Positions 1-47,033 of a stretch of DNA of 47,033 nucleotides are shown here, piece by piece. How positions within the stretch are numbered: the first letter of the stretch is position 1; every line of letters begins with the position of its first letter. This DNA is from a virus (lineage: Duplodnaviria > Caudoviricetes). Both the position numbers and the translations under genes were made by a program. A model generated the notes under the pieces. That model worked only from the letters and a program-made list of their open reading frames with translations, searched no databases and was not told where the DNA came from. The stretch is taken from positions 1 through 47,033 of IMG/VR virus record IMGVR_UViG_3300009117_000043. One strand, written 5' to 3'.

Positions 1-513
1 ATGGCAAAACATAGTTTTGAATTTAAGAAAAAAATTGTTTTAGAACACTTGGATGGGAAAGGGGGAACATCTTATCTTTCCAAAATATATGGTCTAGGTT
101 CTAATACGCAACTGCGTAAGTGGATTAGTATATATCGTCAATTCGGTGATGAAGGATTAATGCGTTGTAGAGAAAATATAAAATACTCTTTCGAATATAA
201 ACTTCATGTAGTAGAATTATATTTAACAAGTGAAATCTCATATCAGGAATTAGCTCTTACAGAAGGTATTTTCAATCCAGCTCTTCTTACTAAGTGGGTA
301 AATGATTTTAGAATCGCTGGACCTGATGCATTGAGACCAAAGAAGAAAGGTCGGAAGAAATCATTGGAGTCAAAGACAAAGAAGAATGCTAATGTTCAAG
401 CCAGCGAAGCAATACCAGTTGATACAGGTGCAGAACATATCAAACAGCTTGAAGATGAATTACTTAAACTTAAAAGATTTCGGTTATCGCCGTATGCATG
501 CTATACTTCGTAA
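1..513 (+). pseudogene. IS3-family transposase OrfA with two HTH repeats, C-terminus truncated
   Basis: KHSFEFKKKIV and KYSFEYKLHVV HTH repeats. The leucine zipper breaks off after LEDELLKL at about 470. Confidence 0.8.
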
Positions 514-1192
514 ACAAGGATACACGGTGAACAAAAAGAAAGTTCAGAGAATTATGCGAAAATTTAAACTCCAGGTCACATCCTTTACAAGAAAAAGTCG
601 AAAATATAATTCGTATAAAGGAAAAGTAGGGCGAATTGCACCAAACAGAATTCATAGACGTTTTCACACGTGCATTCCACATCAGAAGATTACTACGGAT
701 ACTACAGAATTCAAATATTACGAGATTGATGATAATGGGCGAATGACTATTAAAAAGTTATATTTGGATCCGTTTTTAGACTTGTTCAACGGAGAAATAC
801 TAAGCTATGGAATTAGCAGAAATCCATCAGCAGTAAATATTTTGTCTGCCCAGAAACAAGCGATAAAAATAACATCGGACTGTCCATACAGAAGAACCTT
901 TCATTCTGACCGTGGCTGGGCTTATCAAATGCCGGCGTATTCACTTATGCTAAAAGATAGCAGAATCTTTCAAAGTATGTCGCGAAAAGGTAACTGTTAT
1001 GATAACTCTGTTATGGAAAACTTCTTTGGAATATTGAAGCAAGAAATGTACTATGGAATTACTTACTATAGCTTTGATAATCTAAAGGATGCGATTGAAA
1101 AATACATAAAGTATTATAACGAAAAAAGAATTAAAGAGAAACTAGAATGGATGAGTCCTGTGGAATACAGGCTCAATACCTTGGTTGCATAA
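470..1192 (+). pseudogene. IS3-family transposase OrfB (integrase core), N-terminus missing
   Basis: GYRRMH, TDTTEF, HSDRGWAY, SMSRKGNCYDNSVMENFFG and YIKYYN motifs. Recognisable similarity starts abruptly at KDFGYRR. Confidence 0.85.
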
Positions 1193-1384
1193 AAATAACG
1201 TAGCAGCTTTAAAACTGCTACGCTAAAAAAGTCTAACTTTTTGGGGTCACATCAATTTTATGACCTCAACTTAACCTCTTATATCACCCTATTTTATAAA
1301 AACACCCTATGTCATCTATATTTCCATCATTTTTCAAGGCTCAAAAACGGCACTTTTTTGCCCATTTTCAAGCCTCAAAATCAT

Positions 1385-1492
1385 TTCAACGTGGCTTGAG
1401 AGGACAGAATGAATGTCATTTGAGTATGTTCGTTCTCGGAAACATATCCACTGCGTTTTTAGCACTATCGGTAGACGGGAACATATCCATTC
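1385..1492 (-). other. Probable attachment-site remnant resembling the 3' end of rlmD/rumA
   Basis: Minus strand reads GTG GAT ATG TTT CCG AGA ACG (VDMFPRT, 1431-1451), a second ggatatgttccc copy near 1478-1490, and CAC GTT GAA (HVE, 1385-1393). These match the RlmD C-terminal VDMFPxTxHVE motif. Confidence 0.5.
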
Positions 1493-1778
1493 ATGATAAA
1501 AAATAACGTGTCTAATTGCATAATCATGATTGAGTAGAGTTGTCAAAAGAATAAACATAACGTATTTCAGTAAGTTTTTTTCCTGCAATTTCAATAATGC
1601 ATTCATCGTCTTCATTGCATCGCCACTTATTCTTCCGGCTGAATCAATACTACCCCCTGCTCTGAGATGACAATAATGATATCACCTGAAGCTGGTATCC
1701 CCTTGTTGGAAGTATATCTTTTAAAAAATTTGACAAAACTTATCATCTAGTACAATTTCCATGCCTAAAACCACAATA

Positions 1779-2273
1779 TTAATATCCCTCGACTACTATA
1801 ACTTCACCTTCTTCAGCAGTTGGGGGTTGAAAATGATCATAATAAGTGGAAGCTGTTTGCTCCGTCAATATGATATCATTTTGATGATTTCCGTTTCTTT
1901 TTCGAATACGTTCCATAACAACTTCCTTAGGTGTCTTTATATAATAGATTTTGGGTTCTATGTCGTATTTCTTTAATAATGAAATATATTCATTTCTCAT
2001 TTCTCTAGACCAAAATGAATAATCGAGAACAATATCAATGTTTTGCATGATAAGTGAAATTAGTTTTTCATCAAGATAGGTTTTAATATCTTCTAAAACC
2101 TCCTGAGGTAAAGGATGTTCATTCAAACCTCGTTTGAATGATTCTTCATCATAAGATAGTATTGTCATCCCGGTACTTTCAAATTTTTTTGCTAGTGTTG
2201 ATTTACCTGCTCCCGCAGGGCCGCACATTAAAATAACTTTACTTTTCGACAAATTATCTACTGTATTTTTCAT
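1779..2273 (-). CDS. AAA_33-type P-loop kinase/ATP-binding protein
   Basis: Walker A GPAGAGKS, DIVLDYSFW and a lid-like RIRKRN segment; ggagg RBS. Confidence 0.8.
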   Translation of the reverse strand: MKNTVDNLSKSKVILMCGPAGAGKSTLAKKFESTGMTILSYDEESFKRGLNEHPLPQEVLEDIKTYLDEKLISLIMQNIDIVLDYSFWSREMRNEYISLLKKYDIEPKIYYIKTPKEVVMERIRKRNGNHQNDIILTEQTASTYYDHFQPPTAEEGEVIVVEGY

Positions 2274-2317
2274 TGATATAACCTCCTATAACAAACCAAG
2301 AAAACATGACACTCTCC

Positions 2318-2717
2318 TTAAGCATTATTACTATTCGCTCTTTTCATGATTTCCTGTACTATTGATGTTTTAGCATTCGCATAGTGCTGGACATGCCTCC
2401 ATTTATTCTTTGCCAAGCTTCGTTTGACTTGTGCATATTTGTCCCGATCAGTATCATTAGTCCGCAACCAATCACGGAAGCGTAACATTCTATCAATCTC
2501 TGATGTGCCCAAACTGAACACATGCAGATTAATATCGGTATCCGGTCCTTTAAACAAACGATGCTCAAACCAGTCAGGTTCTCGAATCTGTAGCACATAT
2601 CCGGCCGCTTCCAACACTGGAACGTAGGATGACTCATCAGCAGAATCCTTAACAACCAACCGTATTCTTTTGCAACTCATCATCCGTTGTAGGCATGGAG
2701 GTATTATTAGATATCAT
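2318..2717 (-). pseudogene. GrpB/UPF0157-family nucleotidyltransferase-like protein with internal deletion and frameshift
   Basis: An RBS-preceded start (MISNNTSMPTTDDELQKNTVG) stops at about 2650. The C-terminal half (NLHVF, RFRDWLR, Y..K) is in another frame and the HVGSTS..KPIID core is absent. Confidence 0.75.
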
Positions 2718-2811
2718 CTTATCGCACTCCTTTGCTGCTTATTATCTAGGGTTAAACTTAACTACTATTTTTTCTTTGCAATATAAAATACATAACTGTA
2801 ATAATCTACTA

Positions 2812-3306
2812 CTAATCTAAAATAAAGCGATTATAAGCTATCCTTTTTCCTGTGTTTGTTTTAAAGTTTTCATCTATACACTTTTTTATCTTTTCCTGTT
2901 CTTTTTCTTTATCCATAACCGTTAAATTTTCAAGCAAATCAGCTTCCCATTGTATTTGAAAATCAAGTCCATCAATTTTAGATGGAGTATGATGGTTGCC
3001 TATTATAAAGCATATTCTATCAATATTTTTGTTATAGCCTACCTTTTTTAATATTTCTTTCGCTACTTCTGGTCCTTCCTTTTCTTGATAGACACCATCA
3101 ATAGAACCGTATTTTTTTTGTGCTTCAACCGCACCAATATCATGTAGTATAGCAATAATACTGATGAATTCTTTTTCTTCCTCTCCGATATTTTCTCCTT
3201 TCATTATATCTTCTGCATTTTTCAAAACTTTGAGAGTATGCTCTATGCCAAAAGGAATTTCTTTGAATACTTCTTTCATCTCTATAATAATTTTTTCTTT
3301 AAACAT
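2812..3306 (-). CDS. HD-domain phosphohydrolase
   Basis: H...HD...HH...D motif (EHTLKV, LHDIG, NHHT, EADLL); very AT-rich. Confidence 0.85.
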   Translation of the reverse strand: MFKEKIIIEMKEVFKEIPFGIEHTLKVLKNAEDIMKGENIGEEEKEFISIIAILHDIGAVEAQKKYGSIDGVYQEKEGPEVAKEILKKVGYNKNIDRICFIIGNHHTPSKIDGLDFQIQWEADLLENLTVMDKEKEQEKIKKCIDENFKTNTGKRIAYNRFILD

Positions 3307-3343
3307 AAATTACCTCCATTTATACCTTATAGGTGTTTTAGTT

Positions 3344-4084
3344 CTATCTATCCACTTTTTTGTTCGCCGATACAATCAGCATCATGGGACGGCGCATTTC
3401 ATCCTGCATCCCCGGAATATCCATCATGTTTTCCGGCGGCTGCGGCTCCACAATATGATTTATTATAAAACCATTTGAAAGCAGTGTATTTAGATATGTG
3501 GTCAGTGTTCTATGATATTTTGTAACCTTTTCTCCCAAAAACACAGCTGTCCGTTTGCCCTCATAATAATAATTATCCACCGGAAAATGCAGTATTTCTC
3601 CTTTTTCGTTATAATGCCAGTCTTGTGTTCCATAGGCAGTAAAAACAGGATGTTCAACCGTAAAAACTAGCTTACCACCAGACTTCAGTATTCTATATAT
3701 CTTTTTTACTAAAATCTCATAATCTGCTACATAGTGAAACGCAAGTGAACTTAATATTACATCAAAACTCTCCTCTGGGAATTCCACATCTTCTATAGCA
3801 CAGCATTTATATTCAACCTGTGGAAAATGTGTTTTTTCTTTGGCTACCTCGAGCATTTTATGAGAAATATCAACACCTACAACAGAAGACGCTCCGTGTT
3901 CCATCGCATAAATACAGTGCGATCCATAGCCGCATCCTAAATCAAGCACACGCTTATCTTTAAAATCCGGCAGCAGCTTTCTCAATGTTTCCCATTCTCC
4001 TGCACCGGCTAGTCCCTGCTGTGAGCGACTCATTTGACTGTATTTTTGAAAAAATATATTATCATCATATTTGTTTTCTTTCAT
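3344..4084 (-). CDS. Class I SAM-dependent methyltransferase
   Basis: VLDLGCGYG motif I, GVDIS and FDVILSSLAFHY; start overlaps the upstream stop (ATGA). Confidence 0.9.
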   Translation of the reverse strand: MKENKYDDNIFFQKYSQMSRSQQGLAGAGEWETLRKLLPDFKDKRVLDLGCGYGSHCIYAMEHGASSVVGVDISHKMLEVAKEKTHFPQVEYKCCAIEDVEFPEESFDVILSSLAFHYVADYEILVKKIYRILKSGGKLVFTVEHPVFTAYGTQDWHYNEKGEILHFPVDNYYYEGKRTAVFLGEKVTKYHRTLTTYLNTLLSNGFIINHIVEPQPPENMMDIPGMQDEMRRPMMLIVSANKKVDR

Positions 4085-4938
4085 CTGAATTCCCCCTCGT
4101 TTAAAAAGTTATTTATCTCCGTTGCAATTTTTTTCACTTCTTTATAAAGCTTCTCGGTCATATCGTAGCATTCAAAAAGTGAAAGACCGAGTACTTCAAA
4201 AATATGATTTACCCTTTCGGCATATTTTTTAGGTTTATATTCAAAAGTTTCAAGCAGTTTTATAGCTTTCTTTTCGTTAATGCAATAAGCATTATTGCAT
4301 GCAAATAGTACTTGATTTAAGCATGAAATAATACGAAAAACATGGCCTGCAATATAATATTTATCCTCTGCTCCCGCATTTGCTTTTACAAACATTAAAG
4401 AGAACTCTGCTTCAAATAAAAAAAAGTTTATCAAGCTCTTCTTTAGAGCACCAGGGTAAATTTCCGCCTGATTTTTTAATTCGCATAAGCTTTCATTTTT
4501 AGCATATTGTATCTTGCTGATAGCCAATTCTCCACGATACATAGCACTTATATAACCATGGGGATGCCCGGTCTGATAATTTGCAGTAACAATTCCTTGC
4601 TCCGTATCCTTGATTATTTGTTCCACCCGTTTTATATCACGTAAAATCAGATCAACATGATACCCGTTCATAACTAACCATCCGCCGCCATTGATCCAAT
4701 CACCCCACGCTCCGGGAGGTACAACAAGGTTGTTTCTATTCTCATCATCCAACTCTGTAGCAATTTGGTTAATCGCTGTCAGGTCAAATGATTCTTGATT
4801 GTAATAAATTCCGATATCTATATCAGAATCCTCTGTATGGGTACCTCTTGCACGGGATCCCCCTAATACGATGCCTTCTATATAAGGCAAAGAGGATAAT
4901 TTTTCTGTCACTGATTGAATAATATTATATATCATACG
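4081..4938 (-). CDS. Nucleotidyltransferase-domain protein (pol-beta superfamily)
   Basis: LGGSRARG..DSDIDI signature; start uncertain (4935-4965). Confidence 0.85.
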   Translation of the reverse strand, partial: RMIYNIIQSVTEKLSSLPYIEGIVLGGSRARGTHTEDSDIDIGIYYNQESFDLTAINQIATELDDENRNNLVVPPGAWGDWINGGGWLVMNGYHVDLILRDIKRVEQIIKDTEQGIVTANYQTGHPHGYISAMYRGELAISKIQYAKNESLCELKNQAEIYPGALKKSLINFFLFEAEFSLMFVKANAGAEDKYYIAGHVFRIISCLNQVLFACNNAYCINEKKAIKLLETFEYKPKKYAERVNHIFEVLGLSLFECYDMTEKLYKEVKKIATEINNFLNEGEFR

Positions 4939-4954
4939 AACACACTCCTTTATT

Positions 4955-6172
4955 TTATTTTGCATCTAATTTTCTAATCTCAGTTATCATTGGGCAAACT
5001 ATTGCAATGCAAATAATTAAAATACCTGATAGTAAAAACCAATGATTTACACCGATTCTATCAGCAAAGAATCCAGAAAGAATTAACCCAATTGGCATAG
5101 CAAGAGACATGATACTTCCAGTTAAAGAAAATACACGTCCTAAATATTCAGGCTTAATTTTCTCCTGAAAAAGAGCTGTTTGCACACCGCTGTAAAACGG
5201 AACCGAAAGCCCCATTATTGCACAGCAGACTACAAATATGAAAAATCCACTTTGAGGAAGTAATCCTAAAATGGTTAAGCTTATCCCCATCATAAAAATT
5301 GATGCCGTTATTAATAAGATTCGCTTTTGGTAATTCCCAAATAACCCTAATAATAGACCCCCTATCAACATACCAGAGGCATAAGCAATCTCCGTAATAG
5401 AAATATGCATCGGTGTACCATTAAAATATTCCATAGTGATTAAAGGATATAATGCATTTATGGGCATATAAACAAACATATATAATGTTCCAACGAGTAA
5501 TAAAGCAAATAATCCTTTATTTTGCCGTAGTACAGCCATTCCTTCTTTCATTTCTCTTATGAAATTTGGTTTCAAACTTTGCACTTGATCACCCAGCTTA
5601 GGAATACGTACAATTGCTACCGTAATAGATGCAATCACAGCACCCAATACATCGATGGCAATAATAGCATTTAGTTCCCAAACGGAGTATAAGAGTGCTG
5701 CAACCGCCGGACTAACAATATAGCTTATAGACTGCAAAGACTGACTATAGCCTGCACATTTCGTAAGCTGTTCTTCTGGTACTAAAAGTGGCGTAACCGC
5801 ATTGAGAGCCGGGGTATGAAAAGCTGTTCCAATGCTACGGATAAACAATACTACCATAACCATCCAGATAGGTAACTCCATATACAATGCAACAATAGCT
5901 AGCACGGCCCCAGCTGCTGCGATAATTAAATCAGCACCAATCATTATCTTCTTCCTATCATGACGATCCACTAATACACCAATGGCTGGTCCAAAGACCG
6001 CATAGGGTAAAAAACCTACTAGTGAAGCCATAGACAAGACCATCGCAGATCCTGTTTTCTCTGTAAGGTAAAAAATGATCGCCATTTGCAGGATGGCACT
6101 AGTGATTAATGATACTGCCTGCCCTGCCCATATTGTATAAAACTTAAGTTTCCAATTGTTGTATTTTTCCAT
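4955..6172 (-). CDS. mef(A): Macrolide efflux MFS transporter, Mef(A)/Mef(E) family
   Basis: 405 aa beginning MEKYNNWKLKFYTIWAGQAVSLITSAILQMA, the recognisable Mef N-terminus, with an MFS hydrophobic pattern. The exact allele cannot be assigned by eye. Confidence 0.95.
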   Translation of the reverse strand: MEKYNNWKLKFYTIWAGQAVSLITSAILQMAIIFYLTEKTGSAMVLSMASLVGFLPYAVFGPAIGVLVDRHDRKKIMIGADLIIAAAGAVLAIVALYMELPIWMVMVVLFIRSIGTAFHTPALNAVTPLLVPEEQLTKCAGYSQSLQSISYIVSPAVAALLYSVWELNAIIAIDVLGAVIASITVAIVRIPKLGDQVQSLKPNFIREMKEGMAVLRQNKGLFALLLVGTLYMFVYMPINALYPLITMEYFNGTPMHISITEIAYASGMLIGGLLLGLFGNYQKRILLITASIFMMGISLTILGLLPQSGFFIFVVCCAIMGLSVPFYSGVQTALFQEKIKPEYLGRVFSLTGSIMSLAMPIGLILSGFFADRIGVNHWFLLSGILIICIAIVCPMITEIRKLDAK

Positions 6173-6228
6173 TTATATTATCTCCTGCATATTATTTTAC
6201 TTGAATTTCTATTTTGAATAGCATTCTA

Positions 6229-6420
6229 GGCAATAAAAAATGCAGGCCTAAATCCACAATGTGGCTTTTGGTCTGCATACATACAATTTGGAAACATTCA
6301 TATTAAAGACATAGTTAAATAACTTATATCTCACCGTAACTAATGAATGCTCAATATCGTATAAATAAGCACAACAAAAAAGCCTATCATCGGGGATAGA
6401 TTCTGCTTTTTTTTATTGCC
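6229..6420 (-). promoter_or_regulatory. mef attenuator region with two terminator-like hairpins
   Basis: Minus-strand atgcagaccaaaagccac/gtggatttaggcctgcat-tttttt (about 6235-6278) and ctatc-cccgat-gataggc-tttttt (about 6376-6402). Confidence 0.75.
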
Positions 6421-6423
6421 AGC

Positions 6424-6450
6424 TTATCTTAAACGCATTGAGGCTGTCAT
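6424..6450 (-). CDS. mef leader peptide MTASMRLR
   Basis: aggagg RBS then ATG ACA GCC TCA ATG CGT TTA AGA TAA. This matches the known mef leader with the macrolide-sensitive RLR stalling motif. Confidence 0.9.
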   Translation of the reverse strand: MTASMRLR

Positions 6451-6491
6451 AGTTTCGGTTCCTCCTAAACTCTTATTCGTATCAGCATATA

Positions 6492-6520
6492 TTTTAACAC
6501 AATAAGTTGTTTTAAACAAC
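6492..6520 (-). promoter_or_regulatory. Sigma-A-type promoter of the mef leader
   Basis: TTGTTT-17 nt-TAAAAT with a TGn extension. Confidence 0.55.
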
Positions 6521-6590
6521 GTTTAAAATTGAAAAAAGCCACGGACAGTACAACAAACATATACATCTCAGGAAGATAATATTGATTTAA

Positions 6591-7181
6591 TTATAGATTA
6601 CCTGAATATACCGATAAGCCATGCTTAATACAATAAACAAATAGTTTGCCACCGGTAGTTATAGGAAACCTACAAGTTGGACTTTGTTCTGGGTACAAGC
6701 GATTTAGAAATACTCTGTCACTTTTAACACAGGCCACAAAAGAAAGATAATGATCTTTGGTCATTGGATGGTCAAAAGTGACAAAGTAATCAGTATCTAT
6801 TTCCTCTACCGTGATTTTTGGTGCAATAGTTGCAACAGTAGGCAAGATACGTTCTAACTTTCTTCCGCAGCAGAAGATAGAGGCACTTCCTGTGCTCACC
6901 AAAATATTTCCACAGGAAGGACAGACGTAAAAACGTACTTTATCAATATTGCCGCTATCCGGCTTATTTGATGTGATTTCACCCTCCATCATCTGTTTCA
7001 TATCAACACCCAAAATAGTAGATAGTTCTGGCCACAGCGATAGGTCAGGACATCCTAAACCACATTCCCATTTTGAAACAGTTTTATTTTGAATACCCAG
7101 TGCATCTGCAATATTTCTCTGGGTAAGTTTTTTTTCCTTTCGTAGCTTGGCAATTAAATTGCCTATTTTCACACAGTCCAT
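6591..7181 (-). CDS. XRE-family HTH regulator fused to a desulfoferrodoxin-like metal-binding domain
   Basis: LRKEKKLTQ..TVSKWECG HTH; CPSCGN, CCG, HPMTKDH and YCIKHG motifs. Confidence 0.85.
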   Translation of the reverse strand: MDCVKIGNLIAKLRKEKKLTQRNIADALGIQNKTVSKWECGLGCPDLSLWPELSTILGVDMKQMMEGEITSNKPDSGNIDKVRFYVCPSCGNILVSTGSASIFCCGRKLERILPTVATIAPKITVEEIDTDYFVTFDHPMTKDHYLSFVACVKSDRVFLNRLYPEQSPTCRFPITTGGKLFVYCIKHGLSVYSGNL

Positions 7182-7214
7182 GCCACCACCTCCATTTCTC
7201 TTTAGTATATCATA

Positions 7215-9254
7215 CTACATGAACCTTGCGATTATTTGTACCAACCTTGCTGGAAGCTGCTTCAAATCGGTTATATCCAGTGTGTTTTCAGCACCGTAAA
7301 GTTCTCGGATGGCCTCCTTATCCTGTCCAATGGCTGCAGCTAGGAACTGGATGCCTTTTCGCCTAAATTCCTGCAAAGTATCTTTCATATCATACGCTGC
7401 CTTTTCACCTGAATAATCAGGCATAGCCTTAGGCTGCCCGTCACTGATGCTGATTATTAATTTGGATTTTTGGGGCGCATTAAGCAATCTATCGGAAATA
7501 ATGCGCAATGCCATGCCATCCCGATTGTTGCTGCGAGCCTGAATGTTCATAAGAGCATATTTTTCATCTGCATCTTTGCTTTCAAAGTCTACATAGGCAT
7601 GGATGGACATTTGCTCAAGCTTGGAGCGGTCTGCTGTATCCCCGTAGACCATGATTGGAATACCGCATCTTGTGCAAAATTCATACAAGGCAACAGCAGC
7701 TTGCTTTGCAGCTTCTAATCGGCCAAAGGCTGACATCGAAGCCGATTCATCAATCCTGAGAGCAACCGCAATAGAGGGTTCTTCCTCAGGCGGACGCTTG
7801 CGGGCAAATGTGCGAAAATCCATAGAGGCAACCTGATCCGCACAAAATTTTGTGCCATACAACCTCGATTTCGCGAATTCAGCAGATAATTCATGCTCCA
7901 ACAGCGGATTTGTTTTTCTGATTAATTCCCGAATAACTGGCATCAAAGTTGTCATCATACGGTTATACTCTTCCCTGTTCTGGTAGGTAACTTCCGGACG
8001 ATGGACAATCAACTTAATGTCTTCATGGACACTTCCTTGAACACTTTGCCGTGCTTCCCTGTTCAACTGTTTACGAAATTCTTTTTTTTGTAATTCGGTT
8101 GTATCTGATTTATCGAGCTCATGATAGAATGGAGTGCCATTTTCTCCATTATCATTGCTTGAAATATCAGTATTTTTATCACTGCTCGTATCAGAATGCC
8201 CCTCACTGTCTTCTGATTTTCTCAGACGCACTGCATTTTTATCAGCTTGATCTGTCTTGGCCGAGAATTCTCCGTTTTCGGTAATATTAAGTTCCATTAC
8301 TTCAGGATTTTCTCCGTCTTTTTGCGATTGACAGATGTGATCCATTTCCTCAAGCTTTTCTGTCAAGCCATGACTAGCCAGTGCCTGCTCTAAAATAACA
8401 AGCTCCTGCGGATCGGTCGTGATTTTGTATAACACCTTATAATATAAACTTTTTTGGATTGAGGCACCACTTTGAACGGCATCCACCCAAAAGATATAAG
8501 AACGCATACCGGCCACACCTTTAATGGCATTGGCGCGGGCTGTCTCATCCAGCACCATAATCGTTTCAGCTAAAAGAGATAGTACAGGTTCAGATTCATA
8601 ACCGGTCTTAGCTTTAACCCGCTCCATCATCACTTCTTTAGGCGGTAAATCTAGTTTTTCTGCATGCTGCACTCGATCTCGCAAAGCTTCATTTAAGGGC
8701 CGGAAGCCATTGTAACCGCGGTTTGTTGTGATAACCGCAATAAAATCAGGGTGACGATGCGCGATACGAGTTGGCAAGTTTAGACTGCCATCTGGTTCTA
8801 ATGCGGAATTTAGCGCCATTAAAACAGCAGCATCCCGAATCACTGTCGGTTCCTGAATCTCCAAGAGCCATCCATTTTCATATGCACGAACAATCTCAGA
8901 AGGATAATAGCGATATTCAACCTTATCAGAATGACCATCTTCTTCTGACAGCACCGGAAGAATCGCACCCAGGACATCGGATTTATCCATATCTGCAAAA
9001 CAGGTTACTTTCGTATAAGGCAGGTTAAAATCAGCAGATAAAGCTTTGGCAATCTCGGTTTTTCCCGAACCAGCATCCCCTTCCAGCAAAATGGTGCTAA
9101 TTTTCATTTCACCGCAATTCCAATTTCGTACGATCTCTTCATATATTCGTTTTTCTGCTTCACTTTCAATATGTGAAGGCGGCTTTTTCCAGACAAGCGA
9201 CTGTTCCTCTTCAGTCAGCTGCCTGTCCGGTGACAAAATACAAGTCTTTTTCAT
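7215..9254 (-). CDS. MoxR/CbbQ-type AAA+ ATPase fused to a CobT-like vWA domain
   Basis: GDAGSGKT Walker A, TTNRGY, LNEALRDR Arg finger, acidic linker, and MIDAS DESASM...ISDGQP. Confidence 0.85.
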   Translation of the reverse strand: MKKTCILSPDRQLTEEEQSLVWKKPPSHIESEAEKRIYEEIVRNWNCGEMKISTILLEGDAGSGKTEIAKALSADFNLPYTKVTCFADMDKSDVLGAILPVLSEEDGHSDKVEYRYYPSEIVRAYENGWLLEIQEPTVIRDAAVLMALNSALEPDGSLNLPTRIAHRHPDFIAVITTNRGYNGFRPLNEALRDRVQHAEKLDLPPKEVMMERVKAKTGYESEPVLSLLAETIMVLDETARANAIKGVAGMRSYIFWVDAVQSGASIQKSLYYKVLYKITTDPQELVILEQALASHGLTEKLEEMDHICQSQKDGENPEVMELNITENGEFSAKTDQADKNAVRLRKSEDSEGHSDTSSDKNTDISSNDNGENGTPFYHELDKSDTTELQKKEFRKQLNREARQSVQGSVHEDIKLIVHRPEVTYQNREEYNRMMTTLMPVIRELIRKTNPLLEHELSAEFAKSRLYGTKFCADQVASMDFRTFARKRPPEEEPSIAVALRIDESASMSAFGRLEAAKQAAVALYEFCTRCGIPIMVYGDTADRSKLEQMSIHAYVDFESKDADEKYALMNIQARSNNRDGMALRIISDRLLNAPQKSKLIISISDGQPKAMPDYSGEKAAYDMKDTLQEFRRKGIQFLAAAIGQDKEAIRELYGAENTLDITDLKQLPARLVQIIARFM

Positions 9255-9256
9255 TG

Positions 9257-9727
9257 TTAGTAACACTCCAACTCTTCTAGTATGCGGCTAAGCACTCGCC
9301 TGCGTTCTCCAATTATTTCTCCTAAATCATTTAAACTTTGGGCAAATGCTTTGATGTCCTCATTGATATTTTGATTGTCTACACACACTTCTACTGGTAA
9401 TACCCCACCTTGTACTCCAACTCGTTCCACTGTGGGTTTTTCCGGGTCATATAAAAGGGGGAGTCGGTAAGCCTCCTTGAAGTAAAGCAATGTCCTGGAC
9501 AAAAAAATCATCAAATCAAATATTTGATGGATGGGCAGCTCCTGGGCCAAAATCAATTCACCATCTTTATCATTTTTCCAAATCTGTGCGGCAATCTGCA
9601 TTTTTTTATTTTCTTCCCGCATAGGCGCACCTAACGTTAAACATTTGATGTCAGATTGATAAGCATTTCTGCCATCTATACGGTCATAATCATTTGACAC
9701 CATAACAACTTTTTCATTCATCGCCAT
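9257..9727 (-). CDS. Conserved hypothetical protein (DUF6530-like)
   Basis: Clean 156-aa ORF coupled to both neighbours; family recalled from memory only. Confidence 0.6.
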   Translation of the reverse strand: MAMNEKVVMVSNDYDRIDGRNAYQSDIKCLTLGAPMREENKKMQIAAQIWKNDKDGELILAQELPIHQIFDLMIFLSRTLLYFKEAYRLPLLYDPEKPTVERVGVQGGVLPVEVCVDNQNINEDIKAFAQSLNDLGEIIGERRRVLSRILEELECY

Positions 9728-10065
9728 ATCCTCCTTGCATTTGGATCAGCAGCGAGACACTGTTCTCTCAAACTTTCTAATTTTGCTGTATGATCTTCAT
9801 GTGGGTCATCATACTTTAACACTTTAATAACTGATAGTTCAAAGCCTTCCGAGCCATATTTGTTCCAGAGTTCCTGTAATCGTTTATTAGGATGCCAGTT
9901 GGCTGCCAATTTCATATTAGTGCTGTTAAAGTCTGATTTTGTATCTTTGGAGATACCCAAAAATACCTCGCCAGTTTCTTTACAACGGTAAGATATTACT
10001 CCCATTTCAGGATGTCTGTTTTTATAGGCTTCTAAAAGCTCTTTTTTTCTTTTTGTATCCATCAT
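9718..10065 (-). CDS. GIY-YIG-like domain protein
   Basis: GVISY..GEVFLG and HPNKRLQELWNKYG..F pattern; gaggtg RBS before 10065. Confidence 0.65.
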   Translation of the reverse strand: MMDTKRKKELLEAYKNRHPEMGVISYRCKETGEVFLGISKDTKSDFNSTNMKLAANWHPNKRLQELWNKYGSEGFELSVIKVLKYDDPHEDHTAKLESLREQCLAADPNARRIWR

Positions 10066-10287
10066 TTTCACCTCGACTCTAGTATAAAACAATGTATCTC
10101 AAAATATAATCCACGCTCCGTAGACTACATGAATCCAGAATTATCCAATAGACAGTATTTTATAAAAAATAGTAGCTTGTGCAACTTGCCGTTAAGTTTT
10201 TTCAATTTCCTGTATGACATAAGTATTATAAAAACGAAAAGCCGCCAATCAAGAGCTATTTCCCTAAATCAGCGGCAAGTCTTATAT

Positions 10288-11871
10288 TTAATTTTCTATA
10301 TCTATTGCAATACTTGACTTAAATTCCACCTCAATTCTGTCATCATGCACCGTAACCCTTTCAATAAGCCACCTTACTAATTGCTCGTCATACTCCTCTA
10401 ACTCGCAGGATTGCTCATTCAAGAAATCAGTCATTTCAGCGAGTCGTTGCCTTTTTCCTTCTCGCTCTGCTTTCTCTACTAGTGCATTTTGCTTTAATTC
10501 CCGAAGTCGATAAATTTCATCAGCCACATCTTCATAATCATTCTTTGATTTTGCTTGTATAAGGAGCTGTTGTTGTAACTCTTCCAAATTTCTATCTATA
10601 TCATCGGTGGTATTATCATTTTCTTCATTAAGGACGGTAGCTATGTTTTTCTGTAACACTGATAGGAAGGGTTCTTTGTTAGCCAAAAGTTCATTAATAG
10701 CCTTAACCACTGCTGCCTGTAATGTTTCCTCGTTTATGGTAGGTGCAGTACATTCAGATCCTTTTTCCTCCAATCGACTAACGCATCTCCAAACGATTGA
10801 CTTGTAACCTCGGTTATTCCAATGCACCCGTCGGTAAATATCGCCGCAGTTTCCGCAGTAAACAATACTCGATAAAGCATACTTACTGCTGTAAACTCGC
10901 TTTCTACCACCCTTGCCGCTGCGAAGATTTGCTCTTCGAACCATCTCTTCTTGAACTTGCATAAAAAGTTCACGTGGAATGATAGGCTCATGGCTGTTTT
11001 CTACGTAATACTGGGGAACAATGCCATTATTCTTTACTCGCTTTTTAGAAAGGAAATCAACTGTATATGTTTTTTGTAGAAGGGCATCACCAATATACTT
11101 TTCATTCTGCAGCATCTTTGCAACTACGCTGTCACTCCATTTATCCTTTCCGGTTACCGTCTTGACTCCATCCGTTTCCAGTGCCCTCGTAATTTGCAAA
11201 ATGCTGAAGCCCTCCAGATAAAGGCGAAAAATTCTGCGGACAATCTCCGCTTCCTCCGGCACGATAACCAGCTCTCCATCCTCATCCTTGGTATAGCCTA
11301 AAAATTTATTGTGATTGACAGATACCACCCCATCCTCAAACCTTCGGATCAAGCCCCAGCGCGTATTCTCGCTTAAGTTCCGGCTTTCCTCCTGTGCCTG
11401 GCTGCTTAGGATGGTGATTAAAAGCTCGCCGGTTCCCTCCAGCGTATTAACGCCTTCCTTCTCAAAAACGATACCGATGTTTTTCTCCTTAAGCTTTCGG
11501 ATGTTTTGCAGGGAATCCACCGTGTTTCTGGCGAAGCGGCTGACGGATTTGGTCAGTACAAGGTCAATTTTACCTGCCATGCAGTCCTCAATCATGGCAT
11601 TAAAGTCATCTCTTTTTTTGGTATTAGTTGCAGATTTTCCGTCATCGGCATAAATACCCGCCAGTTTCCAGTTTGGATTCTGCTGAATTTTTTCTGTGTA
11701 GTAGGATACCTGGGCTTCATAGCTGCTCTCCTGCTGTTCCAGCGTGGTGCTGACCCGGCAGTAGGCTGCTACTCTTAAGGCTTTGAACTGCACCTTAATG
11801 CTTCGGTCATATTCCGGCTGTGACGGTATGACGGATATGTTTTTCTTTCTTGTTGTTTGCATATGTTTCAC
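10288..11871 (-). CDS. Large serine recombinase (third of trio)
   Basis: AYCRVST catalytic Ser, KSVSRFARN, recombinase domain, CGNCG zinc ribbon and coiled coil. Confidence 0.95.
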   Translation of the reverse strand: MKHMQTTRKKNISVIPSQPEYDRSIKVQFKALRVAAYCRVSTTLEQQESSYEAQVSYYTEKIQQNPNWKLAGIYADDGKSATNTKKRDDFNAMIEDCMAGKIDLVLTKSVSRFARNTVDSLQNIRKLKEKNIGIVFEKEGVNTLEGTGELLITILSSQAQEESRNLSENTRWGLIRRFEDGVVSVNHNKFLGYTKDEDGELVIVPEEAEIVRRIFRLYLEGFSILQITRALETDGVKTVTGKDKWSDSVVAKMLQNEKYIGDALLQKTYTVDFLSKKRVKNNGIVPQYYVENSHEPIIPRELFMQVQEEMVRRANLRSGKGGRKRVYSSKYALSSIVYCGNCGDIYRRVHWNNRGYKSIVWRCVSRLEEKGSECTAPTINEETLQAAVVKAINELLANKEPFLSVLQKNIATVLNEENDNTTDDIDRNLEELQQQLLIQAKSKNDYEDVADEIYRLRELKQNALVEKAEREGKRQRLAEMTDFLNEQSCELEEYDEQLVRWLIERVTVHDDRIEVEFKSSIAIDIEN

Positions 11872-12785
11872 CCTTTCTTTCGATTTTTATAGGTTTCATG
11901 GACGGTCAGCCCATTGATAAATTCCACATCAATGCGTCCGTCTGCATAAATGACCATCTGTTTTACTATCTGCAAAAACAGTTCCTCATTAAATACTTTT
12001 GGTTGTTCTTTGTCTGAAATCGCCTGCTTCATTCGCTGCGTCTGATGCTCATAATCCTTCACCTGTGCTGTCCGATACAGCATTTCTGCCCTCTGGAAAA
12101 CGAGTGCAGCCAGCTCCTTAGAGGAAAAGCTTCTTTCTTCCTCCAGTAGCTTAATCCTCTGATCCAGCTTCAAAAATTCAGGAGAGTAATGCATTGGAGC
12201 TCCCTTCGGACATTTCTCCAGCAGGGCTGGCATTTTTATAACCTTATTTACGGTAAGGAGAAAAACCTGTTTTAGCTGTTCCTCCGTAATAACGCCGCAG
12301 ACGCAGTGGACTCTGTTTTTATAAATGTAATGCTTGCACTTCCAGTTGGATTGTTCTGAAGGCTTTCCGCAGTGTTCTACATATTTACGGAAGGGTTCAC
12401 CGCATTCTCCGCACCGCAGTCTGCCGCTGAATGGGTTTTGGGCATTCATGCTGTTCGGCTGTACAAACTTCCCCAGCTTTTGGCACTGCTCTTTTCTGCG
12501 GTTTTTGACCTGTTCAAAGAGCTCTGTTTCTATGATTTGGGGATACAGACTGTCCCCTAAGTATTTGATGTTTTCCAAAATCTTGCCGATAGAACCGTGG
12601 TTCCAGGAGGCTTTATTATTGGCATTCAGGATTCCCTTGGCAGTCAGCTCCTTGGCTATGGCATAGGTGGAGGTTCCTGACAGGTAGTCTTGAAAGATTT
12701 TTCTGACCACCCTTACTTTTTCTTCCTCCGGATATATCTTTCCATCCTGCATGCGGTATCCTATTGGCATATGTCTTTGCATCAT
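11868..12785 (-). CDS. Recombinase-domain/zinc-ribbon protein lacking the catalytic resolvase domain (second of trio)
   Basis: Starts at PIGY; has ILENIKYLG and CGECG but no YxRxS motif. Confidence 0.85.
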   Translation of the reverse strand: MMQRHMPIGYRMQDGKIYPEEEKVRVVRKIFQDYLSGTSTYAIAKELTAKGILNANNKASWNHGSIGKILENIKYLGDSLYPQIIETELFEQVKNRRKEQCQKLGKFVQPNSMNAQNPFSGRLRCGECGEPFRKYVEHCGKPSEQSNWKCKHYIYKNRVHCVCGVITEEQLKQVFLLTVNKVIKMPALLEKCPKGAPMHYSPEFLKLDQRIKLLEEERSFSSKELAALVFQRAEMLYRTAQVKDYEHQTQRMKQAISDKEQPKVFNEELFLQIVKQMVIYADGRIDVEFINGLTVHETYKNRKKG

Positions 12786-14401
12786 ACCTGTACTTCCTCC
12801 TTCCCGTAGCGCTCTGTAAGCTCCAGCTTGTTTTTAAGCTGGAAGGTCACGGTATTTCCTGCCGTGATAAGAATCTGCTCCACGCTTTGTAAAAACAAAT
12901 CCTCACGGTACGTTTCCTGTATTCCCGGATGGCTTGCAAAAAGCCCTATTAGCTGTTCTGTATGAAAAATCTCTCTTTCAAAACCGCTGCTGTCAAGCAG
13001 GAGTTTTCTTTTTCTGCGCATGGCATCCAGCTCTACCTGAAGGGCTGTCTGCTTCTCTATAAAAATAGCAGAGTCAAGATATCCCTTTGCGACCACGCCG
13101 CTTAAGATATGACTCTGCTTTGTCAGCTCCATTATTTTTTCATTGCATTCTCTGATTTCCTGTTCCTGCTGTTCATCCGCGCGCAGCCTTTTTAAGGATT
13201 CCAGCAGAGGTGAAAGAATTTCCGTATAGTTACCGGAGAGCTTATTCCACATTACGGTGAATGCCTGCTGTATGATATCCTCTCTAATTGACTTCATCCC
13301 ACACTGCTCCTTGTTCTCGATATGCGTGATACAGCTCCACTGCACTTTTTCATAGGGTTTTCCTATGTAGATTTTCTGACGTCTGAATACCCCGCCGCAT
13401 TCCCCGCATATGATCTTGCTGCTGAATGCATACCGGCTCAGTGACTTCACATCATCGGTCTTCATCTGCTTGCGTCGGTATTCATAAATCTCTTTTACCG
13501 CTTCTGCCTGCTCTTTGCTGATGATAGGTTCGTGGTTTTCAGAAATAAAATACCGAGGCAGCTCCCCCTTGTTTCTTCTTCTCTGAAAGGGTACTACCTC
13601 GGTGGTATAGGTTTTCTGTAATAGTAAATTCCCAGTATAAATTGGATTTTGAAGAATGCCCTTTACTACGCCATCCGTCCATTTTGAGGCACTGCGTATG
13701 GTAGGGATTCCCCTCTCCGTCAATTCTCTGGCAATGACATAGGAGCCTTTACCGTTTAAGTACTCCTTGAAAATATAGCGGACGGCTTCCGCTTCCTGCT
13801 CATCAATGACCAGCTCGCCCTCTGTGTCCTTAGTGTATCCAAGCGCAGGGGTTCCAATTTTAAAGGTACCGTCCTGAAACCGCTTGATTGATGCCCATTT
13901 GTTATTCGTTGAGGTGCTTTCTGCCTCGCCCTGTGCCAGCGAGCTTAAGATAGTCAGCAGCTGTTCACTGTGTTCGGATAGGGTGTTGATATTCTCTTTC
14001 TCGAAAAATACCGCTATTCCAAGAAGCTTCAGCTTGCGGATTGACTGAATGCTGTCAACAGTGTTTCTTGCGAAACGAGTGACCGATTTTGTGAGGATGA
14101 TATCTATTTTTCCGGCTTCGCAGTCTCGCATCATGCGCAGGAAATCATCTCGTTTCTTCAGCTTCGTTCCGCTCCGTGCTTCGTCGGCATAGATTCCGGC
14201 AAATTGCCAATCCTCCCTTTTACTGATCATTTCCTTATAATAGGCGGTCTGTGCAGTAAAGGAATTCTGCTGTTCTCTGGAATCGGTGCTGACTCTGCAG
14301 TAGGCACAGACACGCTTTCTTGGTTCGAGCTGCATGGTAACCTGCGACTTTACAGGATTGATCTTGGTTATTTTTTTAGCCTTGGTCTGCTTATCTGCCA
14401 T
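12782..14401 (-). CDS. Large serine recombinase (first of trio)
   Basis: AYCRVST, KSVTRFARN and CGECGG; aaggaggg RBS before MADKQ. Confidence 0.95.
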   Translation of the reverse strand: MADKQTKAKKITKINPVKSQVTMQLEPRKRVCAYCRVSTDSREQQNSFTAQTAYYKEMISKREDWQFAGIYADEARSGTKLKKRDDFLRMMRDCEAGKIDIILTKSVTRFARNTVDSIQSIRKLKLLGIAVFFEKENINTLSEHSEQLLTILSSLAQGEAESTSTNNKWASIKRFQDGTFKIGTPALGYTKDTEGELVIDEQEAEAVRYIFKEYLNGKGSYVIARELTERGIPTIRSASKWTDGVVKGILQNPIYTGNLLLQKTYTTEVVPFQRRRNKGELPRYFISENHEPIISKEQAEAVKEIYEYRRKQMKTDDVKSLSRYAFSSKIICGECGGVFRRQKIYIGKPYEKVQWSCITHIENKEQCGMKSIREDIIQQAFTVMWNKLSGNYTEILSPLLESLKRLRADEQQEQEIRECNEKIMELTKQSHILSGVVAKGYLDSAIFIEKQTALQVELDAMRRKRKLLLDSSGFEREIFHTEQLIGLFASHPGIQETYREDLFLQSVEQILITAGNTVTFQLKNKLELTERYGKEEVQV

Positions 14402-14481
14402 GGTTTTCCCCTCCTTTCTGACAGGATTACCTCCTGTTAGCAACATACATTACCACACAAGCTTTTGAATAGCTAGTGTTA

Positions 14482-14643
14482 TTACACATATACTTTTGCA
14501 AGCTCAGGAAGGAAGGTCTGGCGGTTCAAATCATCGATTTTTTCATATTCTTCTTGGGTAATCAGCCCGTTACGGAGCATAATCGTAAGCAGCTTCAAGG
14601 TGATTTTATACTTGACTTCATTGGCTGTCTGTTCCTTTGACAT
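14482..14643 (-). CDS. Small SHOCT-like protein (53 aa) preceding the recombinase trio
   Basis: Not in the ORF track. aaggagg RBS; MSKEQTANEVKYK...MLRNGLITQEEYEKID...LAKVYV. Confidence 0.75.
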   Translation of the reverse strand: MSKEQTANEVKYKITLKLLTIMLRNGLITQEEYEKIDDLNRQTFLPELAKVYV

Positions 14644-14681
14644 GAATCTCGCCTCCTTATTTCTGATGGGATTTTTCCTTT

Positions 14682-15059
14682 CTATGGTTGCATCACTTCT
14701 GACGTAGTCAGCCCGATACTAACTGCAAGTGCCCTGTCCACCGAAAGCATCCGCAGCCTGTTTAATCTTCCTATGTAGTCCAAAAGCCGTATACGGTCAA
14801 GGGTGCGTATCTGCTCCAGCAGTACCACCGAATTATCCTGGAGTGCTTCCATATGCCCCATTTCCACATGGGTAGGCAGCTTCTTCTTTGGCTGACTGGT
14901 TATGGCAGCGGCAATGATTGTGGGACTGTAACGGTTTCCGATGTCATTTTGTAAAATAAGAACAGGCCGGATGCCTGCTTGTTCGCAGCCCACCACAGGG
15001 CTTAAGTCGGCATAGAAAATATCTCCACGCCTTATGGTCTTTCTCTGTTCCTGCATCAT
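14682..15059 (-). CDS. PemK/MazF-family endoribonuclease with no adjacent protein antitoxin
   Basis: RRGDIFYADLSPVVGCEQAGIRPVLILQNDIGN, AAITS and LEQIRTLD. Confidence 0.92.
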   Translation of the reverse strand: MMQEQRKTIRRGDIFYADLSPVVGCEQAGIRPVLILQNDIGNRYSPTIIAAAITSQPKKKLPTHVEMGHMEALQDNSVVLLEQIRTLDRIRLLDYIGRLNRLRMLSVDRALAVSIGLTTSEVMQP

Positions 15060-15091
15060 ACGCACCTCCCTTGTTTCTGTTTAATGGCACA

Positions 15092-15150
15092 AAAATAGGG
15101 ATCACCCTTTTGCTTGATTTTAAAGGCATGCAAAATGATAGAGTGATCCC
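15092..15150 (-). terminator. Terminator-like hairpin upstream of mazF
   Basis: gggatcac...gtgatccc stem followed by tattttt on the minus strand. Confidence 0.5.
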
Positions 15151-15246
15151 CATTGCTTCTGACATTAAGACATTTAAAATTCAAAGTGCTTCATTCGACA
15201 CTACTCCCCAAGCACACAAAGCCCATGTTATATCGGGCTTATAGGG

Positions 15247-15607
15247 CGATGACCTGAACTGCGGCTGGCTTCACCGCATCATGGGAATTTCACCCCCGCC
15301 AGGATCTCTGCCGGCTGCCCTCATTGCGTGTTCCCCCGTTCAAGGGGGGCTGTGACTGGACAGAAGTATCAATATAGGCTGACGGGGTCATTGCGAAACA
15401 GGCTGCCACAGCCTGTTTTTTGGTCGGATGGGTACCGCTTTGCACCTTATTTGGCCGTCTTTGATAGCTCGGTAATGAGAAGCCCTGAACAGAAAAAATA
15501 TAAGTCTATGCTTTGTGTTCTCATCGCCGTACTACAGGTGGTCTTGGCGCATCCTCCAAGGTCGCTTTCCTTTTCGAGGCCCGTCAGCTAATGTATTCAG
15601 GTCATCG
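15247..15607 (-). ncRNA. Putative large (~360 nt) structured RNA
   Basis: 12-bp closing stem cgatgacctgaa (15247-15258)/ttcaggtcatcg (15596-15607), nested gctgacggg (15378-15386)/cccgtcagc (15580-15588), hairpin aaacaggctg/cagcctgttt (15396-15418), and no credible ORF. Confidence 0.6.
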
Positions 15608-15616
15608 GATATGAAA

Positions 15617-15629
15617 TTTTCAAAGAGCA
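15617..15629 (-). promoter_or_regulatory. boxA-like antitermination element
   Basis: TGCTCTTTGAAAA on the minus strand; a second GCACTTTGAA lies at about 15180-15189. Confidence 0.6.
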
Positions 15630-15696
15630 ACGAGGGAGAATAGAAAACCCCCTCACTACTAAGCCGATTTCGTGAGGGGGCTGCACGGAAATATTT

Positions 15697-16116
15697 TTAC
15701 TTTTCCATCAGTTTTTTTAATTTAGCAAGAATTTTAATCTTCCGATCATGAATTGTCATATGGTGCAGACCAGTTTCAGCAGACAATTTGCGTTCACTGA
15801 TAGCCCGGAAAAACAGAGCGTGAATGACTTCTTGTTCCTCCTGCGTAAGCTGTGCGATGCATTCACGGAGCTTTTCCGCTATTAGCTTGTCCATAACTTC
15901 ATCCTCCACATAAGGAGAAACGAGATCCAGAATTGCATCCTCTCCATTCATATCCTTGGTATCTAAAGTGCTGTAGTAAAATACACCATGTGCCTTATCC
16001 CGTTCCTCCAGATAAAGCTCTCGGCGTTTCATGCGGTAATAGGTGTCATATATTTCCTCGCTGACCGGTACAAGCTGACCCTGTACCTTAATCTGATATT
16101 TTCTCTTTTCTGCCAT
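15697..16116 (-). CDS. Sigma-70 region-4 domain protein (ICE activator type, Tn916 Orf7-like)
   Basis: LRECIAQLTQEEQEVIHALFF..SERKLSAETG..TIHDRKIKILAKLKK region-4 HTH; ggagg RBS. Confidence 0.85.
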   Translation of the reverse strand: MAEKRKYQIKVQGQLVPVSEEIYDTYYRMKRRELYLEERDKAHGVFYYSTLDTKDMNGEDAILDLVSPYVEDEVMDKLIAEKLRECIAQLTQEEQEVIHALFFRAISERKLSAETGLHHMTIHDRKIKILAKLKKLMEK

Positions 16117-16259
16117 GTGGCTTGTCCTCCGTTTCTGAATTTTGATAGTTAGTCAAAATGTCAGAAGCGGGGGTGAGCGGCAATGGAGCTCAACAATCAA
16201 AGTGCTTTCAAGCGCTAACTTTGGCTTAAAAAGGGAAATAACCTTATTTATTGTCGAAG

Positions 16260-16303
16260 AAAAAAAGTCAGTACGTTGCCTATGGCAAAATACTGACTTT
16301 TTG
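16260..16303. terminator. Probable bidirectional intrinsic terminator
   Basis: aaaaagtcagta..ttgcc/ggcaa..tactgacttttt with flanking A and T tracts. Confidence 0.6.
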
Positions 16304-16467
16304 TTTCTTTCAATATAAAATTGTATAAAAGCAGATTGATATGTACCGAAGAGTCTGCCTTTATTTAGACCTCCCGGAATAATTAGGGCATCGGTTCATT
16401 CCATGTCCTCCTTCACCTTGGCAGCGAAAGCCCTGTAGCCCGATACCCAAATATTCCGTCAAAAGCC

Positions 16468-16515
16468 GAAAAAGTGAGCAAGAGCCTGCCCTTAGAAGCG
16501 GGCAGGCTCTTGTGC
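16468..16515 (-). terminator. GC-rich hairpin directly after the riboswitch aptamer (expression platform)
   Basis: caagagcctgccc/gggcaggctcttg followed within a few nt by ttttt. Confidence 0.6.
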
Positions 16516-16519
16516 AGCT

Positions 16520-16602
16520 TTTGGCAGCCAGGCTATCATAGCGTGTAAACGCCGTAGACCCTATGGCTTTGCGCCCCTATTTTTCAATAGGTTTGCCCTT
16601 GG
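16520..16602 (-). promoter_or_regulatory. Cyclic di-GMP-I (GEMM) riboswitch aptamer
   Basis: Minus strand AGGGCAAACCUAUU-GAAA-AAUAGGGGCGCAAAGCCAUAGGGUCUACGG...CUAUGAUAGCCUGGCUGCC contains GGCAAAC, a GAAA tetraloop, CGCAAAGC and the receptor stem. Confidence 0.85.
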
Positions 16603-18160
16603 CTCTATTCTCTTTTTATACTTACTTCACTTTTCTCACGCCGTTTTCATCGACCTCATAGCCGTCAATTTTAGTGCTTTTAGCAAGAGAACCATCGGCA
16701 TTGAAGTAGTACCATTTACCTTCGATCTCCAGCCATTTTTCGGCAACCATGCTGCCGTCAGCAGTGAAATAGTAGTGATACTTGCCACCGTCAGTCGTGA
16801 GCCAGCCGATGGCAGGCTTGCCGTTTTCGCCAATATACTGCAACAGACCGGCATCATTCTGTACCCAGCCGCGCGCTGTGCCTTCGTCAATGACCAGCTC
16901 CACGAAGCGGCGCAGGATAGTAGATGCTTCCGCACGTGTTGCGTTGCCCTGCGGATCAAAGAGATTATTACCCTTACCGCCCACCACTCCGGTCTGCTGG
17001 ATTGCCTTTACCTCAGCTTTTGCGTAAGCGGATATTTTTGCGTCATCGGCAAAAGTAATGCTCTGCCGTGATACCGGCAGCTTGTAGCCGGTAGCTGTTG
17101 CATAGTTCTGCATCATTACCGCCATATCCTGACGGCTGATCTGTTCATCGGGGCCAAACTTGCCGCCTCCGATGCCCTGCACAATCTTGTTCTTAACCGC
17201 CCATTCGATATAAGGCATGGCGGTATCAGTGCCCTTCACATCGGTGAAGCTGCTGGTTTTGTAACTACTCACATCCGCACCGGAAAGCCTGCCCAGTGCC
17301 ATCAGGAAGTCGGCACGTGTGATGGCTGTGTTCGGTGCAAAGGTGGTCGTGCTGGTGCCGCTGATCAGGTCACGGCTGACAACAAAATCAATATTGTCCT
17401 TTGCCCAATGCTTCGCTGTATCGATGAAAGCAGGAGAGGGAGCCTTGTAACCCACGCCATAGGTTGACAGGCTGTTTCTGCTGAAAATCAGTCTGCCGGT
17501 ATTGTCGTAACTGGAGTTCGTCAAAAGCTCCGGCTTGCCGTTCTTATCGACATACACGCCAAATAGATTGCCTTTGTTTTCTTTGGCTGTTGCTTCGTAG
17601 GCAAGCCCCAGCGTCACGATCCCCTTGCCAAACTTGCTGACATACTCGGTTTTGCCGTTCTTCTGATAGCTTACAGTAATGTCAAACACAGGACGATTGC
17701 CGATGAGCTTCTTTGCCGCATCGGACAGCTTCGTCAGCTTCCTCGCAGAAACCGTAACCGTGCCAGTGGATTGATTGTCAACCTCGGCGATCGCACCAGT
17801 ATCAAGGGTTACATCAAGTACAGACGAGCCGATTTTGATAAATTTAACACCTAATTCTTTTAGACGGTCGATTGCACCCGCATCAATAGTTGCATTCAGG
17901 TTAGTATAGCTGCCACTGCCTATGACATTGAAATCTACAGCAATTCCATCAAATTTCTTTCCGGATTTTTCCGCCGCATCCTGCGCCGCCTTGATGGCGT
18001 CCTTCACCATCTGTTCGGTGATGGTTGCAGAGAGAATGCCTTCTTTCACTGTTCCTGAAACGCTCATTTTTGCCACAGTTGGCATATAGGGCTGTTTGTC
18101 GGTGGTGATGTTTGTTTTTGGCACAGTCATTCCGCCGCTTGAACCGCCGCCACCGCCTGA
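16603..18160 (-). repeat. Copy 1 of the ~1.55-kb direct repeat encoding the shared C-terminal anchor
   Basis: Near-identical to 23558-25118 from the Gly linker GGGGSxGGMTVPKT to about 20 nt past the stop. Confidence 0.9.
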
Positions 18161-21100
18161 ATTAGTACCGCTGTTATAGGTGGTTACCGTTACCGTACAA
18201 GAAGCGGTATATCCTCCGTCAGCGGTGGTTGCGGTAATGGTTGCTATGCCATTTGACACCGCAGATACCTTACCAGCTGCATCTACAGTAGCGACAGCCG
18301 GGTTGCTGCTCTGCCATGATACACCCTTGTCCGTAGCGTCAGAGGGCGCAATCGTTGTTGCCAGTATCGCCGAGCTGGATGTGGTATTGCTGTAAAGTGT
18401 AATGCTTTTTGGGTTCAGAGTAATCCCTGTTACCCGAATAACAGAGCTTGCCGGATTCACCATGATGTTTTCCTTCACAGATTCGCCAGAAGCCGTGTGG
18501 GTGATAGTCACCTCGGTATCTGTGGTTGTCAGTACCGTTCCATTTGCAGGGCTGACGGTGATTCCGTTTCCGGCAAAATCCTCAAAGTCTATATCCTCCG
18601 AGGTGCTTGCATCCTGATGCAAAGTCACGACAAGGCCTGTAAGATTAAGCTTTTCCCCTGCGGTATAGGAAGTTTTGGACGGTGAGGCTTTAACGCTCAT
18701 TGAGTTCACCGTGATAGGAGCTGCTTCAACAATAGTCATGGTAAGGCTCTTATCATCGTTTACACTGCCTTTTGACAGAGCAACATTATACTGATCGCCA
18801 CTGCTGTAAGTGACAATGGCAGTTACTCCGGCGGCATTGGCGTTATTGCTGATAATATTATTCACATAGCTCTGTACCGCCGCTGTCTTGTCGTCCTGCG
18901 TTGCGCCCATACTTACTTTGACAGTACCGTCTTGAATAGCATCCTTTGCAGCATTTACACGAGCAATATCCGGGTCTACGGCTTCAGTTGCCGTCAATGT
19001 AACCGTATAGATATCAAGAGAATCTGCCTTGCCGTCATTTGCCATAAACACCAGCTTGGTCGTTCCGGCGGCTGTTGACGTATACGAGTAGTTCGTTTCT
19101 GCCGTAACTGTGGCTGCATTATCAACTGACACTTTGTAAGTCAGCGCATCGCCGTCTTCATCCTCGAAAATTGTGGAAAGATCCAGACTATATGACGAAT
19201 TTACTTTAACATTTGCGGTTGCCACAGCCGACACAGCAGCTTTTCTCTTCGGCGCATGGTTGCCGGGGATATGGTTTTTCACAGCAGTCACTTTAAGAGT
19301 AACATCCCCAGCATCAAATGATATTGTAAGATTTATTTCATCCCCAACATTCATGCCTAATCCTGAAAGATAGCTTTCCTCAATAATCAGGGTATTCCCA
19401 TTTACACTATAAGCGGATGTATCGAGGGATGTCGTTCCATTCTTTACTCCCATAACAGCTGTCGCACCGTTCCAAGTAATCGCTGTACTAACATCAGCAG
19501 GAGTATCTAAATTGAAGGATACCTGTGAAGGATTGATATAAGCATTTACAATAGACGTTCCATTCATCAGAAGCTCTGCCGCATTGCTGGTCACATTTCC
19601 CGCTGTATTGCTCACATAACAGCTATAGCTGCCTGCATCAGACATCTGCGCACCGGTAATGGTAAGCTGTGATGTATTAGCCCCGCTTATTCTTCCACCA
19701 TCGGATAATGCTTCTCCCCCTTTTTTCCACTGGTAGCTAAGTGGTGTGCTTCCTGCAGCAACTACAGTAAATTGAACGTCTGCGCCTTCTGATACTGCCT
19801 GCTCAGTGGGTTGTGTTGTAATGGATGGCGCAACCTGTGTTGGCTGGGGATTGGTTGCCGTCAATGTAACCGTATAGGTATCAAGAGAATCACTCTTACC
19901 GTCATTTGCCGTAAACACCAGCTTCGTCGTTCCAGCGGCTGTCGGAGTGCGCGAGTAGTTCGTTTCTGCCTTAACTACGGCTGCATTATCAACTGACACT
20001 TTGTAGGTCAGCACATCGTCGTCTTCATCCTCAAAGATAGTCGAAAGGTCTAGCGTATAGGCCTTGTTTACCTCAACATTTTCAGTAGTCCCAGCCGGTA
20101 CAGCAGCTTTTCTCTTCGGCGCACGGTTAAGTTCTGTAAAGTTGATGGTATATTCCTGTGTTGTAACGCTATCCTCCGCCGTTACTTTAACTTTGGCTGT
20201 TCCCGGGAATTGTGCGGCTTGAGTGATTTCAAGCGTTGCGTTTGGATCCTGCGCAGTCGCAGCAACCTTAGCTGCCTCACTGCCGGGCTGGGTGCCATGC
20301 GGAAGCTCTACACTGTAATTATATTGGTTCGATGTAAACCCGGTAACCGTTATGCCATTTATCTTCATATCACTCAGGAGAGGATTTTTGCTGATTGCCT
20401 TGATTGTCAAGGGAAAGCTCTTGGTAGCACTAATGCCATCTTTTGTTATAGTGGTAATTAGGGTAATCTGCTGATCCGCTTCCCCAGCTGCAGGTCTTGT
20501 CACTGCTCCTGTTGCAGTATCAAGCAGATTAGGAGATGGGTTCTCCAGACTCCATGCAATCGTTGTTTCCTTCGCTCCTATCGTTGGCAATGGATAGACT
20601 AAATTTTTTGTAATGTTATCCTGTGTGCTGTTTCCTCCACGGATCGCACCCCAGGTAAGTGCATCCTTCGCAACGCCGATGTCGATTGCAGCGGGGTTAA
20701 TAAATGGATATCCGCCATTAAAACTACTGTTAATACTCCATAAATCTGTAAAATTCCAATCTACATAGGTCTCCTTGGTCTTCATCTCATTGGTGGTCTT
20801 GCCTTCCCCAAAGGCTGATGAAGCTATGCCTGATGTCTCTTTATCCCAGTAACTGCTTGTAACTGTATTCGTATTATAGCCACGTCCTACCAGACCGCCT
20901 ACCTCGGTTGTGCCAACCACTTTCCCTTTGGCATACGAATTGCTGATGTTGCTACTTAAGATTTGTCCAACAAGTCCACCAACATCACTACCCGTTCCAT
21001 TGACTTTACCTAATGCATAACAATTTGTAATCACACTGCCGCTTAGCGACCCTGCCAGCCCGCCTGCCTCTGATGGCCCACTAGGAGCCGAGGCAGAGTA

Positions 21101-23149
21101 TACTTCACAATCGGTCATTGAGTTAAGGATGCTTACCGACCACATTTCACCAACAAGTCCGCCCACAAGATAATATGTTGACTCTACTCTCCCCGTAAGG
21201 GCAACATTTTGAATGGTCGTATTGCCAGCCATGGTGTTTGCAGCTGCTAAGCCGCCAACGGCATAGCCACCCACTATATTTACATTACTTAGCTTTAAAT
21301 TTTTTATCAGAGCCCCAGGCTTAAGTTCATTTATAAATCCTACGTATTGGGTGTTCGGCCGATTGATAAAAAGATTGTTTATGGCCTTCCCATTCCCATT
21401 CAAGGTCCCCGAAAAAGAAGGTATTGGCAGCCATCCTGCACCCGTATTATAGGGTGCAACACTTAAGTAAATGTCCGCACCCAAGACAAAATGTTTGTCA
21501 GGTGCATATCTGATACCGTTAAGCTGTTCCGGTGTGAAGATCTGAAAGGGATTGTCTACACTGCCGTCACCGCCGGCAAATACCGCATAATTGTAAGTGA
21601 CAACCGGGCTACTGGTCATGAATTTTTTTGCTGCAAAGGCTTTTAGAATACAACTATTGCTTAGCTGTATGGGCCCTGTATACAAGTGGCTGTTCATTGT
21701 GGGTGCACTGCCGTCCGTGGTGTAATAAATTTGCGCGCCCGCGGTTGGCGTTGTCAACGTTACCGTTTGGTTTTGGGTAATCCCTCCTGATGCCAGATTG
21801 GCAACAGGCTGGGAAACAGACTCCGGCACAGTAACCGTCAACTTAAAGCTTTTTGTTTCATGAAACCCGCCCTTAGCTAAAGAGGCCGTTAGTGTAACCT
21901 CTTGATTACCCTGCGTTGCTGTTGGCCTTGTGACTTTGCCTGTCGCCGGGTCTATCCAGCCTGTTGGGGCTGCACTCCAAGAAATGGTTGAGGCATTATC
22001 GCCAATGAGCGGCCACGGGCTTACCAGATCTGCCATCACATAAGTGATCCCACTGGTATTGCCAAAATTAGCGGCATTATTGTCGCCCAAAATCCTTTCG
22101 TAGGTCAGAGAGTAAGCATCTACTGCAACTGCGTCGGCGTCTGATATCAGACCTTTTAGAAAAAAATACCCATCGTTGATACTTCCATACTGGTACCAAG
22201 CCGCAGTATCCCAAGCCCAGGATAGATAACTTTTCGGATCCTTCAATTGGGCCGTGGTTTTGCCCTCGCCAGCTGCAGAATTCGTAAGACCCGATGAGTT
22301 CACGTCCCAAAAGGCCTTTTCAAAAATGGGGCTTCCTGTGATGTCTCCCACTAAGCCGCCAACCTGCTGTGATCCAGCCACGCTTCCGGTTGAAAAAACC
22401 TGCTTCACGTTTAATGACCCATCACAAATTCCAATCAATCCGCCTACACTCTTCTCACCTTTTACGTTACCCCTGGCATATGCGTTAGTAATATTTGAAA
22501 AATTATAACCGACTAAGCCGCCTACAGCCTCAGTCCCTTGTACCGTTGCTGAAGAATAGGATCGTTCTATCTGACCCGCATTAGTTCCCACCAACCCACC
22601 GGTGACCTTAACTCCTTTTACCGAACCGGTAACGTAGGTGTTTCTAATCGTGCAGGTACTTTGACCAGCCAAAGCACCTGTATAGTTGCCTGTGCTTTGT
22701 ACATTAACATTCTCCAGTCTCATATTTTCGATTGAATAACTTGAGTATACATAGCCAAAAAGACCGCTTGATTCTGTAGTTGAGTTGATATAAAGATTTT
22801 TAATGGTTTTCTCATTTCCATTAAACGAACCTGTAAACTGTGCGCTTTGAGTACCTATAGGCACCCACCCATTGCCCGTATTGTAGGGGGCGATGTTCAG
22901 ATCAATGTCTGCTATTTGTATAAAATGTTTGTCAAGGTGGTTCCTCACGTTGTTTAACTGATCCGCTGTGGCAACCTGATAAGGATTGCTCTGAGAACCG
23001 TCACCGCCTGCAAATTCTGCCCGACTATTCCCTCCTGGTTCATCGGCAAATGCCGATACTGGCGCCAATGTAAATGACATAAGCAACAGTACTGCAACAA
23101 GCAGAACAGCCGTAATGCGCCTCCTATTGTTTAAACTACTATCAATCAT
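16622..23149 (-). CDS. 2175-aa secreted surface protein: two GLUG-repeat regions, several Ig/Fn3/cadherin-like domains, 3 SLH and cell-wall-binding repeats
   Basis: Signal peptide (..PVSAFA), repeated VGGLVG, APSITTQP Ig, WQSSNPAVATVD Big_2, HWAKDNI/TRADF/SRQDMA/TRAEA SLH, and WLEIEGKWYYFNADG. Confidence 0.9.
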   Translation of the reverse strand: MIDSSLNNRRRITAVLLVAVLLLMSFTLAPVSAFADEPGGNSRAEFAGGDGSQSNPYQVATADQLNNVRNHLDKHFIQIADIDLNIAPYNTGNGWVPIGTQSAQFTGSFNGNEKTIKNLYINSTTESSGLFGYVYSSYSIENMRLENVNVQSTGNYTGALAGQSTCTIRNTYVTGSVKGVKVTGGLVGTNAGQIERSYSSATVQGTEAVGGLVGYNFSNITNAYARGNVKGEKSVGGLIGICDGSLNVKQVFSTGSVAGSQQVGGLVGDITGSPIFEKAFWDVNSSGLTNSAAGEGKTTAQLKDPKSYLSWAWDTAAWYQYGSINDGYFFLKGLISDADAVAVDAYSLTYERILGDNNAANFGNTSGITYVMADLVSPWPLIGDNASTISWSAAPTGWIDPATGKVTRPTATQGNQEVTLTASLAKGGFHETKSFKLTVTVPESVSQPVANLASGGITQNQTVTLTTPTAGAQIYYTTDGSAPTMNSHLYTGPIQLSNSCILKAFAAKKFMTSSPVVTYNYAVFAGGDGSVDNPFQIFTPEQLNGIRYAPDKHFVLGADIYLSVAPYNTGAGWLPIPSFSGTLNGNGKAINNLFINRPNTQYVGFINELKPGALIKNLKLSNVNIVGGYAVGGLAAANTMAGNTTIQNVALTGRVESTYYLVGGLVGEMWSVSILNSMTDCEVYSASAPSGPSEAGGLAGSLSGSVITNCYALGKVNGTGSDVGGLVGQILSSNISNSYAKGKVVGTTEVGGLVGRGYNTNTVTSSYWDKETSGIASSAFGEGKTTNEMKTKETYVDWNFTDLWSINSSFNGGYPFINPAAIDIGVAKDALTWGAIRGGNSTQDNITKNLVYPLPTIGAKETTIAWSLENPSPNLLDTATGAVTRPAAGEADQQITLITTITKDGISATKSFPLTIKAISKNPLLSDMKINGITVTGFTSNQYNYSVELPHGTQPGSEAAKVAATAQDPNATLEITQAAQFPGTAKVKVTAEDSVTTQEYTINFTELNRAPKRKAAVPAGTTENVEVNKAYTLDLSTIFEDEDDDVLTYKVSVDNAAVVKAETNYSRTPTAAGTTKLVFTANDGKSDSLDTYTVTLTATNPQPTQVAPSITTQPTEQAVSEGADVQFTVVAAGSTPLSYQWKKGGEALSDGGRISGANTSQLTITGAQMSDAGSYSCYVSNTAGNVTSNAAELLMNGTSIVNAYINPSQVSFNLDTPADVSTAITWNGATAVMGVKNGTTSLDTSAYSVNGNTLIIEESYLSGLGMNVGDEINLTISFDAGDVTLKVTAVKNHIPGNHAPKRKAAVSAVATANVKVNSSYSLDLSTIFEDEDGDALTYKVSVDNAATVTAETNYSYTSTAAGTTKLVFMANDGKADSLDIYTVTLTATEAVDPDIARVNAAKDAIQDGTVKVSMGATQDDKTAAVQSYVNNIISNNANAAGVTAIVTYSSGDQYNVALSKGSVNDDKSLTMTIVEAAPITVNSMSVKASPSKTSYTAGEKLNLTGLVVTLHQDASTSEDIDFEDFAGNGITVSPANGTVLTTTDTEVTITHTASGESVKENIMVNPASSVIRVTGITLNPKSITLYSNTTSSSAILATTIAPSDATDKGVSWQSSNPAVATVDAAGKVSAVSNGIATITATTADGGYTASCTVTVTTYNSGTNSGGGGGSSGGMTVPKTNITTDKQPYMPTVAKMSVSGTVKEGILSATITEQMVKDAIKAAQDAAEKSGKKFDGIAVDFNVIGSGSYTNLNATIDAGAIDRLKELGVKFIKIGSSVLDVTLDTGAIAEVDNQSTGTVTVSARKLTKLSDAAKKLIGNRPVFDITVSYQKNGKTEYVSKFGKGIVTLGLAYEATAKENKGNLFGVYVDKNGKPELLTNSSYDNTGRLIFSRNSLSTYGVGYKAPSPAFIDTAKHWAKDNIDFVVSRDLISGTSTTTFAPNTAITRADFLMALGRLSGADVSSYKTSSFTDVKGTDTAMPYIEWAVKNKIVQGIGGGKFGPDEQISRQDMAVMMQNYATATGYKLPVSRQSITFADDAKISAYAKAEVKAIQQTGVVGGKGNNLFDPQGNATRAEASTILRRFVELVIDEGTARGWVQNDAGLLQYIGENGKPAIGWLTTDGGKYHYYFTADGSMVAEKWLEIEGKWYYFNADGSLAKSTKIDGYEVDENGVRKVK

Positions 23150-23169
23150 TAGATTACACTCCTTTTTGT

Positions 23170-23253
23170 CTGTTCATCGTATTAGAGATAAATGGGAAAG
23201 CTCCGGTCTCCCACCCGGTAGATTTTATGTAAATGCTTTTCTTCCTGATTCAT
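23170..23253 (-). pseudogene. Truncated copy of the Cys-rich small protein
   Basis: MNQEEKHLHKIYRVGDRSFPIYL*YDEQ versus MNQEEKHLHKIYQVGDRSFPIYFEYDEQ at 28484. Confidence 0.85.
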
Positions 23254-23282
23254 CCCCCCGCACTCCTTTTCGGGATGGGCAT

Positions 23283-23368
23283 AAAAAAAGCCCTTATGAT
23301 AGCTTTCATTTCTATCATAAGGGCAAACCTAAATGTTAGGTAGTGACTTTTCGTACTCAAAAAGTCAC
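23283..23368 (-). promoter_or_regulatory. Operator-like palindrome plus hairpin, copy 1
   Basis: gtgactttt-N8-aaaagtcac (23343-23368) and a 13-bp hairpin gcccttatgatag/ctatcataagggc with a T tract. Confidence 0.7.
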
Positions 23369-23379
23369 TTTTTTTAGAC

Positions 23380-23457
23380 TCATAGAATGAATTTTTTAAG
23401 TTCCTCAGGCTGGAGCGCAATCGTTTTTCGCAGTTTTCCGGTTGTTTTGCAATCCAT
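23380..23457 (-). pseudogene. Collapsed remnant of a second regulator copy (25 codons)
   Basis: ggagg RBS; MDCKTT...EELKKFIL* sits between the duplicated promoter and operator, in the position held by MDYIT...DELAQYIL in the intact unit. Confidence 0.55.
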
Positions 23458-23488
23458 TACGCTCCCTCCAATCCAATTATTCAAGAAT

Positions 23489-23517
23489 ACTATACTTCCT
23501 GCGCTGGAAGAATTCAA
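23489..23517 (-). promoter_or_regulatory. Sigma-A promoter with a palindrome in the spacer, copy 1
   Basis: TTGAAT-17-TATAGT; spacer contains cttcc-N6-ggaag. Confidence 0.7.
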
Positions 23518-23557
23518 GTTTCCATAATTGTTCAAAAAAGTATACAGATAACGAATA

Positions 23558-25118
23558 TCCTATTCTCCTTTTATTCTTACTTCACTTTTCTCACGCCGTT
23601 TTCATCGACCTCATAGCCGTCAATTTTAGTGCTTTTAGCAAGAGATCCGTCGGCATTGAAGTAGTACCGTTTACCTTCGATCTCCAGCCATTTTCCTGCA
23701 ACCATGCTGCCGTCAACGGTGAAATAATAGTGATACTTGCCGCTTTCGGTGGTGAGCCAGCCGATGGCAGGCTTGCCGTTTTCGCCAATATACTGCCACT
23801 GACCGGCATCATTCTGTACCCAGCCACGTGCTGTGCCTTCGTCAATGACCAACTCCACAAAGCGGCGCAGGATGGTGGATGCTTCCGCACGAGTAGCATT
23901 GCCCTGCGGGTCAAAGAGATTATTGCCCTTACCGCCCACCACTCCGGTCTGCTGGATTGCCTTTACCGCAGCTTTTGCGTAAGCGGAGATTTTTGCATCA
24001 TCGGCAAAGGTGATGCTCTGCCGTGATACAGGCAGCTTGTAGCCGGTAGCCGTTGCATAGTTTTGCATCATTACCGCCATCTGCTCACGAGTGATGGAGT
24101 CGTTTGGCCTGAATTTTCCACTGCCGATGCCCTGCACGATTTTGTTTTTAACCGCCCATTCGATATAAGGCATGGCGGTATCAGTATTCTTCACATCGGT
24201 GAAGCTGCTGGTTTTGTAACTACTCCCATCCGCACCGGAAAGCCTACCCAGTGCCATCAGGAAGTCAGCACGGGTGATGGCTGTATTCGGAGTAAATGTG
24301 CTCTCGCTGCTTCCGGTAATCAAACCACGGCTGACCACAAAATCAATATGGTCCTTTGCCCAATGCTTTGCCGTATCGGTGAAGGTCGGGGCGGGAGCCT
24401 TGTAGCCCACGCCGTAGGTGGACAGGCTGTTTCTGCTGAAAATCAGTCTGCCGGTGTTGTCGTAGCTGGAGTTATTTAAAAGCTGTGGTTTGCCGTTCTT
24501 ATCAACGTACACACCGAACAGATGGCCTTTGTTCTCTCCTCCTGTTGCTTCGTAGGATATCCCCAGCGTTACGATACCCTTACCGAATTTGCTGACATAT
24601 TCGGCTTTTCCATTCTTCTGATAGCTTACGGTAATGTCAAACACAGGACGATTGCCGATGAGCTTCTTTGCCGCATCAGACAGCTTCGTCAGCTTCCTGG
24701 CAGAAACCGTAACCGTGCCGGTGGACTGATTGTCAACCTCGGCAATCGCACCAGTATCAAAGGTTACATCCAATACAGACGAGCCGATTTTAATGAACTT
24801 CACACCCGATTCTTTTAGACGGTCGATTGCACCAGCTTCAATCATTGCATTCAGGTTAGTATAGCTGCCACTGCCTATGACATTGAAATCTACAGCAATT
24901 CCATCAAGCGTCTTGCCGGATTTTTCCGCCGCATCCTGTGCCGCCTTGATGGCGTCCTTCACCATCTGTTCGGTGATGGTTGCAGAGAGAATGCCGTCCT
25001 TCACTGTGCCTGAAACGCTCATGTTTGCCACGGTTGGCATATCGGGCTGTTTATCGGTGGTGATATTGGTTTTCGGTACAGTCATTCCGCCTCCTGAACC
25101 GCCGCCACCGCCGCCTGA
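23558..25118 (-). repeat. Copy 2 of the ~1.55-kb direct repeat
   Basis: Near-identical to 16603-18160. Confidence 0.9.
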
Positions 25119-28097
25119 ATAGCTGTAGTAAAACTCTGCGTGGATGGTGTGATTTTCGGTGACATTGCTAAACGCGTAACTACTGGCCGCACCAACACTT
25201 GTGCCGTCCACTTTTACATCACGGATGGAATAACCGCTGTTTGGCGTGATGGCAAATGTTTGGTTTGCACCTTTTATGACGGATATGTTGCTGGAGGGTG
25301 AAATACTGCCGTTTGCTCCCGCACTGGCTGATATGGTATGTGTCATTGGCTGTGCGGCCGTTACCGTCACCGTCGCCACGCTGGAAGGCACGGAAGCCGC
25401 ACCCATGGCACTTACAACACAATAATAGTAATGGTCGCCCGCTGTTAAATCTGTGGGGATAGTGAAACTCGGAGTTTTTACGCTGGTTGACACACCGCCT
25501 GTGCTGCTATTCGTTTTGCTGCTGAACCATTCATAAGCAGGCACACCGTTTGGCGATACACTTGCGGACACAGACAAGCTTTCAGTAATACTGCCCTGTG
25601 TAACAGTGGTATTGCCGGCGGGCTGAGTGTCAATCGTGATGGTGTAATACGGCTTGCCCGCTCCGCTTTGCGAACCACCTGCGCCAATGTCCGCTCCCAG
25701 GTTTGCGCCGTTATTATCGCCCGCACCGCCTATGGCATTGACCGTTCCCGTGGTATTGATTGTGATTGTGCCCACACTGCCTGCGCTATCCCCGCTACCC
25801 GCCGCACCACCGGAGCCGATGCCCGCGCCGCCATGGCCTTTTATCGTATTCGAACCGTCACCCGCGCCGCCCTGTGCAGTTACGTTTGCATTTTCAGTTA
25901 TCGTAATGGTTCCAGAAGCAGGGGGATTTCCGCCAGAAGTGTCACTTTTTCCACCACCTGAGCCAATGGCTGCGCCGCCGCCAACAGCGAATGTCGAATC
26001 AGAGAAACCAATACCACCTGTGGCCTTGACTTCTGCGTCACCATTGATGGTAATTGTGCCACCTGTACTGCCGTAGCCCCCACCTATGCCCGCACTACAT
26101 TGGCCGCCTGTGGCAGTGACCTTCGCTTCGCCACTGATAGCGATTGCGCCGCCCGCACCCACGTCGCCTCCGCCTATGCCCGCACCACATTGGCCGCCTG
26201 TGGCGTTGACTGTACCACCGTTGATGGTGATTGTGCCGCCCGCACCTCTTCTTCCGCCGCCTATGCCTGCACCGCCGATGCCACCTGTGACCTTGACCGC
26301 ACCACCATTGATGGTAATTGTGCCGCCTGCACCATCGAGGCCGCCACCTATACCTGCATCCTGCGGACCGCCTGTGGCGGTCAGCTTGCCTGTTCCCCCG
26401 GACTGGCCGTATAGAGTCAGGCTGTTGCTGCCTGTAACGGCGATAGCCTTACTTGCAGTCATATTAGCACTGTCCGTCAGGATGATATGAACATCACCGC
26501 TGATGAAGATGATCCTATCTCCATATGTAAATGTACTGTCAACAACGTACCAGCCACTGTTTAGCATGCTGCTGTTGCTTGAAAGGTACTCTGCAGTAAG
26601 TTTTGTATAGACAGCGCGCGACTGCTCCACACCCTTGTCGTCAAGGTAAGGGACAGGGTTGCCAGACCATTCCGTACCTGCGCCACTTTGCGAGCCACCT
26701 GCTCCTATGTTCGTACCCGGATTTGCACCGCCAACATCGACACCGCCTGTGGCGTTGACTGTTCCAGTGGTATTGATTGTAATTGTGCCTAAACTATCGG
26801 CACTGCTCCCAGTACCCGCCGCGCCGCCGGAGCCTATGCCTGCGCCGCCATGGGCTTTTACTGCATTAGAACTGTCACCTCCGCCACCTTGCGAAGTTAC
26901 GTTTGCATTTCCGCTTATTGTAATGCTCCCGGAAGCAGGAGAGTTGCCGTCATGAATATAATTGCTTATACCACCGCCGGAGCCTATACCGGCACCGCCT
27001 CCTAAAGCGAATACAGAACCAGAGAAGCCGCTACCGCCTGTGGCCTTGACTTCCGCATCACCGCTGATGACGATTGTGCCGCCCGCACCGCCTAAGCCGC
27101 CACCGATGCCTGCACCAAAATTGTTACTTGTGGCGGTGACCATGCCGCCATTGATGGTGATATTGCCTCCTGCCCCGTCATCTCCGCCACCTATACCTGC
27201 ACCCTGCACACCACTTTTAGCTGTGACCGTGCCGCCATTAATGGTAATTGTGCCACCCGCACTGCTCTCACCTCCGCCGATGCCCGCATCGCCGTCTTTG
27301 CTACCTGTGACGGTCAGTTTTCCCGTTCCCCCGGACTGGCCGTATATCGTCAGGCTATTACTGCCTTCAACAGTGATACCCTTACTTGCTGTCATATTGG
27401 CGCTGTCTGTCAGGATGATATGAACATCGCCGCTGATGGTAATCCTGTTTGCGTATGTGAACGTACTGTCAACAACATACCAACCGTCGGTCAGCGTGCT
27501 GCTGTTGCTCAAAATATACTCAGCGGTAAGTTTTGTATAGACATCGCATGTCTGCTCCGCTCCCTTGTCATCAAGGTAAGGGACAGGCTCACCAGCACGG
27601 TAGCCTGCGTTTGGCGTCAGCAAAGCAGGCCCTGCCATGGTTGGAGGCTGCGCTGCAACTGGCGAATTTGCTTCGCTTTCCATTCCCGCTTCGTCCTCGG
27701 TGGTAAACTCCTTTGCCGCTACCGTTGAACGCTTCCCCGCAGCATCCTCCAACAAAGCATAAACCGTATAGCCGGTTTGTGCTGCCAACTCTGCAGCAAC
27801 GACTGATGCTGAGCCTTCCGTCACTGCCACCGTTTCTTTGGTTAAGAGAACGGCTTCCTCAGGCGGCTGTTCACCAGACTGGCATACAGTATAGTATACC
27901 GTTCCGTCCGTACTGGCAGAGAAAGCAATCTCAGCGCTATTTTCGGAAATATTCCCCACATCGATGGAAAGAGCTATGGGCTCGCCGCTGTTCTGTATGA
28001 GCAGCTCTTCCTCGGCCATTGCTGTCATTGGTAGCCCTGCAAAAATCAGAGCCGCCGAGAGCAGCAGGCTAAGTATCCGTTTTTGTGTTATTTTCAT
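23577..28097 (-). CDS. 1506-aa secreted surface protein: Fn3-like domain, duplicated Gly-rich beta-solenoid, Ig and B-repeat-like domains, 3 SLH and cell-wall-binding repeats
   Basis: Signal peptide (..MTAMA), many AGIGGG..GGTITINGGTV repeats, and the same C-terminus as 16622-23149. Confidence 0.9.
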   Translation of the reverse strand: MKITQKRILSLLLSAALIFAGLPMTAMAEEELLIQNSGEPIALSIDVGNISENSAEIAFSASTDGTVYYTVCQSGEQPPEEAVLLTKETVAVTEGSASVVAAELAAQTGYTVYALLEDAAGKRSTVAAKEFTTEDEAGMESEANSPVAAQPPTMAGPALLTPNAGYRAGEPVPYLDDKGAEQTCDVYTKLTAEYILSNSSTLTDGWYVVDSTFTYANRITISGDVHIILTDSANMTASKGITVEGSNSLTIYGQSGGTGKLTVTGSKDGDAGIGGGESSAGGTITINGGTVTAKSGVQGAGIGGGDDGAGGNITINGGMVTATSNNFGAGIGGGLGGAGGTIVISGDAEVKATGGSGFSGSVFALGGGAGIGSGGGISNYIHDGNSPASGSITISGNANVTSQGGGGDSSNAVKAHGGAGIGSGGAAGTGSSADSLGTITINTTGTVNATGGVDVGGANPGTNIGAGGSQSGAGTEWSGNPVPYLDDKGVEQSRAVYTKLTAEYLSSNSSMLNSGWYVVDSTFTYGDRIIFISGDVHIILTDSANMTASKAIAVTGSNSLTLYGQSGGTGKLTATGGPQDAGIGGGLDGAGGTITINGGAVKVTGGIGGAGIGGGRRGAGGTITINGGTVNATGGQCGAGIGGGDVGAGGAIAISGEAKVTATGGQCSAGIGGGYGSTGGTITINGDAEVKATGGIGFSDSTFAVGGGAAIGSGGGKSDTSGGNPPASGTITITENANVTAQGGAGDGSNTIKGHGGAGIGSGGAAGSGDSAGSVGTITINTTGTVNAIGGAGDNNGANLGADIGAGGSQSGAGKPYYTITIDTQPAGNTTVTQGSITESLSVSASVSPNGVPAYEWFSSKTNSSTGGVSTSVKTPSFTIPTDLTAGDHYYYCVVSAMGAASVPSSVATVTVTAAQPMTHTISASAGANGSISPSSNISVIKGANQTFAITPNSGYSIRDVKVDGTSVGAASSYAFSNVTENHTIHAEFYYSYSGGGGGGSGGGMTVPKTNITTDKQPDMPTVANMSVSGTVKDGILSATITEQMVKDAIKAAQDAAEKSGKTLDGIAVDFNVIGSGSYTNLNAMIEAGAIDRLKESGVKFIKIGSSVLDVTFDTGAIAEVDNQSTGTVTVSARKLTKLSDAAKKLIGNRPVFDITVSYQKNGKAEYVSKFGKGIVTLGISYEATGGENKGHLFGVYVDKNGKPQLLNNSSYDNTGRLIFSRNSLSTYGVGYKAPAPTFTDTAKHWAKDHIDFVVSRGLITGSSESTFTPNTAITRADFLMALGRLSGADGSSYKTSSFTDVKNTDTAMPYIEWAVKNKIVQGIGSGKFRPNDSITREQMAVMMQNYATATGYKLPVSRQSITFADDAKISAYAKAAVKAIQQTGVVGGKGNNLFDPQGNATRAEASTILRRFVELVIDEGTARGWVQNDAGQWQYIGENGKPAIGWLTTESGKYHYYFTVDGSMVAGKWLEIEGKRYYFNADGSLAKSTKIDGYEVDENGVRKVK
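25656..27587 (-). repeat. Intragenic tandem duplication of a ~310-330-aa module
   Basis: PVPYLDDKG.EQ...GAGGSQSGAG occurs twice (26658-27587 and about 25656-26657). Confidence 0.85.
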
Positions 28098-28154
28098 ATT
28101 CTTTTGACCTCCTTGTATTGGACTAATCTATCCATTGTCTTAATATAGAACTCT

Positions 28155-28484
28155 TTATTCCTCTCCTGCGTTAGGTTTACACCGCCTTGCATCGCACATG
28201 CAGATCCCGATGGGGTCATACGGTGTATGTTCCCGGTAAAACCAGCCGCAGTCACTGCATTCGCTGGGCATCTCTTCTTCCAAGGTCTTCACCTTAGCAT
28301 AAGGGCAGCTTTCCTGCACCGCCGTAACAAACGGCCGGCCTTCTGCCGTGTACTCCGGATATTCTTCAAAATCCGGGTAGGCTGGATAGCTTTCGCCCAT
28401 CTGCTCATCGTATTCAAAATAAATGGGAAAGCTCCGGTCTCCTACCTGATAGATTTTATGCAAATGCTTTTCTTCCTGATTCAT
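28155..28484 (-). CDS. Small acidic Cys-rich hypothetical protein, putative metal-binding
   Basis: C..CxxC..CxC..C cluster; a degenerate second copy exists at 23253. Confidence 0.7.
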   Translation of the reverse strand: MNQEEKHLHKIYQVGDRSFPIYFEYDEQMGESYPAYPDFEEYPEYTAEGRPFVTAVQESCPYAKVKTLEEEMPSECSDCGWFYREHTPYDPIGICMCDARRCKPNAGEE

Positions 28485-28512
28485 CGAATACCACCCCTTT
28501 CATTATGGACAT

Positions 28513-28597
28513 AAAAAAGCCCTTATGATAGCTTTCACTTCTATCATAAGGGCAAATCTAAATGTTAGGTAGTGACTTTTCGCACTCAAAAAGTCAC
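28513..28597 (-). promoter_or_regulatory. Operator-like palindrome plus hairpin, copy 2
   Basis: gtgactttt-N8-aaaagtcac (28572-28597) overlapping the regulator stop codon; hairpin 28519-28553 with a T tract. Confidence 0.7.
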
Positions 28598-29790
28598 GTT
28601 TTTTTGGTCGTTAAAATGTATTGCGCAAGCTCATCGCGTCCGGATATATGCAACTTTCCATATATATCCAGCATAATGTTCTTGAGTCTTCCAATGGAAA
28701 TGCAATGCTCCTTTGCAATTTCTGCATAAGAGATTCGTCGTGCCACAAGCTTGGCAAGGTGAGCCTCCCGTTTAGATAGGATGAGTGTAATGTTATCCTT
28801 GGTAAATTGGTTGTGAAAGGAAATCCAGTTTTTCACGGTGTTTTTCCATTGCAGTGTAACCGCATCATAGTAATCAGGGAATTCCTGCTCCAAGCACGTT
28901 TCAACCAGCCCGCCAAGCTCCGAAACAAGCTCCGCAAACGGTGTGACAAAACCGTGTGGCAAGGCAAGCCGCATGGCCGGAAGTAGCCAGCCCTTGGCCT
29001 CGTTCTTTCGTTCCAGTGCATAGCAGGCAATGGCACAGATTAAGCGCAGATAGATATTGGTTGTGGTGATCCCCCTCTCTGGAGAATTCAACGTCAGTGC
29101 AGTCTGCGCCACAGCCAGGGCGGTATCAAACTCGCCGGCACAATATAAATACTTTGCCCGCAGATAAAGGGCATTAAGCCTTAATTGAGATTGCAGGCCG
29201 CTTAAATCCCCTGCTTTCAGCCAGTCGGGAACCATGTTAGGCGCAAGCACACTCACAGCGGCGGTGGTGAGGCAAAACTCTGCAGCAGCTCTTATTTCGC
29301 CGTCCTTATCACCCTTTGTATATCGTTTGAGATTGGCAGCAATCTGAGTGTAGGTCTGATAATTCCCCAAGCTGATGGCTGCAACAATGGCTATTGGGCT
29401 GATACGCAGACGCACCGCATCGTCTTCCTGAGTGTTATCATAACAGCTTATTACCTTCTTAAAATCGCCCCTCAGGTAAGAGAGCTCCGCTTCATAAATC
29501 AGCCGTATCCTATCCTCTTCTATGCTTTCCAGAATGGCATCCGGGTCATGTATGGGCATGGGTCTGTCGGCAGCTTCCAAGACATAAAGCAGGTTGTCCA
29601 GTAAGAGCGAGGCTGACTGCGCACGCCCGCCGCGTCTGTTATCGGCAGGCCGTTCGGTATTTGCTGGTATCAGCCAAACGTTCCCCATTTTGGCCGCACC
29701 TGGGATGCGCCCGGCTTTCAAATGATAGGTGATCGCCCTTCCGGAAACGCCCCATTTTTTCGCAGCCTCACTGGCTGTTATGTAATCCAT
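28594..29790 (-). CDS. Transcriptional regulator with an N-terminal excisionase-like HTH, helical TPR-like middle and C-terminal LuxR-type HTH
   Basis: YITASEAAKKWGVS..GRIPGA..GNVWLIP; LSKREAHLAKLVA..SYAEIA..IYGKLHISGRDEL. Confidence 0.85.
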   Translation of the reverse strand: MDYITASEAAKKWGVSGRAITYHLKAGRIPGAAKMGNVWLIPANTERPADNRRGGRAQSASLLLDNLLYVLEAADRPMPIHDPDAILESIEEDRIRLIYEAELSYLRGDFKKVISCYDNTQEDDAVRLRISPIAIVAAISLGNYQTYTQIAANLKRYTKGDKDGEIRAAAEFCLTTAAVSVLAPNMVPDWLKAGDLSGLQSQLRLNALYLRAKYLYCAGEFDTALAVAQTALTLNSPERGITTTNIYLRLICAIACYALERKNEAKGWLLPAMRLALPHGFVTPFAELVSELGGLVETCLEQEFPDYYDAVTLQWKNTVKNWISFHNQFTKDNITLILSKREAHLAKLVARRISYAEIAKEHCISIGRLKNIMLDIYGKLHISGRDELAQYILTTKKT

Positions 29791-29835
29791 AATCCACCTC
29801 CCAATTTTTCAATTTGTATAGGTTTATATGGAATT

Positions 29836-29864
29836 ATTATACTTCCTGCGTCGGAAGAATTCAA
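29836..29864 (-). promoter_or_regulatory. Sigma-A promoter with a palindrome in the spacer, copy 2
   Basis: TTGAAT-17-TATAAT; spacer contains cttcc-N6-ggaag. Confidence 0.75.
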
Positions 29865-29980
29865 GTTCTAGTAATTGAGTAAAAAAATACACAGATAACA
29901 AAAATATTATTTCTCTCTTAACGGAACTCATAACGGTGAATGGCAGTCAATGCCCGTACTTGCACAATCAAGTATCAACT

Positions 29981-30169
29981 TTATGATTCGTCGATGTTCC
30001 TAACACATTGTAAATTATCAGAAAGAGAGAAAAAGCTGGGCAGGCTGCCACCGCTTTCGATTTTGCGAATATGCATGACATTTACTTCGCACAGTTCTGA
30101 TAGCTGTTCAGAAGTTAAACCCTTATTCTTACGCAGTTGGTTTATCCCTTTTCCTAATGCCTGCCGCAA
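29981..30169 (-). pseudogene. XRE-family HTH fragment
   Basis: LGKGINQLRKNKGLTSEQLSELCEVNVMHIRKIESG..PS, then degenerates; no good start or RBS. Confidence 0.6.
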
Positions 30170-30302
30170 TATATATTATTTATTCTGTGATAAGTCTTTC
30201 TTAGAGTGGGAGGTTCCGGTGGGTTCACTGTGAACCGCACCTGGGTTCTCGAATAAGCCATAGCTCCCCCTTGGCGGCAACTACTTTTTTATGAATTTTA
30301 AA

Positions 30303-30572
30303 TCACTCATCTTTTAAAATAAACCTGTTGCTGGTGTTGCTGCCATTTTCCCGATAACGGGCTTCCTTTTCAATAAGTCCGGCCTTGACCAGATCGTTGA
30401 GAGCTCGCTTGATGGTACTGCGAGATAACTGCAAATCAGAAGCGATGGTTTTTACCGCAGGCCAGCAATCTTCCCCTTTTCCGGCGCGGTCACGAAGATA
30501 CATATAAACCGCCCTCGCCCGATGTGGAAGCTCATCGGGCGTAGCGGAATAAAGCTGCTTAAAATAGCTCAT
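30303..30572 (-). CDS. Winged HTH protein (HTH_36-like)
   Basis: VYMYL..CWPAVKTIASDLQLSRSTIKRALNDL..GLI; ggagg RBS. Confidence 0.8.
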   Translation of the reverse strand: MSYFKQLYSATPDELPHRARAVYMYLRDRAGKGEDCWPAVKTIASDLQLSRSTIKRALNDLVKAGLIEKEARYRENGSNTSNRFILKDE

Positions 30573-30584
30573 GGTTACCCTCCT

Positions 30585-32408
30585 TTACGTTTTGAGTACA
30601 GTGCGTCGGCGCATGGTGTTTTCAGCGGATTCTGCTACAGGGGTATGAAGCGTGCCGGTTCCGGCTGATGCCTCAATAACCTCCCCAGTTTCTTCATCAG
30701 CCATAAGACAGGTCATATGCCTTCGGACAATATTTTCTTCCAGCATATTTTTGTCGGCATACGTTACCTTCCGATGTGCCTTTTCCTCTACGGCATAAGG
30801 CTTTCCGAAACGGATACCCCAATCAAGAAACAAGCGCAACCGTGTTTTCATGGGATGAGTGCCGGTTTTCATGACAACAAAGTTTCCCTTGGGGATGGAT
30901 TTCAGTTCATCCGATGTCATGAGAGGTCGTTCCATCATCTGTAGCGATTGGCTGGGATCATTCTTTCCACGGTTCACGCTGCCGCTCATGACAGTTCTGG
31001 AACCCAGCGCCTTGCTTAGCACCTCGGCAGTCTGGCTATTGGGAGCGAAACCGCCGAAAATGGTATCTTGGCAGTTGTCTACGATGATTTCTGAACCCTC
31101 CTTGCCATAATTCTTTTCAAGCTGACCGAATGACTGTATGATGGGCACCATGGAAAGACGGCGGGAGCGTGAAGCAGTGAAAATTAATTCGAGCGATTCA
31201 ATGGTCGGAAGCGTTCCCAGCTCATCGCAATAAAACATCACACGGTTTTTCAGCTTACCGCCATTTTCATCGGCAACCGCAAGAATCTCCCGATAGAGCT
31301 GCTGGATCATAAGAGAGACCATAAAATACTTAGTCAAATCTTCTTCGGGAAGCACAATAAACAACGCGGACTTTTCCTTACAGAATTTCTCCGCATCAAT
31401 GGCCGTTTCAAAACAGAGAACCTGCTCCATCTCACTGTCTAAAAAGGAGTTGAGCCGAGAGAGCACGGTGGAGAGCACCGATGCCATAGCTTGCTCTGCA
31501 GAGTTAAGTGCGGCACCTGCAAACCAGCGGGCCTTGTGGTCTGAGGGGAGCTTATCCATAAGGAGCTGGAACTGACTCTTGCCCTTTACCTTGCTTGGAG
31601 CAAGCAAGTCCTGCACCAGCTTAAATACGCTGATGATATGACGGCAATCCTTTTTCCGGTCATCCACCTCAGAGGGCGGCAGATATTCGGCAATCAGCAA
31701 AATGACAGAGGTTAAAAGACCTTCGGCGGCATCATAGAAAAACTGATTTTGACCGTAATTTTCGCCGCTGGAATTGATGATGGTTTTGGAGATGATCTTA
31801 GCGTATTTCTCTGCCTTTGCCTTTGCCACAAGGTTATTTTCATCAGCAATGTATTGATCCATATAGGTGTTGACCAGGTGGAGCATATTGTTGCCATCCG
31901 AGCGTGTGGGGTTTCTGAGGTCGATGACTGCCACATGGTAGCCATAGTAGTCTTGTGCAATGGTACCGTAATTGCGGTAGAGGTCACCCTTGGTATCGGT
32001 GGTCAGAAAGCTCATGCCAGAGGCACAGGCATATTCCAAATTGGGGTACAGGAAAAATGCCGTCTTGCCAACACCGGATGCACCAATCATCAGACAATGA
32101 ACATCATCAGTATCCACCAGCGCTGTCACCTTGTTCTTTGCTCCTTTGCTTCCAAGGATGATGCCCTGCTCATCTGTGGCAGGCAGACACTGCCCCTGCC
32201 TCCACAGCTCCGGCTCAAATGGAATATGCTTGTAGATTCTTTTGATTTCCTGCTTGGTTGCAAAGCGTGCCGTACCATGCTGGCCGTCACCTACAGTGCG
32301 GGATTTGATTCCGTTTAAGGTATAGTAATGCGCTAAAAGAGAAAGACCGCCAATGACGAGAAACATCACGGCGCCTGCGGCAATGAGAGCGAGTACAGGT
32401 TCTTGCAT
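30585..32408 (-). CDS. virD4: VirD4-like type IV coupling protein
   Basis: N-terminal TM, GQHGTARFA, Walker A GASGVGKT, TDTKGD, CDELG and IQSFGQL..YG. Confidence 0.92.
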   Translation of the reverse strand: MQEPVLALIAAGAVMFLVIGGLSLLAHYYTLNGIKSRTVGDGQHGTARFATKQEIKRIYKHIPFEPELWRQGQCLPATDEQGIILGSKGAKNKVTALVDTDDVHCLMIGASGVGKTAFFLYPNLEYACASGMSFLTTDTKGDLYRNYGTIAQDYYGYHVAVIDLRNPTRSDGNNMLHLVNTYMDQYIADENNLVAKAKAEKYAKIISKTIINSSGENYGQNQFFYDAAEGLLTSVILLIAEYLPPSEVDDRKKDCRHIISVFKLVQDLLAPSKVKGKSQFQLLMDKLPSDHKARWFAGAALNSAEQAMASVLSTVLSRLNSFLDSEMEQVLCFETAIDAEKFCKEKSALFIVLPEEDLTKYFMVSLMIQQLYREILAVADENGGKLKNRVMFYCDELGTLPTIESLELIFTASRSRRLSMVPIIQSFGQLEKNYGKEGSEIIVDNCQDTIFGGFAPNSQTAEVLSKALGSRTVMSGSVNRGKNDPSQSLQMMERPLMTSDELKSIPKGNFVVMKTGTHPMKTRLRLFLDWGIRFGKPYAVEEKAHRKVTYADKNMLEENIVRRHMTCLMADEETGEVIEASAGTGTLHTPVAESAENTMRRRTVLKT

Positions 32409-32585
32409 GAAGATGCTCCTTTCCAATTTCTATATTGTGCGGTATAATAAATAAACCGCCTGCAGATGTAGACGGTTATGTAGAAAATCTTGCTTATTCC
32501 GAAGATAGGTGATTCGGAATAAGGTAAATGAAGTTTATATACCAGACAGTTCAACAATCTGGAAGTTGTGGAGGGAAAAAAATCA

Positions 32586-33374
32586 ATGCTTGATAGAAGC
32601 ACGTTGCTGCAGGATTTGAAAGAGACTAATAAAATTGGAGAGTTATTTCAGTTTTTCACATCAAAAAAAGAAGATGTGGAATATGGAGAACAAGCGAAGC
32701 GGAAATATCAGCAACTTGGGTGGAGTAACAATAAACATTTTGATATAATTAACTCGTTTTGGATAACCTTCTCATTATTAATGCATTTTTACTTTCCTCA
32801 GGATTATCCCATAGCTGAGGCAGGAAATGTGAAGATATACAAGTACCACAGCAAACATTTCTACTCATTCCCTGAAAAATACTTTCTAGAAAACTCAGAA
32901 GAAAGAAAAAAAGTAGAAGATTTATACGCAAAAAATCCAGACATTAGTAAGCTGGCGGAGCTTTGCCATAGTGTTGCAAATTTTATGCCTTGTCCTAAAA
33001 ATTTCAACTCGTGTAAAGGCTTGCTGAATGATGTAAAAGACTATCTTCCTTTGATGGTTGACAAGATACAGGCTTGCGTTGATAACGATACTGACTTGAA
33101 ATATTACAATAAAGATAATGAAGTTGTTATCGATAAGAATACAATTAATAAATGGCACAGTTTCCTTGCTGATAACCAAAAAAAATATTGCTTGGATATG
33201 TACTATACAGTTGACGGTTTGATAATTAAAGGCATTCCTTTTTTCACTGGGCAAACATTACTTAATGCATGTCCCAAGAATGCTGAGGAAGTAGAAGAAT
33301 GCTTGTGGAAAATGACAAAAGGTATAGAACGAAGAGCGGAACAACTGGGCAACACAATTGATTCGCTTGCTTAA
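32586..33374 (+). CDS. AT-rich hypothetical protein inserted in the opposite orientation, possibly with a His-Me/HNH-like motif
   Basis: Only long plus-strand gene in the ICE; ggaggg RBS; HSVANFMPCP..FNSCKG motif. Confidence 0.7.
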   Translation: MLDRSTLLQDLKETNKIGELFQFFTSKKEDVEYGEQAKRKYQQLGWSNNKHFDIINSFWITFSLLMHFYFPQDYPIAEAGNVKIYKYHSKHFYSFPEKYFLENSEERKKVEDLYAKNPDISKLAELCHSVANFMPCPKNFNSCKGLLNDVKDYLPLMVDKIQACVDNDTDLKYYNKDNEVVIDKNTINKWHSFLADNQKKYCLDMYYTVDGLIIKGIPFFTGQTLLNACPKNAEEVEECLWKMTKGIERRAEQLGNTIDSLA

Positions 33375-33473
33375 ATGCGCAACTCCCGATTTGTCGGGGA
33401 GATTATGAGCACACCCTTTGCTGATACACACCAACTCACCCCCAAAGAAAATCTCCCTAATTATAAAGATTGG

Positions 33474-33509
33474 GCAGAGCGGTCAGCGATATGACCGCTC
33501 TGCTTTTTT
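33474..33509. terminator. Intrinsic terminator between convergent genes
   Basis: gcagagcggtca/tgaccgctctgc followed by tttttt on the plus strand. Confidence 0.75.
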
Positions 33510-34453
33510 CATGCCATCCTCATTTCAAATCCACGCTGCCTTTGCTGTGCCATCGTTACTAAATCGTCATTCCAATCCTTGCCCTGAGAAATAATCCGCT
33601 GCGAGAAATATCCTTTTTCTGAAAGCTGATTTTTCAATCGCTCACTTGCTTTGTGACCGGCTGCATCGTTGTCCAAGCACAAAGACACCTTTTGAAGTTC
33701 CGGATATTGTTCCAGCATCCACATCATCGCCTGTCCACCGACACCGCAGAGAGCCACATAGCTATGCTGCTGCCAATCCTCCGGGTGCAGAGTAATAAAG
33801 GACAGCATATCAACCGGAGCTTCAAAAACGTACAAGGTATCACTTTCCCCGATCCAGTGAAAGCTGTACCGGGGATCACAGGCATCCACATTTCCTTTGA
33901 AGCCAATACCCTCGGTATAAAGTCCTCGCTTGTGGGCATGTCTGGCAGTACCTGTTTCATCTATGCCCACAAATACAGCATTGTGGTATTCTTTAGTGCC
34001 GTCCTTGGATTTCTCACAGCTCTCATACAGGAGCTTTGCTTTGGCAAAAAAACTGACCACCTCCCGATCAATGAGCCGGGTTTTAACCAGATAAGCATAG
34101 GCACGGCGCATATCGCTGTGAGGCTTCGGAAGTGCAAAGGGCTTTTTCACTTCCAGTTTCCTTTTCTCTGCGGGACGGTAGGCTTCGCCCTGTTCACCGC
34201 CCAGCAGCATGGTTACGGCCTCGGGAAAGGAAAGATCATAAAACTGCTTTACAAAATCAATCGCATACCCACCGCTCTCTGCGGAGTGATCGTACCATTC
34301 GTTTCCTCGGACGGTAATGCTGTGATCCGATGCAAGACGTTTTTCTCTGCCTGACTTGATTAGCTTTTCACCCCTCATTTCCAAAAAATTCACAAGGTCA
34401 ACGCTATTGGCACACTGTTTCTGCTCATCCGTAAAATGTACATATGCCCCCAT
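33509..34453 (-). CDS. DUF3991/toprim primase-like protein
   Basis: VFEAPVDMLS and LCLDNDAAG..KDWNDDL toprim motifs; ggagg RBS. Confidence 0.85.
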   Translation of the reverse strand: MGAYVHFTDEQKQCANSVDLVNFLEMRGEKLIKSGREKRLASDHSITVRGNEWYDHSAESGGYAIDFVKQFYDLSFPEAVTMLLGGEQGEAYRPAEKRKLEVKKPFALPKPHSDMRRAYAYLVKTRLIDREVVSFFAKAKLLYESCEKSKDGTKEYHNAVFVGIDETGTARHAHKRGLYTEGIGFKGNVDACDPRYSFHWIGESDTLYVFEAPVDMLSFITLHPEDWQQHSYVALCGVGGQAMMWMLEQYPELQKVSLCLDNDAAGHKASERLKNQLSEKGYFSQRIISQGKDWNDDLVTMAQQRQRGFEMRMA

Positions 34454-34464
34454 GGATACACCTC

Positions 34465-34587
34465 CTATCTGTGGCGGCAACCGATTCGATGAAAAAGCAT
34501 CGGACGTTTTACTGCCCGATGCTGATTCTGATTTATTATTATCTTTTTGGTTGACTGCTGGTTACATTTCCTTTTTTGTTTGTTCAT
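34465..34587 (-). CDS. Possible 40-aa basic peptide
   Basis: ggagg RBS; MNKQKRKCNQQ...HRIGCRHR*; the stop overlaps the RBS of the toprim gene. Confidence 0.4.
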   Translation of the reverse strand: MNKQKRKCNQQSTKKIIINQNQHRAVKRPMLFHRIGCRHR

Positions 34588-34670
34588 CGGATTCCTCCAA
34601 TCGTTATAACGAAGTTACAAGGTTCTGGGGTACCCGCTCAAAATCTTTGATTTACCAGCGGGTCAGGTTC

Positions 34671-37553
34671 TTATAAAGACATGGTTTGCTCCTGATCATC
34701 CCTTGCGTGACCCTGTGCCTGCTTCTTCTCTCGAAGCTTACGCAAGAGTTTCCGGTCTGTCCGCTGACCAAGCGGTTTCAGCGGCGGTGCATTATCTGAA
34801 AAAATACGGCTCATATGATGCAGGAGTCGTGTTCCCGCAAGCAAAGCAGAAGGGTCTTTGAAACTGTCCATATGGTCGAGGAAAAATTGGGCATAAATAT
34901 TGCCCTGTGCTGCCGAGAGGGTAAACCATCGAACAGCAGCAGCCTTGTCCTTTGAGACTTCTTTTCCCATCAGATACAGCTTGCCGAGGGTGTACTGCGC
35001 ATATTGATTCCCCTGTTCAGCAGAAGCCGTCAGAAATTGCAGGGCAGCCTGTATATCCTTGGGCGCATCCTCGCCCATGAGATAAATCTTACCCAGCCGG
35101 TACTGTGCAAACTGGTTTCCCTGCTCGGCAGACCCTTTCAGGTATTCCAGAGCTTTCGGGATATCTCTCGGAACATCTTCCCCTTTGAGGTAAAGGGTGC
35201 CGAGGGCATATTCGGCAAACTGATTTTTTCTGTCTGCGGCAAATTTCAGCCAATAGATGGCGGACTCTACATCCTTCAGCACACCATCACCGCCAAGATA
35301 CAGCTTTCCGAGCCGGTATGCAGCAAAGTCATTTTCCTGTTTTGCCGACATTGTGTAGAGTCGTACTGCCTCGGAAACATTATGCGGAACGTGCTGTCCC
35401 TTTTCATAGAGCTTGCCGAGAAAATATGAGGCATAGGGATTTTCAGCTTCCACCGCTTTGCAGAGGTAACCGAGGGCTTTCGTTGCCTCCTGCGGATATG
35501 CCTTTTCATCAGAGAGGATGAGCTTGGCAAGCTGGTAGCAGGCAAAGGGATTTCCCACGGATGCCGCCTTTTCAAAGTATTCCTTTGCCCTGGCTTCATC
35601 CTTGTCTGTACCTACGCCGTTCAGAAGCATCCAGCCCAACCGGTATTGGAGTTTATCGTCATGGCTCTGTTCCTCCATGGACATAAAACCGAGAAAGGCT
35701 TCCTTGAAGCGGCGGTCAGCATCCTGCTGATTTTTCACACAGCCGATTCCGTCCCGCAGCATTTTTCCAAGCTCAAAACTGGCATAGGGAAAGCTCTGAT
35801 CCGCCGAGCGGGTGTAGAGGGCAAATGCGGTTTCGTGATCCTGATCCACGCCTTTGCCATGGTAATACAGACCGCCAAGGGAATACTGTGCGTACTTGTA
35901 GTTCTCATCCGCAGACAGGGTGAGCCAGTCTGCCGCCTGCAGATAGTCCTGCTCTGTGCCAAGTCCTGCGGCATACATTTTGCCGATACGATACTCGGTG
36001 TATTTCCAAGGCTGTTCTTCTTCGGCAGCATAGAAAACGGCAAGAGCCTTTTCGTACCAGCGGCATGCTTCATCAGCGTACGCTTCGCAGCCAAGACCAT
36101 CCGCAGCCATTCTTCCGAGATCATACATGGCGAGAGGATTATCTGTCTTCGCTTCCGCAAGGAAGAGTTCACGGGCCTTTTCAAAGTCCTGCAAAATCCC
36201 GGCATTCTCATCACCATATAAATATTGCTTTGCCAGTTTGTACTCGTCTGTCCACCAAGATCCTGATGATTCCTTATCATCTGAGGCTTCATTTCGTTCT
36301 TCAACAGTCGGTTCTCTGAAATGATCATCAGTTTCCTGATTTTCGTCCTCTGTCCTTTCATCGGAAGGTATCTTCCGCTCATCCTCTGGCTCCGGGAGCG
36401 CTATATCCAAGGATGCCGGTTCCTCAAAGGTCATGGAGCCAATCAGCAGTGCTTCCTGAATAACCATGTTCCGTATGGCTTTGAAATCATCACAGCGTGA
36501 AAGAGACGGCGGGTCTGACGGAGTTTCGGTGTATATGGATTCAATCCTCCCCCTCACCTCCCACCACAGGCGGTAGGCTTTTGCAATACGGTTGTCCCTC
36601 CCGAGCTCATCTACGATTTCGTCCACCACATTTTTAAGGTCTGCCTTGAGGTACCCATATTGCTTTTTTCCGGAGGTATTCTGTAAGCGTTCTGCAAGAT
36701 GCGTGATGAGCTGCTCCATACGGCTGCTTTGCAAAATACCGTTTTTCATCTGCCGGATGCATTCATGCATTGCTCCGGCAGCTTCTTCCTTCAAGGCATC
36801 CCGCCGCTGGGTCTTTTCTCCGTAAAGGGGAATGAGCTCTTGACGGAAGATTTCATTTGCAAGAGAAGATTTTAATTTTTTAATACCCTGTCTGGTGAGG
36901 TAGCCCTCCCTCGGTTCGGTGCTGTAGCAGATCATGTGGACATGGGGATGATGGGATTCATTGTGAAAGGCTGCATACCACTTCAGATGGTCCGGATGAA
37001 TTTTTAAGCTCTCGGCAAGCTCCATGACTTTGGAGGAAAGCAGAGCTTTCCAAGCAGCAGCATTGTCATAGCCGATTCTGGATGCTTCCTCGCGGCGCAG
37101 AGAAATAATCGGTGTCCATACATTTCCTGTGTGTTCTGATACTTCTTCAGCAACCTGTGACAGGATGAGTGGTTCATCCCCTGCAGTGAACAGGCCGTGG
37201 CTGTCAATCTTTTCAACACGGGGACGGTTTGCAATGTAATCCAGATATTTTTCCCGGCCGCTGATTTTATCAAGGTTCTGTTCCAGTGCAATGGTGATAA
37301 ATTCAGAAGCATTTTTTCGGTTTGGGTTTTCGCAGTAGTCCTCATATTCAAACAAATCCCTGGTATCGGGAAACTCCCGGAGGATCTGCACAATCAAATC
37401 CTTCTGCTTTTTTGTGGCATGCCAAAGCTCTCGACCATTTTCCATCTTTTCCACGCCGTCGCGGGTGGCAATATATTTGACGAGGTTGTTCAGATGGGCA
37501 GCAGTCTTTTCTCCACCTTTGAGGTAGGGACACTTTAAAATGATGCGGGCCAT
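34671..37553 (-). CDS. MobP3-type relaxase with a C-terminal SEL1/TPR repeat array
   Basis: VKYIATRDGV Tyr, WYAAFHNESHHPHVHM HUH motif, and about 12 A.Y.LG..Y..G.GV repeats. Confidence 0.9.
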   Translation of the reverse strand: MARIILKCPYLKGGEKTAAHLNNLVKYIATRDGVEKMENGRELWHATKKQKDLIVQILREFPDTRDLFEYEDYCENPNRKNASEFITIALEQNLDKISGREKYLDYIANRPRVEKIDSHGLFTAGDEPLILSQVAEEVSEHTGNVWTPIISLRREEASRIGYDNAAAWKALLSSKVMELAESLKIHPDHLKWYAAFHNESHHPHVHMICYSTEPREGYLTRQGIKKLKSSLANEIFRQELIPLYGEKTQRRDALKEEAAGAMHECIRQMKNGILQSSRMEQLITHLAERLQNTSGKKQYGYLKADLKNVVDEIVDELGRDNRIAKAYRLWWEVRGRIESIYTETPSDPPSLSRCDDFKAIRNMVIQEALLIGSMTFEEPASLDIALPEPEDERKIPSDERTEDENQETDDHFREPTVEERNEASDDKESSGSWWTDEYKLAKQYLYGDENAGILQDFEKARELFLAEAKTDNPLAMYDLGRMAADGLGCEAYADEACRWYEKALAVFYAAEEEQPWKYTEYRIGKMYAAGLGTEQDYLQAADWLTLSADENYKYAQYSLGGLYYHGKGVDQDHETAFALYTRSADQSFPYASFELGKMLRDGIGCVKNQQDADRRFKEAFLGFMSMEEQSHDDKLQYRLGWMLLNGVGTDKDEARAKEYFEKAASVGNPFACYQLAKLILSDEKAYPQEATKALGYLCKAVEAENPYASYFLGKLYEKGQHVPHNVSEAVRLYTMSAKQENDFAAYRLGKLYLGGDGVLKDVESAIYWLKFAADRKNQFAEYALGTLYLKGEDVPRDIPKALEYLKGSAEQGNQFAQYRLGKIYLMGEDAPKDIQAALQFLTASAEQGNQYAQYTLGKLYLMGKEVSKDKAAAVRWFTLSAAQGNIYAQFFLDHMDSFKDPSALLAGTRLLHHMSRIFSDNAPPLKPLGQRTDRKLLRKLREKKQAQGHARDDQEQTMSL

Positions 37554-37981
37554 TATTCTTCCGTCTCAGAGCTGTTTTGGAAATCCACCGCATCGTCCAG
37601 CCGAATTTTACCTCTGGTTTTTTTGACCTCGGCAACACATCTGCCACGGAGCCGATACAGTTCCTCATCGGTAATCTCCAGCGTGGTTGCCAAAAGATGC
37701 ATCATCATACTGATTTCCACTGAAAGCCTGAATAAATTATTTGCCACCCGGTTTTCGGTGTTCTGCAGCGTGCCTTGTATAGATCCAAGCAGGGTTTGGG
37801 AGAGGAAGGTTGTACTGCTTTTGCTGCCCAGATAACCGATGTAGAAATCCACTGCCTTTGATATAAATTCAGTATGGTTTTTCATGTCATTTGCCGCCAT
37901 GAGTGATTCCATGTTGGCAATCATTTCGGGATAGAGCCATGCGGTGACTCTTTGCTTCAAGTCATTATTTATCTTTTTCAT
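37553..37981 (-). CDS. Ribbon-helix-helix-like relaxosome accessory protein (putative)
   Basis: RVTAWL beta strand then two helices (NHTEFISKAVDFY); lies between oriT and the relaxase, to which it is coupled. Confidence 0.65.
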   Translation of the reverse strand: MKKINNDLKQRVTAWLYPEMIANMESLMAANDMKNHTEFISKAVDFYIGYLGSKSSTTFLSQTLLGSIQGTLQNTENRVANNLFRLSVEISMMMHLLATTLEITDEELYRLRGRCVAEVKKTRGKIRLDDAVDFQNSSETEE

Positions 37982-38163
37982 TGCTTCACCTCTCCTGTTT
38001 TTTGATGCATCACCAATAACAGCACCTTGCAAAGCCCTCCAATGCCGGGACTTTTGGAGGATTACAGCACCCTCCAGAGCCAAAAGCCCCATTTACAGCA
38101 CCTTTTTTAGGTTGGGGAAATATCACTCACCGTATCTGAAAATCCTTGATTTCTCTGTAAAAT

Positions 38164-38230
38164 GCGGGCGGCACTGCCGTCCGCTGTGACCGCAAGGGGC
38201 AGTTTACAGCCCCTTGCTTTATCCTGCTCT
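38164..38230 (+). other. oriT: oriT with MOBP-type nic motif
   Basis: Hairpins at 38164-38184 and gcaaggggc/gccccttgc (38192-38217) are followed by TATCCTG|C (38220-38227), in the non-coding gap upstream of the RHH and relaxase genes. Confidence 0.75.
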
Positions 38231-38409
38231 TTTTTCGACCTCAGAGAGTACATTGGATTTCTGCATATTTGGCTGAGTTGCGGCTTTCCGACAGCTTCGC
38301 ACAAAGCCCTTTTATTTGGTACTGTGGGTAAACCTGCCACCCTGCCTGTCAGAACGGCACACAGGGGCGAACAGCGGGGCAACGGCGGCAATACATCTGC
38401 TGTGGCATA

Positions 38410-38694
38410 TCAAATCTCAGATGCTTCCTTCCACTGGATGGGCACTGCCGTCTTACTATTTTCCTTCTGCTTTTTCGCCTGAGGTGCAGGCGCGTCATCC
38501 ATGGTTTCATCAATGTACTCACGCACCGGGGCGGGCACATATTTTTCATAGAGCTTTTGCAGGGCATCTGCAAGCTCCTGTTCGATGGACGCATCCTTTT
38601 TGGCCATATACCGCTTGGTTGCCCCAAGCTTTTGGGCTTCCATACTGAGCGTAATATTTTCCTTTTTCACTTTATACATCCTCCTGTTAATCAA
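38410..38694 (-). CDS. Small ICE protein (DUF6103-like)
   Basis: LQKLYEKYVPAPVREYI motif; likely start about 38679. Confidence 0.65.
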   Translation of the reverse strand: MINRRMYKVKKENITLSMEAQKLGATKRYMAKKDASIEQELADALQKLYEKYVPAPVREYIDETMDDAPAPQAKKQKENSKTAVPIQWKEASEI

Positions 38695-39059
38695 AATCCG
38701 ATAAATCTCATTCGAGGTTCAAGCTCTGGTTCCTGTCCGCTAAAGACAGGGATCTCAGAAAAAAGCTGACTGTATTCTGCAATTTTACTTTTGCTGAGAG
38801 AGGAAAAATCCCCTTCAGGGGTGGTGTCACAAACGAAAAACGGACCGCAGATGATGTCTGCGCCAAGTCGTCTGTTCGGCTGCATACCGTTTATTTTACC
38901 TTCCTCATTGCAAACAACAACGCAGCCGTTTGGGAAGCTGATGCATTCAATCAGCCCTCCCACCTCTGCCTGTAAACCAGAAAGGTCATTACAAATTTCC
39001 TTTACAGCAGGCGGCTGCCCTGGTTCAATTTTCAATACTTTAATCATATTTGCTTTCAT
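38691..39059 (-). CDS. DUF3846-like protein
   Basis: LQAEVGGLIE..CNEEGK..PNR..DIICGPFFV. Confidence 0.75.
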   Translation of the reverse strand: MKANMIKVLKIEPGQPPAVKEICNDLSGLQAEVGGLIECISFPNGCVVVCNEEGKINGMQPNRRLGADIICGPFFVCDTTPEGDFSSLSKSKIAEYSQLFSEIPVFSGQEPELEPRMRFIGF

Positions 39060-39073
39060 AAGCGCATCCTTTC

Positions 39074-40162
39074 TTATGGTAAATAGCTTCTTGGATTTTT
39101 CTTTTCTCCGTTTATCCGAACCTCAAAATGCAGATGATTTCCTGTACTTCTTCCGGTCGAACCCACCTCAGCTATAACAGTACCGGTATCCACGGTTTGC
39201 CCTTCGCTGACAAGGATCTTGGAGCAATGGGCATACAATGTAACGAACCCGCCGCCGTGATCAACCATCACATGATAGCCGTACCCACTTTTAGAATAGC
39301 GAACTACATAAACTGTTCCAGGCAAAGCTGCCCGAATTGCAGTCCCCTTTGGGGCGCCAAGGTCAATCCCGCTGTGCCCTGCTGTTTTGCCTGTAAACGG
39401 GTCTTTGCGGTAGCCAAACTCCGAGGTGACTATGCTGCGCCAATTCTCACCGAGCGGTGAGCAGAAACCATCTGCCCCGATGAATGGTGCAGACGAAAGG
39501 GGCAAGCCATCCGACCACTGGTCAAATTCATTACCATAGGTTGGCGCAGGTCTGCCATACAGCACACGATAATAAATTTCCGTGGCGTTGATTTGGTTTT
39601 CATTTGTGACTGCTATTTCCATGGCAGAGGAAACATTTGCATAGACCACGGACAGTTCCCTAATGGGAACCGCCACGATATAGGTTTCTTCATCGGTTGT
39701 TCCATCTTCATTTGTGACAGTGCGTGTGCGCTGCTCATAGGTGACAAAGCAATCCACAAATTTCCTGTGCCCAAGCCTTGAGGGACTATCTGCGCCGAAG
39801 AACAGAGAATAAAAAATAGCCTTAACCCTTACCGAGTCGAGGCTATCTCCAGCTTCCACTTCAGCATTCACTGCGGCAATAGTGCCGTCCAAAAGAGTGA
39901 AGCTTCCACGCATATCTTCAATATATCCACGATAATCCTCTGGAACATTTCCAGAAATCACACCGCCGTTAAAGCACAAGCCCACTGCAGTATTATTGTG
40001 GTCTGCTGTGCTTGCAAGCAAAGAACAGACAATAACTATCGCTAAAATAAGGGGCGACAGCACTGCAGCGATGATCCAGAGGGCCGTTTTGCGAAAGCGC
40101 TCATCCGAAAGTGCGGCAGCTGCGGCCTTGACTGCGACTGTAATCGTTGCGGGATCAGCCAT
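39074..40162 (-). CDS. Membrane-anchored M23 peptidase (conjugation cell-wall hydrolase)
   Basis: HSGID, LYAHCS and STGNHLHFE; N-terminal TM. Confidence 0.9.
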   Translation of the reverse strand: MADPATITVAVKAAAAALSDERFRKTALWIIAAVLSPLILAIVIVCSLLASTADHNNTAVGLCFNGGVISGNVPEDYRGYIEDMRGSFTLLDGTIAAVNAEVEAGDSLDSVRVKAIFYSLFFGADSPSRLGHRKFVDCFVTYEQRTRTVTNEDGTTDEETYIVAVPIRELSVVYANVSSAMEIAVTNENQINATEIYYRVLYGRPAPTYGNEFDQWSDGLPLSSAPFIGADGFCSPLGENWRSIVTSEFGYRKDPFTGKTAGHSGIDLGAPKGTAIRAALPGTVYVVRYSKSGYGYHVMVDHGGGFVTLYAHCSKILVSEGQTVDTGTVIAEVGSTGRSTGNHLHFEVRINGEKKNPRSYLP

Positions 40163-40166
40163 ATCT

Positions 40167-40670
40167 TCACCACCATTTCAATCCGTTAAAACCAAACAGG
40201 TTCTGCTGCTCGGGCTCAGGCTCTCTTTCCATAAGCTGTTCAGTGTACTCAACTGCCTGCTCTAAAACGGCGGTATCAAAGCCTGATGTTTTGTAGCCCT
40301 CACGAATAGTATTGTAGTAAAAATCGGAAGGATAGCCCAGCCGATGCCCCGGTGTCATCACATAGACCATAGCCGAAACAGTCTTGCCGTCCAGGGTCAG
40401 CTCCATGGTCTCTTTATCATAAAGGCTCGGATAGCCTTCATAAATATCCAGAGCCGCCTCATCCTTCGGTGTAATCTTCCACAATAAAACCGGAACAGAT
40501 GCACCCTCACAAGGCTCAACGGTAGCCACAGCACCATTTTTTCCACCACGAAACAGCAGGGCGTAATCCTTTATTTCGGAGGCTCCCACTACCTTGGCGG
40601 TGGGACATCTTTTCGTCATCTGCGGTAGATTGAGGTTGCTGCCGTAGGCAATATACAGTTTATCTTTCAT
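40167..40670 (-). CDS. Gamma-glutamylcyclotransferase (AIG2-like)
   Basis: YIAYGSNL..QM..RCP and LDIYEGYP..Y. Confidence 0.88.
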   Translation of the reverse strand: MKDKLYIAYGSNLNLPQMTKRCPTAKVVGASEIKDYALLFRGGKNGAVATVEPCEGASVPVLLWKITPKDEAALDIYEGYPSLYDKETMELTLDGKTVSAMVYVMTPGHRLGYPSDFYYNTIREGYKTSGFDTAVLEQAVEYTEQLMEREPEPEQQNLFGFNGLKWW

Positions 40671-40680
40671 ATGGACTCCT

Positions 40681-41718
40681 TTACATTGACATAGTTAAAG
40701 CGGGGGACTGATCATCCTCCGCTTCCATAATAATTTCTGCTATAGCTTCTTCTGGCGGTGCCTGCACCTGTTCCCGCTCCGCTTCACGCTTCTGCCGCAG
40801 CCGTTCTTTCTGTCTTTGGGCCTGTGCAGGGTCTTTCCATGCAATACAGCCCTCCAGATGATCCAGCAGATGCTTGCGTGCTGTTTTGAATTCATCCCCA
40901 ATCATACCGAGGCGCAAAAGCCATACACGGAAGGTATATTTTTCATTGCTGGACTGGGTTTTTGCAGGGCTTGCTGACCGTTGGTTGAGCGCCTGTGCGG
41001 TGATGGCAAGGCAGAACTGAACATATGCCTTAATCTTTCCGGCATGCAGATCACCATTAAAAGCACGGAATTCCACCGTGCCTTTTTGGAACACGCTGTG
41101 CAGATTGAGACAGTGGTAACGGCTGGAATGATAGTGCTCCCGGCTTCCGTCACTGCCGTTGTACCAGATACGCTTTAGTTGTTCACGGGTTGCAGGCTTC
41201 TGCCGGTTAAGACGCTCTAAAAAGCTCGGGTCGATTTTCTGGCAGTAGCTGGTCTCCCTTCCTCGAGAAACCTTCAATGCCTTGTAGATCATGTCCTCCT
41301 TGGCTGCCATGATGTTAACTAGGTTTCTGAGCTTCGGAGCTTCAAAGGGTGCGGCATTGATGTGGATATGGATACCGCAGGAGGAATTCACAAAGGCTCC
41401 GGCTTCCCTAAGCTTTCGTACCAGCTCCTGCACCGTTTCAATATCTCTGTACTGACAGATAGGACTGACCAGCTCCACACTGTAGCTTCGGTCGGCACTG
41501 ATTTTTCTGCGCCCCTCTTTTCTCTGACAGTCAATGCTGCCGTCGCTCATGACCTTCCATTTTCGGTCAGCCGTATCCTTTGCAAAATAGGCATCGTAAA
41601 AGCTGCCCTCATATTCCTTGGTTGTACCGAAATATTCGGCAATCACATCGGCGGCTCGGCTTCTTGTAATCCCGGTCATTTCAATTTCTATTCCGAAATC
41701 CTGCCCCTGTATCTCCAT
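40681..41718 (-). CDS. Putative amidoligase (COOH-NH2 ligase, Amidoligase_2-like)
   Basis: FGIEIE, SDGSI, ELVSP, SCGIHIH, RYHCLN and TVEFR. Confidence 0.88.
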   Translation of the reverse strand: MEIQGQDFGIEIEMTGITRSRAADVIAEYFGTTKEYEGSFYDAYFAKDTADRKWKVMSDGSIDCQRKEGRRKISADRSYSVELVSPICQYRDIETVQELVRKLREAGAFVNSSCGIHIHINAAPFEAPKLRNLVNIMAAKEDMIYKALKVSRGRETSYCQKIDPSFLERLNRQKPATREQLKRIWYNGSDGSREHYHSSRYHCLNLHSVFQKGTVEFRAFNGDLHAGKIKAYVQFCLAITAQALNQRSASPAKTQSSNEKYTFRVWLLRLGMIGDEFKTARKHLLDHLEGCIAWKDPAQAQRQKERLRQKREAEREQVQAPPEEAIAEIIMEAEDDQSPALTMSM

Positions 41719-41731
41719 TTAACCACCGCCT

Positions 41732-42232
41732 TTACCACATCCTGTGCTGTAGGGTAAGGTCTTCTTTCTGCATGAGTCCTGCTGTTTCCGCAGCGGAGTT
41801 GATAAAGCTGCAAAGCCTTTCCCTTCGCCAGGTATCAATCAGGTGCCGGCCGCATTCCTCATTAAGCGCATTGATTTTCAGGACAGTATCCCGCACACAT
41901 TCTGAAATGGCGACAGGATCACCTTCTGCGGATACAAGATCATCAATGTACTCATCCAGAATATTTCCCATCAAGGACACATCCTCCGGGGTATAATGAT
42001 AGCTTCCGGCATAGGGGTTGGGGTATTCCTTGTCGTCCATGCAGTAACGCAGATGCTCTAAAATAGAAGGGCGTTCCTCATGCTCTGCCTTCTGGTACTT
42101 CTCCATAAAGGCTAAAATATCCGCTTCCCTGTTTGGGGTGTAGCGGATAAAGGACAGCATATCTTCGAGGATGCCCACTTTGTTTCCTTTCTGACTTTGA
42201 AGCTTATCCATGGTTTTTTCTCCCTTCTTCAT
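41732..42232 (-). CDS. Hypothetical protein
   Basis: Clean ORF coupled to virB4; alternative start at about 42211. Confidence 0.7.
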   Translation of the reverse strand: MKKGEKTMDKLQSQKGNKVGILEDMLSFIRYTPNREADILAFMEKYQKAEHEERPSILEHLRYCMDDKEYPNPYAGSYHYTPEDVSLMGNILDEYIDDLVSAEGDPVAISECVRDTVLKINALNEECGRHLIDTWRRERLCSFINSAAETAGLMQKEDLTLQHRMW

Positions 42233-44061
42233 TATCTGCCACCCGCCTTTCCGAAGAGCTTCTCCTTGTAGGTCGGAGCATGAACCGCAAGGTTATACCG
42301 CTCGATGCCGCATTTATACAGACAGACTCCCCGCTGGGGAAAGCGAATGAGATTGTATTCGCTTTCTTCAAGCTGGAGGGAGTCGATATAAAACTGCTTG
42401 TCGATGTTACCCGCATTGAACAAAAAGGCATGGGTCGGAATGGAAAACAGCGGCTTGGTCAGCTCCCGAATTCCATCAATGTTGAAATCCTCCAGATTCT
42501 GCGATGCCAGAATGACCGCCGAATCCTTCTTTCTCACACGCTTCATAAAGTTGCGGATATACTCTATGGCGGTCAGATTGGTCAGGAACAGGTACAACTC
42601 ATCAATGCTGGCAACGGTGCTGCCCTCAGTCAGCAGCTTGTCGCTCATAAAGGACAGCACATTGAACAGTAATGCGTTTTTCACGTTTCGGCTGGCCTGT
42701 AGGAGTCCTTTTACTCCGAACACAATAAAGCGTTCGGAGCTCACGTTGGTGTGACCGTTAAAAAATTTACTCTCCGCACCCATACACATGGAGTGGAGCC
42801 CCAACAGAATTTCCTGCAGAAGCTCTGCGGTGTAGAGCTGATACTTGGTCTTGTCGTATCCTTTATACTCATCCTCAATCAGTTCATACAGGTCAGACAG
42901 AATGGGATAGTCAGTGGCTGACAAGCTTCTGAAATCAGTGCTGTCACTGATTCCGAACATTCCGTACAGCTTACTTAGCATGATTTCAATCGCATCAATA
43001 TGGCGGTCGGAAAAATCCTTATAGCAGCGGAAGAAATCCTTAAGGAAGCTGATGTGCTGACTGAGCTTAGTGGACTGGCGGAATGCCAAGGGTGCATCTG
43101 TATCCTCCGGGCTACCGCCCTCATCCCATGTTTTCGGTTCAAGAGGGTTTATCCGATACTGACCGCTCATCAGGTCGATAAAGCACCCGCCGAGGTTTTC
43201 GGCAAGGTCAACATACTCATGTTCCGGATCCAGGCAGACGCACGTCTTGCCGGATTCCAGAATATTGCACAGGATCAGCTTTAAGAGATAGCTCTTGCCC
43301 TGACCGGAGTTTCCGAGGATGAGGATATTGGCATTGGTCTTATCTTCGTCGCGCTTGTCAAAATCCACGATGATGTTGCTGCCGAATTTGTCACGTCCAA
43401 GACAGAATCCCTTAGCGTCTGTTTTGCCGCTGTAGTTAAAGGGATAAAGATTTGCTGCTGAGCTTGCCGGAAGCACCCGTTCAAACTGGCTGCCAAACAC
43501 ATTTCTTCCTGCAGGGCCGACAGATAAAAATCCCTCCTGCTGACGCAGAATGAGACGATCCACGTTGAGCTTTGAGCGAACCAGCTCGGTCAGCACATCC
43601 GTCTGGAGGAGCTTCAGCGCATCCAAATCGTTCGCTGTCAACTCCATAAACACAGCGCAGTGCAACAGCGGCTCCCGGTTCCTGTGCATGGAGGATACCA
43701 AGGACACAACGTCCTGCAGGTTACTCTCAGCAGTGACAGTCTGCTGCAGATTATTGGTATTGCTCTTGTCCATGCGATTTTTATTGGCAGCATTGTGAAT
43801 GATTTTTCGTTCCTCGGCTGCGGTTACCTGTCTGGTATAGATACGCAGAGTCACGCCGTCTTTCTCCCCAAGGTGGCGCAGGATGGCCTGCTCAGAAGTG
43901 CTGGTAGGGTATTCTCTGAGTGCCCATACGCAGCGGTAGGTGTTTCCGCAGATAAAATGATCTGTATTGAATTTGATAATGCCCGGGGCGATCATATCAA
44001 GGAAATCCTTGATTCTTGCACCCTCGGCTTCCGGCATTTCTTTTTTTCTGATTTTACTCAC
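42232..44061 (-). CDS. virB4: VirB4-like conjugative ATPase
   Basis: GNSGQGKS, LDPEHEY, INPL, IDELY and KRVRK..ASQN. Confidence 0.92.
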   Translation of the reverse strand: MSKIRKKEMPEAEGARIKDFLDMIAPGIIKFNTDHFICGNTYRCVWALREYPTSTSEQAILRHLGEKDGVTLRIYTRQVTAAEERKIIHNAANKNRMDKSNTNNLQQTVTAESNLQDVVSLVSSMHRNREPLLHCAVFMELTANDLDALKLLQTDVLTELVRSKLNVDRLILRQQEGFLSVGPAGRNVFGSQFERVLPASSAANLYPFNYSGKTDAKGFCLGRDKFGSNIIVDFDKRDEDKTNANILILGNSGQGKSYLLKLILCNILESGKTCVCLDPEHEYVDLAENLGGCFIDLMSGQYRINPLEPKTWDEGGSPEDTDAPLAFRQSTKLSQHISFLKDFFRCYKDFSDRHIDAIEIMLSKLYGMFGISDSTDFRSLSATDYPILSDLYELIEDEYKGYDKTKYQLYTAELLQEILLGLHSMCMGAESKFFNGHTNVSSERFIVFGVKGLLQASRNVKNALLFNVLSFMSDKLLTEGSTVASIDELYLFLTNLTAIEYIRNFMKRVRKKDSAVILASQNLEDFNIDGIRELTKPLFSIPTHAFLFNAGNIDKQFYIDSLQLEESEYNLIRFPQRGVCLYKCGIERYNLAVHAPTYKEKLFGKAGGR

Positions 44062-44638
44062 CGAAAATCACCCACCTTTCTCCGTCATAGTCCTCATATT
44101 TTTCTGTGGTCACGTTCTGCTCATAATAGACTCCAAGCAGACGCTTGATATCCACATCTGCCGCCTTGCGCGCTGTAAAGCCCTGATCCTTGAGGCTCTT
44201 TTCAATGCGAGAGAGGTAAGGCTGTACATCTGCTTCCTTTTCGCCACGCAGACGGATGATGATTAAAAATTCCCTTGCGGTCGCCATCTGCACCTGCATA
44301 CGGTCAAGACCTGTCATGTCCTGTGTCAGCAGCTTTCGGATGGCTGGATTTTGTTCGGCGTCCATGCGACTTCTAAGATGTGTCTTTACATCCTCAAAAT
44401 TCTCCCTTGAATTCAGGCAGAGCATCTCAATTTCTGCGATGCCCTTTAAGACATTCATCAGTGCGTAGATTCTCGCACCGATGCTGATGTCGGACAGCAC
44501 ACTGATATTGGTAGGCTTAATCATAAAAAATACCAGCTCACCATATCCGGTCACCAGGCTGTGCGAGGTGATTTCCGCGATGCCCATGAGCTGGCGGGTA
44601 GAGGCTTTCTGCCTGTCCTGTTTCTTTTTTCTGTTCAT
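44054..44638 (-). CDS. Conjugation protein upstream of VirB4 (hypothetical)
   Basis: Overlaps both neighbours; IKPTNISVLS motif. Confidence 0.65.
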   Translation of the reverse strand: MNRKKKQDRQKASTRQLMGIAEITSHSLVTGYGELVFFMIKPTNISVLSDISIGARIYALMNVLKGIAEIEMLCLNSRENFEDVKTHLRSRMDAEQNPAIRKLLTQDMTGLDRMQVQMATAREFLIIIRLRGEKEADVQPYLSRIEKSLKDQGFTARKAADVDIKRLLGVYYEQNVTTEKYEDYDGERWVIFGE

Positions 44639-44898
44639 AATCCTATCCCCCATTCATAGCTCTGCTGCTTCCCAATGAAGAAGCGGACAGCGTTTATAAT
44701 AAAATTTAGGATGCTGGTATCCTCGAAGCGTATGGTCAAAAATGCGTAGAGGGCTGTGATGACAATGGGCGGCAGAAAATGAAGCTGCGCCAGTGCAAAC
44801 ACAGAGAGTAAAAGCCCCACTCCGATGATGCCGATGTCACGCAGCTCCCAAAGCCACAAGGTAGCCTTTGCAGTCAGGTTGTCGGGGTAGATGTACAT
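44635..44898 (-). CDS. Small two-TM PrgI/VirB3-like protein
   Basis: YIYPDNL followed by two hydrophobic segments; ggagg RBS; position upstream of virB4. Confidence 0.65.
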   Translation of the reverse strand: MYIYPDNLTAKATLWLWELRDIGIIGVGLLLSVFALAQLHFLPPIVITALYAFLTIRFEDTSILNFIINAVRFFIGKQQSYEWGIGL

Positions 44899-47033
44899 GA
44901 TGTTGATTCCTCCTGTTCTTTATTGATTTTTCGCAAAAAATAAGCGATGCCACGGAGGATAAAATCCACACATGGTATCGCAACGCTGTTGCCCAGCGCC
45001 TTGTACCGGGCAGAGTCCGATGCGCCCGGAATCAGAGTCCAGCCATCGGGGAATCCTTGGAGCCGTTCGCACTCCAAAGGAGTAAGCCTGCGGATGAGGT
45101 TTCGTCTCTCCACGATGCATTTATCCTGGCTGACATACTGATTACCGACACCCTTTTCATCCCCCCGGCAAAGGGAACCTACCACATCCTGATATGGTTC
45201 GCATACCGCATGGCGGTCGCTGGTAGTTATGGTATAGCTGATATCTGGCTGACAGCCTAAACCGTTGCCTCCATTTTCCGGCTCCCGGTCAATGATATTT
45301 CCCGCGATGCAAATGGTTTTCTGCAAAACGGGGTTTCCTACAAGCGGAACATTATTGCCACCTGTACCCATCCGGGCGGCGAGGGTTGGGGCTACGCCAA
45401 GCGGACCGTTGTATCTGCCATCCTTGGGATGGTTTTCAAATAACACCGGCTGGTTGTTGCCAGAGGTTCCGGCGGCAGATGTGATGGTTGGGCAAATCCC
45501 TGCTCCAATTTCTGCACCACCCTGCTGAGTCGCCATAACCAATGGCTGATGCCCATGCTCCTGGGCGCGTAGAGTTCCTGTAATGTCGTCGGTGCAGTGC
45601 ATTTGGCTGCCGCCCTGATCATTTAAGCAGAGGACGGTTGGTGCAGTGCCTGTTTTCAGCGTAGGGGAACATTCCTCCTGAAAGCCAATTCCCCCGGCAT
45701 CCCCGCTTGCACTGCCGCAGAATCCTGCAGCAAACAGCAGACCGCCCGGATTTCTGCCTCCACCGCCGTCTGCCCCTGCAAGCGTAGGCGCAGCTCCACC
45801 TGCTGTGAACACTCTGCTTTGCTGGGTATCCCAGCTATTCAGGCAGTTGGGCTGTGCAACAAGGGGAGGATAACCGCCCATGCCCGCACGGAGTGTAGGT
45901 GTGACTTCCTCAGTGATGTCCATCCGCTCCCCACCCTGGTCATTTAAGCAGATCAGCGGTTCCGTAACGAAGGTCATCTGCATATTTCGGGTCGCAAGCA
46001 GTGCACCGGATATGCCATGAAGGTCGATTACCTCATCTCTTTGGTTCACATGAAATGTATTGACTTCTTTGGTTTCCGCAACAAAGGTCTGCTGTTTTAT
46101 ACCCGGCTGAGCCTGTATTGCCCCAGCGATATCATGCAGGTCACGAACCTCATCACGCTGATTGGCTGCAAAAGCCACTACTGTTTTTTCTTGTGTCTGG
46201 ATATATCCATGGCCGCCGCCCTCTCCGCTATAGAGAGCCGGCCATGTCCCTGTTTCCTCAAAAATGCGGCGGCTCTGCACATCCCATGGGGTCAGGCAAG
46301 CCCCGCCTGTATCATCAGTGCTTCCCTCAGCTGAGGCGGAAGCTCCTTGCCTCTCGCCTCGGCTCTCCGCAATATTCCCAAACAGGCTGTCTTGCTTAAA
46401 TAATATTTCGGGTGCGGTGAGTCCTCCAAAATCTGCGACAAGGAAGATACGACGGCGACGCTGGGCGACTCCCCAGAATTGAGCGTCCAAGACACGCCAA
46501 GCAAGGCTGAATTCACCTCCCAGAAAGACAGCCCCAGCAGATTCCCAGCGCCCGTACTCAGGTCGAGGCACATCACAGGAACTGTCCTTGATGCGGACGA
46601 TCTCCTCAATGACCGCCCGGAAGTCCTCGCCCTCTGCGGAGCTGAAGGCTCCGGGGACATTTTCCCAAACGAGGTATCGAGGTCGAACAAGGTAATTTGG
46701 TATGCTTCGCTGCTCATCGGCTTTTCTCATCTCCTTCGTGATTCGTGTCTGCTCCATAAATAAGCCGGAGCGTTCCCCTGCAAGTCCTGCACGCTGACCC
46801 GCAACCGATAAATCCTGACAGGGTGAGCCGCCGCAGATAACATCCACAGGTGGAAGAACCGCTCCATCCAGCTTTGTAATATCCCCGACATGGAGCATTT
46901 CGGGGAATCGAATTTTCGTCACTTCAATGGGGAAGGCTTCGATTTCGCTTGCCCACAAAGGCGTAATACCATTTCGGACAGCGGCAAGTGGAAAGCCTCC
47001 GATTCCATCAAAGAGGCTCCCCATTGTCATCAT
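44874..47033 (-). CDS. C5 DNA cytosine methyltransferase with an expanded variable region
   Basis: SLFDGIGG (I), GGSPCQ (IV), WENVPG (VI), QRRRRIF (VIII), RRLTPLECERLQGFP and GNSV. The start lies at the window edge. Confidence 0.93.
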   Translation of the reverse strand: MMTMGSLFDGIGGFPLAAVRNGITPLWASEIEAFPIEVTKIRFPEMLHVGDITKLDGAVLPPVDVICGGSPCQDLSVAGQRAGLAGERSGLFMEQTRITKEMRKADEQRSIPNYLVRPRYLVWENVPGAFSSAEGEDFRAVIEEIVRIKDSSCDVPRPEYGRWESAGAVFLGGEFSLAWRVLDAQFWGVAQRRRRIFLVADFGGLTAPEILFKQDSLFGNIAESRGERQGASASAEGSTDDTGGACLTPWDVQSRRIFEETGTWPALYSGEGGGHGYIQTQEKTVVAFAANQRDEVRDLHDIAGAIQAQPGIKQQTFVAETKEVNTFHVNQRDEVIDLHGISGALLATRNMQMTFVTEPLICLNDQGGERMDITEEVTPTLRAGMGGYPPLVAQPNCLNSWDTQQSRVFTAGGAAPTLAGADGGGGRNPGGLLFAAGFCGSASGDAGGIGFQEECSPTLKTGTAPTVLCLNDQGGSQMHCTDDITGTLRAQEHGHQPLVMATQQGGAEIGAGICPTITSAAGTSGNNQPVLFENHPKDGRYNGPLGVAPTLAARMGTGGNNVPLVGNPVLQKTICIAGNIIDREPENGGNGLGCQPDISYTITTSDRHAVCEPYQDVVGSLCRGDEKGVGNQYVSQDKCIVERRNLIRRLTPLECERLQGFPDGWTLIPGASDSARYKALGNSVAIPCVDFILRGIAYFLRKINKEQEESTSCTSTPTT
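46292..46717 (-). CDS. Nested alternative-frame ORF, putative second (beta-like) methyltransferase subunit
   Basis: Same strand, different frame; has a protein-like C-terminus SLSQILE..PKYYLSKTACLGILRRAEARGKELP..L. Confidence 0.6.
   Translation of the reverse strand: MSSEAYQITLFDLDTSFGKMSPEPSAPQRARTSGRSLRRSSASRTVPVMCLDLSTGAGNLLGLSFWEVNSALLGVSWTLNSGESPSVAVVSSLSQILEDSPHPKYYLSKTACLGILRRAEARGKELPPQLREALMIQAGLA

Follow-up and report, generated by a model that had tools for sequence, protein, structure and literature searches.

What is encoded in the gene-free gap that separates a sigma factor gene from a toxin-like gene in a conjugative element, and what might it do there? The window, i.e. the complete 47,033-nucleotide stretch analysed here, carries the genes of a MobL/MobP3 relaxase, a coupling protein, a VirB4-like ATPase and three large serine recombinases; the record stops within a methylase ORF at position 47033, the other end of the element lying outside the window. 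The gap is found on the minus strand, as are all window features described below. It lies between the gene of an element-encoded, single-subunit sigma-70 region-4/ECF-like factor of 139 amino acids (16116-15697; Pfam Sigma70_r4 E 3.6e-4 and TIGR02937 E 1.3e-7, both below cut-off) and an EndoA-like PemK/MazF-family gene (15065-14682; PF02452 E 6.7e-32, EndoA structures E 5e-35) that has no adjacent antitoxin gene and is followed by a small SHOCT_2 ORF and the recombinase genes (10288-14643). A sequence-only reading had proposed that the gap specifies a large, boxA-flanked RNA of an undescribed system, controlling read-through into the excision genes or acting in trans, possibly on MazF.

Homology to the Rfam pemK motif and to canT of Tn916

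The segment 15375-15279 matches the pemK motif of Rfam (RF02913) over the full model, positions 1-61, with 67.3 bits against a cut-off of 34.8, and is the sole copy within the record. The motif was also found in the orf8-xis gap of the Tn916-type element of pCF10 (locus L025, 2323-2423, 55 bits) and in that of a vanB element (57.8 bits), five of the six scanned loci being positive. This gap is canT, which Wirachman and Grossman (2024, PMC11658703) have shown, according to the accessible sections of their report on Tn916, to be a processive antiterminator that works in cis and is orientation-specific. It is needed for the expression of the transfer genes after circularisation and for mating, and is essential for Tn916 transfer, but is not needed for excision. 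It overcomes intrinsic terminators even when the other genes of the element are absent, works constitutively from a heterologous promoter, and did not complement in trans. Its discoverers, who favour direct contact with the polymerase, were unable to interpret its structure or to recognise distant copies, and the accessible sections of their main text hold no boxA, pemK motif or covariation model.

The inactivating S3 change of that study, at +283 after orf8, falls on positions 1-3 of the Rfam model, where both Tn916 and the window (15375-15373) read AUA, and the inactivating deletion Δ162 (+229 to +390) removes the entire pemK motif; an older Tn5 insertion maps to the P7 loop of canT. It is assumed for this mapping that the element of pCF10 and Tn916 are identical in this region; the S3 triplet and codon 30 of orf5 do read as published. 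Active fragments include one of 452 bp, which begins at +126, and shorter ones of 341-400 bp (PMC11658703).

The window and canT are identical at 152 of 291 aligned positions (52%). A profile of the 27 loci with a split sigma factor recovers window positions 15630-15257 (E 5.1e-21), and a profile of 17 single-sigma loci recovers canT (E 3.4e-26); for the 5' half alone the two subgroups match each other only weakly (E about 2e-3 when boxA is included), and without boxA no match is detected. Homology thus extends over nearly the whole domain, with the same helices maintained by compensatory changes, the S3 site kept and the same location after the element sigma gene and before the recombination genes. 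The loci differ in that canT is preceded by the split sig7/sig8 pair and precedes xis-int, whereas the window RNA follows a single sigma gene and precedes pemK and serine recombinases; the window RNA moreover has a longer P4 arm and an extra 3' hairpin domain. Judged by its sequence, the window RNA, roughly 360-450 nt in length, is a distant homologue of canT and belongs to an already known kind of RNA. The likeness to the Tn916 orf8-xis gap, which the sequence-only reading had pointed out, was correct, as the pemK match and the cross-profile matches indicate. Its claim of an undescribed system has to be withdrawn: an Rfam match had been named beforehand as one refuting outcome, the pemK family does match, and canT was published in 2024. 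What the comparison of homologues contributes is a detailed predicted fold and a boxA signal of the rRNA type.

A search with a core pattern yielded 22 viral stretches and at least 120 genome loci. From a total of 150 loci, 142 contained the core and 57 were left after dropping short-flank and >92%-identical copies; the alignment, built from sequence alone, comprises the 54 that carry a 5' box, L014, L054 and L063 being left out. The core columns of this alignment are invariant by construction, as they formed the search pattern. With the pemK motif joined to it, canT gains many relatives, the matches of one core pattern alone being estimated at 1,500 stored GTDB stretches, and the extended family spans elements with tyrosine and with serine recombinases. 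The Rfam model covers 97 of ~440 nt, lacking boxA, P1-P5, P9, the kissing loop and P11, and the family carries no assigned function. Two plasmid elements of C. perfringens and C. difficile (L029:2215-2454 and L030:2215-2437) retain the box and the 5' half (profile E 1e-15), but their core has diverged so far that Rfam scores it barely or not at all; the family is wider than RF02913.

Among 51 loci (145 ORFs examined) the upstream ORF encoded an HTH_16 (sig8-type) protein in 25 and a sigma region 4 protein in 17, and the downstream ORF was a recombination-module gene in 26, PemK in 13 and uninformative in 12. With the window and two annotated plasmid loci included, a sigma subunit is found upstream in 45 of 54 loci, a recombination-module gene downstream in 28, and in 14 pemK separates the RNA from the recombinases. 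The RNA therefore tracks the sigma-recombination module and not the toxin, and its placement on the sense strand, after the element sigma gene and ahead of the recombination genes, is that of canT.

No publication was found that ties the pemK motif to canT or gives its fold or boxA, within an incomplete coverage of the literature. Among the matches listed, nothing relevant was found on boxA in conjugative elements; of the literature since 2024 on canT and antiterminators only the Tn916 work was relevant, and 'pemK RNA' occurred solely as a test family or in passing. The term 'pemK' is absent from the main text of PMC11109978 and from the accessible sections of the main text of PMC5737381, the paper defining the Rfam motif set. 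A blastn search of the gap gave no plasmid match and three unannotated phage-collection records, and a scan of viral contigs with the sigma protein gave no confirmed candidate. Contigs from two sequencing runs presumed to be of RNA gave only short matches of low identity, which are uninformative on transcription.

Predicted fold and flanking signals

The main domain (15607-15247, 361 nt) is closed by P1, a perfect 12-bp stem (15607-15596 with 15258-15247) that encloses the nested 9-bp stem P2 (15588-15580 with 15386-15378); both stems had been described beforehand and were recovered on the minus strand. When the gap was shuffled with its dinucleotide content kept, 3 of 300 shuffles contained a perfect 12-bp inverted repeat; folding z-scores were -5.7 for the gap (20 shuffles) and -5.2 for the domain (100 shuffles). 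The gap had also been called GC-rich, which it is only mildly (47.9% against 45.7% for the window; 52.9% in the core).

The predicted covariation among homologues was found, as compensatory changes counted on the tree against the number expected: 25 versus 0.8 for P1, 21 versus 1.8 for P2, 9 versus 0.5 for P4a, 9 versus 0.8 for P4c, 14 versus 1.1 for P5 (15418-15396), 13 versus 0.3 for P6, 29 versus 1.0 for P7 and 17 versus 0.5 for P9 (15278-15260). P3 and P4b gave no tree-aware signal in the 54 homologues (1 and 0 events), and the alignment register of P4c is poor (54% paired). In an unbiased mutual-information scan of 32,385 column pairs of the alignment the Watson-Crick pairs ranked at the top, including those of P1, P2, P4, P5, P6, P7 and P9 and a loop-loop pair (columns 328:510); RNAalifold independently recovered P1, P2, P4b and P6-P9. 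In the 60-pair model, which was derived from the same alignment, 85.8% of the cells are paired, against 64.8% after shuffling and 37-47% after sliding. In a held-out set from metagenomes, 120 loci were reduced to 70 that had flanks and to 31 distinct ones, of which 23 had a box and were aligned. Here cognate pairing was higher than swapped pairing for P1 (0.89/0.62), P2 (0.68/0.46), the kissing loop (0.80/0.60) and P9 (0.71/0.52), with no excess for P5 (0.52 vs 0.54) or P4b (0.92 vs 0.93, invariant).

The conserved core (15375-15279), equal to the pemK motif, consists of AUAUUGAUACU, P6, P7 and the hairpin P8 (GGGGUGAAAUUCCC). We presume the latter to be T-loop-like and liken it to the T-loops of FMN riboswitches and group II introns. 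An origin of the RNA from either kind was considered and rejected, no group II intron or riboswitch match being found in Rfam at E up to 10.

The 5' subdomain (15588-15378) includes a three-way junction and two internal loops that are kink-turn-like, i.e. they agree in sequence with the pattern of a 3-nt bulge followed by tandem G.A/A.G pairs beside a canonical stem (definition from the accessible part of PMC5061560). Motif A (15567-15563/15395-15387) has both tandem G.A positions in 25 of 54 homologues, and motif B (15549-15541/15441-15436), located in the P4 arm, which also has a variable extension, in 41 of 54; the window carries an AA variant at both. The loop of P5 (UGGC, 15408-15405) and that of P9 (GCCA, 15269-15266) are complementary and would form a kissing loop. 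The kissing-loop columns are paired in 89.6% of the cells with 8 compensatory events against 0.4 expected, and base changes in one loop are matched in the other: the window has UGGC/GCCA and Tn916 has UAGC/GCUA, and UGGU/ACCA and CAGC/GCUG occur elsewhere. The orf5(A30*) change, reported in the accessible text as neutral for Tn916 mating in B. subtilis (PMC11658703), alters two of the four kissing-loop bases in P9 of Tn916, so the pseudoknot appears not to be essential for mating in that host.

Downstream of P1 the window's subgroup carries an additional hairpin, P11 (15215-15186, GUGCUU/AAGCAC), with a conserved 18-nt loop; its stem is paired at 0.91 against 0.51 when swapped. All 23 loci of the subgroup show the loop pattern, which was designed after inspection, and none of the 27 split-sigma loci does. 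The second boxA of the sequence-only reading (GCACTTTGAA, 15189-15180) does exist as a word; it is, however, the 3' arm of P11, and of the 54 loci only the window itself has it 3' of the RNA. A CCC after P1 (15246-15244) and a GGG opening the P11 loop (15209-15206) recur across the subgroup and could form a second pseudoknot, both being invariant and thus incapable of giving a covariation signal. A long imperfect stem (15173-15080), similar in close relatives, precedes pemK. Of the terminator-like stem proposed here the long stem (15156-15095) was found, but it was not called as a terminator and the U-run is missing in several relatives; neither terminator prediction in the window nor comparison of relatives revealed a conserved terminator downstream of the RNA. 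A stretch of 17 nt in the same stem (15171-15155) is an inverted match (88%) to the 5' leader of the sigma gene (16168-16152), 980 nt apart, which may be chance.

At the 5' end of the RNA a boxA (TGCTCTTTGAAAA, 15629-15617) is present as had been claimed, and it is conserved: 50 of 57 homologues carry a strict box at a distance of 180-400 nt upstream of the core, compared with 41 of 680 control windows, and a G outside the selection pattern is kept in 53 of 54. The pattern derived from it gave 44 matches in five genomes versus 7 for the reversed control, with a sense-strand match 91-474 nt after 12 of 20 16S genes; a relaxed pattern found a spacer box at 10 of 10 16S loci examined. In one genome (G004) all five matches are four rRNA spacers plus the canT-type RNA, and in the other four (G001, G002, G003 and G005) most matches lie outside the 16S spacers and the examined RNA; these may represent further such RNAs, tRNA clusters or CRISPR leaders. 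B. subtilis NusB binds the rrn boxA of consensus AUGAUCUUUGAAA, as given in the accessible part of PMC13753749. The box of the canT-type RNAs is thus the same 13-nt signal as in the rRNA spacers of hosts carrying such elements, single-stranded and at the 5' end of a long untranslated RNA, with the difference that it precedes a structured RNA which is itself required in Tn916. The 452-bp active fragment of canT starts inside the box and retains only its 3' half, TTGAAAAC, and the shorter fragments were active too, so boxA may be dispensable in that short-range reporter. The box could also be read as the -35 hexamer of a sigma-70 promoter, about 31 of 54 copies having TTGACA; this reading was rejected because no -10 element follows at constant spacing and the next conserved block lies at a variable distance. 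Locus L213 has a degenerate box and a consensus TTGACA/TATAAT promoter ~110 nt upstream, which suggests capture by the housekeeping sigma factor.

Just before boxA lies a putative start region for the element sigma factor (15690-15648), comprising an AT-rich run, a variable spacer and AGTGAGGGG (15657-15649); it is similar to the region ahead of sig7 in Tn916. The hairpin previously noted after the sigma stop (15680-15648) exists in the window; as a hairpin it is not conserved, and what it carries is this conserved promoter-like word. The corresponding pattern VYGARRGR was chosen after inspecting the data. Of the single-sigma loci, 12 of 18 have it at 10-65 nt upstream of boxA, and none of the 27 split-sigma loci does; in the latter it is found upstream of sig7 instead (18 of 25; control 2 of 17). 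The background is 100 in 2670 windows of 55 nt. The Tn916 position upstream of sig7 falls within the fragment cloned as Psig7, according to the accessible part of bioRxiv 10.64898/2026.10.01.756105. We infer that in the window's subgroup the element-sigma promoter, which in Tn916 would lie ahead of the sigma gene, was relocated to directly before boxA.

Proposed mode of action

We expect, with a probability of roughly 75%, that the window RNA is a cis-acting processive antiterminator like canT. In the window this assignment is based on homology, position, the covarying fold and the identity of boxA; antitermination as such has been shown for Tn916 only. The element sigma factor would start transcription near 15657, the nascent RNA would fold into a compact multi-helix shape, and the folded RNA would modify RNA polymerase such that later terminators are read through, the 5' boxA being predicted to recruit host NusB-S10 as in ribosomal RNA operons. 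The transcript would then pass pemK, SHOCT and the three recombinases and, after circularisation, cross the junction into the conjugation genes; terminators are predicted along this path at 1225-1196, 34523-34496 and 16512-16479. The earlier suggestion that the RNA controls read-through agrees with the tested function of canT, but the excision genes were probably the wrong target, since canT is needed for the transfer genes and not for excision.

Whether NusB-S10 is loaded at boxA as a helper or the RNA acts through direct polymerase binding alone is a matter of about even odds. An antiterminator that binds RNA polymerase directly, like put of HK022, and that does not need boxA for terminator read-through has a chance that falls somewhat short of one half; the box would then only speed transcription, aid co-transcriptional folding or guard against Rho. 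Direct binding is the explanation favoured by the canT authors and fits both the active fragment without the 5' half of the box and the action of canT on intrinsic terminators without other element genes, whereas the retention of the box in 50 of 57 diverged copies, down to the unselected G, and the restriction of its matches in G004 to rRNA spacers and the canT-type RNA argue against a box without a role in read-through. A more specific proposal, which we put forward tentatively and consider rather less probable than its opposite, is that canT-family RNAs are rRNA-style antitermination cassettes of Firmicutes conjugative elements, the sigma promoter of one subgroup having moved directly before boxA. 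In such a cassette boxA would load host NusB-S10, and the 270-450-nt fold, with its two kink-turns, kissing loop and T-loop core, would dock on RNA polymerase. With the promoter downstream of the sigma gene, the sigma factor would be amplified only by a transcript circling the whole excised element. A role of boxA, if true, would tie the transfer of mobile elements to host Nus factors and offer a possible point for blocking their spread; the covariation model and the box together provide specific nucleotides for tests.

Other functions are less compatible with the data than antitermination. It is improbable that the RNA is a discrete, stable molecule that acts in trans or serves as a scaffold, antitermination being secondary or specific to Tn916. 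Stable RNAs typically have features such as the stem closing the 5' and 3' ends, the kissing loop, the kink-turn-like motifs and the additional 3' domain seen here, and the kissing loop is conserved though apparently dispensable for mating of Tn916, but no conserved terminator follows the RNA, its position between sigma and recombination genes is fixed, and the failure of canT to complement in trans speaks against the action in trans proposed earlier. A ligand-sensing riboswitch or attenuator of the downstream operon, to which the invariant core nucleotides (partly built in by the search pattern), the T-loop-like hairpin and the 5' position might point, seems very unlikely given that no riboswitch family matched, that no conserved alternative terminator was found and that canT is constitutive from a heterologous promoter. 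We assign an equally small chance to an RNA antitoxin, or a dedicated regulator or substrate of the downstream MazF. The RNA does lie directly upstream of an apparently intact EndoA-like gene without an adjacent antitoxin gene, and Rfam named the motif after pemK; action on MazF is nevertheless unlikely, as pemK follows in only 14 of 54 copies, and tandem repeats as in type III antitoxin RNAs were not found. The word UACAU, which we take to be the EndoA cleavage site, occurs in J1/2 of 2 of 14 pemK-linked and 11 of 40 other copies, and a link of this word to pemK was rejected for lack of association. The conAn system of pLS20, which looks unrelated, provides a further comparison: a ~300-nt cis RNA with terminal inverted repeats gives processive antitermination of the conjugation operon, as described in the accessible part of PMC8191782. 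conAn requires the protein ConAn1 encoded upstream, whereas here the upstream gene specifies a sigma subunit (45 of 54 loci).

Other features of the element

Two very large genes for surface proteins with S-layer homology (1506 and 2175 amino acids, 28097-16622), with near-duplicate 3' segments, are located between the transfer genes and the sigma gene. Directly after the S-layer gene a c-di-GMP-I riboswitch (83.2 bits) and a strong terminator are found (16607-16479), ~360 nt before the sigma gene; within the flanks examined this arrangement occurs in 1 of 54 loci. Its position ahead of the sigma gene suggests that c-di-GMP may gate read-through into the element sigma factor. Finally, the window contains a mef(A) macrolide efflux gene (6447-4955), preceded by a match to the Rfam family sRNA_1300 (245 bits) that is probably its attenuator leader, and followed by nucleotidyltransferase, methyltransferase, HD, GrpB and AAA genes.

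Follow-up and report, generated by a model that had tools for sequence, protein, structure and literature searches.

The beta chain of the E. coli methyltransferase M.EcoHK31I is encoded within the alpha gene and bears motif IX. Silent removal of the beta start codons abolished methylation, beta supplied in trans restored it, and truncation of beta through residues 65-70 cut activity (PMC2836561, available text). M.AquI also consists of two polypeptides, one with motifs I-VIII together with some of the variable region and the other with the rest of that region and motifs IX-X (PMC3404938, accessible portion). In the GenBank record of Streptococcus pneumoniae phage MM1 (AJ302074), a 141-aa ORF (ORF14) is annotated inside a methylase gene (ORF13), and the text of PMC8637289, as far as available, mentions merely putative MM1 methyltransferases.

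Here we analysed a 47,033-nucleotide stretch of DNA (the window) covering the IMG/VR virus record IMGVR_UViG_3300009117_000043. One part of it is open in two frames, and we consider it likely that these encode two chains that together form one orphan C5 methyltransferase of a conjugative element.

Genomic context and gene organization

The window carries, at one end, a gene for a C5 methyltransferase chain (alpha) and, out of frame within it, a second ORF (beta). The features referred to below are listed with window coordinates.

44874..47033, minus strand: alpha, a 719-aa C5 cytosine methyltransferase chain (PF00145, E 4e-44; TIGR00675) in the order motifs I-VIII, repeat array, motifs IX-X
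46818..46823, minus strand: Pro-Cys of alpha motif IV with the catalytic cysteine, outside the overlap
46731..46736, minus strand: AAGGAG, Shine-Dalgarno-like in sequence, made by the K-E codons of alpha
46292..46717, minus strand (that of alpha): beta, a 141-codon ORF nested over alpha codons 106-247 in the +1 frame
46656..46664, minus strand: alpha motif VI (ENV; E124-N-V), within the overlap
46422..46463, minus strand: alpha motif VIII and its tail (QRRRRIFLVADFGG), the same bases encoding VVSSLSQILE of beta
46313..46441, minus strand: beta core LSQILE..PKYYLS..ACLGILRRA..GKELP..L..AL, predicted to be helical
45114..46301, minus strand: repeat array of alpha, some 10-11 units, each about 35 aa long and with a P/G-T/A-L/I core, defined by pattern
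44943..45095, minus strand: alpha motifs IX-X, residues 647-697, aligned to M.HhaI 271-319
30585..44898, minus strand: conjugation module downstream of alpha, with a TraL/PrgI-like small gene, a VirB4-like ATPase, an M23 peptidase, a MobL relaxase and a VirD4-like coupling protein

The start codon of alpha lies at the contig end, at the same position as the start in five close relatives, and the C5 cytosine DNA methyltransferase motifs I, IV (PC), VI (ENV), VIII (QxRxR), IX and X are all intact. We take the repeat units to be target-recognition-domain-like (TRD-like) by resemblance. They were defined by pattern only, and self-BLAST of the array detected no internal repeats. As look-alikes by pattern, the units may represent several independent one-specificity TRDs of the multispecific phage type.

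The original prediction placed a same-strand 141-codon ORF inside the methyltransferase gene, spanning motifs VI-VIII and ending where the array starts. We found it there in the +1 frame, with its stop at alpha codon 247 and the first repeat unit beginning near codon 245. The accompanying claim, that the C-terminus of beta lies over a low-complexity linker of alpha, holds for the ACLGILRRAEARGKELP helix only. SLSQILE sits on motif VIII, where VVSSLSQILE of beta and RRIFLVADFGG (the motif VIII tail) of alpha are written in the same bases, and PKYYLS sits on the conserved PEILF of alpha. The spacing from AAGGAG to the beta ATG is 13 nt here, which is long, and about 7 nt where relatives start two codons earlier. 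A Shine-Dalgarno-like word precedes the first beta ATG in 69 of 81 sequences (raw count; best 80 of 561 GTDB loci plus the window).

Beta matched no Pfam or NCBIfam family and had a weak PHROGs match to phrog_16143, “DNA methyltransferase” (E 0.04). Sequence-profile searches of the PDB with beta gave no matches in one case and matches at E 0.29 or worse in another; a DNMT1 match among the latter lay elsewhere in the chain and was taken as chance. In the ESM Atlas, beta fell in unnamed hypothetical clusters alone, with a low recognition score (1757). One sequencing run contained more than half of the words, and two recorded as RNA contained at most 7%; RNA cannot separate the two frames.

Serine recombinases also occur downstream of alpha and, together with the VirB4-like, MobL and VirD4-like proteins there, they place alpha in a conjugative element. 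Of the 80 related loci (best 80 of 561), 45 have a VirB4-like neighbour, as do 43 of the 55 that exceed 10 kb. The genes upstream of alpha in one relative (L002) are TrbL_5 and DUF7768. No cognate endonuclease was found among the window proteins scanned; the upstream side of alpha lies beyond the contig.

Several other genes of the window deserve mention. The conjugation operon includes an Amidoligase_2 and gamma-glutamyl cyclotransferase pair (40167-41718, minus strand), and a 215-codon out-of-frame ORF (35735-36382, minus strand) lies on the same strand within the 960-aa MobL/Sel1 gene. Two large surface-protein-like ORFs of 2175 and 1506 aa occupy 16622-28097 (minus strand), the former with choline/glucan-binding-type repeats at its end. 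The macrolide efflux gene mef(A) (4955-6172, minus strand), which scored 886 bits against an NCBIfam cut-off of 675, lies among small cargo genes at the contig's far end.

Selection on the nested reading frame

The main set of 81 sequences comprised the window and 80 GTDB loci, the best of 561 retrieved with alpha residues 1-240. The scored stretch was alpha 107-215, trimmed in a few shorter alphas at alpha's own stop; two loci (L029 and L038) are broken or cut near its end. In all 81 sequences the +1 frame is free of stops over this stretch. The two controls, codons 3-100 read in the +1 frame and the overlap read in the +2 frame, are each stop-free in 0 of the same 81.

Synonymous recoding keeps the +1 frame of the window gene open in 1.5% of trials. 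This figure carries modest weight, which instead comes from the relatives. For the 81 sequences, recoding leaves the +1 frame over 107-215 open in 14% of trials per sequence (mean), and opportunities for a synonymous stop were used in 0 of 1030 cases in the overlap versus 337 of 1465 in the control. To lessen the effect of kinship we also counted per alignment column: where a synonymous stop is allowed, one is seen in 0 of 19 columns of the overlap versus 21 of 22 of the control. Third positions of four-fold codons show a fixation of 0.79-0.82 in the overlap versus 0.48. The median identity of control third positions is 0.42, and the sequence set is therefore well diverged. Over alpha 206-224, beta is more conserved than alpha (0.85 versus 0.67).

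A second set of 80 viral loci was found with residues 2-106 only, and so was chosen outside the overlap. Scoring was possible for 64 of them, with the +1 frame open in 63, the +2 frame in 1 and the control stretch in 0; the 16 unscored loci include 14 with the beta core motif and 2 that are cut short. A separate 80 viral loci were picked via beta (frame open in 52 of 53 scored), and we left these out of the evidence because they were chosen on beta. The avoidance of stop codons expected of homologues under the original prediction is seen in both sets, and its claim of dual-coding DNA agrees with a frame that is kept open and conserved in relatives. We conclude that the nested beta ORF is real and under selection.

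Layouts and distribution of the gene pair

In 33 of the 81 sequences (best 80 of 561 plus the window), the repeats and motifs IX-X are in the alpha frame, as in the window (layout A). In another 35 they are in the beta frame and alpha ends at 210-270 residues (layout B), the two genes overlapping out of frame by about 115-160 codons. The other 13 are truncated or broken and fall outside both layouts; two of the layout calls were checked with Pfam. At E 1e-5 or better, 40 of the 81 beta-frame proteins match the window's repeat array. Motif X contributes to the cofactor site (PMC5944983, available text), and the beta frame of layout B must be translated, because it alone carries motifs IX-X there.

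On a quick tree of the catalytic part of alpha, the layout label changes 7 times, and at least 3 of these changes are forced by well-supported branches. The tree has 68 rows, the 13 truncated or broken sequences being left out; 31 of its 61 inner branches are open, and the direction of the changes is unreadable. Recombination could mimic such switches. Common to all layouts is the beta core over motif VIII.

A profile search with beta gave 4,426 clusters at 50% identity (E up to 0.001), and tblastn with beta gave 533 plasmid and 163 phage records (E up to 10). We opened six distant records (an E. coli plasmid, Streptococcus, Mycobacterium and Vibrio phages, Deinococcus and Corynebacterium), and frame and register were the same in 6 of 6.

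Some relatives have unusual arrangements. Methanobacterium virus Drs3 (L175, 681-1814) has a nested beta in an archaeal virus gene annotated as hypothetical. Circularly permuted relatives with C-terminal motifs I-II keep the nested beta (L088, L089, L098, L099, L107, L124, L127, L129, L144, L147 and L148, and the protein P0243); the available part of PMC5944983 indicates that this permutation seemingly does not occur naturally. Mycobacterium phage Lucky2013 (L083, 2589-3789) encodes an alpha that reaches motif VIII, a nested beta and a third ORF with motifs IX-X, and gene pairs resembling these occur in other mycobacteriophages. In five viral loci (L202, L208, L214, L221 and L240), alpha shifts frame between motifs IV and VIII, and the beta core is still +1 relative to motif VIII. 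A run of G in the overlap just after motif VIII has 7 bases in the intact L228, L231 and L233 and 8 bases in L236, L237 and L244, where alpha stops past motif VIII and beta is without the YYLS helix. This G7/G8 run is a candidate phase-variable on/off switch.

Probable correspondence of the beta core to a segment of one-chain enzymes

The last 41 residues of MM1 beta have matches in 293 phage records. We fetched 10 of the weaker ones. Six, including one from an archaeal virus, are nested and read in +1. The remaining four, M.H2I included, lie in frame, 25-60 codons past motif VIII, and the +1 frame is closed. We then searched 172 other loci with a profile of these four one-chain segments. At 5 bits or more, it was found in the +1 frame in 121, in the alpha frame in 1 and in the +2 frame in 0. 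The window beta scores 7.6 bits; the HK31I-type, P1-like, Vibrio, Mycobacterium and Corynebacterium betas score below 5 bits. The distribution is complementary, in that alphas with a nested ORF are without the segment. In a comparison of the beta profile with full M.H2I, the probability was 66%. The beta core thus appears to match the in-frame segment located past motif VIII in one-chain C5 methyltransferases, by a test that is partly circular because the four segments were found through MM1 beta.

AF2 models were made for two natural long-beta proteins of relatives (pTM 0.42 and 0.30), with most alignment rows common to both, and their confidence lies mainly in the core helices and motif IX. 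Compared with 48,161 solved chains, the top 5 and the top 8 rows were C5 methyltransferases. The model core and motif IX superposed on EhMeth from 189 with Z 5.2 and rmsd 3.7 over 75 residues; a second superposition at EhMeth 189 gave Z 3.8 and rmsd 4.5 over 73 residues (model 91-167), and that on M.HhaI from 187 gave Z 3.5 and rmsd 4.1 over 70 residues. These matches are consistent with the correspondence and not probative, since the Z scores are in the noise range of the tool and the models have rows in common. Foldseek searches with a long-beta model returned nothing at E 0.001, only alignments of 32-49 columns. We found no account in the literature of the breadth of this family, its frame switching or the homology of the segment, in a search that covered older and subscription work thinly.

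A proposed two-chain methyltransferase and alternative explanations

Alpha has motifs I-X and is without the L-x-D/Q-I-L-E...K-Y-Y-L-S segment; beta carries this segment, written over motif VIII. Because motif VIII and LSQILE are on the same bases, no single chain can hold both, and no ribosomal frameshift can produce one that does. From the sequence, we infer that the window gene most likely encodes an obligate two-subunit enzyme. Beta would initiate at its own ATG behind the K-E-M-R codons of alpha. Alpha would supply the motifs for catalysis and the cofactor, plus in this gene the repeats, and beta the segment that opens the variable region. Beta may dock on alpha so that its core packs onto motif IX at the base of the DNA-recognition domain, the place that the in-frame segment would take in a one-chain enzyme. 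If the chains associate anyway, the downstream blocks would be free to sit in either frame, and single linker indels could move the repeats and motifs IX-X between alpha and beta. As is generally known of orphan methyltransferases, such an enzyme could shield the element from restriction when it is transferred, perhaps at several sites.

The origin of the arrangement is a matter for speculation. The post-VIII segment may have been brought over the end of motif VIII by a deletion that changed the frame, and then rescued by a start codon lying upstream within alpha. For the family as a whole (the 4,426 clusters, mostly unannotated) we lean towards three propositions taken jointly: its members would be obligate two-frame methyltransferases; they would have arisen when the post-VIII segment was displaced into the +1 frame atop motif VIII, locking the overlap and freeing the repeats and motifs IX-X; and M.EcoHK31I, MM1 and the P1-like Dmt would be layouts of one family, in which the common job of beta is the segment and not motif IX.

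The likeliest alternative, though in our view an improbable one, is that beta is made but accessory, serving activity, specificity, stability or the organisation of the array, and that alpha works alone. Alpha does hold all ten motifs, and the N-terminal 90 residues of beta, which include the conserved words LDL..G.GNLLG..WE, are unmatched in one-chain enzymes. However, alpha is without the in-frame segment in 171 of 172 loci. The core is also present where the variable region is short (HK31I-type, P1-like Dmt and Deinococcus), so beta is not tied to the repeat array, and the earlier suggestion that beta scaffolds the TRDs has become less likely. In addition, M.EcoHK31I requires beta and its LSQVLE matters, although that beta also bears motif IX (PMC2836561, available text).

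Far less probable is a programmed +1 frameshift region that gives one chain. A shift shortly past motif VIII would, in layout B, join alpha to the repeats and motifs IX-X; some database proteins fuse the start of alpha to the beta frame, and one phage clade shows a varying G7/G8 run within the overlap. Nevertheless, besides the placement of LSQILE and motif VIII on the same bases, a shifted chain in the window layout would end at the beta stop and lose motifs IX-X. The +1 frame stays open and conserved over some 85 codons upstream of motif VIII and has an ATG in that part, and the chimeric database proteins that we inspected are without motif VIII. The longest homopolymer past the core is at most 7 in 71 of 71 scored sequences, and M.EcoHK31I depends on the start codons of beta (PMC2836561, as available).

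Finally, that the +1 frame is an untranslated by-product of the amino-acid and codon constraints of alpha is hardly credible: the 14% of recoding trials that stay open, the lack of a Pfam or NCBIfam family and the low Atlas score would fit it, but synonymous stops are absent from the overlap (0 of 1030 versus 337 of 1465), its four-fold third positions are more fixed, beta out-conserves alpha at 206-224 and layout B needs the frame.

The preferred interpretation, two chains from one overlapped stretch, has practical consequences. Bacteria rarely have long same-strand overlaps in which selection acts on both frames, and the overlap here spans a catalytic motif. Annotation usually gives one of the two ORFs, so recoded cloning of “the gene” would mislead, as would taking layout B for a broken pseudogene. 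Should the core prove to be the post-motif-VIII segment, the published description of HK31I beta, which has it carrying motif IX, would be incomplete, a natural and testable path would lead from a one-chain enzyme to overlapping genes, and ready-made split methyltransferases would be at hand.

Comparison with known systems

M.H2I of Bacillus phage H2, which we take to be multispecific, is a single chain. In its record (M72412), the L-x-E-I-L-E...K-Y-Y-L-S segment lies in frame, 60 codons past motif VIII, and the +1 frame is closed by stops. This differs from the window gene, where the segment is in the nested frame.

In a Dam-family/Dmt gene of P1-like E. coli plasmids, the C5 half contains a nested beta of 164 aa, unannotated and in the same register. 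The plasmid gene differs from the window gene in being fused to an adenine methyltransferase and in its short variable region. Its assignment as Dmt and as P1-related is presumptive and follows annotations.

The division of motifs in M.AquI, as given in the accessible portion of PMC3404938, is that of the layout B relatives and not that of the window. A split of this type was found in 35 of the 81 sequences (best 80 of 561 plus the window), the window not among them.

For M.EcoHK31I (E. coli, YGGCCR), a primer given in the available text of PMC2836561 matched 81 of 5,426 E. coli genomes. We compared one of these genes (L167), which also fits the terminal primers of that text and was treated as HK31I-type. 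It has a 309-aa alpha, a 176-aa nested ORF and an adjoining NotI-family endonuclease. Homology to the EcoHK31I beta chain, proposed in the original prediction, is supported by an hhalign match between the window beta and the HK31I-type beta (97.5%, E 7e-12; 32% identity over 104 columns) in the same frame and register. In both genes beta is nested +1 over motifs VI-VIII and has LSQ(V/I)LE in the same register; residues 65-70 of the HK31I-type beta are this LSQVLE, on motif VIII as in the window. The two differ in that the 176-aa HK31I-type beta carries motif IX, which its alpha is without, whereas in the window alpha residues 647-697 carry motifs IX-X, as had been anticipated. Consistently, PF00145 matches the HK31I-type beta and not the window beta. 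The HK31I-type gene also has a NotI-family endonuclease as its neighbour, and its variable region is short; the window gene has about 10 repeat units and is in a conjugation operon. The principle of a nested beta is known from M.EcoHK31I, and by its motif IX placement the window gene is a variant of it and not a member of that type.

The closest counterpart in layout is the ORF13/ORF14 pair of phage MM1. The window gene shares its short +1 ORF (ORF14 in MM1), LS(D/Q)ILE over motif VIII (LSDILE in MM1) and motifs IX-X in the long chain. The MM1 pair differs in being annotated only as a putative methyltransferase, in its shorter core without the long C-terminal helix, and in belonging to a phage, whereas the window gene belongs to a conjugative element. 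The layout of the window gene is thus already on record through the GenBank annotation of MM1.
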